Source of the DNA: an uncultured virus (IMG/VR IMGVR_UViG_3300030329_004627)
Lineage: Duplodnaviria; Heunggongvirae; Uroviricota; Caudoviricetes
Virus record (IMG/VR): IMGVR_UViG_3300030329_004627
Length of the DNA stretch: 64,000 nt
Reading direction: 5' to 3' (one strand)
Shown: in pieces, positions 1-64,000 of the stretch
How positions within the stretch are numbered: the stretch's first letter is position 1
How the letters are laid out: each line of letters opens with the position of its first letter
Made by a program: the position numbers and the translations under genes
The notes under the pieces: generated by a model
Told to the model about the DNA's origin: nothing
What the model saw: the letters and a program-made list of their open reading frames with translations, nothing else
Database searches by the model: none

Positions 1-1182
1 ATCTATGGAGGCTCTTATGAGGACACTTCTGGTGTTACTGGTCGAAAAGAGTTGATGATGAATTTGACAAAGTTTATGAGCAGTGATTTTATAGGAACAG
101 TTAAGCAAAACCTTGAAACCGAAAATGATCTGCCTCCTGAATGGGTCGGTAATATCGAAGAAATTCTTAAGAGCGAATGTGCTTTAATCAGAGAAGACTG
201 GAATCCAAAATACGCTAATTGTAAAGTCGACTTTTATGTTAGAAATACAGGTGAGAATGACTGGTATGTTATTCCAGAAGGCAAAATATTGCTTACTTGG
301 GATGTGTCCGAGTGGAAGCAGCTTCCAAATGTAGTTCAAGGCCAGGACATTGCCGCATATTTAAATGAACATTATTACGATCCAGAAGGCGTTTCGGGCG
401 ATCTGTTCGATGAAGACAAAGGCGCAATTTATCGGGGCGGAACAGAAGAGCATCCAGAAATTGTTTGGCGTTGTGAGTTTAATAATCAACTAGTGCCTAA
501 CATGGGCGGTCAAAAAATAGTATTTGATGCTGACGGTTTTGAACATTTTTGTCAAGGTATCAACCAGCTTGATGATAAACGAGACATGTTTACGGCACTT
601 ATAGAACAATATGCAAAACAACAAGGTTGGCTTGAAGGTCATATGTATATGAGTTTAGCGCAAAAAATTGAGGATGACGAGATTGGATCTTACGAGTGGG
701 ATGTCGAATACGACAAAGAGCATTATACAGAGTCATACGAAGCATGGGCCACAGTATCTTATGATTTTGATCCCGAAGAATTAGGAATTGAACCAAGAAT
801 TTTGTTTGATCTCGTAGATCGTAGAGAGTTTGCGCTTCGTCTTAGGGGATACTTAACTGCGCTGGCTAGAGAATATTCAAGTACTGATTATTGGCTCTCT
901 ATTCGCGATAAGAGCGCAGTAGAAGTCGGAGGCGAAGTTCGCTATAGTATAGCTTTTAAAGTAGACGCAGACACCCCTGACGACCTTGTAGCGCAGTTTT
1001 TTGAACTAGTTACTGGCGATATGGATGACGAAGACGAAATTGCGAAGGCATTTATGGGTGCTTTACGAGAAGAAGCAGCAAAAAATGGTATTAAACTTAG
1101 CGGCCCTGCTCCGGCGCCCGAAAAACAACGTAACTTTGATGATCTTAAAGATCTCGGAGAAGTGTGGAGAAGATTTATATGA
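1..1182 (+). CDS. Acidic hypothetical protein, 5' partial (possible virion internal protein)
   Basis: Frame 1 is open from base 1. Very acidic; the C-terminus LKDLGEVWRRFI resembles the ENWR leader of the downstream genes. Confidence 0.75.
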   Translation: MYGGSYEDTSGVTGRKELMMNLTKFMSSDFIGTVKQNLETENDLPPEWVGNIEEILKSECALIREDWNPKYANCKVDFYVRNTGENDWYVIPEGKILLTWDVSEWKQLPNVVQGQDIAAYLNEHYYDPEGVSGDLFDEDKGAIYRGGTEEHPEIVWRCEFNNQLVPNMGGQKIVFDADGFEHFCQGINQLDDKRDMFTALIEQYAKQQGWLEGHMYMSLAQKIEDDEIGSYEWDVEYDKEHYTESYEAWATVSYDFDPEELGIEPRILFDLVDRREFALRLRGYLTALAREYSSTDYWLSIRDKSAVEVGGEVRYSIAFKVDADTPDDLVAQFFELVTGDMDDEDEIAKAFMGALREEAAKNGIKLSGPAPAPEKQRNFDDLKDLGEVWRRFI

Positions 1183-1991
1183 AACTCTTAATGGAAAATT
1201 GGAGAAATTATCAAAAAGATTTGTTGACAGAAGGTAAAATTTTTGATGCAATAAAAAATGGTTTCAAAAAGTTGATCGGAATTCCTGAAAAGCTTGACCA
1301 AATGGTTGAGCAAACAAAAGAAAATTTTAGAGCCAACATTAATAACAATCTTGAAATTTGGGCAGAATCTCCTGAAATGCAAAAAGCGGCTGAGGAAATT
1401 GCTGATAGTGTTTCGTACAGCTATGGCGATAATCTACAAGAAGCTCAGAATAAAAAAAGCTTTACGGTCGATGAACTAAGAGAGATGGGCGTCGGCCCTG
1501 AAACTATAGAACTAATTAAAATAAGCTCTGCTGAAGTGGTAGCTGACACGCTAATTTCAAGCGCAGAAGAAGCAGTTGGAAAAGTAGCGCCACCTGCAGT
1601 CAAAGATTGGTTAGTAAGATTTGTTTCTAAATTTATTGGCTCATTTGTATTTGGATTTATTGATAATTTTATTATGGTAGTTGCAGGTAGTCAAATTGAC
1701 GCTGTTATTGGCGGCGTGGTTGGTGGAGCAATTGGTAGCGCAGTTAACACAGCTATGCTAGCGGCTGGTCTTGGAAATACTTTATCAGATGCAATTGGAG
1801 AATTGGCCTCTAATTCAATCGAAAGTGCAATGGAAAAAATGGGACTTGATCCCCAAGCCGTTACAGATGAAGAGGTTGCTGCTGGGCCAATTTGGATGAG
1901 ATTTTTAGACAAGCAAGCTAGTGTTATTGGAATTATTTTAGGTTGTTTAGTTGGATTGTTTCCGTTATTTTTAGAAGAGGAAAAAAAATGA
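1179..1991 (+). CDS. TMEM65-like membrane protein with MKLLMENWR leader
   Basis: Start ATG 1179 overlaps the upstream stop (ATGA). FGFIDNFIMVVAG, AAGLGNTLSDAIG and IGIILGCLVGLFPL match TMEM65-family motifs as I recall them. Confidence 0.75.
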   Translation: MKLLMENWRNYQKDLLTEGKIFDAIKNGFKKLIGIPEKLDQMVEQTKENFRANINNNLEIWAESPEMQKAAEEIADSVSYSYGDNLQEAQNKKSFTVDELREMGVGPETIELIKISSAEVVADTLISSAEEAVGKVAPPAVKDWLVRFVSKFIGSFVFGFIDNFIMVVAGSQIDAVIGGVVGGAIGSAVNTAMLAAGLGNTLSDAIGELASNSIESAMEKMGLDPQAVTDEEVAAGPIWMRFLDKQASVIGIILGCLVGLFPLFLEEEKK

Positions 1992-2509
1992 AACTATTAA
2001 TTGAAAATTGGAGAAATTATATAAACGAAGAAATGGATGCTGATTCCGGCATGGCGCAAAGTCCAGAGGAATGGGTAAATGAATATGGTGAAAAAATCGC
2101 GAGACTCTTTATAGATAATGGAGCATATGGACTGTTCATGGCTGAAAACATAAGTACTCCACCAGAGTTTATGAATGAACTTAAAAAAATTATGAGTAAA
2201 GTAGCTAAACTTTTAGCAGTTGCTGAAACATCAAATTTTAGGTTGCTCCGACCAAGTTATCGACATCGCCCCGAGAGATATGTCTTAGAGATTAGAGAGG
2301 ATTTTAAAAAATTACTGGAGATGATTGCTCCTACGGCCGACGCACGAAAAGAATTAGTTGATCTTATGGGAGCCAGCGGCGGCGCTGGTCATTTGCAAAA
2401 TTTGGCTTTTTATGGTGAGGCCGCAAACAGAGGTTTGAAAATTCCTGAAGAATTAGTAACCAGCTTTGATGAGATGAAGAAATGGGTAGGAGATTATTCT
2501 TATAAATGA
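1988..2509 (+). CDS. Hypothetical protein with MKLLIENWRNYINE leader
   Basis: ATG 1988 overlaps the previous stop; shared leader motif. Confidence 0.8.
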   Translation: MKLLIENWRNYINEEMDADSGMAQSPEEWVNEYGEKIARLFIDNGAYGLFMAENISTPPEFMNELKKIMSKVAKLLAVAETSNFRLLRPSYRHRPERYVLEIREDFKKLLEMIAPTADARKELVDLMGASGGAGHLQNLAFYGEAANRGLKIPEELVTSFDEMKKWVGDYSYK

Positions 2510-3168
2510 AACTCTTAATGGAAAATTGGCGGAAGTTTTTAACTGAGATTAGTGTTTTTGAGAAAGACGCTGCAGTCAACACAGTTCTTGACAGGATGGG
2601 CAAAAGCGAATTCTATCCAGAAGTAGACGATGCTAGAGTATTTGTGAATAGACAAGCGGCTATGTTGATGGCGCGGGTGCCTATGGTGTGGCAAATGATT
2701 AAAGTTTTTAATCAAGACCCAGACATTACCGAACAAGATGTTCTTGAAATACTTTTACAAAGAGCACTCAAAGGCAGAACGTTTGAAGCGCTTACAAAAA
2801 GCGAACAAGAGTATATGGAAAAATACGGCTTAAAATATCCTGAAGAAAAAGAGGAGGAAGAAATAGAAATTCCTTCTTATTCTCGCGAAGATATTCCTCC
2901 TGAGTTAATGGATGCCGGCACCCAAGTGTTTATTCCAGATTATGCCAAACGAGGAGGCCTTATTCAAGAGAATAATGAAAAAGAAGGTAAAGTTACTGTA
3001 GCTGACGCATTATTATCCTTGACTCTAAATGCAAATATGCAAGGCGGTATCGGGCCACATATTCTCTTTAAAATGAATGATGAAGATTTAATGAAACAAA
3101 TCCAAGCTCATAATCATCGGAAAGATGAAGTTTCCGATGAAGAATTATATAATTATTTAAGGGGTTAA
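2506..3168 (+). CDS. Hypothetical protein with MKLLMENWRKFLTE leader
   Basis: 220-aa ORF; shared leader motif. Confidence 0.8.
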   Translation: MKLLMENWRKFLTEISVFEKDAAVNTVLDRMGKSEFYPEVDDARVFVNRQAAMLMARVPMVWQMIKVFNQDPDITEQDVLEILLQRALKGRTFEALTKSEQEYMEKYGLKYPEEKEEEEIEIPSYSREDIPPELMDAGTQVFIPDYAKRGGLIQENNEKEGKVTVADALLSLTLNANMQGGIGPHILFKMNDEDLMKQIQAHNHRKDEVSDEELYNYLRG

Positions 3169-3170
3169 TA

Positions 3171-3623
3171 ATGAAACTTTTACTTGAAAATTGGCGCGAA
3201 TATATAAATGAAGTGGCCATGGGACACGACATGGCAAAATCTATTGAATATACCGGATTTATTTTAGATAAAGGCTCACACCAAAAGTTAGCGCAGTTGG
3301 CGCCCGAAGGTTGGAAGGTCTATGCACACCACATGACAATGATTCCGCCGACTGAACAAAAGCAACGTTTGCCCACCGATCAGTTTTATGAAGGGTGTTT
3401 AACTGTCACTGGAATCGCTCAAAATGAGCGCGTTATTGCAGTAAGGGTTGACAGTGAGAGTCAAAACCTGTATAATAAGATTGAAGGCCTTCCACATGTT
3501 ACTATTGCTACCAATCCAGAAGCCGGCGGAAAGCCTGCAATGTCTAATGAATTTTCAGAGCAAGATTTTCAACCTATTGATCCTATTGAGATTTGTGGAA
3601 AGGTTGAAGAAGTTTTAAGATGA
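3171..3623 (+). CDS. 2H phosphoesterase (tRNA-ligase CPDase-like) with MKLLLENWR leader
   Basis: Two HxT motifs (HHMTM, PHVTIA) plus GGKPAMSN. Confidence 0.75.
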   Translation: MKLLLENWREYINEVAMGHDMAKSIEYTGFILDKGSHQKLAQLAPEGWKVYAHHMTMIPPTEQKQRLPTDQFYEGCLTVTGIAQNERVIAVRVDSESQNLYNKIEGLPHVTIATNPEAGGKPAMSNEFSEQDFQPIDPIEICGKVEEVLR

Positions 3624-4207
3624 AGCTCCTACTTGAAAATTGGAGAAAGTTTCTTAAAGAACAAAAAGGACAATACCAAATCTATTGTGATATGGATGGC
3701 GTGCTTGTTGATTTTGTTGCAGGAACTGTAGAGTACATTACTGAACAATTACAAGCCGGTGAGGCCGAAGAGCTAAAAGAAAAGATTGGCAGAGATTATG
3801 TAACCGAAGAAGACATTCATTACAGTAACCCAAATAAAAATAAACATATTAGAGTTTACATGTTCAAAGAACTTAAAAACCATGCAGATTTTTGGGAAAA
3901 CTTGCCATGGATGCCAGGAGGTAAGGAATTGTGGGATTTTATCTCTCAATTTGATCCTTATATTTTAACAGCACCCATGGGTTACGGTTCCGAGATTGGA
4001 AAACAAGCTTGGATTGATAAAAATCTACAACCTCCTCCTTCTAAAGTTTTTATGTCTCATGATAAGTTTAAATGGTCGGGATCAAATCATATTTTGATAG
4101 ACGACTTTACAAAAAACACAATTCCTTGGGAGCAGGCTGGAGGAATCGCAATTTTACACACCGACGCAGGAATTACTATCAAAAAGCTTGAAGAGCTTGG
4201 CCTTTAA
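3620..4207 (+). CDS. HAD 5'(3')-deoxyribonucleotidase-like protein with MKLLLENWR leader
   Basis: YCDMDGVLVDF, FWENLPWMPGG, ILTAP, ILIDD, WEQAGG. Confidence 0.85.
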   Translation: MKLLLENWRKFLKEQKGQYQIYCDMDGVLVDFVAGTVEYITEQLQAGEAEELKEKIGRDYVTEEDIHYSNPNKNKHIRVYMFKELKNHADFWENLPWMPGGKELWDFISQFDPYILTAPMGYGSEIGKQAWIDKNLQPPPSKVFMSHDKFKWSGSNHILIDDFTKNTIPWEQAGGIAILHTDAGITIKKLEELGL

Positions 4208-4234
4208 GTCTACTTACAAGTAGGAGAACTTATT

Positions 4235-4555
4235 ATGTCGGATAATCAAGGCTGGGAAACTTATTCTAAACTAGTAATACAACAACTAGAGACTCTTAAT
4301 GTCGGTATTGAAAGTATGCGTAAAGAGCTTCAAGATGTAAAGGAGCAAATTACAAAAATTAAAGCAAAAGAAGATCGATTAGAAGAACTTAAAGCCTGGA
4401 AAGACAAAATAGATGAGGTTGTCTCCCCCTCTCAGATGAAATATGCGATGAGAGAGCTAGAAAATTTAAGAACATTTAAAACAAAAGCTGTTACAATATT
4501 TGCAGTTGTTCAATTTGCAATGGCTGCCGCAGTTTTAGTCTCTAGATTTATTTGA
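4235..4555 (+). CDS. Coiled-coil protein with C-terminal TM helix (holin/XhlA-like architecture)
   Basis: SD AGGAGA; heptad pattern followed by a hydrophobic C-terminus. Function uncertain. Confidence 0.6.
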   Translation: MSDNQGWETYSKLVIQQLETLNVGIESMRKELQDVKEQITKIKAKEDRLEELKAWKDKIDEVVSPSQMKYAMRELENLRTFKTKAVTIFAVVQFAMAAAVLVSRFI

Positions 4556-4573
4556 TATTCTAGTTATTATACA

Positions 4574-4855
4574 ATGGCTAAAGATTCTGCTAAGCTTGTA
4601 AAACAGATTATTAAACAAATTTCTGGAAATGTAAGCCCTGAAGATGATTTAATACCTGAAGCTGCTATAAAAGGATCAGGAGACATATGGTGCTGGGATC
4701 CCGTTAGTAGGAGTCATAAAAAATTGTATCGGGGAGTAAAAATATACATTCTCCAAGAAAACTATGATTATCTAAGCCGAACTTTGATATATACATTTAA
4801 TGGAGACATGGTTTGTTTGGACCCGATAGATATATTGCACACAGGCTTTGATTGA
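4574..4855 (+). CDS. Hypothetical protein
   Basis: 93-aa ORF in the operon. Confidence 0.65.
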   Translation: MAKDSAKLVKQIIKQISGNVSPEDDLIPEAAIKGSGDIWCWDPVSRSHKKLYRGVKIYILQENYDYLSRTLIYTFNGDMVCLDPIDILHTGFD

Positions 4856-5007
4856 TGTTATTTAAATTTAATTTTTTTTGGAAAAGCATCGCTATAATAT
4901 TTGGTTTTTGGATTTTTTATGGCATTTGGGGATATGAACTAGCATCTATAACTTTATTATCTTTAATACTTTCGACAGTTTTAACCACTGAAACAAAATT
5001 ATTTTAA
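4855..5007 (+). CDS. Small membrane protein, 50 aa (not in ORF track)
   Basis: TGATG overlap; MLFKFNFFWKSIAIIFGFWIFYGIWGYELASITLLSLILSTVLTTETKLF; fills the gap. Confidence 0.6.
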   Translation: MLFKFNFFWKSIAIIFGFWIFYGIWGYELASITLLSLILSTVLTTETKLF

Positions 5008-5062
5008 ATAAACACAATAAGAGCATTTTTGCTTCTATTTACGTCAATGGTATCTTGTCAAA

Positions 5063-5341
5063 ATGAATAAAAAAAGCAATTTTGGAGATCTAACTTCTTG
5101 CAGCTTTAAAGTTGGCGATATTGTTGAGTGGTCTACTTGGAATAGAGACATAAATGACTGGGAAGCACATTATGGTATTGTAATGAATATAAAAAACGAA
5201 ATAAGGTCAGGAAGATTAGTGTCTATTTCAACAGTCAAGCCAGTCAATGATACATCTATGGAAATAGACTTTTTTACTGCAAGTTTAAAATTAATATCGA
5301 CCACACAGTCAGAGAGCTTAACAGATGTTATCGATTGTTGA
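5063..5341 (+). CDS. Small SH3/KOW-like hypothetical protein
   Basis: FKVGDIVEW...YGIVMNI pattern. Confidence 0.65.
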   Translation: MNKKSNFGDLTSCSFKVGDIVEWSTWNRDINDWEAHYGIVMNIKNEIRSGRLVSISTVKPVNDTSMEIDFFTASLKLISTTQSESLTDVIDC

Positions 5342-5666
5342 TCACATAGCCATACTTGTAGACGATTTAGAGGCCGCAGAAGAGTGGTATACCCAAAAAT
5401 TGGCCGGAAAAGTAACTTTTCGCGATACAAAATACATTAGAATAAGTATTTCCAATACAAACATAGCCTTAATAGATAAAAACCATTACCAGTATGCTCA
5501 TTTTGGCATTTTAGTAGAAAATAAAGAAGATTTACCTTTAGAAATGGGGGAAGTAGTTTATCATCGCGATGGAACGATTGGAGTTTATGTAAAAGACCCA
5601 TTTGGCAACTATTTAGAATATATTTGGTACTCTGACGAACAAAAAGAGGTATTTTTGGATGATTGA
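5325..5666 (+). CDS. VOC/glyoxalase family protein
   Basis: DHIAILVDDLEAAEEWY, HFGILV, YVKDPFGNYLE. Confidence 0.85.
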   Translation: MLSIVDHIAILVDDLEAAEEWYTQKLAGKVTFRDTKYIRISISNTNIALIDKNHYQYAHFGILVENKEDLPLEMGEVVYHRDGTIGVYVKDPFGNYLEYIWYSDEQKEVFLDD

Positions 5667-7062
5667 CGTTTTAAAACCATTAATTCAACAATTTATGCCG
5701 TTTGCGCAAGAAAAAATGGGATTTTCAAGGCCCCCTAAGTTATTTTTACGCCAAGATGAGCAAAATGCAGCAAATCCGATGGGAAAAACTGGATTTTATG
5801 ACCCAGAAAACGAATCTGTCACTTTATACATTACGGGAAGGCACCCAAAAGACATTATGCGCTCTTTAGCACATGAATTAATGCATCATACTCAAAAATG
5901 CAATGGTGAGTTTGATAATGTACAAAGTATGGGAGAACAAGGTTATGCGCAGAGTGATCCACATATGAGAAATATGGAAATACAAGCTTATCAAGCATCT
6001 ATTGTGTTTCGCGATTGGGAAGACAGCACAAAAGGTACTATTTATTATGAACATTTACAAAAAGGAGATAAAAGTTCAATGTCTACAAAAGATTGGAAAA
6101 ACGAGGAGCTAAAAAGTCTCCTTGCTGAGAACTGGGGTTTCAAAATGGATCTCAGCAAATTAAATAAAGAAGAAACACATAAAAAAGTTTTAAATGAAGA
6201 CAATAATCAGATTTTTGCACCTAATCATTATTGCGTGCATCATGGCGGTGTTCATCACAATGGCTCTATTGAAATGGCAGAAGCCGTAAATCATAATTAC
6301 AATGAAAAGCTTGGTCGTGTTACACACTATGACATGAAACTTTCTGATGGTACTATTTTAGAGAACGTTGCTGCCGAAGACATTCAAGTTACAAATGCTA
6401 GTTTAGCTGAAGCTCATGATTCGCCAGGTAAGCGCGATGACGATGCAAAACCAGATTATATTGATTTAGATAAAGATGGCGACAAAGAAGAGCCAATGAA
6501 AAAGGCGGCTAAAGATAGAGATGCCGGAAGAACTGGTTCTGGTGTCGATCATGGTGGCGATGATGATGAAGAAGCGAAAAAAGAAACAGAAGGTAAAGCT
6601 GACAGCAAGCGCGAGCTTGAAGAGTATGCTTCAAAGCGCGATGGAGAATCTAAAGGCGATAAAGGCAAAGACAAGGAAGATCCAAAAGATCGTGATTATA
6701 GTGGACATGGAATGCGCAAAGGCGATAAGTCTGACACACATAAAGGCGAGAAAGACGACACAACTAAGAAAGGCGAAAAACTTAAGCACAGCGGCAAAGG
6801 ACGTGGTGAAAAGAAAGGTGATGAAGCATACATTAACGAAGATGATATGAGCCCTGGAGCCCACAAGGCTGCAGCTAAAAGAGATTATCCAGAACCTTCT
6901 TTAGAAGAAGATGGCGCAAAAAGAAAAGATGATCCGAGGCTGCGTAGACCAGATGCAGATCGTCTTCGTGAAAATGTTGTGAAACTACGTAAGGCGGGAT
7001 TTTCAAAAACTCAGATTAAAGAGTTTTTAGGCAACGCTTATAGCAAAGCTTTAAAGGGATAA
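5659..7062 (+). CDS. HEXXH zincin-like domain plus charged scaffold-like region
   Basis: RSLAHELMHH; D/E/K-rich C-terminal half containing DLDKDGDKEE; probable internal start at 6079. Confidence 0.75.
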   Translation: MIDVLKPLIQQFMPFAQEKMGFSRPPKLFLRQDEQNAANPMGKTGFYDPENESVTLYITGRHPKDIMRSLAHELMHHTQKCNGEFDNVQSMGEQGYAQSDPHMRNMEIQAYQASIVFRDWEDSTKGTIYYEHLQKGDKSSMSTKDWKNEELKSLLAENWGFKMDLSKLNKEETHKKVLNEDNNQIFAPNHYCVHHGGVHHNGSIEMAEAVNHNYNEKLGRVTHYDMKLSDGTILENVAAEDIQVTNASLAEAHDSPGKRDDDAKPDYIDLDKDGDKEEPMKKAAKDRDAGRTGSGVDHGGDDDEEAKKETEGKADSKRELEEYASKRDGESKGDKGKDKEDPKDRDYSGHGMRKGDKSDTHKGEKDDTTKKGEKLKHSGKGRGEKKGDEAYINEDDMSPGAHKAAAKRDYPEPSLEEDGAKRKDDPRLRRPDADRLRENVVKLRKAGFSKTQIKEFLGNAYSKALKG

Positions 7063-7065
7063 ATT

Positions 7066-9120
7066 ATGGGTGGTGCCGCTGGGCATATGAATCACCCATT
7101 CGATTTAGATTGGGTTAAAAGCGGTTCTGACCTTTTAGATTTTTTCAATCGAGCAAAAACCTTTGTTGAAGAAGCAAGAGGCGGGAGCGTCAAGATTGAC
7201 GGCGTGAACGTGTCTTTTAAGGTGGTCGAAACACCTAATGGGCACGAGTTCGCTGTTGATCGTGGCTCTATGAAAGAAATTGACATTAGCGGAATTACCG
7301 TAGACAGATTCGCTGAAAGATTTCCACCTGGGCACGGAATGCGCAGATTTGTTGCGCAACTTTTAACTATTCTTAATGCAGCTATTGGTGAAGTAGAGCC
7401 CGAACTTAAAGCTTTAGGAATGTGGGATGATCCATCCATGTTTCTTAACACTGAATACGTTGAAGGCAAGACTAACGTTACTCAATACGATGAGAACTTT
7501 CTTGCTATTCATGGCTTAAATCAATTTTACCAACGTGTAGCAAAATCGGGCGCTAGCAAAGGCAATGTGCGACCAGGTGCAGAGCGCCCTACCATGGTCA
7601 ATCCAAAAAATGGCAAAGAGGTGCCAATTAAAGATCCCAGCAGAGAAGTACCTTATGATCCAGCAGTTATGGCCACGCTGATTGAAAAACTTCGTCCTTA
7701 CGGTGAAGAGTATGGTTTTCAAATTTATGGCGATGTCCCGACAGAGGCAATGGCAGATGTAGACTATACAGGTGCTTTATCAGAACCATTATCTATTAAA
7801 ATCTCAGACGATCGAACAATTAAAAAATCTTTGGGGGAATGGCTTCAAGAAGCACGTAATCCCGGCTATAGATCTATGAAAGTGCGCATTATTGATGATA
7901 ATGGAGATGTTAAGACTATGACATGGCACCCTCTTCATAAAGATCTTTATAAGACACTTTCCAGCGGTAAACAGTCGGTTGTCGACACAGTAGATGAACA
8001 AGACGCCGAAGACGCCATTTATGGCACAGTGTTTATGCATGCCGCACGAATGCTTGGAAATGAAATGTTAAAGGCTCTAACTAGTCCTATGGGCGATGTA
8101 ATCAACCATGAAGGGGTAGTACTCCGAGACGAAGAAGCATTTGGCACCACAAAGCCTGTTAAAATTACAGGCGAGTTTATTATTGGAGGCACAGCTTCTG
8201 ATTTTCAAAAAGCTAGTGGTGCGCCAGTTATTATGAAAGAACAGGAAGAAGATGAAGATCCTGTTGTTGATATTGAATTTGAAGATGAGCCGGCTCAAGG
8301 TGAAACAGTTGCGATCGTTCCTGGTGCTTTTAAGCCGCCACACATGGGGCATGTAGACATGGTTGAGCAGTATGCACAAGGCGCCGATCGAGTTGTCGTT
8401 TTGATTTCTGCTCCTACTAAAAGTGGTAGAAAATTACCAAATGGTCGAGAAATTACAGCAGAAGATTCAGAAAAAATTTGGAATCTATTCGTAGGCTCTA
8501 ATCCAAAAGTAGAAGTTTATAAATCCTCTCACGCTTCCCCAATAAACGCAGCTTATGAAATTACTGGAAAAGCAGGTATGCGAGAAAAGGTTGCAGAAAA
8601 AATGGGTATGGATCCTATTAGCGCTGGAGATACAATTATTTTAGGTGCTAGCAACAAGGGCGGAGATGCAAAACGCTGGACTGGCGCCGAACGATACGTA
8701 GGGGACGATTTAAATCTTATTTCACCTATGGAAAGTGCTGTTGAGCCGTTAATGCGCGCCAATGGCGAACCTTTTAGCGCTACAGACATGAGAAATCTTT
8801 TAGGAGATACTCTTGCTAATGTAGATGCGTTAAGAGATTTCGCTGGTGATAATGTTAACGATGTTTTAGCAATTTTAGGCGTACAATCTTTAGAAGAAAC
8901 TTCAACTATGGCTGGCGGAAGCGTTCAGGGTGCCGCAGTAAGTTCTAAAGGCAAAGGACCATGGGCCAACAGCAAAGAAATTAAAAAAGATAACGAAGAA
9001 GAAGAAAAAAGACAAAGGCTTGATACTAGAGGCGCTTTAGCTTCATTAGAAGAAAAAATTGATTTAAGCTTGGTTGACGAAGTTATGAGACTAATTATGA
9101 CAAGAGGCATTTTACAATGA
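7066..9120 (+). CDS. RNA-ligase-like nucleotidyltransferase domain fused to HxGH cytidylyltransferase-like domain
   Basis: N-half: VKIDGVN, NTEYV, HEGVVLR, PVKIT. C-half: PGAFKPPHMGH and FSATDMR. Confidence 0.65.
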   Translation: MGGAAGHMNHPFDLDWVKSGSDLLDFFNRAKTFVEEARGGSVKIDGVNVSFKVVETPNGHEFAVDRGSMKEIDISGITVDRFAERFPPGHGMRRFVAQLLTILNAAIGEVEPELKALGMWDDPSMFLNTEYVEGKTNVTQYDENFLAIHGLNQFYQRVAKSGASKGNVRPGAERPTMVNPKNGKEVPIKDPSREVPYDPAVMATLIEKLRPYGEEYGFQIYGDVPTEAMADVDYTGALSEPLSIKISDDRTIKKSLGEWLQEARNPGYRSMKVRIIDDNGDVKTMTWHPLHKDLYKTLSSGKQSVVDTVDEQDAEDAIYGTVFMHAARMLGNEMLKALTSPMGDVINHEGVVLRDEEAFGTTKPVKITGEFIIGGTASDFQKASGAPVIMKEQEEDEDPVVDIEFEDEPAQGETVAIVPGAFKPPHMGHVDMVEQYAQGADRVVVLISAPTKSGRKLPNGREITAEDSEKIWNLFVGSNPKVEVYKSSHASPINAAYEITGKAGMREKVAEKMGMDPISAGDTIILGASNKGGDAKRWTGAERYVGDDLNLISPMESAVEPLMRANGEPFSATDMRNLLGDTLANVDALRDFAGDNVNDVLAILGVQSLEETSTMAGGSVQGAAVSSKGKGPWANSKEIKKDNEEEEKRQRLDTRGALASLEEKIDLSLVDEVMRLIMTRGILQ

Positions 9121-9899
9121 ATAAAGATGAGCAAATCTTAAGAGAAAGCATACGACATTTAATAAAGTATGTCAAGCAAAAAAAACAAAACGAAGAAAGT
9201 CAGATTAGAAAATCTTTAAAAGAACTTCTAAGACTTGAATTAAAAGTTATGCTTAGTGAAGCAGATGTTCCAGATGTTGATCCAACTCCTAATAAATCAA
9301 CGGGCATTAATGTGCTAGAACAATTGTTAAAGAAAATTGTTCCTGTATTGGAAACTGATTTTAAATCTCTTACTACGTCTGTTGATCAAAGAAATTCATT
9401 TAGAGCACACATTGTTAATGCGGTGATTAATACATTAACTCCTGCAAAAGTTAACAACGAAGCTGGCGAAGAAAAATCTCTTGATGAAGAAATTGATATT
9501 CAAATCGGAGATGATGACGATAAGTTTATTGACATCAGAACTGATGCAGAGAAGAAAGCCGAAGAAGAAGAAAATGCCCCAGACGCCCGCGAAGAATTTG
9601 GTTCAGGTGTCGATGGAGATGAAACTGGTCGTAACATGGCTTACGAAAGCTTCAAAAAAATTGAATCAAGCGTGATTGACTCTTATGAGTTGCTTTCTAA
9701 TCCTGAAGATCAAGAAGTTTTTTATGATTATTTAATTGCTAATCTCAAGCTTTATTTTGATAAGTTTGAGGGAGAGCTAGCTGATACAGTTAGCGAACCA
9801 ACAAACCAAGCTTACGATAGCGCAAAAGAAGAACCTGCTCCTGAAGAAGGTGGTGGCTTTGATTTAGGCGGAGAAGAAGAACTGGAAATTGAACTATGA
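9117..9899 (+). CDS. Acidic hypothetical protein (possible head-associated)
   Basis: 260-aa ORF with LRESIR helix and acidic tail. Confidence 0.75.
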   Translation: MNKDEQILRESIRHLIKYVKQKKQNEESQIRKSLKELLRLELKVMLSEADVPDVDPTPNKSTGINVLEQLLKKIVPVLETDFKSLTTSVDQRNSFRAHIVNAVINTLTPAKVNNEAGEEKSLDEEIDIQIGDDDDKFIDIRTDAEKKAEEEENAPDAREEFGSGVDGDETGRNMAYESFKKIESSVIDSYELLSNPEDQEVFYDYLIANLKLYFDKFEGELADTVSEPTNQAYDSAKEEPAPEEGGGFDLGGEEELEIEL

Positions 9900-10747
9900 A
9901 ATTATTGATAGAAAATTTTAGAAAATATCGCGCTGAGCATGATTTTAAATTATTGTGTGAAAATTTTGATCGTGGAATTATAACTGAACAAGAATTGTAT
10001 GAGACTTGGGAACGTCAAGTACTTTTAGAAATGGACAATCTTATTGAAGAAGGTATTATGGACATTCTTCAGCAAGGATATCAAAAAGGAAAAGAACTAG
10101 TTGGCAAAGCAAAAGAAATGTATGACGCCGCTGTTCAAAAAGTGTCTGATTTTATTTTAAAACTTTCCACTCAAGCTTTTATGTTGATGGAAAAAGCTAA
10201 AGTTATGCTAGCTAAAATAGCCGGGGTGTTAAGAAAAGCTTATAATTTTATTAATAAATTTTGCGGTGCCCATCCAATTTTATGTAGAGTAGTCAAAATT
10301 CTACTTATAATGATTTCTATAGCTGCTGTGATGGCTTTATTTGCTAGCCCGGCACAGGCTTCTGTAGATGTTAGTGGAATGTACCCTGATGAAAGCCAGT
10401 CTAGCTTATTAACTGATAGCGGGTTAGAAGCAATTAAAGGAATGATGGCTTTAGGAACAGAAGACGCGGATCCAGACGTTCAACAAGCTGCAGTTGATGC
10501 TTTCAATTGGCTAGAGCAAGCGCATAAAAGTGAACAAGTAGTCGACTTGGCAAAAGAAGGCCCAGAGCTGGTTCAGAAATTTTATCTAAAGGTAGATGCT
10601 GAAAGTCCAGAGATGTTTGATCTACTAGTTGACATAGGAAAAGAAACTACAACAGTCACAAGAAAGTATTCCGAAACAATACTGTTAGATAATAAAACGA
10701 CTATTAAAACTTTTTCTCACCAAGCATTAAAGGCTCCGTCATTTTGA
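9896..10747 (+). CDS. Hypothetical protein with MKLLIENFR leader and one internal TM segment
   Basis: Leader motif; ILLIMISIAAVMALFA hydrophobic stretch. Confidence 0.75.
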   Translation: MKLLIENFRKYRAEHDFKLLCENFDRGIITEQELYETWERQVLLEMDNLIEEGIMDILQQGYQKGKELVGKAKEMYDAAVQKVSDFILKLSTQAFMLMEKAKVMLAKIAGVLRKAYNFINKFCGAHPILCRVVKILLIMISIAAVMALFASPAQASVDVSGMYPDESQSSLLTDSGLEAIKGMMALGTEDADPDVQQAAVDAFNWLEQAHKSEQVVDLAKEGPELVQKFYLKVDAESPEMFDLLVDIGKETTTVTRKYSETILLDNKTTIKTFSHQALKAPSF

Positions 10748-10802
10748 CTGCGACTACGGCAAGTTGAAAACACTTGTGAAAACATTTTTTCGCAATTGTC
10801 AC

Positions 10803-10831
10803 TTGACAAGCTTTCTGAAATCAGTTACCTT
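10803..10831 (+). promoter_or_regulatory. Sigma70-like promoter
   Basis: TTGACA-N17-TACCTT upstream of ATG 10842. Confidence 0.55.
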
Positions 10832-10841
10832 TATATATGTG

Positions 10842-11189
10842 ATGGCAAACAAACAAAAGCTTTCAACTACTATCAATAAAAGCATTATAACTAAATTAAG
10901 AGATCAAAACAAGTTAAATGATAGTTTATTAGTGTTAATTTCTAATCTTACATTAGAAGACCTTATAGCTATCAAGTTAGAGCTTTCATGTAATCTTATT
11001 AATAACAGGTTGTATGGTTTTGATATTTGGAGAAACTCTAATAAGATTGTTCAGGAAGCAATTTTAAAGTTTGCAATCTCAACAACCAAATCTAAAAAAG
11101 ATGCAGCAAGATTCTTAGATCTTACCTATGTAGAATTTAAGAAACTTCTCAGAAAGTACGAAGTAGAAAATTACTTCAACGATGTTTGA
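10842..11189 (+). CDS. Fis-like HTH protein
   Basis: C-terminal SKKDAARFLDLTYVEFKKLLRKY. Start placed at ATG 10842, downstream of the promoter. Confidence 0.6.
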   Translation: MANKQKLSTTINKSIITKLRDQNKLNDSLLVLISNLTLEDLIAIKLELSCNLINNRLYGFDIWRNSNKIVQEAILKFAISTTKSKKDAARFLDLTYVEFKKLLRKYEVENYFNDV

Positions 11190-11199
11190 AAAACTTAAA

Positions 11200-11301
11200 C
11201 CAACCGTTTAACTAAAGTAAGTTAACATCCTGATGCCTAATAAGGATGTAAAACATTTGGAAGGCTAGCGAGTGGGGAGCAAAAGAACCACAGACGGTTG
11301 G
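11200..11301 (+). ncRNA. Candidate structured RNA (multibranch, possible pseudoknot)
   Basis: Closing helix CCAACCGTTT/AGACGGTTGG with internal hairpins AACT/AGTT, ACATCCT/AGGATGT and GTGG/CCAC. Confidence 0.5.
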
Positions 11302-11309
11302 CTTTTTAT

Positions 11310-11645
11310 GGGAGCGAAATGGATTCGACAGGGTAAGGATGAAGTCGAGTGCAAGTAGGTAAGATACAGCCTTAATAGTTCAAAATAATAGTTGCAAATA
11401 ATAACACACATTTCGAAGCAGCACGCTTAGCGGCTTAATCGAGGAGGCCGATTAGAGCCTTCTATCCAATCTAATCAAAATAACAGACAAGTTATAAAAA
11501 TCAAACCATCTAATGCAACAGGACGGTAAGCATTGGATTATAGCCGTCTACTTTTGTTGGTAGTTGATAAAAACCAACTAAGCTTGTGAATGACTTGCCT
11601 TTTGAAGTATCGTGGACGCGGGTTCGACTCCCGCCGCTTCCACCA
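11310..11645 (+). ncRNA. ssrA: tmRNA
   Basis: 5' GGGAGCG...GGATTCGAC; 3' GGTTCGACTCCCGCCGCTTCCACCA; G3-U pair in the acceptor stem; tag frame 11394-11438 reads ANNNTHFEAARLAA*. Confidence 0.95.
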
Positions 11646-11665
11646 TTTAATTAAGGAGAAATAAA

Positions 11666-11833
11666 ATGAGAGAATTTTTAAGTTCACGTTATGTTAGTCT
11701 TGGATGCTCAGTAATCAACGGCGTATTTGCCGTTACTATGCTTCTTGATGAAAGCTGGATCCTCGCTGGTATTTGTGTATTGGCGTCTGGTTATTGCTTT
11801 GGAAATTATGTTAAGGCTAATAAAAATGAATAA
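11666..11833 (+). CDS. Small 2-TM membrane protein, 55 aa (not in ORF track)
   Basis: Strong SD AAGGAGA; MREFLSSRYVSLGCSVINGVFAVTMLLDESWILAGICVLASGYCFGNYVKANKNE. Confidence 0.7.
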   Translation: MREFLSSRYVSLGCSVINGVFAVTMLLDESWILAGICVLASGYCFGNYVKANKNE

Positions 11834-12026
11834 ATTTATACAAAATATACGAAATAAGATACAATACAAACAAGTACAAAAAGTGCACATCATCGATGAC
11901 GACTTAGACGATGATGTAACAGACGAAATTGAAAAAGCTTTATGGGTTTTAAAAGAAGATATGGATCTTCCAACAGAAGAAATAGAAAAAGCAGTTAAAA
12001 GTCGTAAAATTATAAAGGATAAATAA
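11826..12026 (+). CDS. Hypothetical protein
   Basis: Probable start ATG 11826, overlapping the previous gene. Confidence 0.6.
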   Translation: MNKFIQNIRNKIQYKQVQKVHIIDDDLDDDVTDEIEKALWVLKEDMDLPTEEIEKAVKSRKIIKDK

Positions 12027-12482
12027 ATGAAAACGGTAACTAATGGAAGCAATGTAACGTTGCACTACAAAGGAACTTTAAATAATGGTGAAGTTTTTGA
12101 TGATTCAAAAGCGCGCGGCTCTACAATGTCGATTACTGTTGGTCAAGGAAGACTAATCAAAGGTTTTGAATCGGCTCTTATTGGAATGACAGAAGGACAA
12201 ACTAAAAATATTAATTTAAACTCTAAGGAGGCATATGGGCCTATTCGTCCTGATGCTATTGTTACAGCTCCAAAAAGCGCTTTTCCTGAAAACTTTGTTT
12301 TTGAAGAAGGTTTGCAAGTCACGGGAAGAACAGCTGAAGGCCAAATGTCGTATGCTAAAATTGTCTCGTTTACTGATACAGAAGTAACGTTAGATCATAA
12401 TCACCCTCTTGCTGGTCAAGATCTTAACTTTGAAATTGAAATGGTCAAAATTGATGACTCAGAAACTAATACAAATGAGTAA
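12027..12482 (+). CDS. FKBP-type peptidyl-prolyl isomerase (SlyD/FkpB-like)
   Basis: VTLHYKGTLNNGEVFD, LIKGFESALIGM, LDHNHPLAGQDLNFEIE. Confidence 0.92.
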   Translation: MKTVTNGSNVTLHYKGTLNNGEVFDDSKARGSTMSITVGQGRLIKGFESALIGMTEGQTKNINLNSKEAYGPIRPDAIVTAPKSAFPENFVFEEGLQVTGRTAEGQMSYAKIVSFTDTEVTLDHNHPLAGQDLNFEIEMVKIDDSETNTNE

Positions 12483-12489
12483 TTAATAT

Positions 12490-12741
12490 GTGAATGACGA
12501 CGGATACCAGTTTCGTGTCGGCGATATTGTAAGAGAAAAAGAATTTATTACAATAGGTTATGACGATCAAATGACTGGTATTGTCGTCGCAGTCGACTCT
12601 ACGTTTCACATGAACGAAAGAGTTATTCACGATAGACTTACTATTATGTGGTTTGAAACCGGCGCCCAAGAAGAGATGCCTGATGTTCTTGTGGAGCTGG
12701 TTTCTTCCGTTGTGAGTATAAAAAAACCAAAAAAAGCTTGA
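12490..12741 (+). CDS. Small SH3/KOW-like hypothetical protein
   Basis: FRVGDIVRE...TGIVVAV...IMWF. Confidence 0.65.
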   Translation: MNDDGYQFRVGDIVREKEFITIGYDDQMTGIVVAVDSTFHMNERVIHDRLTIMWFETGAQEEMPDVLVELVSSVVSIKKPKKA

Positions 12742-12767
12742 CTACATATAATAAGTGGTTATATTAT
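12738..12767 (+). promoter_or_regulatory. Sigma70-like promoter of hsp20
   Basis: TTGACT...GTGGTTATATTAT. Confidence 0.5.
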
Positions 12768-12829
12768 AGACGTTGGTAGATCAATGCGACTGCTGACAAG
12801 CTTATACTAAACAGATAAGGAGAAATATT

Positions 12830-13315
12830 ATGACTACAATAGTAAGGCGAAATAACCTAGCCCCAAGGGCATTTTCGAAGAACGAGTTTTTAACTCCGTT
12901 CGATCGACTTTTTGATGATATGCTTGGAAGTATGTTTCCAACTGTATCGAGAGATTTGGGAGAAGACTTTTTTCATAAAGGCTCTTACCCAAAGGTAAAT
13001 GTTATTAATAATGACGAGAGCGTGTTGATTGAGGCAGCTATTCCCGGTATGCGACGAGAAGACGTATCGGTTGAAGTTGCAGAAGGTGTGCTGACTATTC
13101 AAGGCACCAGCAATCAACACGAAGACATAAAAGACGGACAGTATGTTAAGCGCGAAATTAAACGTTCCGCATTTCAGCGCTCCTTCCGTCTTGGAGACAA
13201 TTTGGATGAGTCGCAAATTAAAGGAAATTATGATAACGGAATTCTTACTTTGACCATCCCAAAAGTCGTACCAACCGAAGAAGAAAGAACGGTGCGAAAG
13301 ATAGAAATTTCGTGA
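12830..13315 (+). CDS. Small heat-shock protein Hsp20
   Basis: YPKVNV, AAIPGM, FQRSFRL, YDNGILTLTIPK; SD AAGGAGA. Confidence 0.95.
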   Translation: MTTIVRRNNLAPRAFSKNEFLTPFDRLFDDMLGSMFPTVSRDLGEDFFHKGSYPKVNVINNDESVLIEAAIPGMRREDVSVEVAEGVLTIQGTSNQHEDIKDGQYVKREIKRSAFQRSFRLGDNLDESQIKGNYDNGILTLTIPKVVPTEEERTVRKIEIS

Positions 13316-13322
13316 CTTTCTC

Positions 13323-13351
13323 GGGGGGCTTTTTGCCCCCCATTTTTTTTT
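13323..13351 (+). terminator. Intrinsic terminator
   Basis: GGGGGC-TTTTT-GCCCCC hairpin followed by a long T run after hsp20. Confidence 0.85.
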
Positions 13352-13435
13352 ATAAAAAACTTGAAATTTTTGGTATGATTAAAAGACGATCTTTATACGT
13401 ATTAATGGAGGCGTTTATTACGAATCATAAAAAAA

Positions 13436-13897
13436 ATGGAAATAAAAGTAGCGTTTTATAAAGGCAGGGGCGATTTATTTAATAAAATCGTTAGATGGTG
13501 GACAAAAAGTCCTTACTCTCATGCTGAGCTAATTTTGCCTGACGGCGTTACTTGGATTCGAATCGGTCCTTTTTCATTGTCGAAATTATCTGCTGTAAAA
13601 AGAGAAAATTGGGATCCTAAAAATTGGGATTTTGTAACTTTAAAAGTCACCGAAGAACAAGTAGAAACAATAAAAGAGTTTTTTGAACGTACAAAAGGCT
13701 GCCGTTATGATTGGTGGGGAATGATTCTTTCACATCTTGTGCCTTTTAAAATTAAACAAAAAGGAAAATGGTATTGTAGCGAGTGGATTGCACATGCTCT
13801 AAGAGTGAGCCGGGTGATCGACTGGAAAAAGGCTAGAATTTTCGAAAGAGCTAAAATTTCTCCCGCAACTTTGTACGATATTATTTCTCTTAAATAA
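13436..13897 (+). CDS. Permuted papain-like (YiiX/YebB-type NlpC/P60) enzyme
   Basis: SPYSHAEL precedes GCRYDW and WYCSEW (His before Cys). Confidence 0.75.
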   Translation: MEIKVAFYKGRGDLFNKIVRWWTKSPYSHAELILPDGVTWIRIGPFSLSKLSAVKRENWDPKNWDFVTLKVTEEQVETIKEFFERTKGCRYDWWGMILSHLVPFKIKQKGKWYCSEWIAHALRVSRVIDWKKARIFERAKISPATLYDIISLK

Positions 13898-13952
13898 TAA
13901 AATTTAGCAAAGAAGACGTTTTTAGTAAGTCATCCCCTACGTACTAATAGGG

Positions 13953-14990
13953 ATGGCACTCAAATTATTTAAACAACTGCTAGTATTTGTAGCAGCCGTT
14001 TTAACTGGCTGCACGACCAACATGGATTATTACATAGTTGGCACGGGGACCGAGATAGAAACTGAAGTTGTTTATGAAACTGTCTACGAAGAAATAGAAG
14101 TTCCAGTTTATATTGAAATAGAAGTCCCAGCCGATCCAGGTTTAATTTGGATAGATTCTTTTATTCAGCCTCGTTCAGTTGATGGAGTAGACATTCTTTG
14201 GGTTATTGATACTTCAGGCTCTATGAATCGGTATGACCCAGAATTAATGGCTGGAATTGAAGCCATGCTGTTAGCTCTTCCTGAAAGCGGCTGGAGATTG
14301 GCGATGATGTCTAATGATCCACCATCAGCATCAATAGAATCTCAATTTCCTTTGGTTCCTGGCGACGATATTGTTGATGCAGAAAACATGTATAATAACA
14401 TGGGAAGAGGTCATAGCGAAGAAGGATTCGATGCAGCGTATGAATACCTTATGAATAATACATACGCTCAAACTTGGTTAAGGCACGATGCAGCGCTTTT
14501 AATAGTTTTTGTTTCAGACGAAGAAGAGCAGAGCGATGTTCATTTTCCAACAGTTGATAGTTTTATTTCTTGGTACCAAACACAGCGTGGAGGATCCGCT
14601 TATTTATCAAGTATTGTAAATTTAGATCCATCTGAATCGCTTTGTAATACCAATTCATACAATAATGGCGATAGATATGTGGAGGCCACAAATCATTTTG
14701 CAGGCCAAATAGTAGATATTTGCTCTGAAGACTGGTCTGCTGGGGTTATAGATGCCGCGGCAAGATTAGAGCCTTATGAATACATTCAATTGACTTATGA
14801 GCCTATTGAAGAATCAATCAGAGTTTTTATAAATGGTGCTTTAAATTATGATTGGTATTACTCTTCTACAGATAATACTATATACTTTACGGTCATACCG
14901 GGCGGGAATGACTTAGTAGAGGTTGGGTATCGTTACTTTCCAGATGAAGGAGGTGACACCGGAGACACCGGATTAGATACCGCTGCATAG
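13953..14990 (+). CDS. vWA-domain lipoprotein
   Basis: Lipobox-like VLTGC; DILWVIDTSGSM (MIDAS); LIVFVSDEEEQS. Confidence 0.8.
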   Translation: MALKLFKQLLVFVAAVLTGCTTNMDYYIVGTGTEIETEVVYETVYEEIEVPVYIEIEVPADPGLIWIDSFIQPRSVDGVDILWVIDTSGSMNRYDPELMAGIEAMLLALPESGWRLAMMSNDPPSASIESQFPLVPGDDIVDAENMYNNMGRGHSEEGFDAAYEYLMNNTYAQTWLRHDAALLIVFVSDEEEQSDVHFPTVDSFISWYQTQRGGSAYLSSIVNLDPSESLCNTNSYNNGDRYVEATNHFAGQIVDICSEDWSAGVIDAAARLEPYEYIQLTYEPIEESIRVFINGALNYDWYYSSTDNTIYFTVIPGGNDLVEVGYRYFPDEGGDTGDTGLDTAA

Positions 14991-15003
14991 GGGAGGACGC
15001 AGT

Positions 15004-15297
15004 ATGGAAATTTTTGGAATTATATTATTTATGAACTTGTGTATCTTTGGATATTTTGCTTATAGTTTTATGCAATATAGAAAAAACGAAAAATATAGAA
15101 CACAAGAACTCAATCATAAGGTACAATGTTTATTGGATCAGGCTGAGCGTGACTATCAAGCCGAGAGACAGGCGGAATTAAACGAGAAACCTGTCACCAA
15201 TATTTTCAGAGAGCATGTAATTGACGAGATATCCAAACAACGACTCATCTACGACGAGGAATCTGGAAGATACATCAGATTACGGCAGATCAAATAG
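15004..15297 (+). CDS. Membrane-anchored hypothetical protein
   Basis: SD GGAGG; N-terminal TM helix. Confidence 0.7.
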   Translation: MEIFGIILFMNLCIFGYFAYSFMQYRKNEKYRTQELNHKVQCLLDQAERDYQAERQAELNEKPVTNIFREHVIDEISKQRLIYDEESGRYIRLRQIK

Positions 15298-15565
15298 AAG
15301 GCCACCAGAGCCCCCTGATCCTTTTGGTTCGTTAGATTTATCGTTTATTGCCAAAGGAATACTTTACATTTGCGCAACAGTGGTTATAATTGTATTTGTA
15401 AACTCTTGTCAAGTAGACGAAGAGGTTATCAAGCAATGTGAGACATCTTGTAGTTCTAACGGTAACCGCATGGATTCAGTGTCTATTTTTGGTTGCGACT
15501 GCGAACAAAAACAAGATGCCCTTACATCGCCGTGGGTATTGCCCCCATCCCCAGCAGGAGATTAA
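15221..15565 (+). CDS. Single-TM Cys-containing hypothetical protein (start uncertain)
   Basis: TM segment followed by CETSC...GCDC. Confidence 0.55.
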   Translation: MTRYPNNDSSTTRNLEDTSDYGRSNRRPPEPPDPFGSLDLSFIAKGILYICATVVIIVFVNSCQVDEEVIKQCETSCSSNGNRMDSVSIFGCDCEQKQDALTSPWVLPPSPAGD

Positions 15566-16372
15566 ATGATTCAGCCCCAACACCTAGTTTTATTTGACGT
15601 TGACGGAACACTAACTGAAGCAAGGAAGCCAATACAAAAAGCAATGTTAAAAGCTCTCCGCGAATTGTCAAGATATGCAGAAATAGGATTTTTAACAGGC
15701 TCAGGCTTAGAATATATTAAAGAACAATTGTGGCCAGCGTTAGCTGATCCTATTATTAGGCAAAACTGCCATTTGTTACCGTGTAATGGAACTGAATATG
15801 TCATACCATATGGCGATGAAGAAATAATTTTTAATGCTATGTCTAAAGAGTATATGATTGATTATATAGGCAGTTCTGATTTTCAAAAATTAATGAGCTT
15901 TTTATGTGCTCTTCAAGCAGAAATAGTAGAACAAAATAATGATCTTCCGCTAACTGGAAACTTTATTCAAAATCGCGGCTCTATGATTAACTGGTGTCCT
16001 ATTGGTAGAAATGCTTTACAACAAGACAGGAATATTTTCAAATCGCTTGACACACTATATAACATTCGTAAAACATATCTAGATAAGCTCAAACAATATA
16101 TTTCAGCCGCAAAAATGGATGTCACAGTAAAACTAGGCGGAAACACATCATTTGATATTTTTCCTAACGGTTGGGACAAAACATTCGCATTGCAACATTT
16201 TGATGGCCCCAATTGGGTATTTTGGTTTGTAGGTGACCGCTGCAGCCCAACTGGGAATGATTACGAAATATTTTCAGAACTTAAACACACTGGTCGTGCT
16301 TATGAAGTAGGATCGCCAGAAGAAACAGTTGATATAATTGATTTTCATATTTTACGAGATTTAGGAGCATAA
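15566..16372 (+). CDS. Eukaryotic-type phosphomannomutase (HAD-IIB, PMM family)
   Basis: LFDVDGTLT, RGSMINWCPIGRN, GGNTSFDIFPNGWDKT, FVGD...GNDYEI. Confidence 0.88.
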   Translation: MIQPQHLVLFDVDGTLTEARKPIQKAMLKALRELSRYAEIGFLTGSGLEYIKEQLWPALADPIIRQNCHLLPCNGTEYVIPYGDEEIIFNAMSKEYMIDYIGSSDFQKLMSFLCALQAEIVEQNNDLPLTGNFIQNRGSMINWCPIGRNALQQDRNIFKSLDTLYNIRKTYLDKLKQYISAAKMDVTVKLGGNTSFDIFPNGWDKTFALQHFDGPNWVFWFVGDRCSPTGNDYEIFSELKHTGRAYEVGSPEETVDIIDFHILRDLGA

Positions 16373-16374
16373 AG

Positions 16375-16566
16375 ATGGAAAAAACATTTAAGAAGTGGGA
16401 AAAAGTTAGAATTTTTAATAGCTATAGTGATGCAAATGAGTTAAGAACTACAATGCTAGATAATGATGATACAGGACTTTTGGAAGTAAAAGTTCGAAGA
16501 TGTGGCCCGGGTGGATCACAATTTAAAGTAAAGAAATACTTCCCGGAACCAAAGAAAGGAAATTAA
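16375..16566 (+). CDS. Hypothetical protein
   Basis: SD AGGAG; 63 aa. Confidence 0.65.
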   Translation: MEKTFKKWEKVRIFNSYSDANELRTTMLDNDDTGLLEVKVRRCGPGGSQFKVKKYFPEPKKGN

Positions 16567-17079
16567 ATGACAGTTCACGAAAAAATGTACGATAAAAAAT
16601 CTTATGTACCCGATAGCAGACCAACTGTAATGGTGTCTGGAGGCTTTGATCCTGTTCATGCGGGCCATATTCGTATGATCAGAGATGCTGCTAGTCATGG
16701 CGATGTTATTGTTATAGCAAATTCTGATGACTGGCTATATCGCAAAAAAGGTTTTGTATTTATGACTTTTGATCAGCGAGCCGAAATACTTAACGCTATC
16801 AAAGGAGTTATTTTAGTTGACTCAGTGGATGATTCTGATGGAACTGTATGTGAAGCTATCCGAAGATTAAAGCCAGATTTTTTTGCTAACGGAGGTGATC
16901 GAGGAAGATCAAATACTCCTGAGCAGGCAGTTTGCGAAGAGTTAGGTGTAAAATTATTATGGGGAGTCGGCGGTGATAAAAAACTAGCTAGTTCTTCAGA
17001 TTTGGTGCAAAATGTGCGAGATTTCGAGCAATCACTAGCTCCTCCCGTCAGGACTAAAACAAAGCATTCAGAAAGATAA
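16567..17079 (+). CDS. Cytidylyltransferase-like (HxGH) nucleotidyltransferase
   Basis: SGGFDPVHAGH, NSDDWL, FANGGDR, SSS. Confidence 0.9.
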   Translation: MTVHEKMYDKKSYVPDSRPTVMVSGGFDPVHAGHIRMIRDAASHGDVIVIANSDDWLYRKKGFVFMTFDQRAEILNAIKGVILVDSVDDSDGTVCEAIRRLKPDFFANGGDRGRSNTPEQAVCEELGVKLLWGVGGDKKLASSSDLVQNVRDFEQSLAPPVRTKTKHSER

Positions 17080-17082
17080 TAC

Positions 17083-17111
17083 TTGACAACTATTTTTAAA
17101 GTAGTTATAGT
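17083..17111 (+). promoter_or_regulatory. Sigma70-like promoter
   Basis: TTGACA-N17-TATAGT. Confidence 0.65.
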
Positions 17112-17123
17112 ATGGACGAACCA

Positions 17124-17615
17124 ATGAAAGCTTTGAAGTTAGATGCCACATATCGTCCAGTAGGTTTAATAGACGCAGTTGAAGCGTTGGTTCTTTGCCT
17201 TATAGGCAAAGCAAAAGCAATTGAGAATTATTCTAAAGAAATACGCTCTCCTTCAAGCACTTTTCAAATGCCTGCTGTAATTGTTTTAAAAAATATTGTA
17301 AAGTATAGATTTACTGGTATTGTGTGTAACAGGCAGAATGTTATTTGGAGAGATAAAAACACTTGCCAATACTGCGCCAAAAAGTTTACTCCTGAAAATT
17401 TAACAGTTGATCATTTAATACCAAAAAGCAGGGGTGGTCGAAATACTTGGAAAAATTTAGTGGCTGCATGTAAAAAATGTAATCAAAAAAAAGGCTGCAG
17501 AACTCCAAAAGAATGTGGTATGATACCAATAAACAAGCCGACAAAACCAAAAGCAACTATTTTAAAAACTACTACAAAGATTAATGATTTGTGGAAAAAC
17601 TATTTATGGGATTAG
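17124..17615 (+). CDS. HNH endonuclease
   Basis: RDKNTCQYC, LTVDHLIPKSRGG, NLVAACKKCNQKKG. Start 17124 is preferred because 17112 abuts the -10 box. Confidence 0.9.
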   Translation: MKALKLDATYRPVGLIDAVEALVLCLIGKAKAIENYSKEIRSPSSTFQMPAVIVLKNIVKYRFTGIVCNRQNVIWRDKNTCQYCAKKFTPENLTVDHLIPKSRGGRNTWKNLVAACKKCNQKKGCRTPKECGMIPINKPTKPKATILKTTTKINDLWKNYLWD

Positions 17616-17616
17616 A

Positions 17617-17877
17617 ATGATTATTGATGAAAATACGATTTGTTATACGTCAGAGCTAGGAAATAACAACTTTTTTTATCCGTCGTCAAATAAAGTTATA
17701 ATTAAAAAAGATTCTGAAGCTTTTCAAATGGCTTGGCTTGGTGGAGCCGGAAAAGTACCTTATAAAATATTAAAATCTTGCTTGATGCCGCTAGATTTAA
17801 CAGAGAACACAAAAAAGAACATGTCTCCTCCAACTAAAAATGATTATACAGTAGTTTGGATCGAGAAGAATGTTTAA
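17617..17877 (+). CDS. Hypothetical protein
   Basis: In-frame ATG just after the HNH stop. Confidence 0.6.
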   Translation: MIIDENTICYTSELGNNNFFYPSSNKVIIKKDSEAFQMAWLGGAGKVPYKILKSCLMPLDLTENTKKNMSPPTKNDYTVVWIEKNV

Positions 17878-17917
17878 AAAATTAATTGACTTTTGTAAAA
17901 TTAACAAGGAGAAACAA

Positions 17918-18118
17918 ATGCCAACTACCACTACAGAAACACGAAGTGTTAAAGCACTTAAAAATGAAATCAGGAATCAAAAGGAGCAGATTACGCGCCT
18001 TTTAAATAGAATAAATACGATGTCTGATGAAATTTATGGTTTAAAAAATGATTTGGGTCGTTTCAAGAAAAATGTAGCTAATGATGTGAAGTATTTGACC
18101 GAAAAGGTTGATGGCTAA
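17918..18118 (+). CDS. Short coiled-coil protein
   Basis: SD AAGGAGA before ATG 17918; heptad pattern. Confidence 0.65.
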   Translation: MPTTTTETRSVKALKNEIRNQKEQITRLLNRINTMSDEIYGLKNDLGRFKKNVANDVKYLTEKVDG

Positions 18119-18305
18119 ATTTTCTAAGTTTTTTTTAATATGGTATAGTCAGCAATTTGCAATTCCTTTTTGGATTATTGGTCATGTACACTTGCATCTT
18201 AATGACTACCATGATATAATAATGCTATCAAGTTCGACTATGATGCATTTTATGGTCGCGCTTGGTTTTTGGTTTGACTGGAAAGAATTTAATAAAGGAG
18301 AATAA
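18111..18305 (+). CDS. Small membrane protein
   Basis: Hydrophobic, with GHVHLH. Confidence 0.6.
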   Translation: MAKFSKFFLIWYSQQFAIPFWIIGHVHLHLNDYHDIIMLSSSTMMHFMVALGFWFDWKEFNKGE

Positions 18306-18306
18306 A

Positions 18307-18780
18307 ATGTCATTTACAGAAAAGTTAAAGAGCTTGAGACTGGCGCCAAATACAATGGCTACGCTAACATATAGCGAAGGAACTGATGTGTTCCTAATGA
18401 ATGAAGATGAAGTAGATACTGCGCTATCTAATACTGATGTAGTTGAGCAGTTTGCAGAACTCATTTCTACGCGTGGCATTCATGCAAGCAGTATGTATGG
18501 AACGAATTATATGGATTCACTTCGTGACGGTGGATATCTAGATGATTATGAGCGCGGAAGTTTTGGTTTTTCTGAGTTTATTGGAGAGGCTATTCGTGAA
18601 AACTTCTATGATCTTGATTTTATTGAGTCTTCGATCACTAAGTATGATTACAAGCGCGGCTTTTGCACACTCACGGCAGAAGTCAAGATTCCCGTTGAAG
18701 ATCTTATTATGGAGTCGCCATTTGTTGGCCACTGGACGGTATCTGTTCCTACCGAAAATGGAACAATTACGCTTAACTAG
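18307..18780 (+). CDS. Hypothetical protein
   Basis: SD AAGGAGA before ATG 18307. Confidence 0.75.
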   Translation: MSFTEKLKSLRLAPNTMATLTYSEGTDVFLMNEDEVDTALSNTDVVEQFAELISTRGIHASSMYGTNYMDSLRDGGYLDDYERGSFGFSEFIGEAIRENFYDLDFIESSITKYDYKRGFCTLTAEVKIPVEDLIMESPFVGHWTVSVPTENGTITLN

Positions 18781-18790
18781 AGGAGAAATT

Positions 18791-19042
18791 ATGAGAGCGA
18801 TTATTGCGTTGGCTGTATTGGTTGGTTGTGCCGAGACAGAAGAAACAACGGACAACACCACAACTGAAACAACCGTAACAGAAACTACTAATACGGAAAC
18901 TACCACTAATGATGGTACTAATACTACCACAACTGATGGTGACAACAACAATACAACTGGGACTACCACTGAAGGCACAACGCCTGCAACCCCCGCAAAG
19001 ACCACTACCCCAAGTGGCGAATCCGCTGTATCGTCGGACTAA
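18791..19042 (+). CDS. Thr-rich small lipoprotein
   Basis: SD GAGGAG; MRAIIALAVLVGC lipobox followed by T/E/N low complexity. Confidence 0.75.
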   Translation: MRAIIALAVLVGCAETEETTDNTTTETTVTETTNTETTTNDGTNTTTTDGDNNNTTGTTTEGTTPATPAKTTTPSGESAVSSD

Positions 19043-19051
19043 TAACGATAG

Positions 19052-19115
19052 GTGGCTGCCGATCCATACGTAGGCAGAGGTTTTACGGTTTTCCTAGTTG
19101 ATCACAAAAAACCGT
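19052..19115 (+). ncRNA. Candidate three-way-junction/pseudoknot RNA
   Basis: GTGG/TCAC, CTGCC/GGCAG, AGG/CCT and ACGGTTTT/AAAACCGT pairings. Confidence 0.5.
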
Positions 19116-19122
19116 TCTTTTT

Positions 19123-19199
19123 GCCGCTTTAGCTCAGTTGGCCAGAGCAGTTGCCTTGTAAGCATCAGGTCCACAGTTCGAATCTGTGAAGCGGCTCCA
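19123..19199 (+). tRNA. tRNA-Thr(UGU)
   Basis: Acceptor GCCGCTT/AAGCGGC, anticodon loop CTTGTAA, T-loop TTCGAAT, encoded CCA; one U-U mismatch in the anticodon stem. Confidence 0.93.
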
Positions 19200-19200
19200 T

Positions 19201-19275
19201 GCGAGTGTAGCTCAGTGGTAGAGCCCCACGTTGCCAACGTGGCTGTCGCTGGTTCGAATCCAGTCACTCGCTCCA
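19201..19275 (+). tRNA. tRNA-Gly(GCC)
   Basis: Acceptor GCGAGTG/CACTCGC, loop TTGCCAA, U73, CCA; 1 nt after tRNA-Thr. Confidence 0.95.
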
Positions 19276-19287
19276 TTTGAGGGTATT

Positions 19288-19851
19288 ATGAATCCAAAAT
19301 TCATCATTTTTACTGGACCAATGTTTGGATCGAAAACCACCCGTTTGTTTGCGGCTTTAGATCGCTACAAGTATCAGAAGCGCAATATTATTGCGTTTAA
19401 GCCCGGTATTGATGATCGCTATTGTGAAACTAGTATTGTTACACATTCTGGCGGCTCAATGCCCGCGCGCGTTGTAAATAGCGGAACTGAGATACATCAA
19501 TACATTACTCATCACGATGAATACGATGTTATAGCGGTAGACGAAGCGTTTATGATACCTGGAGCGTCCTGGGTGCTGATTGACTTGTTTAAAAAAGGTA
19601 AAACGATTGTAGTATCGTCTTTAGATTTATCTGCGACTGGAAAGGCATTTGACGAGATTGAAGCTATGTTTCCGTGGGCAACTCATATTGAAAAATGTCC
19701 TGCTGTATGTACAGTCTGTGGTCAAGATGCATACTACACACATAAAAAAGTAGAAGATATTGCCGAAATAACAGTTGGAGGTGCCGAGCTTTATGAGCCT
19801 CGCTGCTGGAAACATCATAGCTACTTTAATCCACCTGACTACTTAGATTAG
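19288..19851 (+). CDS. tdk: Thymidine kinase
   Basis: GPMFGSKTT, DDRY, IAVDEAF, CTVCG, VGGAELYEPRC. Confidence 0.93.
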   Translation: MNPKFIIFTGPMFGSKTTRLFAALDRYKYQKRNIIAFKPGIDDRYCETSIVTHSGGSMPARVVNSGTEIHQYITHHDEYDVIAVDEAFMIPGASWVLIDLFKKGKTIVVSSLDLSATGKAFDEIEAMFPWATHIEKCPAVCTVCGQDAYYTHKKVEDIAEITVGGAELYEPRCWKHHSYFNPPDYLD

Positions 19852-21186
19852 ATGGCAAAAAAGAACTATCTACTTGACACAAGCGTATATCTGACGGATG
19901 CAGATGCGATATTTCGTTTTGATAATCATGATATCTTTATACCGCTTAAGGTTCTTGAAGAGATCGATAAACACAAAAAAAGACAAGATTCGGTTGGGTC
20001 TAACGCGCGCCGTATTATTCGTACACTAGACGAGCTAAGATCCGCTGGTGATTTACAGAAAGGCATTCGTCTTGGAAAAGGAAAAGGCATTGTTAAAGTT
20101 ATGTCTTATGCTTCATTAGGCGGTTCGATATTTCCTCCAGATTTAGATATTAGGGTACCCGATCACGTTATCTTGGCTACTGCAAAAGCAGTGCAGCAAG
20201 AACAACTAAATCGTAAAATGATAGTTGTTTCGCGTGATATTAATATGCGAGTTATTTGCGATTCTATTGGGTTACCTGCGGAAGACTACATTACAGAAAA
20301 AGCTGCAGAATCATCTGATCAGCTTTATAATGGATTTGTAGAACATCTGGTGGATGATCAAATTATTGATAGATTTTATGATGGCGAAGATATTCTTATT
20401 GAAGAAGATGAAGTAGACTATTCTTGGTATCCAAATCAGTTTTTAATGATGGTATCGAATGCTAATGAAAAGAAGACTGCATTAGCGCGCTTTACGAATC
20501 ACCACACTCCATTAAAAAAAATAATACATGACAAGCTGCCTGATTGGAAAATAAACTCAAGAAACAAGGAGCAAGCGTTTGCTATGGATTTATTAATGGA
20601 TCCAAATATTAAAATTGTTTCTTTGATCGGGCGCGCCGGAAGTGGCAAAACATTAATGGCCATCGCGGCTGGGTTACAGCAAACTATCGGCATGAGAACC
20701 GACAACAACCACTATTCTCGCCTGATAGTATCAAGACCAGTTCAGCCTCTTGGAAAAGACATTGGTTTTCTTCCTGGTACAATGGAAGAAAAAATGTTGC
20801 CTTGGCTAATGCCTATTCAAGATAACCTTAAATTTCTTATGGGCGATCGCACTTCTCTTGAATTGTATATGGAAAAAGGCAAGATTGAAATTGAGGCTCT
20901 TACATATATTCGCGGTCGTTCTATAGCTAATGCGTTTGTTGTGATAGATGAAGCTCAAAATTTAACAAAACATGAAATCAAAACTATTATTACTCGTATA
21001 GGTGAAGGTACAAAAATTATTTTGACTGGAGATATTGAGCAGATTGATAATATTTATGTTAATGAAACATCAAATGGTTTAGCTCACGCAATTGAAAGTT
21101 TTAAACAATACCCAATCGCCGGTCATGTTACTTTTAAAAAAGGCGAGCGTAGCGAGTTGGCAACTTTAGCCTCAAAAGTTTTATAA
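19852..21186 (+). CDS. phoH: PIN-PhoH (PhoH2-like) protein
   Basis: N-terminal PIN LLDTSV; GRAGSGKT, IGFLPG, YIRGRS, IDEAQN, LTGDIEQID. Confidence 0.93.
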   Translation: MAKKNYLLDTSVYLTDADAIFRFDNHDIFIPLKVLEEIDKHKKRQDSVGSNARRIIRTLDELRSAGDLQKGIRLGKGKGIVKVMSYASLGGSIFPPDLDIRVPDHVILATAKAVQQEQLNRKMIVVSRDINMRVICDSIGLPAEDYITEKAAESSDQLYNGFVEHLVDDQIIDRFYDGEDILIEEDEVDYSWYPNQFLMMVSNANEKKTALARFTNHHTPLKKIIHDKLPDWKINSRNKEQAFAMDLLMDPNIKIVSLIGRAGSGKTLMAIAAGLQQTIGMRTDNNHYSRLIVSRPVQPLGKDIGFLPGTMEEKMLPWLMPIQDNLKFLMGDRTSLELYMEKGKIEIEALTYIRGRSIANAFVVIDEAQNLTKHEIKTIITRIGEGTKIILTGDIEQIDNIYVNETSNGLAHAIESFKQYPIAGHVTFKKGERSELATLASKVL

Positions 21187-21212
21187 AGAATCTGCAAAGA
21201 TTAGGAGAATAT

Positions 21213-21506
21213 ATGTCAGAAGAAAAGATTATAACTGAAAAAGATGTGCACACCAATCATATGCTAGCTATGCCAGTCATAGCAAATTCTGATTTAAAAT
21301 CATATCTGGTAAAATATGTTGGTGAAAAACTAGACTCAGAAGAAGTAACTGTTAATATGGTTGCAGAAGTTTTAGCAACTGATTTTCCAGAGTTTACTTA
21401 TGCTTTTGCAGAAGAAAACTTTATGAGAGGATATCAAACAGGATTAAATGATGCTGAAAACTTACTTAGAACAAAAATATCGACAACAGATGGAACGTCA
21501 GAGTGA
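21213..21506 (+). CDS. Hypothetical protein
   Basis: SD AGGAGA; AEENFMRGYQTGL. Confidence 0.75.
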   Translation: MSEEKIITEKDVHTNHMLAMPVIANSDLKSYLVKYVGEKLDSEEVTVNMVAEVLATDFPEFTYAFAEENFMRGYQTGLNDAENLLRTKISTTDGTSE

Positions 21507-22149
21507 TTTTTATACCCCTAGCGGGATTCATGTTTTTTTCAAAGACTCAGTTGAAAACAAAAACATTGACATAGAAGAGGTAATAGCTAAGATTGAGAGC
21601 CAGCTTCCTTCTCATATACTTTCAGAAATTGAAATGATTATTTTTGGATGGTTTGATGAGTTTGAAGAAAGATCAATAAATGCTTTTTACGATTCTGGCG
21701 CAATATATGTATCAAATGTTCAAGATGATTCATTAGATTTGTATGATGATCTTGTTCACGAAATATCTCATTCGCTTGAGCAACCGCACGGATATTTTTT
21801 ATATGGCGATAAAAAAATTGAAGAAGAGTTTTTAAGAAAAAGAAAATATGTGCACGATATTCTATGGAATATAGGTTACAAAATTCCACTGTCTGTGTTT
21901 ATGGATCCAGAATATAATGAAGAGCTTGATCTGTTTTTGTACGAGAAAGTAGGATACGGAAAACTATCAACGATTGTAGCTGGAATTTTTATCACACCTT
22001 ATGCGGTTACTTCACTAAGAGAATATTATGCAACAGGATTTACTGAGTTTTACTTACACCCAAATGAACATGGGTTCTTGAAAAAAATAAGTCCCGAGCT
22101 GTACAAAAAACTAGTTTTGCTACAAAATCCAGAAGAACTTGACAAATAA
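21448..22149 (+). CDS. HEXXH zincin-like protein
   Basis: NAFY...LVHEISHS...REYYATGF. Confidence 0.65.
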   Translation: MMLKTYLEQKYRQQMERQSDFYTPSGIHVFFKDSVENKNIDIEEVIAKIESQLPSHILSEIEMIIFGWFDEFEERSINAFYDSGAIYVSNVQDDSLDLYDDLVHEISHSLEQPHGYFLYGDKKIEEEFLRKRKYVHDILWNIGYKIPLSVFMDPEYNEELDLFLYEKVGYGKLSTIVAGIFITPYAVTSLREYYATGFTEFYLHPNEHGFLKKISPELYKKLVLLQNPEELDK

Positions 22150-22167
22150 TAAAAAAGTGGTTATACT
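22139..22167 (+). promoter_or_regulatory. Sigma70-like promoter
   Basis: TTGACA-N17-TATACT, preceded by GTGGT. Confidence 0.7.
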
Positions 22168-22189
22168 ATAGTATAAATCTGGAGGGATT

Positions 22190-22954
22190 TTGCCACATAT
22201 ATCATATTCGGAACTTAAAGATTGGGTAACTTGCGCGTTTTATCATAAACTTACGCGTGTCGATAAACTAAAAGGATTTAAAGGAAATGAGTTCACCGCA
22301 TTTGGAACGGCCATTCATGCTGTATGCGAAAAAAAACTATTAAAGGAAGAAATTGACGATGAAAGATTTTTTGTTCGTAGCTTCAATGATTGTATTGCTG
22401 ACCTCGGAGACGATGTGCCTGTGGATAGCGGATTGGTTGATCAAATGGTGGGACAAGGGAAAGCTTTACTTCCAGAGATCGAAGAGGCCGTCGCAGACTA
22501 CTTCGGAGAATACAGCGTCGAAGCAGTAGAACTTCCGCTTTATGAGCCCATTGATGGTCAAGATGATTATAAGTTCAAAGGATTTATTGACGCGATTGTA
22601 TCAACACCAGACGGCAAAGTTCACATTTTTGATTGGAAAACTTGTTCTTGGGGTTGGGACTCTCGCCGGCGTAGCGAGAAGATGACAACTTATCAGCTTA
22701 CGCTTTATAAGCATTTCTTCGCACAAAAAATGGAGATTGATCCTAAAAATGTAGAGACGCATTTTGCTTTGCTGAAGAGAACAGCAAAGAAAAACAGAGT
22801 TGAACTATTTAGAGTGACGAGCGGTCCGAGAAAAACTGAAAACGCTCTTAAATTATTGCATAAAGCATTATACAATATCAAAAATAAGCGGTACATTAAA
22901 AATAGGCTTTCGTGTGAGCGATGTACATTTAGGCACACAAAAGAATGTCCATGA
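22190..22954 (+). CDS. PD-(D/E)XK nuclease (RecB/Cas4-like exonuclease)
   Basis: HISYSEL..C, FGTAIH, KGFID, IFDWKT, QLTLY, CERC...CP; TTG start with GGAGG. Confidence 0.88.
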   Translation: MPHISYSELKDWVTCAFYHKLTRVDKLKGFKGNEFTAFGTAIHAVCEKKLLKEEIDDERFFVRSFNDCIADLGDDVPVDSGLVDQMVGQGKALLPEIEEAVADYFGEYSVEAVELPLYEPIDGQDDYKFKGFIDAIVSTPDGKVHIFDWKTCSWGWDSRRRSEKMTTYQLTLYKHFFAQKMEIDPKNVETHFALLKRTAKKNRVELFRVTSGPRKTENALKLLHKALYNIKNKRYIKNRLSCERCTFRHTKECP

Positions 22955-22961
22955 GGAATAA

Positions 22962-24242
22962 ATGAAAAAGAAAACAATTTTGGTCTTATCGGACCATCCA
23001 TTATCGCCATCAGGCGTTGGCACACAGACAAAGTATTTTATTGAAGCTTTGTTAAAAACTGGAAGATATAGGTTTGTATGCTTAGGTGGTGCTATTAAGC
23101 ATCATGATTATCAACCGCAGACAGTTGACCCATACGGTAAAGATTGGTTAATTTTTCCTATTGACGGATACGGTAATCATGAAATGGTTCGCTCCGTCAT
23201 GCAAAAAGAAAAACCAGATGTTCTATGGTTTATGACTGATCCTAGGTTCTACGGCTGGCTTTGGGAAATAGAAAACGAAGTTAGAGCAAATGTTCCTATG
23301 GTATATTATCATGTTTGGGATAACTTCCCGGCCCCAGATTATAATGGCAAGTTTTATCGTTCTACGGATGAGGTTGTGTGTATATCAAAAGTCACTCATG
23401 AGATTGTTAAAAAAGTAGCTCCTAATGTTTCTTCTGTTTACCACCCTCATGCTGTTAATAACGAAATATTTAAGAAATATAAGAATAATGAATTAGATTC
23501 TGTAAATCAAATGCTAAAAATGATCAAGGAAGAAAGATCAGAGTTTAAGAATCCCAATAAGAAGCTTTTTTTCTGGAACAATAGAAACGCTAGAAGAAAA
23601 CAAAGTGGAACATTAATTTGGTGGTTTAAAGAATTTTTAGATAAGGTCGGCCACGATAAAGCATGTCTAATGATGCATACTGATGCAAGAGATCCGCATG
23701 GCCAAGACTTGCCTTATATTATTGATCATCTTGGAGTTAGTCGAGGCCAAGTATTTTTGTCAACCAACAAAGTTGATCCTCCTGCGTTAGCAACAATGTA
23801 CAATGCTGCAGATTTTACGATTAACATCTCTGACGCTGAGGGGTTTGGATTAGCTACGCTTGAGTCATTGTCTTGCGGAACCCCTATTATTGTTAATATG
23901 ACAGGAGGCCTTCAAGAACAAGTCACGAATGGTAAAGAATGGTTCGGGTGGGGAATCCAGCCATGTTCAAAATCAGTAATTGGCTCATTGTCCGTTCCAT
24001 ATATTTATGAAGATAGAATCAGCAAAAAAGATTTTATTGATGTTCTTACAAAAGCGATTAACATTAGCGATTCTCGATATAAGAAGATGTCCCAGCAAGG
24101 CATAGCCCATGTAAAAGAAAACTACAGCTTCGACAAGTATGAAAAAGGATGGGTTGATTTGATTGATTCAATCATAGAAAAACACGGCTCTTGGGGCACA
24201 AGAAACAACTACAAAAGATGGCATTTAATGGAAGTAGCATGA
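22962..24242 (+). CDS. GT4-like glycosyltransferase
   Basis: NNRNARRK, EGFGLATLESLSCGTPII. Confidence 0.9.
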   Translation: MKKKTILVLSDHPLSPSGVGTQTKYFIEALLKTGRYRFVCLGGAIKHHDYQPQTVDPYGKDWLIFPIDGYGNHEMVRSVMQKEKPDVLWFMTDPRFYGWLWEIENEVRANVPMVYYHVWDNFPAPDYNGKFYRSTDEVVCISKVTHEIVKKVAPNVSSVYHPHAVNNEIFKKYKNNELDSVNQMLKMIKEERSEFKNPNKKLFFWNNRNARRKQSGTLIWWFKEFLDKVGHDKACLMMHTDARDPHGQDLPYIIDHLGVSRGQVFLSTNKVDPPALATMYNAADFTINISDAEGFGLATLESLSCGTPIIVNMTGGLQEQVTNGKEWFGWGIQPCSKSVIGSLSVPYIYEDRISKKDFIDVLTKAINISDSRYKKMSQQGIAHVKENYSFDKYEKGWVDLIDSIIEKHGSWGTRNNYKRWHLMEVA

Positions 24243-25489
24243 AAAAGAAAATTTTACTAAAAGGACCTTTACTTACACGATCTGGCTATGGAGAACAAGC
24301 TCGTTTTGCATTAAGATCTCTGCGCACAAGGCAAGATATTTTTGATATTTTTATTCAACCAATCCAATGGGGACAAACTTCTTGGCTTAATGAGTCAACT
24401 GAGGAAAGACAATGGATTGATCAACAGATTGAAAGAACAATCGGATATATTCATCAAGGTGGGAAATTCGATATCTCTTTACAAGTTACAATACCAAATG
24501 AGTTCGAAAATCTAGCAGAGTACAATGTAGGATATACCGCCGGTATTGAAACAACAAAAGTAGCGCCACAATGGATTCAAAAGTCAAATGAAATGGACAA
24601 AATAATTGTTGTTTCAAAGCACTCAAAAGATACTTTTATGTCTAGCACATTTGGTGGCGTACACCCTCAAACTAATGAAAAGCTAACGCTCTCGCTACAA
24701 ACTGATATTGAGTATGTCAATTATCCTGTAAAAGTATTTGAAAAACTCACCGAGCTTCCTCTTGAGATTCCTACTGAAATTAATTTTTTGTCGATCGCGC
24801 AACTTGGCCCTCGTAAAAATTTATTTAACACAATCAAATGGTTTCTTGAAGAATTTTCAAATGATAATATAGGACTTGTAGTTAAAACGAATAAGGCAAA
24901 AAATTGTCTAATGGATCGAGAAATCGTTCAACATGAGCTACATCAACTTTGCCAATCGGTTCCTGATACTAAAGCAAAAGTTTATTTAATTCATGGAGAT
25001 ATGACTGATGAAGAGATTCACTCTCTCTATCAGCACCCTAAAGTTTCGGCATTTTTAGCACTTCCGCACGGTGAAGGGTTTGGTTTGCCTATTTTTGAAG
25101 CAGCATATAGTGGGTTGCCGGTTGTATCAGTTGGCTGGTCCGGTCAGATGGATTTTTTATGTGATGAAGATAGAAAAGAAAATTTTTACAACGTTGGATT
25201 CGATATCGGACCCGTTCAAGAACAAGTTATCTGGGAAGGGGTCATTATCAAGGAATCTATGTGGGCTTACGCACGCGAACAATCATCTAAAGAAAAGATG
25301 AGAGAGTGCTATAATGATATTATTAATAATGCTGGGTATGCCTCTAAAGCTATAGAATACGCCGAAAATCTTAAGGAAAGATTTTCTGAACAAAATATGT
25401 ACGAAAAGTTTGTTAATAATGTATATCCAATGGAAAAAATAGAAAAAGCTCAAAAAGACGTTGAAGACCTGCTAAGTGATTTACTATGA
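24239..25489 (+). CDS. GT4-like glycosyltransferase
   Basis: RSGYG, PRKN, HGEGFGLPIFEAAYSGLPV. Confidence 0.9.
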   Translation: MKKKILLKGPLLTRSGYGEQARFALRSLRTRQDIFDIFIQPIQWGQTSWLNESTEERQWIDQQIERTIGYIHQGGKFDISLQVTIPNEFENLAEYNVGYTAGIETTKVAPQWIQKSNEMDKIIVVSKHSKDTFMSSTFGGVHPQTNEKLTLSLQTDIEYVNYPVKVFEKLTELPLEIPTEINFLSIAQLGPRKNLFNTIKWFLEEFSNDNIGLVVKTNKAKNCLMDREIVQHELHQLCQSVPDTKAKVYLIHGDMTDEEIHSLYQHPKVSAFLALPHGEGFGLPIFEAAYSGLPVVSVGWSGQMDFLCDEDRKENFYNVGFDIGPVQEQVIWEGVIIKESMWAYAREQSSKEKMRECYNDIINNAGYASKAIEYAENLKERFSEQNMYEKFVNNVYPMEKIEKAQKDVEDLLSDLL

Positions 25490-26343
25490 AACATTTTGTT
25501 TTTATCTCTGACATGTTTGCTGACACGTATCGTGGAGGCGCAGAGCTGACTACAGATGCTATTATGCGCGGCGCCCATATAGACAGCAATATTGCAATAG
25601 GTAAGATTCCTAGCCATGCGGTTACGGTACAACAAATAGAAAAAGGAAAAGATGTACATTGGATAGTGTGTAATTTTTCAGCTCTTAATAGTGATGTTAA
25701 GATTAAGATGTGCAAAGAATCAGTTTATTCTATTATTGAATATGATTATAAATTTTGCAGCTTTAGATCTGTTGAAAAACATAAAGCGATTACAAAAAGT
25801 GAATGTGACTGCTTAAACGATTTTGAAGGTAAGCTTAATATGGCTTTTTATGGATATGCTCAAAAAATTTGGTTTATGAGCGAAGGTCAAAAAAATATTT
25901 TTATTAAATACATGCCGCATTTGAAAAATAATAATCTAGAAGTTTTAAGTTCTATATTTTATCCTGGCGATTTAAGATTTATGAGTTCTATAAAAGATAA
26001 CGAAAAAGAAAATCCTTATATTATTTTAAAATCAAGCTCATGGATCAAAGGAACTCAATCGTGTATTGAATACGCTAAAGAAAACAACCTAGATTATGAA
26101 CTTGTTGAAAATTTATCTTATCACGAATTGTTAATTAAAATGTCTACTGCTAAAGGTTTGATTTTTAGACCTCTTGGCAATGATACTTGCCCACGTATTG
26201 TGATCGAAGCGAAGCTGCTTGGCTGCGATTTAAAAATAAATGATTTCGTGCAACATAAAGACGAAGAATGGTTTTCATCTCAACAATCTTGTTATGATTA
26301 TCTTTTTAATAGAGTAGATAAGTTTTGGAAACATTATGAATAA
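25486..26343 (+). CDS. Glycosyltransferase-like protein (GT-B)
   Basis: GGAELT; DTCPRIVIEAKLLGC. Confidence 0.7.
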   Translation: MKHFVFISDMFADTYRGGAELTTDAIMRGAHIDSNIAIGKIPSHAVTVQQIEKGKDVHWIVCNFSALNSDVKIKMCKESVYSIIEYDYKFCSFRSVEKHKAITKSECDCLNDFEGKLNMAFYGYAQKIWFMSEGQKNIFIKYMPHLKNNNLEVLSSIFYPGDLRFMSSIKDNEKENPYIILKSSSWIKGTQSCIEYAKENNLDYELVENLSYHELLIKMSTAKGLIFRPLGNDTCPRIVIEAKLLGCDLKINDFVQHKDEEWFSSQQSCYDYLFNRVDKFWKHYE

Positions 26344-27028
26344 AAAAACATTAATATTAATGGGAAATGGTCCGTCTCTAAAAGATGTTGACTTTGATAG
26401 ATTAAAAGAGTACGATACTTTTGGTTTGAATTCGGCATATCGTGCTTACGAAAGAATGAATTGGTATCCAACGTATCATGGTTGTTTTGATTATAGAGTG
26501 ACCGAATGTCACAAAGAAAATTTCATCAATCTAATCGAAAACAGCCCTATTAAAAAATGCTTTTATATTGTTCCTATTAGTGAGGCAGAAGGAATACAGT
26601 ACGTAAATATGAAGCCATATGGCACTACTAATAAATGGAACAGTAATGAGAATGATTATGCGGATTTTCACGACAATGGTAATTCGGGAGCTAATGCTTG
26701 CTCAGCTGCTGTTTGCATGGGATATAAAAAAATCATTCTTTTAGGAGTTGATTGTAACTATGTTGAATTTATCGATGGCAGCAAAAAAGATGGCCCTGGG
26801 TTGATTATCGATAAGACACCAGACAAGAATCCCAACTACTGGTTCGACGATTACCAACAAGCCGGCGACAAATATAATATTCCAAGAGGAGCAGACTTTC
26901 ACTTACCTACATGGAATACCTTTGCTTATCGAGCCGCTCATGCAGATATTGAAATAATAAATTGCAGCCCGATTACCACACTTCGTTGCTTCAAAAGAAT
27001 GACACTTAAGGAAGCTTTAAATGATTGA
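26336..27028 (+). CDS. DUF115/Cst-type ulosonic-acid transferase-like protein
   Basis: ILMGNGPSL, FGLN, MGYKKIILLGVD, IINCS. Confidence 0.7.
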   Translation: MNKKTLILMGNGPSLKDVDFDRLKEYDTFGLNSAYRAYERMNWYPTYHGCFDYRVTECHKENFINLIENSPIKKCFYIVPISEAEGIQYVNMKPYGTTNKWNSNENDYADFHDNGNSGANACSAAVCMGYKKIILLGVDCNYVEFIDGSKKDGPGLIIDKTPDKNPNYWFDDYQQAGDKYNIPRGADFHLPTWNTFAYRAAHADIEIINCSPITTLRCFKRMTLKEALND

Positions 27029-27440
27029 AAAAATTTACTCTAACGTTACTCCAGGTCGAGTGCTACACATTGTGTGTCAGACAAAATATTTAGATGCCCC
27101 CCGTCATGACTTGGTAGATGATGAACAATTTTTACAGTTAGCTGTATTAAAGTATCAGAAAGGAAAAACGTTTCGACCCCACAAGCATGTGTTTAAAGAG
27201 GTTCCCGACCAGAGTATCGCTCAGGAATCATGGGCGGTTTTAAAAGGCAAAGTAAAAGCTATTTTTTACGATGAAGATGATATTATTATTGCTGAGCGTA
27301 TATTGAATGAGGGGGATCTGTCGATCACTCTTTATGGCGGTCATAACTATGAAATCATGGAAGAAAATACTTTAGTATTAGAATATAAAACCGGTCCGTA
27401 TTATGGACAAGCACTAGATAAGGTTTTTGTGGATGAATAA
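27021..27440 (+). CDS. Cupin-fold sugar isomerase-like (WbuC-like)
   Basis: PHKH, QESW, GGHNY, EYKTGPY. Confidence 0.75.
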   Translation: MIEKIYSNVTPGRVLHIVCQTKYLDAPRHDLVDDEQFLQLAVLKYQKGKTFRPHKHVFKEVPDQSIAQESWAVLKGKVKAIFYDEDDIIIAERILNEGDLSITLYGGHNYEIMEENTLVLEYKTGPYYGQALDKVFVDE

Positions 27441-27975
27441 AATTAATATGGGGTGCGGTTGGCGCAATTTTGGCCCCGATTGGATTCACATAGACTCGGG
27501 AAATTACGAACACGTAGATTACAGTTCAATTTTAGACTTATCTCAGTTTGAAAATGAAACGATAGATTTGATATATGCTTCGCATGTAATAGAATATTTT
27601 GATAAATATTCAGTGGTGCCGCTTTTAATAGAGTGGTATCGAGTTCTTAAAAAAGATGGGATATTACGTATAGCAGTTCCAAACTTTGAAGCGATTGCTA
27701 AGCTTTATTTGTCTGGTGATTATCCTCTTGAAAATTTTATTGGACCTTTGTATGGTAGAATGCCCATGGGAGACGCAACGATTTACCATAAGCATGTTTA
27801 TGATTTTAAAACATTAAAAAATCTATTATCTACTTGCCACTTTAAAGATTGTAGGTTATATGATTGGAGAGATACAGAGCATTGTGATTTCGATGATCAT
27901 TCGCAAGCGTATTTACCCCACATGGACAAAGAAAACGGAACGCTTGTAAGTTTAAATGTAGAGTGCAATAAATGA
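27433..27975 (+). CDS. SAM-dependent methyltransferase
   Basis: INMGCG, IYASHVIEY, EWYRVLKKDGILRIAVP. Confidence 0.88.
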   Translation: MNKINMGCGWRNFGPDWIHIDSGNYEHVDYSSILDLSQFENETIDLIYASHVIEYFDKYSVVPLLIEWYRVLKKDGILRIAVPNFEAIAKLYLSGDYPLENFIGPLYGRMPMGDATIYHKHVYDFKTLKNLLSTCHFKDCRLYDWRDTEHCDFDDHSQAYLPHMDKENGTLVSLNVECNK

Positions 27976-28562
27976 GTTTTGAATCAGTTACAGAGTTTGA
28001 AGTAAAAATCGCAGAGTTTTATAATGCTCCGTATGCTATTGCGGTCGACTGTTGTACGCACGCTATTGAGTTGTGTTTGAGGTATAATAATACAAAAAGT
28101 TTTTCGACACCATGTCGAACATATATTTCTGTGCCTTTTCTTGCAAAGAAGCTTAACCTTGATTTTCATTGGAGAGATGAAGACTGGCAAGATTACTATC
28201 ACTTAGGCAACACTAATATAGTAGACGCTGCAGTTTATTGGCAAAAAGATGGATATATCCCCGGTACATTTATGTGTTTAAGTTTTCAATTTAGAAAGCA
28301 TTTAAATTTGGGTCGCGGTGGTATGATTTTAACCGATAGCAAAGAAGCAGCTGTCGAGCTGAAAAAGATGTCATACGACGGCCGCGTGCCAAATGTACCG
28401 TGGAGAGAGCAAAATATTACTAGCATAGGTTATCATTATTACATGACGCCTGAAACAGCAAAACTGGGTCTTTCAAAATTAGACGAAGCAATTCACACAC
28501 CGCCAGTACGATGGAAAGTTACAGATTGGCCAGACTTAAGAAAAATGGGAGTTTTTAAATGA
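27972..28562 (+). CDS. Short DegT/DnrJ-like PLP-dependent aminotransferase
   Basis: AVDCCTHAIELCL, VDAA, LSFQFRKHLNLGRGGMILTD, GYHYYM. Confidence 0.8.
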   Translation: MSFESVTEFEVKIAEFYNAPYAIAVDCCTHAIELCLRYNNTKSFSTPCRTYISVPFLAKKLNLDFHWRDEDWQDYYHLGNTNIVDAAVYWQKDGYIPGTFMCLSFQFRKHLNLGRGGMILTDSKEAAVELKKMSYDGRVPNVPWREQNITSIGYHYYMTPETAKLGLSKLDEAIHTPPVRWKVTDWPDLRKMGVFK

Positions 28563-29530
28563 AAAAGGCGTTGATTACCGGTATTGCCGGTCAAGATGGA
28601 AGCTATTTGAGCGAGCTTTTATTAGAAAAGGGATATGAAGTTCACGGTATGGTGCGAAGACATTCTGTCGCAGAAAACCAAAACTTTAGACTCCACAGGC
28701 TCGGTAGTGAAGAACACCTCCATACGCACTATGGGGATCTTCTAGATTATCCTTCGCTTGTAAGAATTGTTAGCTCTGTTATGCCTGACGAAATTTATAA
28801 CCTTGGCGCGATGAGTCATGTTCGAGTAAGTTTCGACATGCCGTCGTTTACTATTCAAACAAACGCCTTGGGTGTGTTAAACATGCTAGAAGTGTATCGA
28901 ACTTTGTGTCCTGATGCCAAGTTCTATCAAGCAAGCTCCTCAGAAATGTTTGGAAACTCAGTGGACGAAGACGGCGTTCAGCGGCTGACCACTCCTATGA
29001 ACCCAGTTAGCCCTTATGGCTGCGCTAAAGTTATGGGATACAATTTGGTACGCCACTATCGACATGCTTACAAGCTTCATGCATGCAATGGAATTTTATT
29101 TAATCACGAATCTCCCAGGCGAGGATCTAACTTTGTAACTAACAAGGTAGTCAAGACAGCCGTTCAAATTAAAAAAGGGTTGACAGATAAGTTAGAACTT
29201 GGTAATATGGATTCATATCGAGATTGGGGCCATTCCAAGGATTACGTTCGCGCAATGCACATGATCGTCAATCATGAAACTCCAGAAGAGTTCATTGTGG
29301 CTACAGGCGAAACACACTCAGTCGCTGATTTGTGTGAGGTTGTTTTTAATAAACTAGATATGAACTATCGTGATTATGTGATACAAAATCCTAAATATAT
29401 GCGCCCTGAAGAATTAAAGTATCTTAAGGGCGATCCATCAAAAGCTCACGAAGTGTTAGGATGGCGCCCTGAATATACATTTGAAAGTATGATTGAGGAA
29501 ATGATTGAAAGATGGATGAACGAACTATAA
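28559..29530 (+). CDS. gmd: GDP-mannose 4,6-dehydratase
   Basis: ALITGIAGQDGSYL, YQASSSEMFG, SPYGCAK, GILFNHESPRRG, RDWGH. Confidence 0.96.
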   Translation: MKKALITGIAGQDGSYLSELLLEKGYEVHGMVRRHSVAENQNFRLHRLGSEEHLHTHYGDLLDYPSLVRIVSSVMPDEIYNLGAMSHVRVSFDMPSFTIQTNALGVLNMLEVYRTLCPDAKFYQASSSEMFGNSVDEDGVQRLTTPMNPVSPYGCAKVMGYNLVRHYRHAYKLHACNGILFNHESPRRGSNFVTNKVVKTAVQIKKGLTDKLELGNMDSYRDWGHSKDYVRAMHMIVNHETPEEFIVATGETHSVADLCEVVFNKLDMNYRDYVIQNPKYMRPEELKYLKGDPSKAHEVLGWRPEYTFESMIEEMIERWMNEL

Positions 29531-29718
29531 AACAGTTTAAAAATGGCGATTTAGTAAAGTGGTATGTGATGTGTGGAGATGATATTGTAGTTATGGAAGC
29601 TGGCACTGGAGTTGTTGTTGAAAAAAGCGATTCTTATTCATCCAATTATCAAATTTATAGAAACGAAAAAAAAGATATTATGAAAATTAATAGTTATTAT
29701 TTGGAGAGTTTAAAATGA
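29512..29718 (+). CDS. Small SH3/KOW-like hypothetical protein
   Basis: FKNGDLVKW...GTGVVVE. Confidence 0.6.
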   Translation: MDERTIKQFKNGDLVKWYVMCGDDIVVMEAGTGVVVEKSDSYSSNYQIYRNEKKDIMKINSYYLESLK

Positions 29719-31649
29719 GTAAAAAAAGATTTTGTGTACTTCAAGTTACTCCTGAGCATCCCAACCCTAAACACGTTGAGATGTTTTCAAATAAAAAAAA
29801 TAGTGATTTTTATTTTGTAACGCATGACGCCCCACACAATAAAGCTTTGGAATATTGCCCTAATACTACTTGGACAGATACAAGAAATATTTTAGCTGCA
29901 AAGGTCCCTAAAGAGTATGATTATTATGCTTTTATTGATTATGACTATGAGCTTGAGCCATATCAAGCAGGAGAAATGCCAGCTAAACTAACCGCTCCTG
30001 AGCAAATACTTTACGATCTAGAAAAGTATAACCCCGCAGTTTTGACCTATTATCCTGGTCGCGGCATGATTACTCCATTTGCAAATAATAAACAATTTAG
30101 AGATTCTAGAAATGCATCAATCATTCCCTTTACTCATTGTGGTTTAAAAATAGTCCACCATAGTTTAATAGATTGGTTTTTTCCAATGGTCACTTTGTTT
30201 GGCGGCGGCGTTGAATCATGTCATCTGTTTAATATATTAGAGACTCCATTTTTATCAAATGTAGTGTGCAGCCATCGAATGATTTATCATAATGGAAACA
30301 CTGATGTTGATGCTCCGCACAATCAAGATGGGGCCTACAACAAGTATTGTATGGATCAGATGTGGCAATGGATGTATCCTTCTTTCAAAAAAACAAAATT
30401 ACTTGAGTTTTATGCTGGCGCTGGAAACATACAGCAAGAGCTAAATGACTCGTTGCTTATAAAAAAAGCCTTTCAGGCGGTATTTTTGTCAAAGTATATT
30501 GAGCCAACATGTGAAAATCAAGATGTTATGTATTTGGATAAGGAGCGCATTTCTAATTTTTTTGATTTATCACATGAAAGATTTTTAAATATTGACAAGC
30601 CAGTCAATATTCAAATGTCAGAGCCCAATAAGGACAACATTCAAGTAGCTATTAAAAAACTGCGCTCGTTGAGCTACTCAGATATTAATAAGCGCATTAA
30701 TCCATGGCCAGGAATTGTAAACGAGATCAACAATGGCATATCTAATGGTAGAAAGCTCACTGTTAATGAGTGCCATTCATTGTATCAAACGTTAGATAAT
30801 AACACATCTTTATTTATTGATAATGGAAAGTGGGATCAAGATCTTGCGGACTTATTATCGGGCAAAAGAGTGGCGTATGTTGGACCTTCTCCGTACTTAA
30901 TGGGTAAAAACAATGGAAGCATTATAGATGATTACGATATTGTTGTTAGAATTCAGGGAGCAATTTTCGATGAAGCAGACTATGGAAAGAAAACAGATAT
31001 TATTCAAAGTTGCCTAAATGCAAACTATGGCCCTGCGCTAGCTAAGTATTTATCAGAGTGTGACCCTGCAGATCTTCCTAAGTATATTATCAGTAATGAT
31101 ACTAATGCTCGCCCTGGCCCAAATGGGGTTTGGCTAGATATTATTAATGAATACAACACACAACTTAAAAAATTTAATATCCCACTGTCTCACTTGAAAA
31201 CAGAAAATGGAGAATGGGATCGGTGGGGCCTCTATTGGGAGATATACCCTAAGTCACATGTAGAAAAATTTGATGTTCGGCAATACACAGTAAATTCGGC
31301 TAATTTCAATTCTGGGTACGGTGCGCTAAATATGCTGAGCAGATACCCTTTAAAAGAGTTATACATAACCGGTATTGATTTTTACAATGTAGGAACTCCT
31401 CAAACAGCGGAAGAAAAATACAATCCTGTTTATGTGCAAAAATTTGGTAAAGAAGGTACTCCATACGGACCAGACAAAACATTGCACGACCAGCTTGGAC
31501 AAATATTGCACTTTAAAAATGTGCTTTTGAAAAACAGGTCTAATATTAATATTGACAAATATTTAGAAGAAAAAATAAATTCTGATATAATGTCGGAAAG
31601 GCTTGAAAAATTTAAAAAGCTACCAAAATTTAAACACGAGACAAGTTAA
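29715..31649 (+). CDS. Two-domain glycosyltransferase-like protein; C-terminal GT29 sialyltransferase-like domain
   Basis: RVAYVGPSPYLMG..NGSIIDDYDIVVRI resembles sialylmotif L; NSGYGAL...LYITGIDFY. Confidence 0.6.
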   Translation: MSKKRFCVLQVTPEHPNPKHVEMFSNKKNSDFYFVTHDAPHNKALEYCPNTTWTDTRNILAAKVPKEYDYYAFIDYDYELEPYQAGEMPAKLTAPEQILYDLEKYNPAVLTYYPGRGMITPFANNKQFRDSRNASIIPFTHCGLKIVHHSLIDWFFPMVTLFGGGVESCHLFNILETPFLSNVVCSHRMIYHNGNTDVDAPHNQDGAYNKYCMDQMWQWMYPSFKKTKLLEFYAGAGNIQQELNDSLLIKKAFQAVFLSKYIEPTCENQDVMYLDKERISNFFDLSHERFLNIDKPVNIQMSEPNKDNIQVAIKKLRSLSYSDINKRINPWPGIVNEINNGISNGRKLTVNECHSLYQTLDNNTSLFIDNGKWDQDLADLLSGKRVAYVGPSPYLMGKNNGSIIDDYDIVVRIQGAIFDEADYGKKTDIIQSCLNANYGPALAKYLSECDPADLPKYIISNDTNARPGPNGVWLDIINEYNTQLKKFNIPLSHLKTENGEWDRWGLYWEIYPKSHVEKFDVRQYTVNSANFNSGYGALNMLSRYPLKELYITGIDFYNVGTPQTAEEKYNPVYVQKFGKEGTPYGPDKTLHDQLGQILHFKNVLLKNRSNINIDKYLEEKINSDIMSERLEKFKKLPKFKHETS

Positions 31650-32080
31650 TGGGAATAAAAACAAAATCAGATAGCAATCTAATCAGAGTTCTTGAAGAAG
31701 ATGGCGTACCAATTTCGGAACTAGATAAATATGAAAATTGTACGACTGTAAATTTGCAAGAACTTAGAGATGATCTTGGGATGGGTTCGTGGGCTGTAAG
31801 GATAGCCTATAATGACCTATTCGGAGGTGTTGTTATTCAGCAGCACCCTGGCGAAGGAAATAGAAAGCACTTTCACCCAGACGCCGACGAAAATTGGGTT
31901 ATTTTAGATGGCGAATGGGAATGGTGGATTGAGGGCCTTGGAGCCCAAAGAGTAAAAAAGCATGATATTATTGTTGTTCCGCGCGGCGTCTGGCACAAGA
32001 TTACTTGCGTAGGAGATTCCCCAGGAGTTCGCTATGCGGTTACCCGACCCGATGTAGAGCATGTGTATGAAGATGAGTGA
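31649..32080 (+). CDS. Cupin domain protein
   Basis: HFHPDADENWVILDG...VPRGVWHKI. Confidence 0.85.
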   Translation: MGIKTKSDSNLIRVLEEDGVPISELDKYENCTTVNLQELRDDLGMGSWAVRIAYNDLFGGVVIQQHPGEGNRKHFHPDADENWVILDGEWEWWIEGLGAQRVKKHDIIVVPRGVWHKITCVGDSPGVRYAVTRPDVEHVYEDE

Positions 32081-32786
32081 TGTTGAGTTTGATTTTTCTG
32101 ACAAAGTTGTTTTAGTAGTCGGCGGAAGCAAAGGTATTGGAAAAGAAGTATGCCGTCAGTTTGTGTTTACTGGCGCTGAAGTCCTCTGCGCCTCTCGTAG
32201 TGATCCTAGAATGTATGGAGTTGCTCACATTAAGTGTGATATCAGTTCTGAATCTGATATTAATAGCCTTTTTTCTAATATTTATAATGTTGATTTTGTA
32301 ATAAATATGGCCGGTACTAACCTTTGTGAGCCTATTGAAAATATTGACAGTAAAGAGTGGGACAGAGTAATGGCCACTAATCTAAAATCATTCTTTTTGA
32401 TTTGCCAACACGCTGTTTCTATTATGAGGTTGCGAAAACAAGGACGAATTGTCAATGTATCATCTATTGCTGGCCGTCATAAAAGCATTGTAAGCGGAGT
32501 ACATTACACAGCAAGCAAATATGGAATTGTGGGCCTTACTAAGCAACTAGCTCAAGAGGTCTCCAAAGATAACATTCTGGTTAATTGCGTGTGCCCTAGT
32601 CAAACGATGACAGACATGTTAGCTGAATCTATGACAGATACTCAGCTGAAGGCTTTAGAGAGTAAGATTCCGGTACGTAGAATAGCCACAGTGACCGAAC
32701 AAGCAATGCCAATTTTATTTTTGTGCTCTAGTGCAGCTTCTTATATTTCTGGCGCCACAATTGATGTTAATGGAGGTCAGTTCTAA
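32073..32786 (+). CDS. SDR family oxidoreductase
   Basis: GGSKGIG, NVSSIAG, YTASK, VNCVCP, IDVNGG. Confidence 0.92.
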   Translation: MSDVEFDFSDKVVLVVGGSKGIGKEVCRQFVFTGAEVLCASRSDPRMYGVAHIKCDISSESDINSLFSNIYNVDFVINMAGTNLCEPIENIDSKEWDRVMATNLKSFFLICQHAVSIMRLRKQGRIVNVSSIAGRHKSIVSGVHYTASKYGIVGLTKQLAQEVSKDNILVNCVCPSQTMTDMLAESMTDTQLKALESKIPVRRIATVTEQAMPILFLCSSAASYISGATIDVNGGQF

Positions 32787-33451
32787 TGCCAAGAGAAATC
32801 GATATAAATGTATTGATTGCCGTAAGAGGAGGATCAAAAAGAGTACCTAAGAAAAACATTCGCCCTTTTTGCGGATCTACTATGTTAGATTTAAAAGTAG
32901 AACAAGCACTGCGTCTAAAAGATGTGTCACGTGTAGTGGTAACTTCTGAAGATGATGAAATGTTGAACATAGCTGAGGATCTAGGCGCCTATCCTATGAA
33001 GCGAGATCCGTTTTATGCAAGTGATACTGTGCCCATGGGCGACGTTTATGTTCATTTGGCATCTAGCTTGGACTGCAAAGACATTTTATGGACGCCAGTC
33101 ACAAGCCCTTTGGTAAAAGATGAGTCTGTTCAACGGTGCATTGACATTTACAAAACCCACACAGATTATGACTCGGTTGTTACTACTAACATTATTAAGG
33201 AGTATTTGTGGCTTGACGACAAAGCTATTAATTATGATCCTAAAAATCATCCACGTTCACAAGATTTGCCTGACATCTATGCGTTAAACTTTGCGGCAAA
33301 CATTTTACCAAGAACGTTGATGATAAAAAATAAAAACATTCTGGGAGACAAGTTCTACCCTTACATGTTAGATGAAATAGAAGCTGTTGATGTAGACACC
33401 GAATACGAGTTTATGTTAGCTGAATACCTTTATAGGAGAATGAATCAATGA
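32786..33451 (+). CDS. Acylneuraminate/ulosonate cytidylyltransferase (NeuA-like)
   Basis: RGGSKRVPKKNI, TSPL, RSQDL, VDVDTEYEF. Confidence 0.9.
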   Translation: MPREIDINVLIAVRGGSKRVPKKNIRPFCGSTMLDLKVEQALRLKDVSRVVVTSEDDEMLNIAEDLGAYPMKRDPFYASDTVPMGDVYVHLASSLDCKDILWTPVTSPLVKDESVQRCIDIYKTHTDYDSVVTTNIIKEYLWLDDKAINYDPKNHPRSQDLPDIYALNFAANILPRTLMIKNKNILGDKFYPYMLDEIEAVDVDTEYEFMLAEYLYRRMNQ

Positions 33452-34374
33452 AGAACATGAAAGTATTTATTGTTACTTATCGCCGTGTAGAGATTTTAAA
33501 TAAAACGCTCGACACGTTGTTTAACAAAACCGATTTTAGCTCCATACCTGATACAGAAGTTACAATAATTAATAATCATTCTGAGTTTGAACTTAGTGAC
33601 GAATTTAAAGACAAAGTAACCGTGTTACATAATAACACTCGTCCTGATTGGGATACTGGAAACCTTGCTCGCAACTGGAACGAGGCAATCTTACATGGCT
33701 TTAAAAATCTCAATAACCCAGATGCAAAGATTGTTGTAACAATGCAAAACGACATTGTTCTCGATCCTAACTGGGCCACGAACCTTCTTAAGATGCACCA
33801 GAAGTACACATTTGTAACTGGGCAACTGGGAGACAATATCGTCAGTTATCTTCCAGAAGCTGTTAAAAAAATTGGAATGTGGGACGAAAGATTTTTGACA
33901 CCCGCAAACAAAGAAGCAGATTATTACATTCGTGCTTTGATTTATAACAAAGATAAATCATTGATTAATGATAGAGTTCATGGTAGACTACTTAATGCGC
34001 ATGATGCTTTGCCTCTTGATACGTCCGAGTATCAGGGTGGCGAGCCAAGTTGGCGTGAAATTAAGTCTAACGAAATTTCTAAAGAAGGATGGTTTCATAC
34101 ATCACAAATTTTTTATTGGAAGTGGAAAGATACTTGGAAAACACAACCACAGTATTATGGATGGTTGACACGCTGGTCATCTGACTTTATTGAAAATCCT
34201 CCAAGCCCACCAAAGGTTCCTAATTTTGTGCAGTATTACTACTTTGAACGAGACATGGACTTAAAAGATAAAAACTACATTGGCTGGAGAAAAGGCGATT
34301 TATGGCTTGATGGCGGTAAAGAGTGTGACATTGATGTACATCCGTTTAAAGAAAACGAGAGATTTAGAAAATGA
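33448..34374 (+). CDS. GT-A (GT2-like) glycosyltransferase
   Basis: VFIVTYRR, LARNWN, MQNDIV, IGMWDERF, EADY. Confidence 0.75.
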   Translation: MKNMKVFIVTYRRVEILNKTLDTLFNKTDFSSIPDTEVTIINNHSEFELSDEFKDKVTVLHNNTRPDWDTGNLARNWNEAILHGFKNLNNPDAKIVVTMQNDIVLDPNWATNLLKMHQKYTFVTGQLGDNIVSYLPEAVKKIGMWDERFLTPANKEADYYIRALIYNKDKSLINDRVHGRLLNAHDALPLDTSEYQGGEPSWREIKSNEISKEGWFHTSQIFYWKWKDTWKTQPQYYGWLTRWSSDFIENPPSPPKVPNFVQYYYFERDMDLKDKNYIGWRKGDLWLDGGKECDIDVHPFKENERFRK

Positions 34375-35741
34375 TTAAGTTGGTAATTTTTGATTTAGAT
34401 GGCGTTTTGGTAGACGCAAGAGAACTACATTATGAAGCTCTCAATGAAGCTCTGGCAGATGTTGATCCAAAATACGTTATCCACAGAGGTGAGCATCTTT
34501 CGACCTATGATGGACTTTCTACAACTAAAAAACTTAACATGCTAACTAAGGCGAAAGGACTTCCTAAAGACCTTCACGATGCTGTGTGGCGCCTTAAACA
34601 AAAGAAAACTGTAGAGATTATAGATGCGTTCACGCCTGACCCACGCATGTCTCAAATTTTGCGTAGACTAAAAAAAGAAGGCTATGTGGTTGCATGTGCG
34701 ACCAACTCTATTAGAGAAACGGCTAAACTACAACTAATCAGAAGAGGATTTTTTGAACACATTGATTTTTTGTATTCTAATCAAGATGTAAGCAAGCCAA
34801 AGCCAAGCACTGAGATGTACTTGCGCTGTATGCTGAAAGCGGGTGTAGATCCTGACGAAACAGTCATTATTGAAGACTCGCACCATGGCCGTAAAGCTGC
34901 ATTAAGCAGTGGTGCCTATTTGTGTGCGGTTAAAAATAGTGAAGATGTAGATTATGATAAGATTAGAAAAGTTATCGATGAAGCAAACGGTAAAGAGAAA
35001 ACAAGACCTAAATGGCAAGGAGGCAATATGAATGTTTTAATCCCGATGGCTGGAGCGGGTTCTAGATTCCAGAAAGCAGGCTACACCTTTCCAAAACCTT
35101 TGATTGAGGTAAACGGCAAGCCTATGATTCAAGTTGTGGTAGAAAACCTCAACATTGATGCAAAGCACATTTTTGTTGTGCAGAAAGAGCACTACGAACA
35201 GTATAACCTTAAGCACTTGTTGGGGTTGATTTCTCCTGGGTGTGAAGTGGTACAGGTTGATGGAATGACTGAAGGTGCTGCCTGCACAACATTGTTGGCC
35301 AAAGAGTTTATCGATAATGACGAACCGCTTCTGTACGCTAACTCAGATCAGTATCTTGATTGGGATAGCAACGAGTTCATGTATTCGATGATTGCAGACG
35401 AGGTAGATGGCGGAATGCTCACGTTTACTGCCACACATCCTAAGTGGAGTTTTGCAAAGCTTGATGATGACGGCTTTGTCACAGAGGTGGCAGAGAAGAA
35501 GCCCATTAGCGATGTAGCTACCACAGGCATCTACTATTGGAAGCACGGATCTGACTACGTGAAGTATGCAGAACAAATGATTGCCAACAACACTCGCGTC
35601 AACAATGAGTTTTACGTATGCCCGGTGTTTAATGAGGCTATCAACGATGGAAAGAAGATTAAGACTTTTCACTTTGATGGTATGTGGGGGATCGGAACCC
35701 CTGAAGACCTAGATTATTTTAACAAGTTTCACGAGAAGTAA
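34371..35741 (+). CDS. HAD phosphatase fused to sugar nucleotidyltransferase
   Basis: IFDLDGVL, KPKP, IIEDS; then IPMAGAGSRF, PKPLI, EKK. Confidence 0.9.
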   Translation: MIKLVIFDLDGVLVDARELHYEALNEALADVDPKYVIHRGEHLSTYDGLSTTKKLNMLTKAKGLPKDLHDAVWRLKQKKTVEIIDAFTPDPRMSQILRRLKKEGYVVACATNSIRETAKLQLIRRGFFEHIDFLYSNQDVSKPKPSTEMYLRCMLKAGVDPDETVIIEDSHHGRKAALSSGAYLCAVKNSEDVDYDKIRKVIDEANGKEKTRPKWQGGNMNVLIPMAGAGSRFQKAGYTFPKPLIEVNGKPMIQVVVENLNIDAKHIFVVQKEHYEQYNLKHLLGLISPGCEVVQVDGMTEGAACTTLLAKEFIDNDEPLLYANSDQYLDWDSNEFMYSMIADEVDGGMLTFTATHPKWSFAKLDDDGFVTEVAEKKPISDVATTGIYYWKHGSDYVKYAEQMIANNTRVNNEFYVCPVFNEAINDGKKIKTFHFDGMWGIGTPEDLDYFNKFHEK

Positions 35742-36437
35742 ATGGAAATCAAAGAACTAGAAATTGTTAACACAACCCAGCATCTATTTGATTGCTTTAA
35801 TGGATTTATGCTTAGTTCAGACACAAAGGTGTTTGGAAAGCTTTTGGCTCGCACGCTGTTAGTAGATAGCGTTAAACATCTGCCAGGCGACATTGTTGAG
35901 TGCGGAGTTTTCAAAGGCACAGGAATGTTTACATTTCTTAAGCTTAAAAGATTTTTATGCCCCAACAGCGGTAAGAAAGTGGTGGGATTCGACTTTTTCG
36001 ATTCGGAGAAGCTCGTAGAGAGTCTCTCTGGCCTTGATAAGCAGGCTATGGGCACGTTGTTTGAGAAAAGAAACTATAAGCATGACAAAGGTCAAGTAGA
36101 ACTTTTTCGAGACTTCATCGTCCAATCTGGCTTTGAAGAACATGAGTTTGATTTGGTGCCCGGCGACATCACAAAGACAGCCGCACAATACGCAGCCGAA
36201 CGCCCTGGTTTTAGAATTTCTTTGCTTTACATTGACTTGGATGTGGAAGAGCCTACATACGAAACGCTCCGCGCATTATGGGATCGTGTTGTTAAAGGCG
36301 GCATTGTTGTGTTTGATGAGTACGCATTCCACAAGTGGTCTGAGTCTGCTGGTGCCGATCGGTTCTTTGCAGATAAGGATGTAGAGCTTAAAACATTAAA
36401 CTACATTTGTCCTAGCGCGTATGTGGTGAAGAAATGA
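35742..36437 (+). CDS. TylF/MycF-like O-methyltransferase
   Basis: GDIVECGVFKG, GFDFF, LYIDLD, GGIVVFDEY. Confidence 0.85.
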   Translation: MEIKELEIVNTTQHLFDCFNGFMLSSDTKVFGKLLARTLLVDSVKHLPGDIVECGVFKGTGMFTFLKLKRFLCPNSGKKVVGFDFFDSEKLVESLSGLDKQAMGTLFEKRNYKHDKGQVELFRDFIVQSGFEEHEFDLVPGDITKTAAQYAAERPGFRISLLYIDLDVEEPTYETLRALWDRVVKGGIVVFDEYAFHKWSESAGADRFFADKDVELKTLNYICPSAYVVKK

Positions 36438-36889
36438 TTTTAATTGCACATCGCGGGAATACCGAAGGTCCACAACCTGAAAAAGAAAATCACCCTGACT
36501 ACATTGACAAAGCAATTAGTTTAGGTTATGATGTAGAGGTAGATATCTGGGGCTCGTTTGATACTAAGCTTTACTTGGGTCACGATACTTTACAGTATGA
36601 GGTAGAGCCAGAATGGATTTTTAAAAGAGTCAATAAGTTATGGCTTCATGCAAAAAACATTCAAGCGCTATTTTCTTTTTCGCAACAAGCAATGGGTGCA
36701 TGTATTTTTTGGCATCAAAAAGATGACTATACATTAACATCAAATGGCTTTTTATGGACTTATCCCGGAGCAATATTGACACCAAAATCAATTTGTGTAA
36801 TGCCCGAAAAAGTGCCGGAAACTTATAATGAGCAAGATTTAAAAAATTGCGCCGGCGTTTGCTCTGATTTTATTAGTAGGTATAAATGA
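36434..36889 (+). CDS. GDPD-like phosphodiesterase domain protein
   Basis: IAHRGN, EN, DVEVD, LGHD, WLHAKN, VCSD. Confidence 0.8.
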   Translation: MILIAHRGNTEGPQPEKENHPDYIDKAISLGYDVEVDIWGSFDTKLYLGHDTLQYEVEPEWIFKRVNKLWLHAKNIQALFSFSQQAMGACIFWHQKDDYTLTSNGFLWTYPGAILTPKSICVMPEKVPETYNEQDLKNCAGVCSDFISRYK

Positions 36890-37560
36890 GATTAGCATGG
36901 CAACAGATACCATCACCTCTTGTTTCCGAGATATTGTGTCGCGGTATGGATGGCGTAGTATTAGATACAGAGCACGGCTGCTATAATAATGAGACGCTTT
37001 ACGCATGTATTCAGATAGTCACAGCATCTGGCAAAAAATGTTTCGTTAGACTCACAGAAATCAATAAGACACTGATTAGAATTTGTTTAGACGCTGGTGC
37101 GACTGGTTTGATTTTTTCAACCGTAGAAACGGCAGCGCAAGCGCAACAAATACAGGAACTATGTAGTTTTCCAAAGTATCGCGGAAGACGAGGTTTGGGC
37201 CTTGTTAGAGAAAATGAGTGGGGATATGGCAAACTCGTTAGCTTACCTCCAATTATCATAGCACAGATCGAAACCAAAAAAGGTGTTCAGAATTTAGCTA
37301 AGATTCATGAAAAAGGATTTGATTATTACATGGTTGGTCCTTATGATTTATCTGCTAGCTTGGGAAAAGCTGGCGATTTTGAGTGCAAAGCGTATGCGAG
37401 AGCAATAGAAAAGATTAAAAATATCATACCTATCCGTCAAATGGCAGTCCACATACCTACCGATGTAGAGAAACAAATTAAAAAATATGAAGACTATGGT
37501 ATAATTGCGGTAGGCATGGATACAACAATTTTATTAGAAGGTTATGAGGAGTTACAGTAA
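36886..37560 (+). CDS. HpcH/HpaI class II pyruvate aldolase family
   Basis: LDTEHG, LDAGATG, AQIET, VGPYDLSASLG. Confidence 0.88.
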   Translation: MRLAWQQIPSPLVSEILCRGMDGVVLDTEHGCYNNETLYACIQIVTASGKKCFVRLTEINKTLIRICLDAGATGLIFSTVETAAQAQQIQELCSFPKYRGRRGLGLVRENEWGYGKLVSLPPIIIAQIETKKGVQNLAKIHEKGFDYYMVGPYDLSASLGKAGDFECKAYARAIEKIKNIIPIRQMAVHIPTDVEKQIKKYEDYGIIAVGMDTTILLEGYEELQ

Positions 37561-38534
37561 TGCTTAATTTTGAAAATATTGGGGATAGATTCGTACAAGT
37601 AGTTCATACTGATGAATGGGAGCAATTGCAGCAAAAGTTCAACAATTGTGTTGATATTTATGTATTAGGGCATGGTGGTAATCTTGCAGTAGCAGATCAT
37701 GCGGCAGTTGACATGACGCGACTATCAAACGGCACAAAGAATGCAATGTGTCCCGGTTCTGGAGTTGTTGCAACTTCTTTGATTAATGACTTGGGCTTCG
37801 ACCAGTGGATGGTATCCTGGCTATCTAGTCGCTGTATCTCTAAGAATAAAGAACAAATGAAAAAATCTTTAGTACTAGGTATTTCTTCTTCTGGCACATC
37901 TGTTGATATCATTAAAGCCCTTCAGTGGGCCCAAGACAACGGAATGCAAATTGGGATGATTACGTCGAAAGATTTGCCAGTAGAGATTCCAGATTTAACT
38001 AAAGTTATTTTAGGAGCTGATTATTATCATACAGCAGAGGTATTAACTTTGTTGTTGACATACCAGCTCACTCATGGATCGGGAAATGTTTGTCCGCCCA
38101 TTGGTAAGAACTCTCCAGACGAACTTAGAAAGCTTAACTGGAAGGGTGGGAAGATCCGAGAACACAGCTATCCCGACGAACAAATCAACATTGGTGTTGA
38201 TTTTGATAAAGTAATTCACAAGTGCTCCAAGGGCTATTACGATGGAACAATTTATGATGAGCCTGTTGAAGGCTCATTTGAAGCTCTCAAAACGTTAGCA
38301 GAAAAATACACCGTTATTGTTTACACATGTAAAGCTAAGCCAGATCGAGGCCTTGTCAATGGAAAAACTGGAACTGAATTGGTTTGGGAATGGCTCAAGA
38401 AACATGACATGGCTCAATTTGTAAGCAAAGTTACTTCTGAAAAGCCACGCGCACGTTTTTATATTGATGATAAGGCGATTAGATTCACAGACTGGGAATC
38501 TGCTTTTAGAGACATTGAGGAAATTGATGGCTAG
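37560..38534 (+). CDS. SIS sugar-phosphate isomerase fused to a HAD-like phosphatase
   Basis: LGHGGNLAVADH, GISSSGTS; C-terminal GVDFDKVIH...KP...YIDDKA. Confidence 0.8.
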   Translation: MLNFENIGDRFVQVVHTDEWEQLQQKFNNCVDIYVLGHGGNLAVADHAAVDMTRLSNGTKNAMCPGSGVVATSLINDLGFDQWMVSWLSSRCISKNKEQMKKSLVLGISSSGTSVDIIKALQWAQDNGMQIGMITSKDLPVEIPDLTKVILGADYYHTAEVLTLLLTYQLTHGSGNVCPPIGKNSPDELRKLNWKGGKIREHSYPDEQINIGVDFDKVIHKCSKGYYDGTIYDEPVEGSFEALKTLAEKYTVIVYTCKAKPDRGLVNGKTGTELVWEWLKKHDMAQFVSKVTSEKPRARFYIDDKAIRFTDWESAFRDIEEIDG

Positions 38535-39381
38535 ATGTTTAGTTACTGGACATAAGGGATACATAGGATCTCGTATAGTAAAAAAACTACAAGCCGAAAA
38601 CCACGAAACCATTGGAATCGACTTGGTGTGCACAAAGTATATGGGAGACATCCGAAGTGATGCTTTTTTGAACGCTAGCGCTGTTTGGGCCAAATTTAAG
38701 CCTGAATATATTTTTCACTGCGCAGCAAAACCAAGCGTTCAATGGAGTGTTGAAAATCCGTCAAAGTCTTTATCTCACAATGTTTACGGTACTTCCCGAG
38801 TTTTAGAGTTTGCAAAAATGATAAATGCCAAAAGAGTTATTTTTTCGTCCTCTGCGGCAGTTTATGGAAACGATGGCAAGCCTTGTAGTCCTTATGGTGC
38901 TCACAAATATATGTCAGAAATAGAATGTAAGCTGTATGCAGGCTTATATGATATAGATACCGTATCGTTACGCTATTTTAATGTATTTTCAAAAGATCAA
39001 AAGTATGGCGGCGCATATTCTACCGTAATTGCAGCATGGAACTATGCAGCTAGAAACAATAAGCCACTTTATGTAGATGGTGACGGCTTTCAATCACGTG
39101 ACTTTATACATGTTGATGATATAGTTGACTGTAATATATTTTGCATGAACCGCAGTGATGATTTTTTAGGAAATATTTATGATGTGGGAACTGGAGAGTC
39201 ATTAACGTTAAATAATATAAAGCAGCTTATATCAAGCATGAGAAGATACGAGTGGGTTTATAGGTCGGAAAGACAAGGAGACGTTAGGCAATCTTGCGCC
39301 AACAATAGTGCCCTAAAGATTATAGGGTGGTCTGCTAAAAAAGACGTTAAACAAAGCATTAAAAATATATTTGGAGGTTAA
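38527..39381 (+). CDS. NAD-dependent epimerase/dehydratase
   Basis: VTGHKGYIGS, SSSAAVYG, PYGAHK, LRYFNV, RDFIHVDD. Confidence 0.92.
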   Translation: MARCLVTGHKGYIGSRIVKKLQAENHETIGIDLVCTKYMGDIRSDAFLNASAVWAKFKPEYIFHCAAKPSVQWSVENPSKSLSHNVYGTSRVLEFAKMINAKRVIFSSSAAVYGNDGKPCSPYGAHKYMSEIECKLYAGLYDIDTVSLRYFNVFSKDQKYGGAYSTVIAAWNYAARNNKPLYVDGDGFQSRDFIHVDDIVDCNIFCMNRSDDFLGNIYDVGTGESLTLNNIKQLISSMRRYEWVYRSERQGDVRQSCANNSALKIIGWSAKKDVKQSIKNIFGG

Positions 39382-39383
39382 CA

Positions 39384-39614
39384 ATGCAAAACAACAAAAA
39401 TACAGAATCTTATGAACTATCTGTTCAGGCCCTCGGATCTATCATGATGGCTCTTCAAGAGTCTCTTTTGAATCAATTGGACATAGTTCCTATTTTAAAA
39501 GGATTTAAGCTAGCTCCAAGCGAAAATGGCTTGGTAGTTTTAAACCCGCCAACAGTAAGAGTTACCGATGAATCTTTAATAACTGAAGATGATTTAAAAA
39601 ATATGGTCAAGTAA
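39384..39614 (+). CDS. Hypothetical protein
   Basis: SD GGAGG; 76 aa. Confidence 0.7.
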   Translation: MQNNKNTESYELSVQALGSIMMALQESLLNQLDIVPILKGFKLAPSENGLVVLNPPTVRVTDESLITEDDLKNMVK

Positions 39615-39869
39615 ATGCCTAGATATTTGTATCAGTGTGCAGTTTGTCATATTACATCTTCTGTTTTTCACCTTATCGATGAAACTATCAGTGAATGTGG
39701 CGCATGCAACAGTGCTGAAAGTATGCACAAAATTTTAAGCACTCCTTTTGTTGTAAACAAGAAAGACAAGAAAAGCGATACTAATGTGGGAGACTTAACT
39801 AAAGAATATATTGAGGCAAATCGCGATATATTGAATCAAGAAAAATCAAAACGAGAATCATATGACTAA
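39615..39869 (+). CDS. FmdB-like zinc-ribbon protein
   Basis: MPRYLYQCAVC...CGAC. Confidence 0.75.
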   Translation: MPRYLYQCAVCHITSSVFHLIDETISECGACNSAESMHKILSTPFVVNKKDKKSDTNVGDLTKEYIEANRDILNQEKSKRESYD

Positions 39870-40197
39870 ACTAGAAATAATATTATCTGCTATTTTAACA
39901 CTATCGCTGTTGTTTAATCTAGGCTTATTCATATACGCTCGCCAAGTTGTTTCAAGGCTTATAGATATATCAGGAGAGCTTGGGGATTTAGACAAAATGA
40001 TAACTTCTTTTAGCAATCACTTGGCCTCTGTTTATCAGCTTGAAACTTTTTATGGAGATCAGACTCTTGAAAATCTTTTAGCGCATGCTCGCTCTTTCAC
40101 TGAACAAATGGATACATTTGATTACATATATTATTTTGAAGATGAAGCTGAAGCTGAAGAAGATACCTTATCAGAAGAAGAAAAAGATGAACAATAA
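39862..40197 (+). CDS. Membrane-anchored hypothetical protein
   Basis: N-terminal TM helix; FYGDQTLENL. Confidence 0.7.
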   Translation: MTKLEIILSAILTLSLLFNLGLFIYARQVVSRLIDISGELGDLDKMITSFSNHLASVYQLETFYGDQTLENLLAHARSFTEQMDTFDYIYYFEDEAEAEEDTLSEEEKDEQ

Positions 40198-40891
40198 AAC
40201 GAAGACTAAAAAAACAAGAAGAAAAAAGAATCATTATTTTACACAAGATCATGAAGACGCAATAATACAATACACAAAAACAAATTGTATTAGAGAGCGA
40301 ACCGAGCTGTACGTCAAATGGATTCAGCCTGCATTCAACGAAATGGTTGATAAAATAGTTTTTACCTATAAGTTTACTAATTTGCCTAACTGTGAATCCT
40401 TGCGAGATGAATGTAAGATTTGGCTTATGACAATTTTAGAAAAATACGATCCTTCAAAAGGCTCTAAGGCTTTTTCATATTTTTCTGTTATTACTAAAAA
40501 CTGGTTTATTCATAAAGTTAAAAAACAACAAAAAAGAAACGCGCGCGAAGTTGATTACGCTAATGTACCTAATAAATTTGAAGAAGAATATCTTTCAACC
40601 ACTGATTCGTATATATCCCAAAGAGAAGAAGATGAGTTTTGGTTGCATTTTTACGGCGAGTTGAAATCATGGGACACTAGTCAGATGAAAGAAAATGATT
40701 TAAAAGTTTATAAAGCCATTAAAGTGCTTTTTGAATCAAAAGACGATATCGAAATTTTTAACAAAAAAGCTATTTATTTATATCTTAGAGAAATTACCGG
40801 GCTTAATACAAAGCAGATTGTTAATTCTTTAAAGAAGTTTAGAAAAAAATATTTTATTTTTAAGGATGAGTGGGAAAGCGGCGTGTTATGA
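40187..40891 (+). CDS. Phage sigma-factor-like protein (T4 gp55-like late sigma)
   Basis: NHYFT; KYDPSKGSKAFSYFSVITKN resembles sigma region 2; C-terminal helix-turn-helix-like segment. Confidence 0.6.
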   Translation: MNNKTKTKKTRRKKNHYFTQDHEDAIIQYTKTNCIRERTELYVKWIQPAFNEMVDKIVFTYKFTNLPNCESLRDECKIWLMTILEKYDPSKGSKAFSYFSVITKNWFIHKVKKQQKRNAREVDYANVPNKFEEEYLSTTDSYISQREEDEFWLHFYGELKSWDTSQMKENDLKVYKAIKVLFESKDDIEIFNKKAIYLYLREITGLNTKQIVNSLKKFRKKYFIFKDEWESGVL

Positions 40892-41181
40892 ATAATAAAG
40901 ATTTAGAGTCCCTTATCGATGAAGCTCTTGGAAATATCCGAGACGACAGAAAAATGGCAAGAGAATTTTTAAATGAAATAGCAAATCAAATTGCCTCAAA
41001 TGCGGAACACAATAGGCACTTAAGCCCTGTGGCAGCTAAGCATATAGAAACTCTTCAACGTTCTAATGAACAGTTGGTTAAAATTATAAGCTTAAGGCAG
41101 AAAGGCCAAGGCGCCAACGATTCATTATCAGAACAGGATAAAAATAATTTATTTGACTTAATTCAAAGCGAGCCACAGTAG
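40888..41181 (+). CDS. Hypothetical protein
   Basis: ATGA overlap; ETLQRSNEQLVK. Confidence 0.7.
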   Translation: MNNKDLESLIDEALGNIRDDRKMAREFLNEIANQIASNAEHNRHLSPVAAKHIETLQRSNEQLVKIISLRQKGQGANDSLSEQDKNNLFDLIQSEPQ

Positions 41182-41202
41182 TTTCGTCCTGGAGGGCATA
41201 AA

Positions 41203-42705
41203 ATGAGTTTAACAGATGGTCCCTTAAAAAGCGACTCGTTAACAACCCCAGCTGACGGCCAAGCCGCCGCCGCCGAAGCATTTAGAAGATCTTTAACTCC
41301 TGATCCTACAACTAATAAGGTCGTATTTCAAGTAAGAGTTTTGACGCCTGTGATTAATATGAGTCACACTTTTATCGAATATAAAGGCAACCTTCCAATA
41401 ACTCCTGGTCAGATAGCCCGAGCCGCTAAAAAAAATAACCCCGCCACTGCGATTCTTGAATTAGCCGGCATAGACCGGTCCACACCGGCCAGAGATATAG
41501 ACCCTTCAGTCGAAGATTCTCAAGGTATTTCAAGCAAAGTGGCCGCTTGGTATGAGAAAAACAGAGATAAATCGAAAGATGAGGCACCTACAGCTGCCGG
41601 CCCACTGAGTCTGCCTGAACCTGTCGGAGCTAATAAATATTACTTTTGGGGTCGAATAATCACCGAGCCTGATGCCCCGTTTCCTAGTCCCCATAGCATG
41701 TTTGCGGATCCTTGCACGCTTCATTCTACAGTGAAGCCAACTAGAGCTTTAGAGCTTATCCAGCTTCACACAAAATTTATTTCAAAATCAGGGTATGCAG
41801 GAGCTACTCCTGTTGTCGGCGATATTGTTGAAGTGACCTTAGACAAAGGCGACATAAGTTATAATATTCAATACTGTCATTTTGACGAAATATCAGACAT
41901 TACCCAAAAAGAAGCAACAAATATGTTTGGTGAACAACAATGCACTAATTTATCAAACTCATTTAACGATTGGGATGGCACCACTACAGGCTTTACAGAT
42001 AGTATCGCCATACCCGGCGGAGAGGTAGGTCCAGAGTGGGCTACAAACGATGATGACAGAAATATATTAATAGATAATTTCTCCGCTGCTTTGATCAATT
42101 TTGGTATGCCGAAAGGGTTTAGAGTAAGCTCTAGAGGCCGAACTGTTGGATATGGACAAAACATGGTTATGAGAATGGCTGATAGCTGCAAAATACCTCG
42201 AACTCCAGGCCCCGCACCTAGAAGCGATAATGCAAGCTGGGATCCAGCTGAAATAACAAGATTATGCGCAAAAATAAAAAAATCATGTGGAAAAGTCGTG
42301 GCAGATCCTCCTAAAAGTCCTCACTGCAAGCCGGGAGGAATTTATAGAGGAACAGGGTGCACAGGCGCCAGTTTAAATCGAATAGCCTTTGACGTTGCCG
42401 GCGCAGATTTGTGGAAAATAAGCCGAGCGTTAGAAAAATTTAAAAAGGCACCAGCCAGCAATCCTAAAGGTTATCAAGCTTTATTAAAAGATGGCACGCT
42501 GCTCTCCACATTTGTAAGTTTTGGCTGGACCGGCGGCCCAAAATGTCCACCAAAAGGATTTGGCTGGTGCGTCGAGCCTAATAATGGCTGCGTCCACATT
42601 GAAATTGTTCCGGCCGAAAAACCTGAAACCGAATCTATACCAGGCGGCGCTGACTCAGGTCAAGCTGAAGATGGTACAGAAGACACAACCGTTAACAACG
42701 AATAA
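41203..42705 (+). CDS. Putative baseplate hub-associated protein with degenerate M15-peptidase-like C-terminal domain
   Basis: PVVGDIVEV (OB-fold-like); RVSSRGRT...AFDV...CVHIE; position before the baseplate genes. Confidence 0.45.
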   Translation: MSLTDGPLKSDSLTTPADGQAAAAEAFRRSLTPDPTTNKVVFQVRVLTPVINMSHTFIEYKGNLPITPGQIARAAKKNNPATAILELAGIDRSTPARDIDPSVEDSQGISSKVAAWYEKNRDKSKDEAPTAAGPLSLPEPVGANKYYFWGRIITEPDAPFPSPHSMFADPCTLHSTVKPTRALELIQLHTKFISKSGYAGATPVVGDIVEVTLDKGDISYNIQYCHFDEISDITQKEATNMFGEQQCTNLSNSFNDWDGTTTGFTDSIAIPGGEVGPEWATNDDDRNILIDNFSAALINFGMPKGFRVSSRGRTVGYGQNMVMRMADSCKIPRTPGPAPRSDNASWDPAEITRLCAKIKKSCGKVVADPPKSPHCKPGGIYRGTGCTGASLNRIAFDVAGADLWKISRALEKFKKAPASNPKGYQALLKDGTLLSTFVSFGWTGGPKCPPKGFGWCVEPNNGCVHIEIVPAEKPETESIPGGADSGQAEDGTEDTTVNNE

Positions 42706-42732
42706 TAATGAAAGTATTGAGGTATAAATAAA

Positions 42733-43761
42733 ATGGCTTCTAATTTTTTTGACATGGAACTTCTTAGTCCTCGGAGACGCAAAGTTCTAAAAAGTTTTGA
42801 ATCTAAAATTCAGAATATGGGGATTGACTCGTTTAACTACATACCGCCCAACTCAGGTATTCTTGGTACAGATGGGCCCCAGCCGGTTATAAATTATCTT
42901 GGATCTACTAACGAAACTGTTATAAAAAATAGCCCAAATGGAAATGCTTGGATTTGTCTGGGAAAAGACAAACCAAGTGGAGAAATCAGTGGTACCGGCG
43001 GCGAAGGTGGAATGGGTACCGACAGTATTGATATTTGCGTTGGCAGAATTTCTTCTGTTGTTTATGGTAACAAAAATAAAAATATGGACGGGGCTATAGT
43101 TGAAAATAATTATGGCGCTGATGCTGCTAGGCTATTAGTAAGTTCTTTAACAAAAGTAGACAAAAACTTTGGCTTAGTAGCAGGTCGCGACGGAAAAGAA
43201 ACGGGAGAAGTTTCTGCCGTCGCGATGAAAGCTGATGCGGTCAGAATAATAGGAAAATCTAAAGGCGTAAAAATAGTCACTGGTCGCTCTTTTGCTTTTC
43301 GAGGTTTTGGCCCTCGCGGCGAAACCTCATCTCGCGGCGGAAGAATAGCGGTTGCTCCTACTATTGAGTTAAATGCTGGCAATTTACAAGGGAAGGCTAG
43401 CCCAAACTTTATTGATAAGGTTAGGTTAAAAAATGATACAACTGAAGTATATCACCTTCAAGGTGTTGCGAAAGGTGAAAATGTTCGTGATGCAATCAAA
43501 GAGTTATCTGATATTTTAGGTACTCTTATTGGAATAATTGACAGAATGTCAATGACGCAGATTACTTTAGCTAATGCTACTGGTGTTACATCTATAGAGC
43601 CATGGCGCGCCGGCGCAGCTCCTGTTACGGTGACTGAATATTTAAACTCTTATAAAAAATCTATGCGCATGCTTAGAATTGACAAACAATTTTGGGAGTT
43701 TAATTATTGTAAGCCGCTTGGTTTTAAATATGTTGCAAGTAGAAATGTATTTTCGACATAA
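42733..43761 (+). CDS. Putative baseplate spike/gp5-like protein
   Basis: Gly-rich beta repeats, MKADAVRIIG, GVAKGENV; gene context. Confidence 0.5.
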   Translation: MASNFFDMELLSPRRRKVLKSFESKIQNMGIDSFNYIPPNSGILGTDGPQPVINYLGSTNETVIKNSPNGNAWICLGKDKPSGEISGTGGEGGMGTDSIDICVGRISSVVYGNKNKNMDGAIVENNYGADAARLLVSSLTKVDKNFGLVAGRDGKETGEVSAVAMKADAVRIIGKSKGVKIVTGRSFAFRGFGPRGETSSRGGRIAVAPTIELNAGNLQGKASPNFIDKVRLKNDTTEVYHLQGVAKGENVRDAIKELSDILGTLIGIIDRMSMTQITLANATGVTSIEPWRAGAAPVTVTEYLNSYKKSMRMLRIDKQFWEFNYCKPLGFKYVASRNVFST

Positions 43762-43770
43762 GGAAACATA

Positions 43771-46700
43771 ATGACTTCAAAGTTTATAAAATATCAAGAT
43801 TATGATGGCAATAATATACCGGATGTTTGTGACGATTTGGTCACAATGCCAGCTGAAAGTTCCTGTTTAGATTGTAAGCCAAACCCAAGTTTTGTGGCCC
43901 CGTCATGGCGTAATGTACCAGCTAAAAACCCAAAATCATGGCTTAACGAAAAAACATGTAAATATCAGGTAGCCGTTTCAACTAAATATACATCACTTAT
44001 TCCTAATGCTGATGCATCTGAAAGCGAGGCGGAAGAATACACAAACAATATTTTTAAAGAACACCAAGATGAAGCGATAGAAGCTCTCCTGTTATCTTTT
44101 AATAAAAAAACTACGACTAAATCAATTAACACAGTTGCAGCTGCTATAGAATACGAAAATTTTGATCTTGACTCCCGAGCTATATCATATGTAAAACTTT
44201 TATATTCTGTTCCTCAAGAGGTCATTTCTGGCATTGAAGACGCAGATCCAGAAGAAGAAGAATCAGAAGAGGGCCCAGGTCTCCCGATAACTGTGAACTT
44301 TGACGGCGATGACTTTAACAATTCTTTGTTTAAAATTCGCAGAGCGCTAAAGCTATACAGTAGATATTTATCAGTTTTTCGCAATGTTGAAAAAGGAAAT
44401 ATGATTTTTATTAAGTCGGGGCTTCTTTTTAACTTAGGTCGCTACGGAGAAGGAACTGGCAAAGGAGATGCAGATACAATCAAAATTATTCAACAACATT
44501 TAGAAGATTTTCTTAGCGATCATGGTTTAAGATTACGTGGTGGTCCTATAGTTGGAATAATGGGAGATCGGATAACTCAAATTACTTTTAAATTTTCAGA
44601 AAAATATGAGCTTGTAAAAATAGTAGCCCTCACAGAAGGTTGTGGAAATAAGCCTTTTAAGTTTGGCCCTAAGAAGCTCAAACCGCTAACGAACAAAAAA
44701 GAACTTAAAGATAAAACAGCAATGGCCTATATTGCCCAATCGCAAGAGATGATTGAGAGCCTTACAAGTAGAGAGCCAATGCCGTGGATTGATTTTCTAA
44801 TCAAATACACATATCCGTCAATCAAAGAAACATTCAACTGGCCTCTTCCGGCTTCTGCAAGATCAGAAGTCGCAGCTAGTTGTGTAGGCGATGCATTGGC
44901 TAAAAAAGGCGTTCAGTTAGGGCAAGACTTGCTAGATTCTACATTTAGTATTGCTGATTCGTTTGTTTATTTATTTAGAAAAAACAATTGTTTAAACTCT
45001 ATAGCTGATTATGAAAACAAAAAATTAGAACCATATGGTCTTGTTTTGGATCCGAAAAACACAAACACATGGAAAGATATGGCGTCCATTGCGAAAATTC
45101 AAGCTTATAAAGAGCTTGAAAGCAATGACGCGGTTTTTGTAGATTTGTGTTTTAATATTTTAAAAGGCAAATTTGGAAAAGGAGACTCTTCTAAGCCGTC
45201 AGATGTAATAGATCAAATGTGGCCAGAGGCGTTTGATAGGCTGAAAGCATGTGGATTAGCTGAATTTATGTTAGACACAGTTAAATGTCTTATGGCTAAT
45301 CTTACCTTTGAACAAGCAATGTCAAGAGTAATCAATGCCGCGCTGCAAAATATGTCTATCGACAATTTAGGAAAACTATTTATCGGATTGCCGGCCGACG
45401 CACAACAAGACATTGCAGACTTAGTGCAGCAAAAAATAGACAATGGCGATGTTTTTAAGCCAGATAGTGAAAACGCGCAATTAAGTTCATTAATAGCCCA
45501 AGGAGCAGATCGTACTGCTTTACAAAATACTCCTCCATGGTCTGGTGAAAATATCACCATGCTCGATACGCGTGGCCAAACAGCAAAAACACTTGCAACA
45601 GAGCCATTTCGATCAGGAAAAGGCAATCGTCCAACTCCCGAAGAACAAGCGCAGTTGCCCGGCGAAAGAAGAACATTAGCACAACAAACACTGGGAATCA
45701 AAGGAACCGCAGAACAGTCGTTAAACCAAGGAGTAATTCTACAGCTATACATTGAAAGTCTAATAGAATATTACAGCGAAAATCTTTTAGAAGTTATGGA
45801 CATGCTTAATAAATTTCCTGGCGCGCCCTTAATAGCTGAAACATTAGCTTATTTTGATTGCCCAACGGCTCCTATGTTTGAGCCAAGCTATTTAGATTTT
45901 ATTAAAGATATCGAGCTTCCGTTCTGTAAAAATGGAAACGAAATAACACTTCCGGTTTTGCAGAATCCATTTGGTTGGATCCCCGAATGGAAAGACATAG
46001 GCAAGATAGCATTCGATTCTTTGAAATTGGCTATACAAAATGCAATCATATTAGCGCTCCAAAAGTTAATGGTAAAAATTTGCAACCTATTAGGAGGTGC
46101 CATGTGCAAAATAGGCGGTACTATTGGTTCGGTTGCGTTTAATATAGCAGAAGCCAACAATAGAGATACTCTTGCAAATACTATTGCATCGGCTATTTGC
46201 GGAGGAGACACAACATCAGTAAATGATACAATTTTAGACATGTTTGAAAAACTAGGGGTCGGTGGCGCGGCCCTTGCCAATCAAGAAGATGTCATTAGTT
46301 TTACAGGCGATATTTCCTCTATGCTTACGAGAAGTGAACTAATGGAAGCTTTTCTAGGTAACATGTCAGAACAGACAAGTTCTTTAATAAGCGACTTGAT
46401 TGAATCAGAATATCCTCAGTTTTTAGAAGGTCTTCCTGACAATGGCGCCATCCAAGACTTTTTTAATAATATGGGTAAGATTTTTCCCGAAGATTTGAAA
46501 AACGATATGAGAAACTTCTTAGACACTCTCGGGCCCGACGACTTCTTGCCGGCCAATCCTACTATGTGTGCGACCCCAGAGGCGATAGAAGATTTTTGTA
46601 ACTACCGTACTTCTTTGTTGGCCGGCCGAGCAACTGCGGCCCAAGCTGCACAAATGTGCGAAAATTATCAAAATGAACTTATGGACGAAATCGGCACCCT

Positions 46701-49700
46701 CGCTGATGCACTGCAGGGCGATCCACTAGCAGACGCGCTACCGCCATTGGTGTCCGATCCAGGCTGCGACAATGGGCTTATTCCATTTGAGTCGCCAGAA
46801 GATCAAATGATTGCTGGCCAATCGTTGACCACAATATTAAAACAGCTCTTAAACTCATATTCAGAAGATATGTTAGGGAACGGGCCAAACGAGAAAAAGT
46901 GGGGCATGATGAATATGATCTTGTCAGACACTCAGGGCGTTCCTTTAACTGCACATTATCGAAGAGCATATAATAGAAGAAATTATGTTGATTTCATAGA
47001 GCTTAACGATAACAATATTTTAGAAGATCCAGAGGGAATGTTTCCTAAATACGTAGCTGAATGGCTTAGAGAGTCTATGACTGGTTTAGTTGAAGATTCT
47101 GAAAACAACATGTATTTCTCTTCCAGCAACTCTTATGCAAATAGTCGACCATTTACAAGAACTTTTTCGCAAGTGGGAATCTCTCCTGTAGGGGGCGTCA
47201 AGCAACTTTCCTTGCCTAATCTAGGATATGACACTTCAATACGAATCGATACAGCCGCGCGCGAAGTTACTTTTATTAGAAATTTAAGAAAGAAAGAATC
47301 AGATATTTCTTTAAGATTTACAGACGCGAACAAAGGCTTGATTGAGCTTGGTTCGCCTTGGTCATACGGATTTGATATCGATATGTTTCTTTCTGAAGTT
47401 CATGTTGCACAAGAAAGAATGACTACAGAATATGTCGCACCTACTGCTGAACTAACACATGAGCACATATACTTTATTGATGATAATGGAAAAGGTAAAA
47501 CAAATGTAATCGCCGGTCATTCACATAAAATTATAGATAATGCCATTCAAGAAGCTAGTTCATCAATGGTTGGGCCGCATGCACATGATTTGCTAGCAAA
47601 TGAGGCTATTATTAATATTGAAAGCGACAATGCTAGAATAAACATCAACAATCTGTTAAATGAAAGTGCTTTAATTTTACCAGCCAATATTTTATCTTTA
47701 ACTGTTGAAGAGAAAGCCAAAATAGTCTCTGCAGTGCTTACACTTAATGATAATGTTACTGTAGATAGATCATATGAATTTTTAGCAACTGATGATACGC
47801 TTGCAGATTTAGACTATATTAATTATCCTGAATTTTTAAGTTGCTTTAATATGAGAAGGCTTTACGCACCACAAGTTGTATTGTTTAATGAAATTATGAC
47901 AAAAAACAATATCACGACAACTCTTGAAGAAACAAAAAGCATGTATGATAATCTTATGTCCGCTGCTTTTAAGTCGGTAATTGGTGATATTATCAACAAT
48001 GATGTAGCTTGGGAGTACGGCGCACTTTATGATAATTTAACAAAGGAATTGGCCGAATATGTTGTTGGTGAAGATCAGACAGATAGCCCTGCAGGAACAG
48101 CCTATGGCGAAGCAGTAATCAATGGAGAGAAAATTAGTGAAGATGATATGGTCATGGGAATCAGCCGCGACCAGTTAATAAATGGGGATAATGCGCGCGT
48201 ATTTTATCTAGATCCTGGACAATTTGGTGGCTCATATATGAATCCTAAAATTTATATTAAGCCGTTGCAAAATGAAGGATGGCTTGGATTCGTAGATGTG
48301 ATGTTTCCTGAATTGAGTCCCTGCGACCCATCAAAAACAGATTTGGTTAATCTTAAGCAAATTGAAGAAGAAGTGTCCAAATCGTATAAAACATTACCAG
48401 AAGACGAAAGATTAAAAGAAAACGATGACTGCATCGTAGAATTGCCTTACAATAGAATTCTAGAAAGAACTTCAAAAGCCGGCATTCAAGGCTTAATAAA
48501 AGCAACATGCAGAATATACGCTAGCGTTCACTTAATAAAATCTTTAGCTACATTTAGCAAGTTCGCTCCTCGATTCGAAGAAGTTTGCAGTTCAATATTT
48601 TCTCAGTTTATTGTTGAAGATATGGAAAAAACATTAAAAGATTCGCAAGGAGCATTTTGGGAAGCGTTCAACGTATTCAAAGATGAAGAATTTTGGTACG
48701 CATTTTTAGAACAATCAGTTCAAACATACGGAAGATTAATAGATGAAGGAACGGTGGTGCTGCCTCCAAAACACGTTTTAAGTGCCTTAAATGAAATCAA
48801 CGATATGCAAGAATCTTATGTGTATCCAACTAGAGAAGATTTTAGACAAGCTAAGCAGGCGGGAGATGCAAGAGGGTTTGAAACTTTTAAAAATTACAAA
48901 GAAAGATTAAATTATGAAGCTGTTAAAAGCACTGAAAAGCCGGCAAAAATAATATTACAAGAGATGGTTAAATCTGAACTCAATAGCATGGGAGAGATAC
49001 TAACAAGCAATATGGGTGATTTAAATTTATCACCTGATGTTTATAATTTAGATTATTATTTGCTTACAAATTTGTGCCAAGGAACTATTGATTTAGAGCT
49101 TGATAAAGATATTAAAGAAACTGTTTCCGACGACATACCATCAACTGGCTCAGACAGCAATCTATATACTAACGGCGGCCAATTCACAACGCCAACTGGT
49201 GAAGAATATGTTGGCTTTTATCATATTCACGAAGATGATGAAGGTGCCCTCATATATATGGCTGGGGCTTATCACACTTCAGAACAGCATGAAGCATTAA
49301 ATATTTTTGCTAACAAGCTTATTGTTCCAATTGGCGATGTAGAAGAAATTGGCTTTGAGGCTCAATATAACGAAGAGGTGCCTTTTGTTATTGAAAAATA
49401 TATAACAGTTAATGGGATTAGGCTTACAAATGACGTAGCGCTAGAACTAATCAAGAGTAACGATAATGCGCTGTATATATCAGATGTGTATCCCGGAACT
49501 TTAAGACATGTTTATGCATCAGAAGCAACCGGAGAAGATATTCCACAAGAAGAAGACATGGTTGTAGGCCTTGCAGGGGAGCTTGGAGTTAGATATGGCA
49601 TTGCGCTTTCAATCGTTGCACCAGATAATACTAAGAAGTTTCTCGTATCATCGGAAGTAGATGCACTTGATACGTTGATAGGGCAGTTTGCGCCATTGGA

Positions 49701-50271
49701 AGGAAATAGCAAAATGTTGTTGTGTTTGATGAAAAAACTTGTTCAAAAAAATGAATACAAGATGATTTCTAGATATATTCTTCCGATAAACAAAATAGTT
49801 GCTATGGGTGCTCTTTACAATAATCTTGGATTTTTACCGTCAATAGGGGAAAAAACAGCTCCAATCGGAAAATCGAGCGGACCCCTTGCCTCAAATGCAT
49901 CAAAGCCGGGAATGAAAGTGAATGTAACTGATACAGAAGTACAATATTCATATGTAGAGGGCTGGGCATCTGCTGCAGAAAGAATGCCGATCCCAGGAAC
50001 AACGCCTTTTGTTGTGGTATGGGATGAATGGGATCAGGTTTTACTAAGAAATACCCGTAGTACACTAAAGAGACTTTTTAAGATGTATTATAACTCGCGT
50101 ACATTTGATGTTTCTAGGTTGTCCGACGATGTTGATCCGTACTCGTTCACTGTTAGGTCTCTTAAGTCTGGTTTAAGATTAAAACAAGGACATCAGATAT
50201 TACCACGCTGGAAAAGGCGAAAATTAGTTAGCAATCCTTTTGATGCTAAAGGTAATTTATGTGAAAAATGA
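43771..50271 (+). CDS. Very large virion structural protein (2166 aa)
   Basis: Long ORF between the spike-like and gp25-like genes; His-rich inserts. Confidence 0.7.
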   Translation: MTSKFIKYQDYDGNNIPDVCDDLVTMPAESSCLDCKPNPSFVAPSWRNVPAKNPKSWLNEKTCKYQVAVSTKYTSLIPNADASESEAEEYTNNIFKEHQDEAIEALLLSFNKKTTTKSINTVAAAIEYENFDLDSRAISYVKLLYSVPQEVISGIEDADPEEEESEEGPGLPITVNFDGDDFNNSLFKIRRALKLYSRYLSVFRNVEKGNMIFIKSGLLFNLGRYGEGTGKGDADTIKIIQQHLEDFLSDHGLRLRGGPIVGIMGDRITQITFKFSEKYELVKIVALTEGCGNKPFKFGPKKLKPLTNKKELKDKTAMAYIAQSQEMIESLTSREPMPWIDFLIKYTYPSIKETFNWPLPASARSEVAASCVGDALAKKGVQLGQDLLDSTFSIADSFVYLFRKNNCLNSIADYENKKLEPYGLVLDPKNTNTWKDMASIAKIQAYKELESNDAVFVDLCFNILKGKFGKGDSSKPSDVIDQMWPEAFDRLKACGLAEFMLDTVKCLMANLTFEQAMSRVINAALQNMSIDNLGKLFIGLPADAQQDIADLVQQKIDNGDVFKPDSENAQLSSLIAQGADRTALQNTPPWSGENITMLDTRGQTAKTLATEPFRSGKGNRPTPEEQAQLPGERRTLAQQTLGIKGTAEQSLNQGVILQLYIESLIEYYSENLLEVMDMLNKFPGAPLIAETLAYFDCPTAPMFEPSYLDFIKDIELPFCKNGNEITLPVLQNPFGWIPEWKDIGKIAFDSLKLAIQNAIILALQKLMVKICNLLGGAMCKIGGTIGSVAFNIAEANNRDTLANTIASAICGGDTTSVNDTILDMFEKLGVGGAALANQEDVISFTGDISSMLTRSELMEAFLGNMSEQTSSLISDLIESEYPQFLEGLPDNGAIQDFFNNMGKIFPEDLKNDMRNFLDTLGPDDFLPANPTMCATPEAIEDFCNYRTSLLAGRATAAQAAQMCENYQNELMDEIGTLADALQGDPLADALPPLVSDPGCDNGLIPFESPEDQMIAGQSLTTILKQLLNSYSEDMLGNGPNEKKWGMMNMILSDTQGVPLTAHYRRAYNRRNYVDFIELNDNNILEDPEGMFPKYVAEWLRESMTGLVEDSENNMYFSSSNSYANSRPFTRTFSQVGISPVGGVKQLSLPNLGYDTSIRIDTAAREVTFIRNLRKKESDISLRFTDANKGLIELGSPWSYGFDIDMFLSEVHVAQERMTTEYVAPTAELTHEHIYFIDDNGKGKTNVIAGHSHKIIDNAIQEASSSMVGPHAHDLLANEAIINIESDNARININNLLNESALILPANILSLTVEEKAKIVSAVLTLNDNVTVDRSYEFLATDDTLADLDYINYPEFLSCFNMRRLYAPQVVLFNEIMTKNNITTTLEETKSMYDNLMSAAFKSVIGDIINNDVAWEYGALYDNLTKELAEYVVGEDQTDSPAGTAYGEAVINGEKISEDDMVMGISRDQLINGDNARVFYLDPGQFGGSYMNPKIYIKPLQNEGWLGFVDVMFPELSPCDPSKTDLVNLKQIEEEVSKSYKTLPEDERLKENDDCIVELPYNRILERTSKAGIQGLIKATCRIYASVHLIKSLATFSKFAPRFEEVCSSIFSQFIVEDMEKTLKDSQGAFWEAFNVFKDEEFWYAFLEQSVQTYGRLIDEGTVVLPPKHVLSALNEINDMQESYVYPTREDFRQAKQAGDARGFETFKNYKERLNYEAVKSTEKPAKIILQEMVKSELNSMGEILTSNMGDLNLSPDVYNLDYYLLTNLCQGTIDLELDKDIKETVSDDIPSTGSDSNLYTNGGQFTTPTGEEYVGFYHIHEDDEGALIYMAGAYHTSEQHEALNIFANKLIVPIGDVEEIGFEAQYNEEVPFVIEKYITVNGIRLTNDVALELIKSNDNALYISDVYPGTLRHVYASEATGEDIPQEEDMVVGLAGELGVRYGIALSIVAPDNTKKFLVSSEVDALDTLIGQFAPLEGNSKMLLCLMKKLVQKNEYKMISRYILPINKIVAMGALYNNLGFLPSIGEKTAPIGKSSGPLASNASKPGMKVNVTDTEVQYSYVEGWASAAERMPIPGTTPFVVVWDEWDQVLLRNTRSTLKRLFKMYYNSRTFDVSRLSDDVDPYSFTVRSLKSGLRLKQGHQILPRWKRRKLVSNPFDAKGNLCEK

Positions 50272-50303
50272 AACATATTTCTAATTAATATAGGAGATTT
50301 GCA

Positions 50304-50669
50304 ATGGCTTCAATCGGTGTAAGGTTACCGTTACAGTATGATTCAAGTAATGGATTTGGAATGCTAAAGACGCTTCCAGGCATGGTGAAGCAAAATTTTA
50401 AAATGCTTTTGTTCACGATTCCTGGCGAAAGAATCATGCAACCTAACTTTGGAGTAGGCGTTTTAACATATTTAATGAGTAACTTCTCAGAAGACGCTAT
50501 GCCACTATTGAGGGAAAGAATATATTCGCAAACAGAACTTTATTTGCCAGTGATAACTATAGAAGATATTGAGTTTTCTGCTGACCCTGATTCTAATTTT
50601 GTGCAGATGAGGATCATATATAGAATCCCTCGTTTAGGAATAAAGGATTTTCTAGATATCACTACTTAA
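50304..50669 (+). CDS. Baseplate wedge protein, gp25/GPW-like
   Basis: VKQNFKMLLFTIPGERIMQPNFGVG...YLPVI. Confidence 0.88.
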   Translation: MASIGVRLPLQYDSSNGFGMLKTLPGMVKQNFKMLLFTIPGERIMQPNFGVGVLTYLMSNFSEDAMPLLRERIYSQTELYLPVITIEDIEFSADPDSNFVQMRIIYRIPRLGIKDFLDITT

Positions 50670-50684
50670 TATCGAGGATATTTT

Positions 50685-52481
50685 ATGCCAAAAGATCAAA
50701 AAATAACTATACCGATAGATTACACTCATCGAGATTTTCAAAGCATTAGGGACGACCTGATGCAAATAGCAGAAAGGTTTTATCCTGACACCTTTCAAGA
50801 TTTTAGTGAAGCATCGTTTGGTTCGTTAATGATTGATGCAGTTGCTTATGTTGGCGATCAGCTGTCTTTTTATCTAGATTATAGCGTTAATGAATCTTTT
50901 TTAGACACAGCGTTTAGTTATAACAATATTCTCCGACATGGAAGGATATTGGGCTACAAAAGCCCTGGACCATCTTCAGCATATGGCAAGGTAGCATTTT
51001 TTGTACAAGTGCCGGCAGAAACTAGCGGATTAGGTCCAGACACACGATATATTCCTATGTTGCTTAAAGGCACAAGACTTTCTTCAGATAATAAGTTAAA
51101 TTTTATATTAACTGAAAACGTAGACTTTAGTGATCCGAAAAATCCAATAGTAGTTTCTCAGGTTTCAGATTCTACTGGTGCCCCCACTTATTTTGCAATC
51201 AAAGCTTACGGAAATGTTGTATCGGGCATGTTCGGTCGCATTTCAAAAACTATAGGGCCGTATGAAAGATTTAGAAAAATAAAAGTTGGAGGCTCATCTA
51301 TTAATGAAATTATAAATGTAATGGACTCCGAAGGCAATGAATATTTCGAAGTTGATTATTTGGCGCAAGATATAATATATGAAGAAATTCCAAATGACAA
51401 CTATAAAAACGATAATGTGCCTTCTATTTTAAAACCTAAAGTAGTGTCTCGCAAGTTTGTAGTCATGAGGGAAAGAGATGGCCTGTATCTACAGTTTGGA
51501 AGCGGGATAGAATCGTCAACAAATATTATTGCCAAACCTCAAGATGTTGCATTAGATATTTTTGGTAAAAGTTATGTAACTACGACAACTTTTGATCCAA
51601 CTCGTATTTCCGAAAATACAACATACGGAATTGTTCCCACCAATACCACTTTAAACATAACATATAGAACAACAAATCGTGGAAATTCTAGTGTTAGTGT
51701 CGGCTCTTTAAATAACGTTACAACGCCGTTAGTAGATTTTGAAAATGTCACATCTTTAAGTCGAACAAGCATGCAAGAAGTTGCTTCATCTATAGAGGTT
51801 GTTAATGAAGAGCCTATGTCAGCCGGCAACACATCCGTAAGCAATAATGAGCTAAAAAGAAGAATCCTTGATACTTTTCCGACTCAAAATAGAGCAGTCA
51901 CCCAGTCTGATTATGAAAATTTATGCTTAAGAATGCCTGGTAAATTTGGTACAATAATGCGAGTCAGCGCGCAAAAAGATCCAGATTCTTTAAAAAGAAA
52001 CTTAAATTTATATGTTATCTCAACTAATCAAAATGGAGAATTGGCTCCTGCAACTGCAACTACTAAAAATAATTTAAAAACATGGATTAATGATTATAGA
52101 ATGATTAATGATACGGTCGACATATTAGATCCTTATATAATCAATATTGGTTTAAACTTTTCTATCAAAGTGCTATCAGCGGCAGATCGAACAAATGTCC
52201 TTAACCAAGCGATGGCTTCATTGACCGCCAGGTATTCAGATAAAATGTTTATTGGTGAGCATTTTTATATTAGTGATGTGTATACGACTTTAAGCAAAGT
52301 ACAGGGAGTCATTGATGTCAGAAATGTACAGATTATTTCAAAATTAGGTTCTGCATACTCAAACATACCATTTTCAATAAATGATAACTTGTCGCCCGAT
52401 GGAAGTTATCTAATGTGCCCAAAAAACGCTATATTCGAAATTAAATTTTCATCTGTTGATATCAAAGGTAAGATTACATAA
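50685..52481 (+). CDS. Baseplate wedge protein, T4 gp6/baseplate J-like
   Basis: IDYTHRDFQSIR, AYVGDQLSFY, NESFLDTA, LQFGSG, QNRAVTQSDY. Confidence 0.88.
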   Translation: MPKDQKITIPIDYTHRDFQSIRDDLMQIAERFYPDTFQDFSEASFGSLMIDAVAYVGDQLSFYLDYSVNESFLDTAFSYNNILRHGRILGYKSPGPSSAYGKVAFFVQVPAETSGLGPDTRYIPMLLKGTRLSSDNKLNFILTENVDFSDPKNPIVVSQVSDSTGAPTYFAIKAYGNVVSGMFGRISKTIGPYERFRKIKVGGSSINEIINVMDSEGNEYFEVDYLAQDIIYEEIPNDNYKNDNVPSILKPKVVSRKFVVMRERDGLYLQFGSGIESSTNIIAKPQDVALDIFGKSYVTTTTFDPTRISENTTYGIVPTNTTLNITYRTTNRGNSSVSVGSLNNVTTPLVDFENVTSLSRTSMQEVASSIEVVNEEPMSAGNTSVSNNELKRRILDTFPTQNRAVTQSDYENLCLRMPGKFGTIMRVSAQKDPDSLKRNLNLYVISTNQNGELAPATATTKNNLKTWINDYRMINDTVDILDPYIINIGLNFSIKVLSAADRTNVLNQAMASLTARYSDKMFIGEHFYISDVYTTLSKVQGVIDVRNVQIISKLGSAYSNIPFSINDNLSPDGSYLMCPKNAIFEIKFSSVDIKGKIT

Positions 52482-54028
52482 TGTTAAAAAGATATACAGC
52501 TAGCGCTGATAATACTATCGTCAATGCCTTTGAGCCAAACTTACGAACACGCGCAACCGGTGCCAATACGGGATTAGCCGATGTGCTTGAAGTGTATTCA
52601 ATCTATGGGCGCCAGTATACCGGCTCTCAAGAACTATCGCGAATACTTATAAAATTTCCAATAACCGATATAAGTGCCGATAGAACATCAGGTACCGTTC
52701 CTGCTAGCGGTAGCGTTAGTTTTTATTTGCGACTTTTTAACGCTCCAACTTCTAAAACTGTTCCAAAAGATTTTAGATTAGTAGCAAATCCAATGAAAAG
52801 CCCATGGCAAGAAGGCGTAGGATTAGATTTAGAGACATACCAAGATGAAACTAAAGGAAACGAAGGCTCGAACTGGATGAGCGCTTCTAGTACTTCATCG
52901 TGGAATTCAGTCTCAGGTGGTGCCGATTGGCTATCAAGCTCTGCTGATTATAGGTACGAACAGCTATTCAGAGTAGGAACAGAAAATTTAGAAATTAATA
53001 TCACCCCATTAGTCGAGAGGTGGATTAAAGGATCCGGTGGTGGCGGGATTGCCAACTATGGTATTGGAATCAAATTGACTTCCAGTCAAGAAGCTTTCGG
53101 AACAGCATCTTCTGGAGATGCGCAAAGCGTGCAAAATATCAAAGATGGCGCCACAAAATCTTACTATACAAAAAGATTTTTCGCCAGAGGAACGCAATAC
53201 TTTTATTCGCGCCCTGTTATTGAAGCCCGTTGGGACTCCACCACTCGCGACGATCGGGGAAACTTTTTCTTTAGTAGCTCCAGGGCGCCCGCGGCAGACA
53301 ACTTAAACACTCTTTATTTTTACAATTATGTAAGGGGGCGCCTAGTTAACCTTCCAAACGTTGGGACTGGTTTAATAAGAGTCAGCCTATATTCAGGCTC
53401 TTTATACAATACACACCCATCTGGCTCTAAACTTTCGCTATATGACTCAAAACCAAATATGACTGGCGGCTGGGTGTCTACTGGAATTTATTCTTGTTCT
53501 ATTGGAATCGATTCTTCATCTCATACAACGCTTTACGATGTTTGGCATTCTCAATCAGCAGGTGGCTCGACAGTAACTGAATATTTCACTGGGTCGATAA
53601 TCCCATCATTATTTGGAGGAGGTAGCAATCATTCTTTGCCCTCTCGCGTATTAAATATTACAAATTTACAGAACAAGTATAGGTCCGATCAGACTGCTCG
53701 TTTAAACTTATTTGTTAGAGATCGAAATTGGTCTCCAAACACTTACACTAGGGTTGTTTCTAGCGTGAGATCTACGGCTATTGTTAGTGCGTCGTATAGA
53801 GTTTTTAGAATGTTAGATGGATATGAAGCTGTTCCGTATGGCACGGGATCAGATTTTCACACTGGCTTATCGTATGATGTGTCGGGAAATTATTTTGATT
53901 TAGACATGAATCTCTTAGAGCCAGGGTATGCATATGGTTTAAGATTTTCGTTTTATGACGAAGAGCTAGATTCATGGGAAGAGCAAAGCGAAACATTTAA
54001 GTTCAGAGTAGAGAATTATGAGTATTAA
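52481..54028 (+). CDS. Ser/Gly-rich virion structural protein
   Basis: ADNTI, SRILIKF, WQEG.G, P.IEARWD; baseplate context. Confidence 0.65.
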   Translation: MLKRYTASADNTIVNAFEPNLRTRATGANTGLADVLEVYSIYGRQYTGSQELSRILIKFPITDISADRTSGTVPASGSVSFYLRLFNAPTSKTVPKDFRLVANPMKSPWQEGVGLDLETYQDETKGNEGSNWMSASSTSSWNSVSGGADWLSSSADYRYEQLFRVGTENLEINITPLVERWIKGSGGGGIANYGIGIKLTSSQEAFGTASSGDAQSVQNIKDGATKSYYTKRFFARGTQYFYSRPVIEARWDSTTRDDRGNFFFSSSRAPAADNLNTLYFYNYVRGRLVNLPNVGTGLIRVSLYSGSLYNTHPSGSKLSLYDSKPNMTGGWVSTGIYSCSIGIDSSSHTTLYDVWHSQSAGGSTVTEYFTGSIIPSLFGGGSNHSLPSRVLNITNLQNKYRSDQTARLNLFVRDRNWSPNTYTRVVSSVRSTAIVSASYRVFRMLDGYEAVPYGTGSDFHTGLSYDVSGNYFDLDMNLLEPGYAYGLRFSFYDEELDSWEEQSETFKFRVENYEY

Positions 54029-57000
54029 AAAATTATTTGATGGCATAACTCAAGATAAACAATACAGCGAATACGAAACGGAAAAAGATGCCTTTGAGTC
54101 GGTTGAATCTTCCGACAACGCTTCTGAAATAATCCTTAAGCAAAACACCTTTGTTCCGCAAGTTGACTATTCAGAGGCCTCTCAGTTTGTTAAGTTTGGA
54201 TCAGCTTATTATTACTACAAAGGCGCCCTCACTAAAATATCAGAATATTATCCGTATGATGGTTCCGACGCAGAAAAAAATAAGTTTTACAACAGCTTGC
54301 TTGATGTAGAAAAATATATTTTTGATAATGAATATCCGCGAACTACTGGTTATATTAACTTATGCAGCAACGGTTGGGGCTCCGTCAGCTCAACAGTTGA
54401 CGGATATGGCTATCCGGCTACAACAGAATATATCACTTTTAAAGGCGGTCCCGTTACTTCTTCAGGCGCATCTCTGGTGGCCCAAGGCCCCAATCCTTAC
54501 AGTGATAAAATACATAGTTCAAATATATATGACGAAAATATTTATCAAACAGCTGGCCTTCCTTCTAGCTATGGAAGCGGCACAAGGCTTTCAAATTTAA
54601 GAGCTAATCTTGATGATGGCGTAACAGTCGAGTTTTGGTTAAAATCGGGCTCTCTTAATAATGCTGCGACAACACAAAAACAAGTTATTTTTGACTGGTG
54701 GAATAATGAAGCAGTATCAGATGCCGATTATGGACGTATTCTTATTGAGCTAACTTCCTCAAAAGATGCCGCCGGCAACTTCATGAGGCCATTTTTGGTT
54801 ACAGTTCAGTCTGGAGCCTGTACAACTAAGGATTTTATTAGTATCGGTTCTTCATCTTTAGAACCAAGCCTGGGATCGTGGGGGCATTATGCGTTTAGAA
54901 TATATAATAGCGCTTCTGCGTTGCATACTGATTTATATGCTAATGGTAGCTTGAGCGATACGGCAATTAAGCAATCTTACAACCTTTCGTCTTCTGTTGG
55001 CGCCCGCTCATGGCCGACCGCAATCGATAAATCTTATTCTTCGTCTGACACTCTACAAGGATGGTGGAGACTAAATGAGGATGTTTCTTCTACAGGAAAT
55101 GTCACCGACAGTAGCGGTAATAGCCGCGCAGGCACTTTTGATGCTGCTGGCGATCGCCCGGCATACGATACCTCGAATATTCCTAGTGCCTATATTCAAG
55201 CTGCTACTAATACATTTGATGGTACCGATGATACAATCAACATTGGCACCGCCGCAACATGGAATTCGATTATCGGCAATGGAACCGGTGGAACTTCCAA
55301 GATGACTTTTTCTTCTTGGATTAGAAACACATCCGGCACATCAACTCGTACTATTACTTATTGGGGAGCCAATACTCGTGTAAGAATTACATCCGATGAA
55401 AGAGTAGAATTTCACACTCAGTGGAACTCTTCAGGAGTTACGTGGCAAACAGCCGCATCTACTATAACATTAAACACTTGGACACACATTGCAGTTGTTT
55501 ATGATGCAACCACGACAAACGATCCTGTGATATATGTAGATGGTGTAGCAAAAAGCGTAACAAAAACAGGCACTGTTACTGGAACATGGGACGGCTTATC
55601 TTCTGGAAATGCATATATTGCTAGCCAAGGTAGCAGCATAGAGTACGCAGGACAACTAGCAGATATTTGTGTCTGGAACTCTTGTCTTGCCGCGGCCGAG
55701 ATTAAATCAATATATAAAGCCGCCTCAATCCCCGCAGCATTTTCTACATTCACCGAGCTAAACTCAAAAGCAGCAATGGGTCGTATTGGTGCCCTTCAGG
55801 TGTCGCCTCCTGGCATTGCCGCCACAGCTGGCGCTGGAAAACTTTCAGGATCTTTGGATGAGTTCAGATTCTGGAAGGTAAAACGTAACGCTGCCCAAAT
55901 TGCCGAAAACTATTTTGTGCCCGTAAATGGCGGCACAAATACAGATATTTCTAATACGACGCTAGGTGTGTATTTTAAATTTAATGAAGGTATAGTGGGC
56001 ACCTCGGCCGACGATAGTATTGTTTTAGATTACGCCGGCAGATTAAGCAACGGAGTTTGGACTGGGTACCCTGGGACAGGAGCGAGAAACAGCGGCTCTG
56101 CTATAGTTTCTGCTAGCGCAGCAACAAAAGAGTACTTAGATCCGATTATTAGACAATCTAACCCTCGTTATTTGGCCTTATCGTCAAGCTTGGTTGAATC
56201 TGGCTCTTGGTTTGATTCAAATAATAATTCACAATTTTTAAACTATGTGCCTTCGTGGATTATTGAAGAGCATGAAAATCTTGGAAATCAAAATTTAGCA
56301 ATTATCTCCCACATATTAGGCTCTTACTTTGATAAAATATATGGGCTAACAACTCAAATACCCAAAGTAAGACAAGAAACTTTTACAACTTCTTCTCACC
56401 GTCCTGTGCCATTCGCAAGTCATTTACCAAAGTCGTTAGGCATGACAATGCCAGAAGTTTTTATCGATGCGTCAGTTAGAGAAAAGTTATTAGATCGCAG
56501 CAAGACTTCGCTTTTTGAAAAAGATGTTGACGATATTAAAAACTTAATATATCTTAATTTATACAACAATTTAACAAATATTTATAAATCTAAAGGCACT
56601 GAAAAAGCTATTAGAAATGTAATGAGGTGTTTTTATTTAGATGATTCGTTATTCCGCCTAACAACATATACGACAAACAATACATATGAATTAAGAAACA
56701 ATGTTGTACAACACATCGACATCGATCGATCAATAAATTTTGGTTCCCCTGGTAATACTTCTGCTGTTGTTTATCAAAAAGAAGACTCAACAAATGACGA
56801 AAGTAGAGGTTATATTTCTGGTTCTGGCGTGAGAACTATGGAATCGACAAAATGGCAAGGACATCAACAAGAAGATCCTTTTGGATTTACTACTGAAGCA
56901 TCTATAACCTTCCCCCACTATAATTTATTAAACCCTACTTCGGCTTCAATTGATAGGAGTTTTGTAAGTTGTTCGTTATTCGGATTACACACTGTCAACA

Positions 57001-60000
57001 CTGCAAGCGCAGATACGCTGGCTGATCCTAGGTTTATTGCCAATGATTATGCAAACTTTCAAGTTTTTGCAGTACGTTCCAATCCGGCTTCTAAAAATAT
57101 TACATTTTTGTTGACATCTTCAAATTATCCTTATCCGGTGCCTACGCTTTCTAGTAGTGTGTTTTTTAATGTATATAATGAAGAAAACTGGAACCTATCA
57201 GTTAGATTGCGCCCTATCGGCGGTGTTCAAAGCGGCTTTGTCACAGGCTCGAATTCAGGTTCATATGAGGTCATTTTTAGAGGCACCTCTACAAATTTAG
57301 GAAGTTTGGATAGAAATTTTGAAGTTTCGGGTACTGTAAATTATATTACCGGAACAATGTTGGCACGCGCACCTAAACGAATTTATGCGGGATCCCGTCG
57401 CCAAAATATTACTGGTGCCGTTTTACAGCAATCAGATGTAAAAATCATGAATGTTAAACACTGGATGAGAACTATAGATAGCTCTTCGTTAAACATGCAT
57501 GCATTTGATGGGAACAATCAAGGAATCAGCTCATCCTATCAAAATATTGCAGCTCTTCCGGCTAATAGCAATCCAGATGGGAGATTAGATTTATTAAATT
57601 ATAATACACTAGCTTTACAGTGGACATTTGAAAATGTAACCGGCTCAAACGCCGCGGGTAATTTTACTACTGTCGATAATAGTTCGGGCTCTGCTCTTGT
57701 TAGAGATAACTATGGCTGGCTAGGAGGCGCAACAGGTTATCAACATTCAGGATACGGCTATGGGTTTACCGGATCTTCTACTAATGTTGTGGATAACAAT
57801 CCGACTAATATGTTTAAGTTTATCGATCCTGAAAACGCAGTAGGCACTGACATGGTTCAAGTTTTATCTGAAGACGATAAAGTATTTGGGGTTGTCGAGA
57901 CAGTGCCGAGTTATCTTTTTACTATAGAAAAAAGCATGTTTCAATCCGTTAGTGAAGAAATGCTTAAATTTTTTGCTGGAGTTGTAGATTTTAATAATCT
58001 GATTGGAAGCCCTGTTAACAGATATAGGTCAAGATATAAAGACATTGAGAAGTTGCGTGAAGCCTTTTTTCGACGCGTTACCACAACTTCAGATGTGGAA
58101 AAGTTTGTCAATTATTATAAGTGGTTTGATGATGCGATTTCATCTGTTGTGGCTCAACTTATACCTGCTTCTGCTGATTTTGTTGACGATGTTTTAAATA
58201 CGGTTGAGTCGCACGTACTAGAGAGAAACAAGTATCAAAGCATGTACCCAACACTTGACACCAAGTCTCCTGATTTAAGCGCAGCTATAACCAGTGATTC
58301 GGTTATCGCACCTTGGAGTTTGCAATCTACAACGTTACCATCTTCTCCTCGCGACACAACTAAACATGAGTACTTTTGGAAAAATGTTGCAATCAGAACA
58401 GGCTCTCTTGTTTCAGAAATTGGCTCAGGCAATCCAACTGTAGATAGCCAAAGAGATACTATTAAAAAAGTTATCTCTTCTGCCCCAAAACTTAGCTCCT
58501 CTTTGCCAGTATTTTCTACTGTAGGGGGTACAACATATCAAAGAAATACATTAGCAAGTAGAAGATCCCAAAAAGTATATAAAATATCTAAAGATAAATA
58601 TGCAGTCACAGGAGCTATTTTCAAAGGTGGAACTAACTTTGGCCCACTTAAAAATATTGATTTTACTTATAATGCTCTTCGGCCCGCTGGCCCTGTCAGT
58701 ACAGAAAATGATACGTATGTGCCGCAAAACGTTTTATTGTCTTTTGGATCTGATTTTGAATCTCTAAGAAACGTTCATGATCCTCCCCAAATCCCTAGTG
58801 CAAAGGTTAAGCGTTTTGCAAAAGTTCAACACGGGCGCAATTGGCAAGATGGATTAGGCTATGCTAACGTTAGCTCTAAAATAGCGTTTCCGTTTAATAT
58901 TATTAGCGGCACCGTAAATAGTGGATACCAAAAACTAGTGAGTGATACTGTTTCCGGCAGCGTAATGATTACTAATCTTCATAATGATGTTTACGGCCCG
59001 GCCATGGAAAAACCCATGCAAGGTCCGTTTACAGAATACGCCGTTGGCGGTCATCAATCTAGACACGTTTCAATCAATAGTGGCGCAGCGGACACATATT
59101 TAAATCGCCCAGAAGCATGGAAAATTTTATTAGGTACCTGCACAATACCATCTGGCGCTATCGGAATGGTTGGTCCTGATTACCCATGGCCCGAAGCTAA
59201 TGATATTGGCAAAACGCCCTATCCAATGACCGGATCTCAAAAAGCGTGGCTATATAGAGATTATGTTGCAAAACGACCGGTTAACATAAGAAATATCAGA
59301 CACACCACAGGCTCAACTGTGCTTGGAAACTATAATGAAAATTATGATGTAGTAAGCACATTTGGTGCTTATTCCAACCCGATAGCATTTAGAGAAAACC
59401 AGCCAACTTTACCGTCGACAGTTTTACAATACAATGCCACCTCCTCAACAACTGCAGAAACAATTTTAGGCATCCACAGAACAGAAAATAATCACTTTCA
59501 GTTTGTTGCTCCGTATTCAGTGGAGTATTTTAGTAACGGCCATCGCAATAAAAACGTAATCAAAACTCGTTTTGGCGCCCCAGGCGGCATTGAAACTTCT
59601 GCGCCAGCATACAATGATTTTAGATCAGATGAATATTCAGTTTATAATACAATAAACTACAGAAATTTAACTGTGCGCAAGCCTTGGCAGCCGCCATCGG
59701 GCACTTTAGATCCCTTAGTTCCTCTTGTATCAACCCCGGCAGGCATACATGTATATGATATCCATGGTAAAGATTATGGCTTAACATCGCAACTTTCACG
59801 CCATACGGCAAGATTTGGTAGAGACTCTCTTTTTGTAACATCAGCCGGCGATCTTCCAGGAGCTTCTTATGTACAGTTGCCCGGATTTCACAAGGTGCAC
59901 CGAAATAATATAACAAGAATTAAAAGAACCGATTCGCTTGTTAATACTATGTCTAAGCCTTTGACAAACTCTAAAAGCATCAATTACAGAGTCGATCAAT

Positions 60001-63000
60001 CTAAATCAGGAAGCGCACTAGTATTAAGTGGTTCTGGAACTTTTGATGATCAGGGTACAAAATTATATCAAGCGCTTACATCGAGCGGATTTACATACTC
60101 TGGATGGTTGTTTTTCGCACCAGGTTCGTCAGTCAGAAGATTTTTTAACATGAACAGAACAGACGCAGGTGCCTACCCTGGAATCAGTATTCATAAGAGC
60201 TATGCCAGTTCTGAACATAGAGTAAACGTAGGTATTGCGTTTGCAAACGCTGCAGATTCATCTCGCGGTGTTGGACAGTGGCATGTATCAGGAGCCACAG
60301 CAGAAACTTGGATTCATGTTGCAGTTACATGGACTGGTTCTAATGGATCTTTGACATCAGTTGATCCAAAAATCTATTTGAATGGAACTGAGCGAACAAT
60401 AACTGAGGATACTGCCCCTCCGTATGCTTATTATCCGCAGAATTGGAGAGCCCCTGCGACTTACAAAGGATTTAGCAATGTAATGTTGTTTGGTGATAAC
60501 ATGGTTATTCTTGGCGGCAATCACTCTCAAACGACCTATGATTTTTCTGGCTCAATGGATGAAGTTTCGCTTTGGAAGCGACCATTAAATGCAGCAGAAA
60601 TTTCTGAAATTTACAATGGCGGAGTTCCGTGTGACATTACTTCTTCTAATACATATGAAAGCTCTTCAGCTGATTTGTGGGAGTGGATTCGAATGGGAGA
60701 TGGCGCCGGAACGCAAGCTATCAACAGCTCGAATCCAGGAGCTTTAGCTGCATCTAATAAAATCACCGGAGTTGCTAACGAACTGTTGTTTATGCCGATC
60801 AGCAAAACCGGCTCCGCAAATCCTATGGCATTTAACACCACCTCCCCAGCTGTTTTAGCGGGCTGTGTTTCAAAAATAATAAATACTGTTGATACGCCGA
60901 CCTTCTCTACTTCTTCGTTTTACGACAACTTTTTTGTTAAACACCAGATTCCGAGAATGACAAAACAGTATGCATGGATTACTGGCTCTGTTGTTGATAT
61001 TAAAGGTGGGTATGGGTTTACACCATCTAATTTTAAAATATCCAACTCTAGTGGAATAGTAGATGCATATGATTTTGTAACATCGTCTGATTTTGGAAGT
61101 TTTTATAACACAAGTACAAATAAAAGAGTTTTTGGAAACAACGCACTTGTTGTCGCAGGTCTCGGAGGCCAACAGCAGTTTGCGCCTATTGATTTTGTTG
61201 GATTGAATACAAATGTTGTAGACGAACTTTACACTGCCACTAATACAGTTGGCTCAAGCTCTGTAATTTCAGATTACATTAATCCAACATCTATTGATAC
61301 TACCAATGATGCTGGAACAGCTGGCGCACTAAATTCGCTTCTTTTAAATCGTCACGGTCCTTATGGGTGGCCAACATGGAAACAAGTTCGTCAAGATTAT
61401 CACCCGCTTGTGAGATATCAAAAAAGAAACAACAAGCTTATAACAAATATTGGCTCGACAACTCCTAATACGTTTGATATGCCTCCTGTGTCGTTGAGAG
61501 GCCGTACAGGCATGGTTAGCATAAAAAACACTAATGGAGACGTATTTACTTTAAAAGGTTCTTATACAAATGAAAAGATATATTTTAACACTTCATACAT
61601 GAATAATAAGTTTAATATATCACTAACAGATTTTATTACTCCTTTTGAACAATCGATAAAAATCGGAATAAGTTCCGAGCTTGGCAACGCTCTCAACTGG
61701 GTTCAATATTCGCAAAACATTTTTCCATCTCAAAGAAATGAGTTTCTATCTCACTCAACACAAAGACTAAACTATGATAACAAATTTTGGAGAACAAGAA
61801 GAGCAGATCGCCAGACAGTAGGTTCTGCGTTGTCTAACAGCTTTGGTGTTTATTTTAATGTTGCGCAAAATCGTCATCTTTCTCAAAGTTGCTTTGCTTT
61901 AGATGCTCCCAATGATTTCTTAACTCGCACGCGTGTCCCGGCTTTTGGATTAACTAGCAATTCTCAAGCCATACGACAAGCTAATGTGTTGTCCGAAGGG
62001 GCCGCGGGAGAGCTTCAAAATACGTACAGTTCATATTTAAGCGGCGCAGGAAGCCAAGCCTATGGCGCTGGCGCTGTAGCTAATAGAGTACAGACTTTAT
62101 TTCCTGCTGCTCTTTATGCAAGAAAGCAACAACTAACTACACCAACATCAGTTGTTTGTTCTAGCGGTATGAAAATCCCCGAAACAGGTTCTCAAGCTTT
62201 TAGCAACTCACCTTTCAGAGCTGCAAGTCAACGCGACATGTCGATGGCTGGCGAAGCAGTTTGGGAGGCCGGCACTTTGGCTGGTGTAATCAGAAAAGTT
62301 GGAACCAACAATGTTAATACATTTATAGTCTCTCAAAGTTCGCCATGGTATAATGATTATGCAGAGTTTAACTCAGATTTAAAACTTAAATCCCAGGGCT
62401 TCTCCACGGTTCCTGAATTTATTATCAGTAATCACATTACTGATTATTTAGAAACAGGTGTTATTAATAATGGAAAATCAGATACATTTGAAATAGTGGG
62501 AACTAACACAAACAGTTCCACAATTACTAATGGTACTGCTTCGTTTTATATTGATTATTCAAACTCTGATTTCTTGCAAGATTTCATGAATATTAAAGCT
62601 GAAACACTATTAAAAGCTAAAGAAATAAAATTAGTCTGCAGTGCGTCGATTAAGTTCATGCCTTATAAAGGATTTTATCCAGCGGAAAGAACACTTCAGC
62701 TGGCAAATCAATTTAAAACAGATTATGTAGATGGAATAAGAGGCTCCTGTAAAGGAGGTACTGTTGGCGGCTCATCTTTAGAGAAAACAGCTACTGGCAA
62801 CGCATTACTGCATCTTTCCGGTGGTATGGCTAAGCCGCTACTTCAGCCGTTGTTTGCTCCTGGTATTTTGTATAACGCTATTAAATCTGGCATGGCGGTG
62901 GACTGGCCGATTGTAGATTCGCCAACTAAGTTCATTAAACATTTTTATGGCAACCCAAATACTACTGATTTCAAAAACGCGTCTAACTGGGCTATTACAC

Positions 63001-64000
63001 CTCGCACAGGTTCGACACTTTATAGTCCAGGCGCCGCCGGATCTGGCGACAATACGGCATATGCCAGATTAAATCTTAATAGAAATAAAACATTTTTTGA
63101 TCGTCGATTGCCGTTTGAGACAATTATTTATCCCGAGCAATATTTGCGCGGTATTGATTTATACGATCTCGACAGCCACCCGTCTAGTTCAATGTTGGAT
63201 ACTACATCCTCATGGGATGGTTCCGCTGGCCCGTCTTACAGCTTAATGACTCGTAATTTTCTTGGCGGTGTTGCAAGTTTTTACTTACAGCAATCTGCTT
63301 TTACTAGATTAGAATCTCAGCCTGTTAGAGATGAAATGGAATTTAGCTCTGGTGAAGTTTACATGGCCAGGTTGAAAATATATCGCTCTATGACAGGATC
63401 TCGCGATTATAGTCGTGAAAGCGGATCTTATAACTTTTTTGGAGCTAGCGGCAGCGCGTTTACAAGATATGGAGCAGCTGCCCTTTCGTCTTCGACTGCC
63501 GATCGGGTAGTTTATATTACTGGCGCCAGCTATCCATTACCGCAAGATCCTCAAAAAGCAAACTATAGAGAAACGTTCACGATGTATAGTAGACCATCGG
63601 CTTTTGGTCCTGATATAGCTGGCCTTAGTTGTGGTCATTATGCTTCGGCTTCATATTATTCATCAAGTGTTGGTGGTACGATTTACGATAGTTTTACTGG
63701 GCATAATCCAGCCTTTACTCCTCCTTATTATGATGGTCAATCTTGGGTCGACTTTATATTCAGACCCAAAGGGAACACGAAATATAATCTTGCTAAAATT
63801 TTATCAGAAACTACAGCTTCGTTTTTAAGATTTGATGCGGGCTATGTTAGCGGTGCACTAAGACAATCTTCGTCGCTAGGTATAGGAGGCCCAGACTCTG
63901 TAGCCGGCGCATCTGGCGAACGCACACCACTTATATTTACCAATAATGATATAGTCAATCCTAGTGCTGTTGTTACGATCGCTCCACAAACTTATCCGTT
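54018..64000 (+). CDS. Giant LamG/concanavalin-domain structural protein, >3327 aa, 3' partial (absent from ORF track)
   Basis: ATG 54018 (MSIKKLFDG). Spot translations are open to the window end (…VVTIAPQTYP), and the track lists no closed ORF in this frame. LamG motifs: TVEFWLK, WTHIAVV, LDEFRFW, WIHVAVTW, MDEVSLW. Confidence 0.88.
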   Translation, partial: MSIKKLFDGITQDKQYSEYETEKDAFESVESSDNASEIILKQNTFVPQVDYSEASQFVKFGSAYYYYKGALTKISEYYPYDGSDAEKNKFYNSLLDVEKYIFDNEYPRTTGYINLCSNGWGSVSSTVDGYGYPATTEYITFKGGPVTSSGASLVAQGPNPYSDKIHSSNIYDENIYQTAGLPSSYGSGTRLSNLRANLDDGVTVEFWLKSGSLNNAATTQKQVIFDWWNNEAVSDADYGRILIELTSSKDAAGNFMRPFLVTVQSGACTTKDFISIGSSSLEPSLGSWGHYAFRIYNSASALHTDLYANGSLSDTAIKQSYNLSSSVGARSWPTAIDKSYSSSDTLQGWWRLNEDVSSTGNVTDSSGNSRAGTFDAAGDRPAYDTSNIPSAYIQAATNTFDGTDDTINIGTAATWNSIIGNGTGGTSKMTFSSWIRNTSGTSTRTITYWGANTRVRITSDERVEFHTQWNSSGVTWQTAASTITLNTWTHIAVVYDATTTNDPVIYVDGVAKSVTKTGTVTGTWDGLSSGNAYIASQGSSIEYAGQLADICVWNSCLAAAEIKSIYKAASIPAAFSTFTELNSKAAMGRIGALQVSPPGIAATAGAGKLSGSLDEFRFWKVKRNAAQIAENYFVPVNGGTNTDISNTTLGVYFKFNEGIVGTSADDSIVLDYAGRLSNGVWTGYPGTGARNSGSAIVSASAATKEYLDPIIRQSNPRYLALSSSLVESGSWFDSNNNSQFLNYVPSWIIEEHENLGNQNLAIISHILGSYFDKIYGLTTQIPKVRQETFTTSSHRPVPFASHLPKSLGMTMPEVFIDASVREKLLDRSKTSLFEKDVDDIKNLIYLNLYNNLTNIYKSKGTEKAIRNVMRCFYLDDSLFRLTTYTTNNTYELRNNVVQHIDIDRSINFGSPGNTSAVVYQKEDSTNDESRGYISGSGVRTMESTKWQGHQQEDPFGFTTEASITFPHYNLLNPTSASIDRSFVSCSLFGLHTVNTASADTLADPRFIANDYANFQVFAVRSNPASKNITFLLTSSNYPYPVPTLSSSVFFNVYNEENWNLSVRLRPIGGVQSGFVTGSNSGSYEVIFRGTSTNLGSLDRNFEVSGTVNYITGTMLARAPKRIYAGSRRQNITGAVLQQSDVKIMNVKHWMRTIDSSSLNMHAFDGNNQGISSSYQNIAALPANSNPDGRLDLLNYNTLALQWTFENVTGSNAAGNFTTVDNSSGSALVRDNYGWLGGATGYQHSGYGYGFTGSSTNVVDNNPTNMFKFIDPENAVGTDMVQVLSEDDKVFGVVETVPSYLFTIEKSMFQSVSEEMLKFFAGVVDFNNLIGSPVNRYRSRYKDIEKLREAFFRRVTTTSDVEKFVNYYKWFDDAISSVVAQLIPASADFVDDVLNTVESHVLERNKYQSMYPTLDTKSPDLSAAITSDSVIAPWSLQSTTLPSSPRDTTKHEYFWKNVAIRTGSLVSEIGSGNPTVDSQRDTIKKVISSAPKLSSSLPVFSTVGGTTYQRNTLASRRSQKVYKISKDKYAVTGAIFKGGTNFGPLKNIDFTYNALRPAGPVSTENDTYVPQNVLLSFGSDFESLRNVHDPPQIPSAKVKRFAKVQHGRNWQDGLGYANVSSKIAFPFNIISGTVNSGYQKLVSDTVSGSVMITNLHNDVYGPAMEKPMQGPFTEYAVGGHQSRHVSINSGAADTYLNRPEAWKILLGTCTIPSGAIGMVGPDYPWPEANDIGKTPYPMTGSQKAWLYRDYVAKRPVNIRNIRHTTGSTVLGNYNENYDVVSTFGAYSNPIAFRENQPTLPSTVLQYNATSSTTAETILGIHRTENNHFQFVAPYSVEYFSNGHRNKNVIKTRFGAPGGIETSAPAYNDFRSDEYSVYNTINYRNLTVRKPWQPPSGTLDPLVPLVSTPAGIHVYDIHGKDYGLTSQLSRHTARFGRDSLFVTSAGDLPGASYVQLPGFHKVHRNNITRIKRTDSLVNTMSKPLTNSKSINYRVDQSKSGSALVLSGSGTFDDQGTKLYQALTSSGFTYSGWLFFAPGSSVRRFFNMNRTDAGAYPGISIHKSYASSEHRVNVGIAFANAADSSRGVGQWHVSGATAETWIHVAVTWTGSNGSLTSVDPKIYLNGTERTITEDTAPPYAYYPQNWRAPATYKGFSNVMLFGDNMVILGGNHSQTTYDFSGSMDEVSLWKRPLNAAEISEIYNGGVPCDITSSNTYESSSADLWEWIRMGDGAGTQAINSSNPGALAASNKITGVANELLFMPISKTGSANPMAFNTTSPAVLAGCVSKIINTVDTPTFSTSSFYDNFFVKHQIPRMTKQYAWITGSVVDIKGGYGFTPSNFKISNSSGIVDAYDFVTSSDFGSFYNTSTNKRVFGNNALVVAGLGGQQQFAPIDFVGLNTNVVDELYTATNTVGSSSVISDYINPTSIDTTNDAGTAGALNSLLLNRHGPYGWPTWKQVRQDYHPLVRYQKRNNKLITNIGSTTPNTFDMPPVSLRGRTGMVSIKNTNGDVFTLKGSYTNEKIYFNTSYMNNKFNISLTDFITPFEQSIKIGISSELGNALNWVQYSQNIFPSQRNEFLSHSTQRLNYDNKFWRTRRADRQTVGSALSNSFGVYFNVAQNRHLSQSCFALDAPNDFLTRTRVPAFGLTSNSQAIRQANVLSEGAAGELQNTYSSYLSGAGSQAYGAGAVANRVQTLFPAALYARKQQLTTPTSVVCSSGMKIPETGSQAFSNSPFRAASQRDMSMAGEAVWEAGTLAGVIRKVGTNNVNTFIVSQSSPWYNDYAEFNSDLKLKSQGFSTVPEFIISNHITDYLETGVINNGKSDTFEIVGTNTNSSTITNGTASFYIDYSNSDFLQDFMNIKAETLLKAKEIKLVCSASIKFMPYKGFYPAERTLQLANQFKTDYVDGIRGSCKGGTVGGSSLEKTATGNALLHLSGGMAKPLLQPLFAPGILYNAIKSGMAVDWPIVDSPTKFIKHFYGNPNTTDFKNASNWAITPRTGSTLYSPGAAGSGDNTAYARLNLNRNKTFFDRRLPFETIIYPEQYLRGIDLYDLDSHPSSSMLDTTSSWDGSAGPSYSLMTRNFLGGVASFYLQQSAFTRLESQPVRDEMEFSSGEVYMARLKIYRSMTGSRDYSRESGSYNFFGASGSAFTRYGAAALSSSTADRVVYITGASYPLPQDPQKANYRETFTMYSRPSAFGPDIAGLSCGHYASASYYSSSVGGTIYDSFTGHNPAFTPPYYDGQSWVDFIFRPKGNTKYNLAKILSETTASFLRFDAGYVSGALRQSSSLGIGGPDSVAGASGERTPLIFTNNDIVNPSAVVTIAPQTYP

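Follow-up and report, generated by a model that had tools for sequence, protein, structure and literature searches.

A TMEM65 membrane domain carried behind a shared leader peptide in an uncultured marine T4-type phage

An uncultured marine phage of the T4 type encodes a protein composed of an 18-residue leader, a 129-residue acidic helical region and a genuine three-helix membrane domain of the TMEM65 family. TMEM65 is a mitochondrial inner-membrane protein, and its tie to mitochondrial calcium efflux is recent. We propose, at roughly even confidence, that the phage protein is packaged in the head, trimmed by a protease and ejected as a module that enters the host membrane, with ion transport as the activity suggested by homology. 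The window analysed is the whole 64,000-nucleotide stretch of IMG/VR record IMGVR_UViG_3300030329_004627; features at its left end are collected in Table 1.

Table 1 Features of the TMEM65 gene and the adjoining leader genes.
Feature	Position	Strand	Basis
ORF1, C-terminal 393 aa of a conserved ~810-940 aa protein	1..1182	+	44 metagenome loci, full-length homologues
Leader + TMEM65-domain gene, 270 aa	1179..1991	+	ORF list; PF10507 E 1.3e-20; 62 homologue clusters
Leader, residues 1-18 MKLLMENWRNYQKDLLTE; L-x-E at 4-6 and 16-18	1179..1232	+	Common to five tandem genes, family conservation
Helical, acidic N-terminal region, residues 19-147, pI 4.6	1233..1619	+	AF2 helices, family conservation
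TMEM65 domain, residues 148-266, three hydrophobic helices	1620..1976	+	Pfam, invariant columns, hydropathy, domain model
Short acidic C-terminal tail, EEKK after L265-E266	1977..1988	+	Sequence; E267 nearly invariant in family
Leader gene 2, 173 aa, no Pfam/PHROG family	1988..2509	+	Leader
Leader gene 3, 220 aa, no Pfam/PHROG family	2506..3168	+	Leader
Leader gene 4, 150 aa, 2H-phosphoesterase-like	3171..3623	+	Pfam tRNA_lig_CPD 28.8 bits vs cut-off 23; leader
Leader gene 5, 195 aa, 5'(3')-deoxyribonucleotidase	3620..4207	+	NT5C 25.9 bits vs 24.8; phrog_2643 E 1.5e-24; leader

The TMEM65 domain and its relatives

We place the start at ATG 1179, the same start as in 50 of 62 homologues, which gives 270 residues ahead of a stop codon at 1989-1991 on the plus strand; the program-called ORF at this locus (1164-1991) begins with GTG. 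A first-pass annotation had recognized TMEM65 here from three conserved blocks, and all three (SFVFGFIDNFIMVVAGSQIDAV, TAMLAAGLGNTLSDAIGEL and QASVIGIILGCLVGLFPLFLEE) are read in the translation of 1179-1988 (+). The identification is correct. The HMM search against Pfam, on which it hinged, returned a significant match to PF10507 (E 1.3e-20; 73.8 bits, the curated cut-off being 25) that aligns residues 156-265 with profile positions 7-107 of 109, and the invariant polar residues of the family are conserved. A precomputed PF10507 label is likewise present in 62 of 62 homologue clusters.

In 100 aligned sequences from phages, bacteria and eukaryotes, nine columns do not vary, and the window protein keeps every one of them (F158, G159, F160, D162, N163, G199, N200, G255 and G259). 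Conserved residues of the domain comprise D162/N163, G170, D174, N200/S203/D204, G207, E215 and a G251xxxG255xxxG259 zipper whose three glycines are invariant or nearly so in the same 100 sequences; a glycine zipper is a named TMEM65 feature in PMC12830682. That source also reports that human TMEM65 activity needs D132, D167, G170 and E178, which map by spacing to window D162 (invariant in the 100 sequences), D204 and G207 (both nearly invariant) and E215 (the majority residue). The alignment consensus matches the human spacing (D132 +8 G140 +4 E144 ... +35 D167 +3 G170 +8 E178 +17 Q195), and from these seven positions we infer that D162, G170, D174, D204, G207 and E215 are the counterparts of mutated human residues. 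Kyte-Doolittle peaks lie at residues 161, 173 and 256 (1.83, 1.76 and 2.48), and the second helix is weakly hydrophobic.

Structure prediction was informative for the isolated domain, whose model, built on 100 alignment rows, consists of long helices (mean pLDDT 89.5, pTM 0.78). The full-length AF2 model (69-row alignment) has a mean pLDDT of 50.7, falling to about 30-36 in the membrane domain, and is unusable; over residues 19-147 it predicts helices at pLDDT of about 57-76. This N-terminal region is conserved across the family, including in homologue P0070, and has no Pfam or PHROG match; an ESM Atlas search with residues 19-150 gave no usable match. With the domain model, Foldseek found no PDB match at E <= 0.001 (best E 3.5), and the best of 48,161 chains by VIA-align (Ctr1, Z 6.2, rmsd 8.0) is at noise level for helical models. 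A sequence profile search of the PDB returned spurious cytochrome P450 rows only, and no TMEM65 structure was found in the PDB copy searched. The top structural match in BFVD is a 94-residue chain (37% identity, probability 1.00, TM 0.78 normalized to the target), likely to be the Vibrio phage protein NVP2275O_332. A homodimer prediction for residues 138-270 scored 0.34 against a mark of 0.42, with controls at 0.00, and weighs neither for nor against a dimer.

Eukaryotic TMEM65 and the phage protein share the PF10507 domain (matched here over 101 of 109 profile positions), three helices and the glycine zipper. By sequence mapping, equivalents of human D132, G140, E144 (as D), D167, G170 and E178 appear to be kept, and the acidic C-terminal tail is akin to that described for mammalian TMEM65 (PMC12830682). 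In place of a mitochondrial presequence, which is absent, the phage protein has the leader MKLLMENWRNY and the acidic helical region, and 7 extra residues lengthen its TM1-TM2 loop. Its domain is about 25-45% identical to eukaryote-like representatives, and the two may share an activity. What this activity is has been contested: purified human TMEM65 in liposomes performs Na+-dependent Ca2+ exchange, according to PMC13254257 (citing its reference 9), where it is an exchanger on its own, whereas 10.1101/2023.10.06.561062 presents it as a regulator of NCLX.

Among 50,697 cultured-phage records the only match is NVP2275O_332 (94 aa; annotated pfam:PF10507) of Vibrio phage 2.275.O._10N.286.54.E11, with 42.6% identity over residues 148-262. 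Unlike the window protein, this jumbo-phage homologue is a stand-alone domain, encoded among tRNA genes and devoid of leader or N-terminal region. Stand-alone, leaderless TMEM65 proteins also occur in giant-virus MAGs. Bacterial TMEM65 proteins (~111 aa, from Proteobacteria MAGs) share 31-50% domain identity and the same invariant residues but have no leader, N-terminal region or acidic tail, and their shorter TM2-TM3 loop lacks the K-x-G-L motif. By BLAST, bacterial, polyvalent and eukaryote-like domains lie at similar distances (37-46% identity); neither a donor nor a direction of transfer can be assigned. A literature search by title or abstract found no phage TMEM65.

The leader and its cargo array

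The leader singled out by the first-pass annotation is real: MKLL[MIL]ENWR[NKE][YF] opens five consecutive genes (1179, 1988, 2506, 3171 and 3620) and is absent elsewhere in the six frames of the window. Across related marine loci it is found on 129 ORFs of 53 unrelated families, from 40 of 52 sources, with [LIVM]xE at leader positions 12-14 in 112 of the 129, a set that is partly redundant (the window recurs unchanged as L182, and L217 repeats L216). Of 182 IMG/VR leaders, 157 have Y or F at position 11, 156 have L, I, V or M at position 12 and 136 have E at position 14, past which conservation ends.

Within the TMEM65 family the leader is present in 58 of 62 clusters, down to about 40% identity. 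A second [LI]xE stands directly before a conserved G.I.D..K.GF.KL in 50 of 50 strict-pattern members. Homologue P0070, which has no ENWR leader, begins with a different 12-residue N-terminus (MPENKSAKRLDE) that ends LDE directly before the same G.

The leader appears to be an analogue of the sequence that targets T4 internal proteins to the capsid. In T4, IPI, IPII, IPIII and Alt bear such a sequence, which the prohead protease gp21 removes; according to PMC9026906, propeptides span 10-19 residues, with residues 4 and 7 serving targeting and residues 8 and 10 processing. From NC_000866, the N-termini read MKTYQEFIAE/A for IPII and IPIII and MKTFKEF...ITE/A for IPI (the slash marks the cut). 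Both systems place a short N-terminal peptide with an M-K-x-hydrophobic-x-E start and an [LI]-x-E end on otherwise unrelated proteins encoded by hypervariable cargo genes, in a lineage with an S77 protease and gp23 capsid protein. On this analogy the most likely prohead-protease cut in the TMEM65 protein is predicted after E18 (LTE18/G19). The systems also differ. The leader has 14 residues (18 in the TMEM65 gene) against 10 in T4, and its conserved NWR core is not in T4; the cargo is acidic, and T4 internal proteins are basic; dozens of cargo families, enzymes and a membrane protein among them, are represented here, and their packaging and cleavage are predictions. No phage paper with the leader strings ENWRK/N/E/Q/R/G was found by title among the literature matches listed.

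The source phage is assigned to the T4 type through relatives. Full-length homologues of the window's gp6-like baseplate protein (42-47% identity) occur in five genomes of 151-201 kb, and all five contain the leader, a Peptidase_S77 prohead protease above cut-off and the gp23 capsid protein. No head gene, S77 protease and gp23 included, lies within the 64-kb window, and none of three viral contigs with full-length TMEM65 homologues has the protease, these contigs being fragments (4-36% complete). Leader arrays lie far from the protease gene: in one of the genomes (G006) the protease is encoded at 104 kb, against 10-15 kb for the leaders. The window also has PhoH, Hsp20, gp25, gp6 and giant fibre genes.

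The leader genes form an operon-like run with ATGA overlaps, and the stop of ORF1 overlaps the TMEM65 gene ATG in the same manner. ORF1 has no Pfam or PHROG family, its full-length homologues have conserved W[RK]RF[IL] C-termini, and proteins of its type anchor the cargo array. Of 44 loci that share synteny through ORF1, 43 lack the TMEM65 gene, as do all five large related genomes. The island of leader-tagged cargo genes in which it sits is hypervariable, and the gene is one of its interchangeable cassettes; it is therefore accessory rather than part of a core entry machine. In another locus, L002, the gene that lies upstream of TMEM65 proved unrelated to ORF1, and the 2H-like product of the gene at 3171 gave no significant match to T4 57B (E 19). 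Some 2.2 kb downstream, 4235-4555 encodes a protein that combines a coiled coil with a C-terminal TM helix and weakly matches a holin PHROG (E 6.6e-4). The T4 late-promoter box TATAAATA is not enriched in the window (4 observed, 7.7 expected), and PADLOC reported nothing meaningful.

TMEM65 in polyvalent proteins

PF10507 is carried by 13 of 13 long relatives scanned, and seven of these join it to polyvalent-protein domains: InPase with LPD1; InPase; ddrB-ParB (twice); an N6-MTase with an SNF2 helicase; a Sno-type helicase; and an ArdA-like domain (below cut-off). A further protein, from locus L004 and at least 1,597 residues long, combines ART-PolyVal with TMEM65. P0185 has a helicase-methylase part that matches the DarB genes found in P1-like phages. 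LC-MS/MS places DarB and DdrB among the head proteins of P1, and DarB is believed to pass into the cell, as reported in PMC9024508; polyvalent proteins in general are predicted to be injected along with DNA (PMC5512222).

The defining property of polyvalent proteins, two or more domains with disparate activities in a single large polypeptide, is shown by P0147, P0166, P0173, P0202, P0185, P0107 and the protein from L004; with its single recognized domain, the window protein falls outside the class. The giant proteins nonetheless contain the same TMEM65 module, with its pre-TM1 and post-TM2 motifs, as the small, single-domain window protein, which has a T4-type leader in place of a fusion. The main text of the survey of Iyer et al. 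2017 (PMC5512222) has zero occurrences each of TMEM65, DUF2453 and 'transmembrane', and a search of a plasmid collection gave no domain match.

Proposed role and alternatives

The first-pass annotation had suggested a possibly virion-delivered ion-transport protein that would alter the host membrane on entry. Delivery is strengthened by the T4-like anatomy of the leader, the T4-type protease of the lineage and the fusions of DarB/DdrB type, and remains a matter of inference. In the sequence of events we favour, the leader would work like a T4 capsid targeting sequence, binding the scaffolding core during prohead formation; a gp21-type prohead protease would clip it after [LI]-x-E, leaving a 252-residue acidic protein in the capsid. 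The mature protein may then exit the virion with the DNA, like T4 internal proteins and P1 DarB, a step suggested by the fusions in relatives. On homology, its glycine-rich TMEM65 helices would insert in the host cytoplasmic membrane, where the conserved intramembrane Asp/Asn/Ser site, made up of residues on which human TMEM65 depends for Na+-dependent Ca2+ efflux, could move or leak cations. As infection begins, this might locally shift the membrane potential or ion gradients, or the helices might hold the cargo at the entry site.

There are objections to this sequence of events. No case is known to us in which an integral membrane domain of three helices travels as soluble capsid cargo, and some mechanism would have to keep the protein out of the producing cell's membrane. 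T4 internal proteins are basic, and this cargo is acidic (pI 4.4). The lack of head genes in the window and of the protease in the three fragmentary contigs, the distance between leader arrays and protease gene, the absence of the TMEM65 gene from most related loci and the late-promoter count also speak against it. In the polyvalent fusions, an odd number of helices would put the flanks on opposite sides of the membrane, an awkward arrangement unless they are cleaved.

A possible alternative, which we rate well below an even chance, is an ordinary, non-packaged inner-membrane protein of the infected cell that acts in cation homeostasis, superinfection exclusion or lysis timing, its leader having another purpose or failing to load hydrophobic cargo. 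The domain must be useful without packaging, because leaderless forms exist in the cultured Vibrio jumbo phage and as ordinary bacterial membrane proteins of ~111 residues, besides those of giant-virus MAGs. Three hydrophobic helices would normally be inserted co-translationally, and T4-type proheads assemble on the inner membrane (PMC9026906), which is a place where a membrane protein bearing a core-binding tag could also act; the downstream protein with the weak holin match also fits. Against this, the leader and its [LI]xE site are kept through the family, the gene sits within an operon-like run of overlapping leader genes and the module recurs in polyvalent proteins of the injected type.

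It is unlikely, though still worth weighing, that the protein is packaged and ejected with the TMEM65 domain in a structural rather than an ion-exchanging capacity, either anchoring it in the membrane or contributing to a conduit through which co-injected proteins or DNA pass the cytoplasmic membrane. The polyvalent flanks are enzymes that need the cytoplasm (MTase-helicase, ParB-like nuclease and ART), which fits translocation or anchoring; P22 ejection proteins are reported as a trans-periplasmic conduit (PMC8402733), and there is a weak PHROG match to tape-measure proteins (phrog_167, E 0.0037). Yet the polar intramembrane residues that count in human ion transport do not vary among the phage and polyvalent forms and would be superfluous in a mere anchor, and an accessory gene cannot supply a general DNA channel.

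Very improbable is a DNA-level origin of the shared 5' end, as a recombination or expression cassette instead of a peptide signal. A hypervariable island, with a different leader gene after the ORF1 homologue in most loci, is what would be expected if leaders were recombination points, as is the degenerate leader-like stretch that closes ORF1 (LKDLGEVWRRFI, window 1144-1179) directly upstream of the TMEM65 gene ATG. However, conservation starts at the ATG and the DNA upstream of it is not conserved; within the leader, Leu and Arg codons differ synonymously (CTC/CTA/CTT, TTA/CTA and AGA/CGG/CGC), and what is conserved at positions 11, 12 and 14 is the class of residue. Because conservation begins at the ATG and these codons vary synonymously, selection acts on the leader peptide; the two roles could coexist. 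Finally, a chance resemblance of a glycine-rich hydrophobic sequence to TMEM65, for which low-complexity transmembrane segments and structural searches that gave no solved relative might speak, is effectively refuted by a score 49 bits over the Pfam cut-off, by charged and polar invariant residues in register through 100 sequences and by a TMEM65 profile search that reached 2,219 clusters, 1,525 of them at E <= 1e-10, the eukaryotic (choanoflagellate) protein P0142 included.

Little is understood of what T4-type phages do with the inner membrane and its ion gradients as their DNA enters. A TMEM65 domain that keeps its functional residues both behind a capsid-loading tag and in proteins related to P1 Dar points to a shared, testable role at that step. 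If the packaged module we propose is real, it would widen phage-head cargo from soluble enzymes and DNA mimics to a membrane transporter. More tentatively, and at well below an even chance, TMEM65 in prokaryotes may be mainly an invasion-protein module, which phages and perhaps other mobile elements ship in the particle, by T4-type tag or DarB/DdrB-type fusion, and fire into the recipient's cytoplasmic membrane, where a dimer would open a cation path in the first seconds of infection. On that reading no integral membrane transporter would have been packaged in a capsid before it, and an ion carrier of eukaryotic mitochondria would stem from a conflict system. For the TMEM65 family, with no structure solved in the PDB copy searched, the phage and bacterial homologues offer small, tractable subjects for structural work.

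A TMEM65 domain in a phage protein

The TMEM65 protein matches a single Pfam-A family, TMEM65 (PF10507), over residues 156-265 (profile positions 7-107 of 109). The first-pass annotation had based the resemblance on three sequence blocks; all are present in the translation of 1179-1991, and the likeness is real family membership, the Pfam profile search it proposed returning an E-value of 1.3e-20 (73.8 bits; curated cut-off 25). A mechanical ORF list begins the same frame earlier, at a GTG at 1164. No known family was found for residues 19-147 in Pfam, PHROG or the ESM Atlas.

Features of the TMEM65 protein, two downstream leader genes and long relatives
Feature	Location	Strand	Properties
TMEM65-protein gene	1179-1991	+	open frame, 270 codons from ATG at 1179
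Leader	residues 1-18		window protein
Acidic predicted-helical region	residues 19-147		pI 4.6
TMEM65 domain	residues 148-266		hydropathy peaks centred at 161, 173, 256
Short acidic tail	last residues		window protein
Leader gene 4	3171-3623	+	2H-phosphoesterase-like, tRNA_lig_CPD 28.8 bits
Leader gene 5	3620-4207	+	5'(3')-deoxyribonucleotidase: NT5C; phrog_2643 E 1.5e-24
P0147			PF10507 + InPase + LPD1
P0166			PF10507 + InPase
P0173, P0202			PF10507 + ddrB-ParB
P0185			PF10507 + N6-methylase + SNF2 helicase
P0107			PF10507 + Sno-type helicase
P0070			PF10507 + ArdA-like region, 24.4 bits, below cut-off 27

Aligning the domain across 100 diverse sequences (phage, bacterial MAG, giant-virus MAG and representatives including a choanoflagellate protein) gave nine invariant columns (F158, G159, F160, D162, N163, G199, N200, G255 and G259) and ten nearly invariant ones (including G170, S203, D204 and G207), all kept in the window protein. 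The consensus exactly reproduces the spacing of seven positions mutated in human TMEM65 (+8, +4, +35 from the first D, +3, +8, +17). We therefore infer that human D132, G140, E144, D167, G170, E178 and Q195 correspond to window D162, G170, D174, D204, G207, E215 and about E232, a mapping drawn from spacing and residue type rather than from an aligned human sequence. In the available portions of the human study, D132, D167, G170 and E178 are required, G140L and Q195E are wild-type-like and E144Q is stronger (PMC12830682). Purified TMEM65 is described, in the accessible text of a paper citing another study, as a homodimer performing Na+-dependent Ca2+ exchange in liposomes (PMC13254257); a rival view, going by the title of another group's paper, is that TMEM65 regulates NCLX.

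The full-length model is poor (mean pLDDT 50.7). A domain-only model from a deeper alignment has long helices (mean pLDDT 89.5, pTM 0.78). Foldseek found no solved structure resembling it (best E 3.5), the best VIA-align Z of 6.2 is at noise level and no PDB chain matches the family profile. Its best BFVD matches have a Foldseek probability of 1.00, yet E-values above 0.001; one is a 94-aa viral protein (37% identity, target-normalised TM 0.78), probably that of Vibrio phage 2.275.O, and others belong to Heterosigma akashiwo virus (01), a Megaviridae sample and a Mimivirus-like MAG.

A shared leader and a variable island of putative cargo genes

The leader MKLL[MIL]ENWR[NKE][YF] opens five consecutive window genes (1179, 1988, 2506, 3171 and 3620), joined by ATGA overlaps or 2-base gaps. 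Among them the DNA is conserved from the ATG onward, with synonymous variation in Leu and Arg codons; the peptide is therefore the conserved entity. A degenerate DNA pattern for leader residues 1-9 occurs in at least 140 IMG/VR stretches. Among the matches listed (182 instances parsed), conservation extends past the residues that the pattern fixes: 157 have Y/F at position 11, 156 have L/I/V/M at position 12 and 136 have E at position 14, after which it ends. Our leader pool spans 52 sources: the window plus 7 viral loci and 44 metagenome loci reached via ORF1 (1-1182, directly upstream of the TMEM65 gene). Among them are L182, a twin identical to the window, and one duplicated pair. Leader ORFs of 60 aa or longer number 129 and occur in 40 of the 52 sources; with the first 20 residues trimmed off they form 53 families, and 112 carry [LIVM]xE at positions 12-14. 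In the TMEM65 protein this terminal motif is shifted to LTE16-18, immediately ahead of a conserved G.I.D..K.GF.KL, and a second [LI]xE site is present in all 50 strict-pattern family members. The alignment of P0070, a 789-aa homologue lacking the ENWR leader (39% identity, hhalign E 3.6e-47), starts with its residue 11 opposite residue 18 of the window protein; the distinct 12-residue N-terminus of P0070 has LDE as its last residues, right before the shared glycine.

The leaders of T4 internal proteins have the same M-K-x-hydrophobic-x-E start and [LI]-x-E end: IPII and IPIII start MKTYQEFIAE/A and IPI starts MKTFKEFTSTTTPVSTITE/A (NC_000866). According to the available parts of PMC9026906, T4 propeptides of 10-19 residues direct proteins towards the core of the prohead, with targeting involving residues 4 and 7 and processing residues 8 and 10; this mechanism may allow T4-like phages to pack varied proteins.

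The window is phage DNA with nearly every gene on one strand, encoding PhoH, Hsp20, thymidine kinase, an HNH endonuclease, gp25 and gp6 baseplate proteins, two giant fibre-like proteins and a large sugar-modification cluster. Cultured phages include no close relative: a megablast search with the first 12 kb returned zero matches among 50,697 phage records, and the gp6-like protein reaches at most 31% identity in any cultured phage. Full-length homologues of the gp6-like protein (42-47% identity) lie in five IMG/VR genomes of 151-201 kb. Because each of these genomes has genes for a T4-type prohead protease (Peptidase_S77, above cut-off) and a gp23-type major capsid protein, we assign the window, by these relatives, to an uncultured marine lineage whose head is probably of the T4 type; the 64-kb window itself contains no head genes. 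The giant ORFs at 43771-50271 (2,166 aa) and 54018-63998 (at least 3,327 aa, running past the window end, with Laminin_G_3 and pentaxin-like domains) adjoin the gp25 and gp6 genes and are probably fibres or adhesins. The sugar-nucleotide/glycan-modification block (22962-39381, ~16 kb) is of unusual size for a phage and includes glycosyltransferases, epimerases, cytidylyltransferases, methyltransferases, an aminotransferase fragment, an aldolase and a sialyltransferase-like gene.

ORF1 is the C-terminal 393 aa of a conserved 810-940 aa protein with no known family in Pfam or PHROG. At the 44 ORF1-type metagenome loci, leader-tagged genes usually lie directly downstream and differ between loci. 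Since the TMEM65 gene occupies that place in only one of the 44, the window's twin, and is absent from all five large related genomes, it is one cassette in a hypervariable island of putative cargo genes, reminiscent of the diversity of T4 internal-protein genes described in accessible parts of PMC3012670 and PMC9026906. BLASTP of the 2H-like protein against T4 57B was not significant (E 19). Tagged cargo elsewhere (L001, L002, L176-L179, L182-L225) includes PGDYG-domain proteins and an AAA_33 kinase-like protein; NUDIX and thioesterase genes occur among the cargo genes leaderless. Just past the five leader genes, the 106-aa product of 4235-4555 is a coiled-coil protein that has a hydrophobic helix at its C-terminus and weakly matches a holin PHROG (phrog_689, E 6.6e-4). 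Upstream of the array in viral locus L001, a 345-aa protein (2129-3166) weakly matches tubulin/FtsZ GTPase (E 1.6e-6, 29 bits, under the cut-off of 33) and is possibly a PhuZ-like phage tubulin.

The ORF1 protein's C-terminus (window 1144-1179; homologues in L183-L220) is itself leader-like (...LKDLGEVWRRFI, ...LVKTWKRFIL, ...MQRRWTRFLLDV), resembling the leader's NWRx[YF][LI] core, and may be a C-terminal version of the leader binding peptide. In one sub-lineage (L212, L216, L220) a degenerate leader, MKDWLQDWNKFLNEE, also opens the ORF1-type protein. T4 Alt undergoes processing at its N- and C-termini alike (available text of PMC9026906).

Stand-alone and fused TMEM65 domains

A word-indexed search found 62 clusters of whole-protein homologues (37-100% identity), all metagenomic and all labelled PF10507. 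The strict leader pattern starts 50 of them, eight more have it with a GTG start or one substitution, and four lack it. Three IMG/VR contigs carry full-length homologues, again among leader-bearing genes (eight in L001, seven in L002). The single match among the 50,697 cultured-phage records is a 94-aa protein of Vibrio jumbo phage 2.275.O, encoded amid tRNA genes and annotated pfam:PF10507 by its depositors; it is stand-alone and leaderless, whereas the window protein is tagged. Bacterial species-representative genomes yielded nine loci, each with the domain alone, eight reading as 111-131 aa proteins from Proteobacteria MAGs; a plasmid collection gave no match. Giant-virus MAGs (L005-L020, GVMAG contigs) also encode stand-alone forms, of 88-165 aa. 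A post-TM2 motif (...[IL][ED]...K.G[LI]...) is common to phage, polyvalent and eukaryote-like forms in the alignment and absent from short bacterial ones.

When 1.84 billion cluster representatives were searched with a HMMER profile, 2,219 clusters matched at E <= 0.001 (1,525 at E <= 1e-10), and the best 150 include eight proteins of 789-3,037 aa. All 13 long relatives scanned against Pfam contain PF10507, seven beside hallmark domains of polyvalent proteins. On viral contig L004 (33 kb), a protein of 1,597 aa or more (3-4796) combines ART-PolyVal with an internal TMEM65 domain, and a helicase-like giant of 2,196 aa (5500-12090) comes after it. P0185 matches darB genes of P1-like phages over its methylase-helicase part, but none of these cultured-phage genes covers its N-terminal TMEM65 module. 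The module is internal or N-terminal in L004, P0147, P0166, P0173, P0185, P0107 and P0202; with three membrane helices, the two flanks of such giants would face opposite membrane sides unless cleaved.

Proposed packaging and a predicted membrane role

From the domain family, its conserved residues, the leader's distribution and the fusions, we can propose a route. The leader would load the protein into the prohead, a gp21-type protease would remove it after LTE18, and the 27-kDa acidic product would be ejected along with the DNA; its glycine-rich helices would enter the host cytoplasmic membrane, where an Asp/Asn/Ser site would move cations. Packaging and ejection we consider slightly favoured.

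The fusions are a line independent of the leader. LC-MS/MS places DarB and DdrB of phage P1 in the head; DarB has its own N-terminal packaging signal and is believed to enter the cell (available portions of PMC9024508). The 2017 survey that defined polyvalent proteins argued for their injection with DNA; the main text of that survey, in the form available, contains zero mentions of TMEM65, DUF2453 or 'transmembrane' (PMC5512222).

The strongest objections are that a three-helix membrane domain is awkward capsid cargo, that a cultured phage and bacteria have stand-alone forms with no leader, and that the leader arrays are not adjacent to head genes. We know of no precedent for such a domain as capsid cargo, and the protein's acidity, unlike T4 internal proteins, also counts against packaging. 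If the protein is packaged and ejected, its domain could instead be an anchor or conduit; cation transport is then the moderately likelier role.

A literature search found no published account of phage TMEM65 or of the ENWR leader, the sole phage record of the family being an automatic Pfam tag in one GenBank entry. If the leader loads the capsid, the 2H-like protein and deoxyribonucleotidase would be injected nucleotide-directed enzymes. The TMEM65 family, T4-type targeted cargo and polyvalent proteins are already known; new is their combination, a transporter-type membrane domain both as putative tagged cargo and as a polyvalent-protein module.
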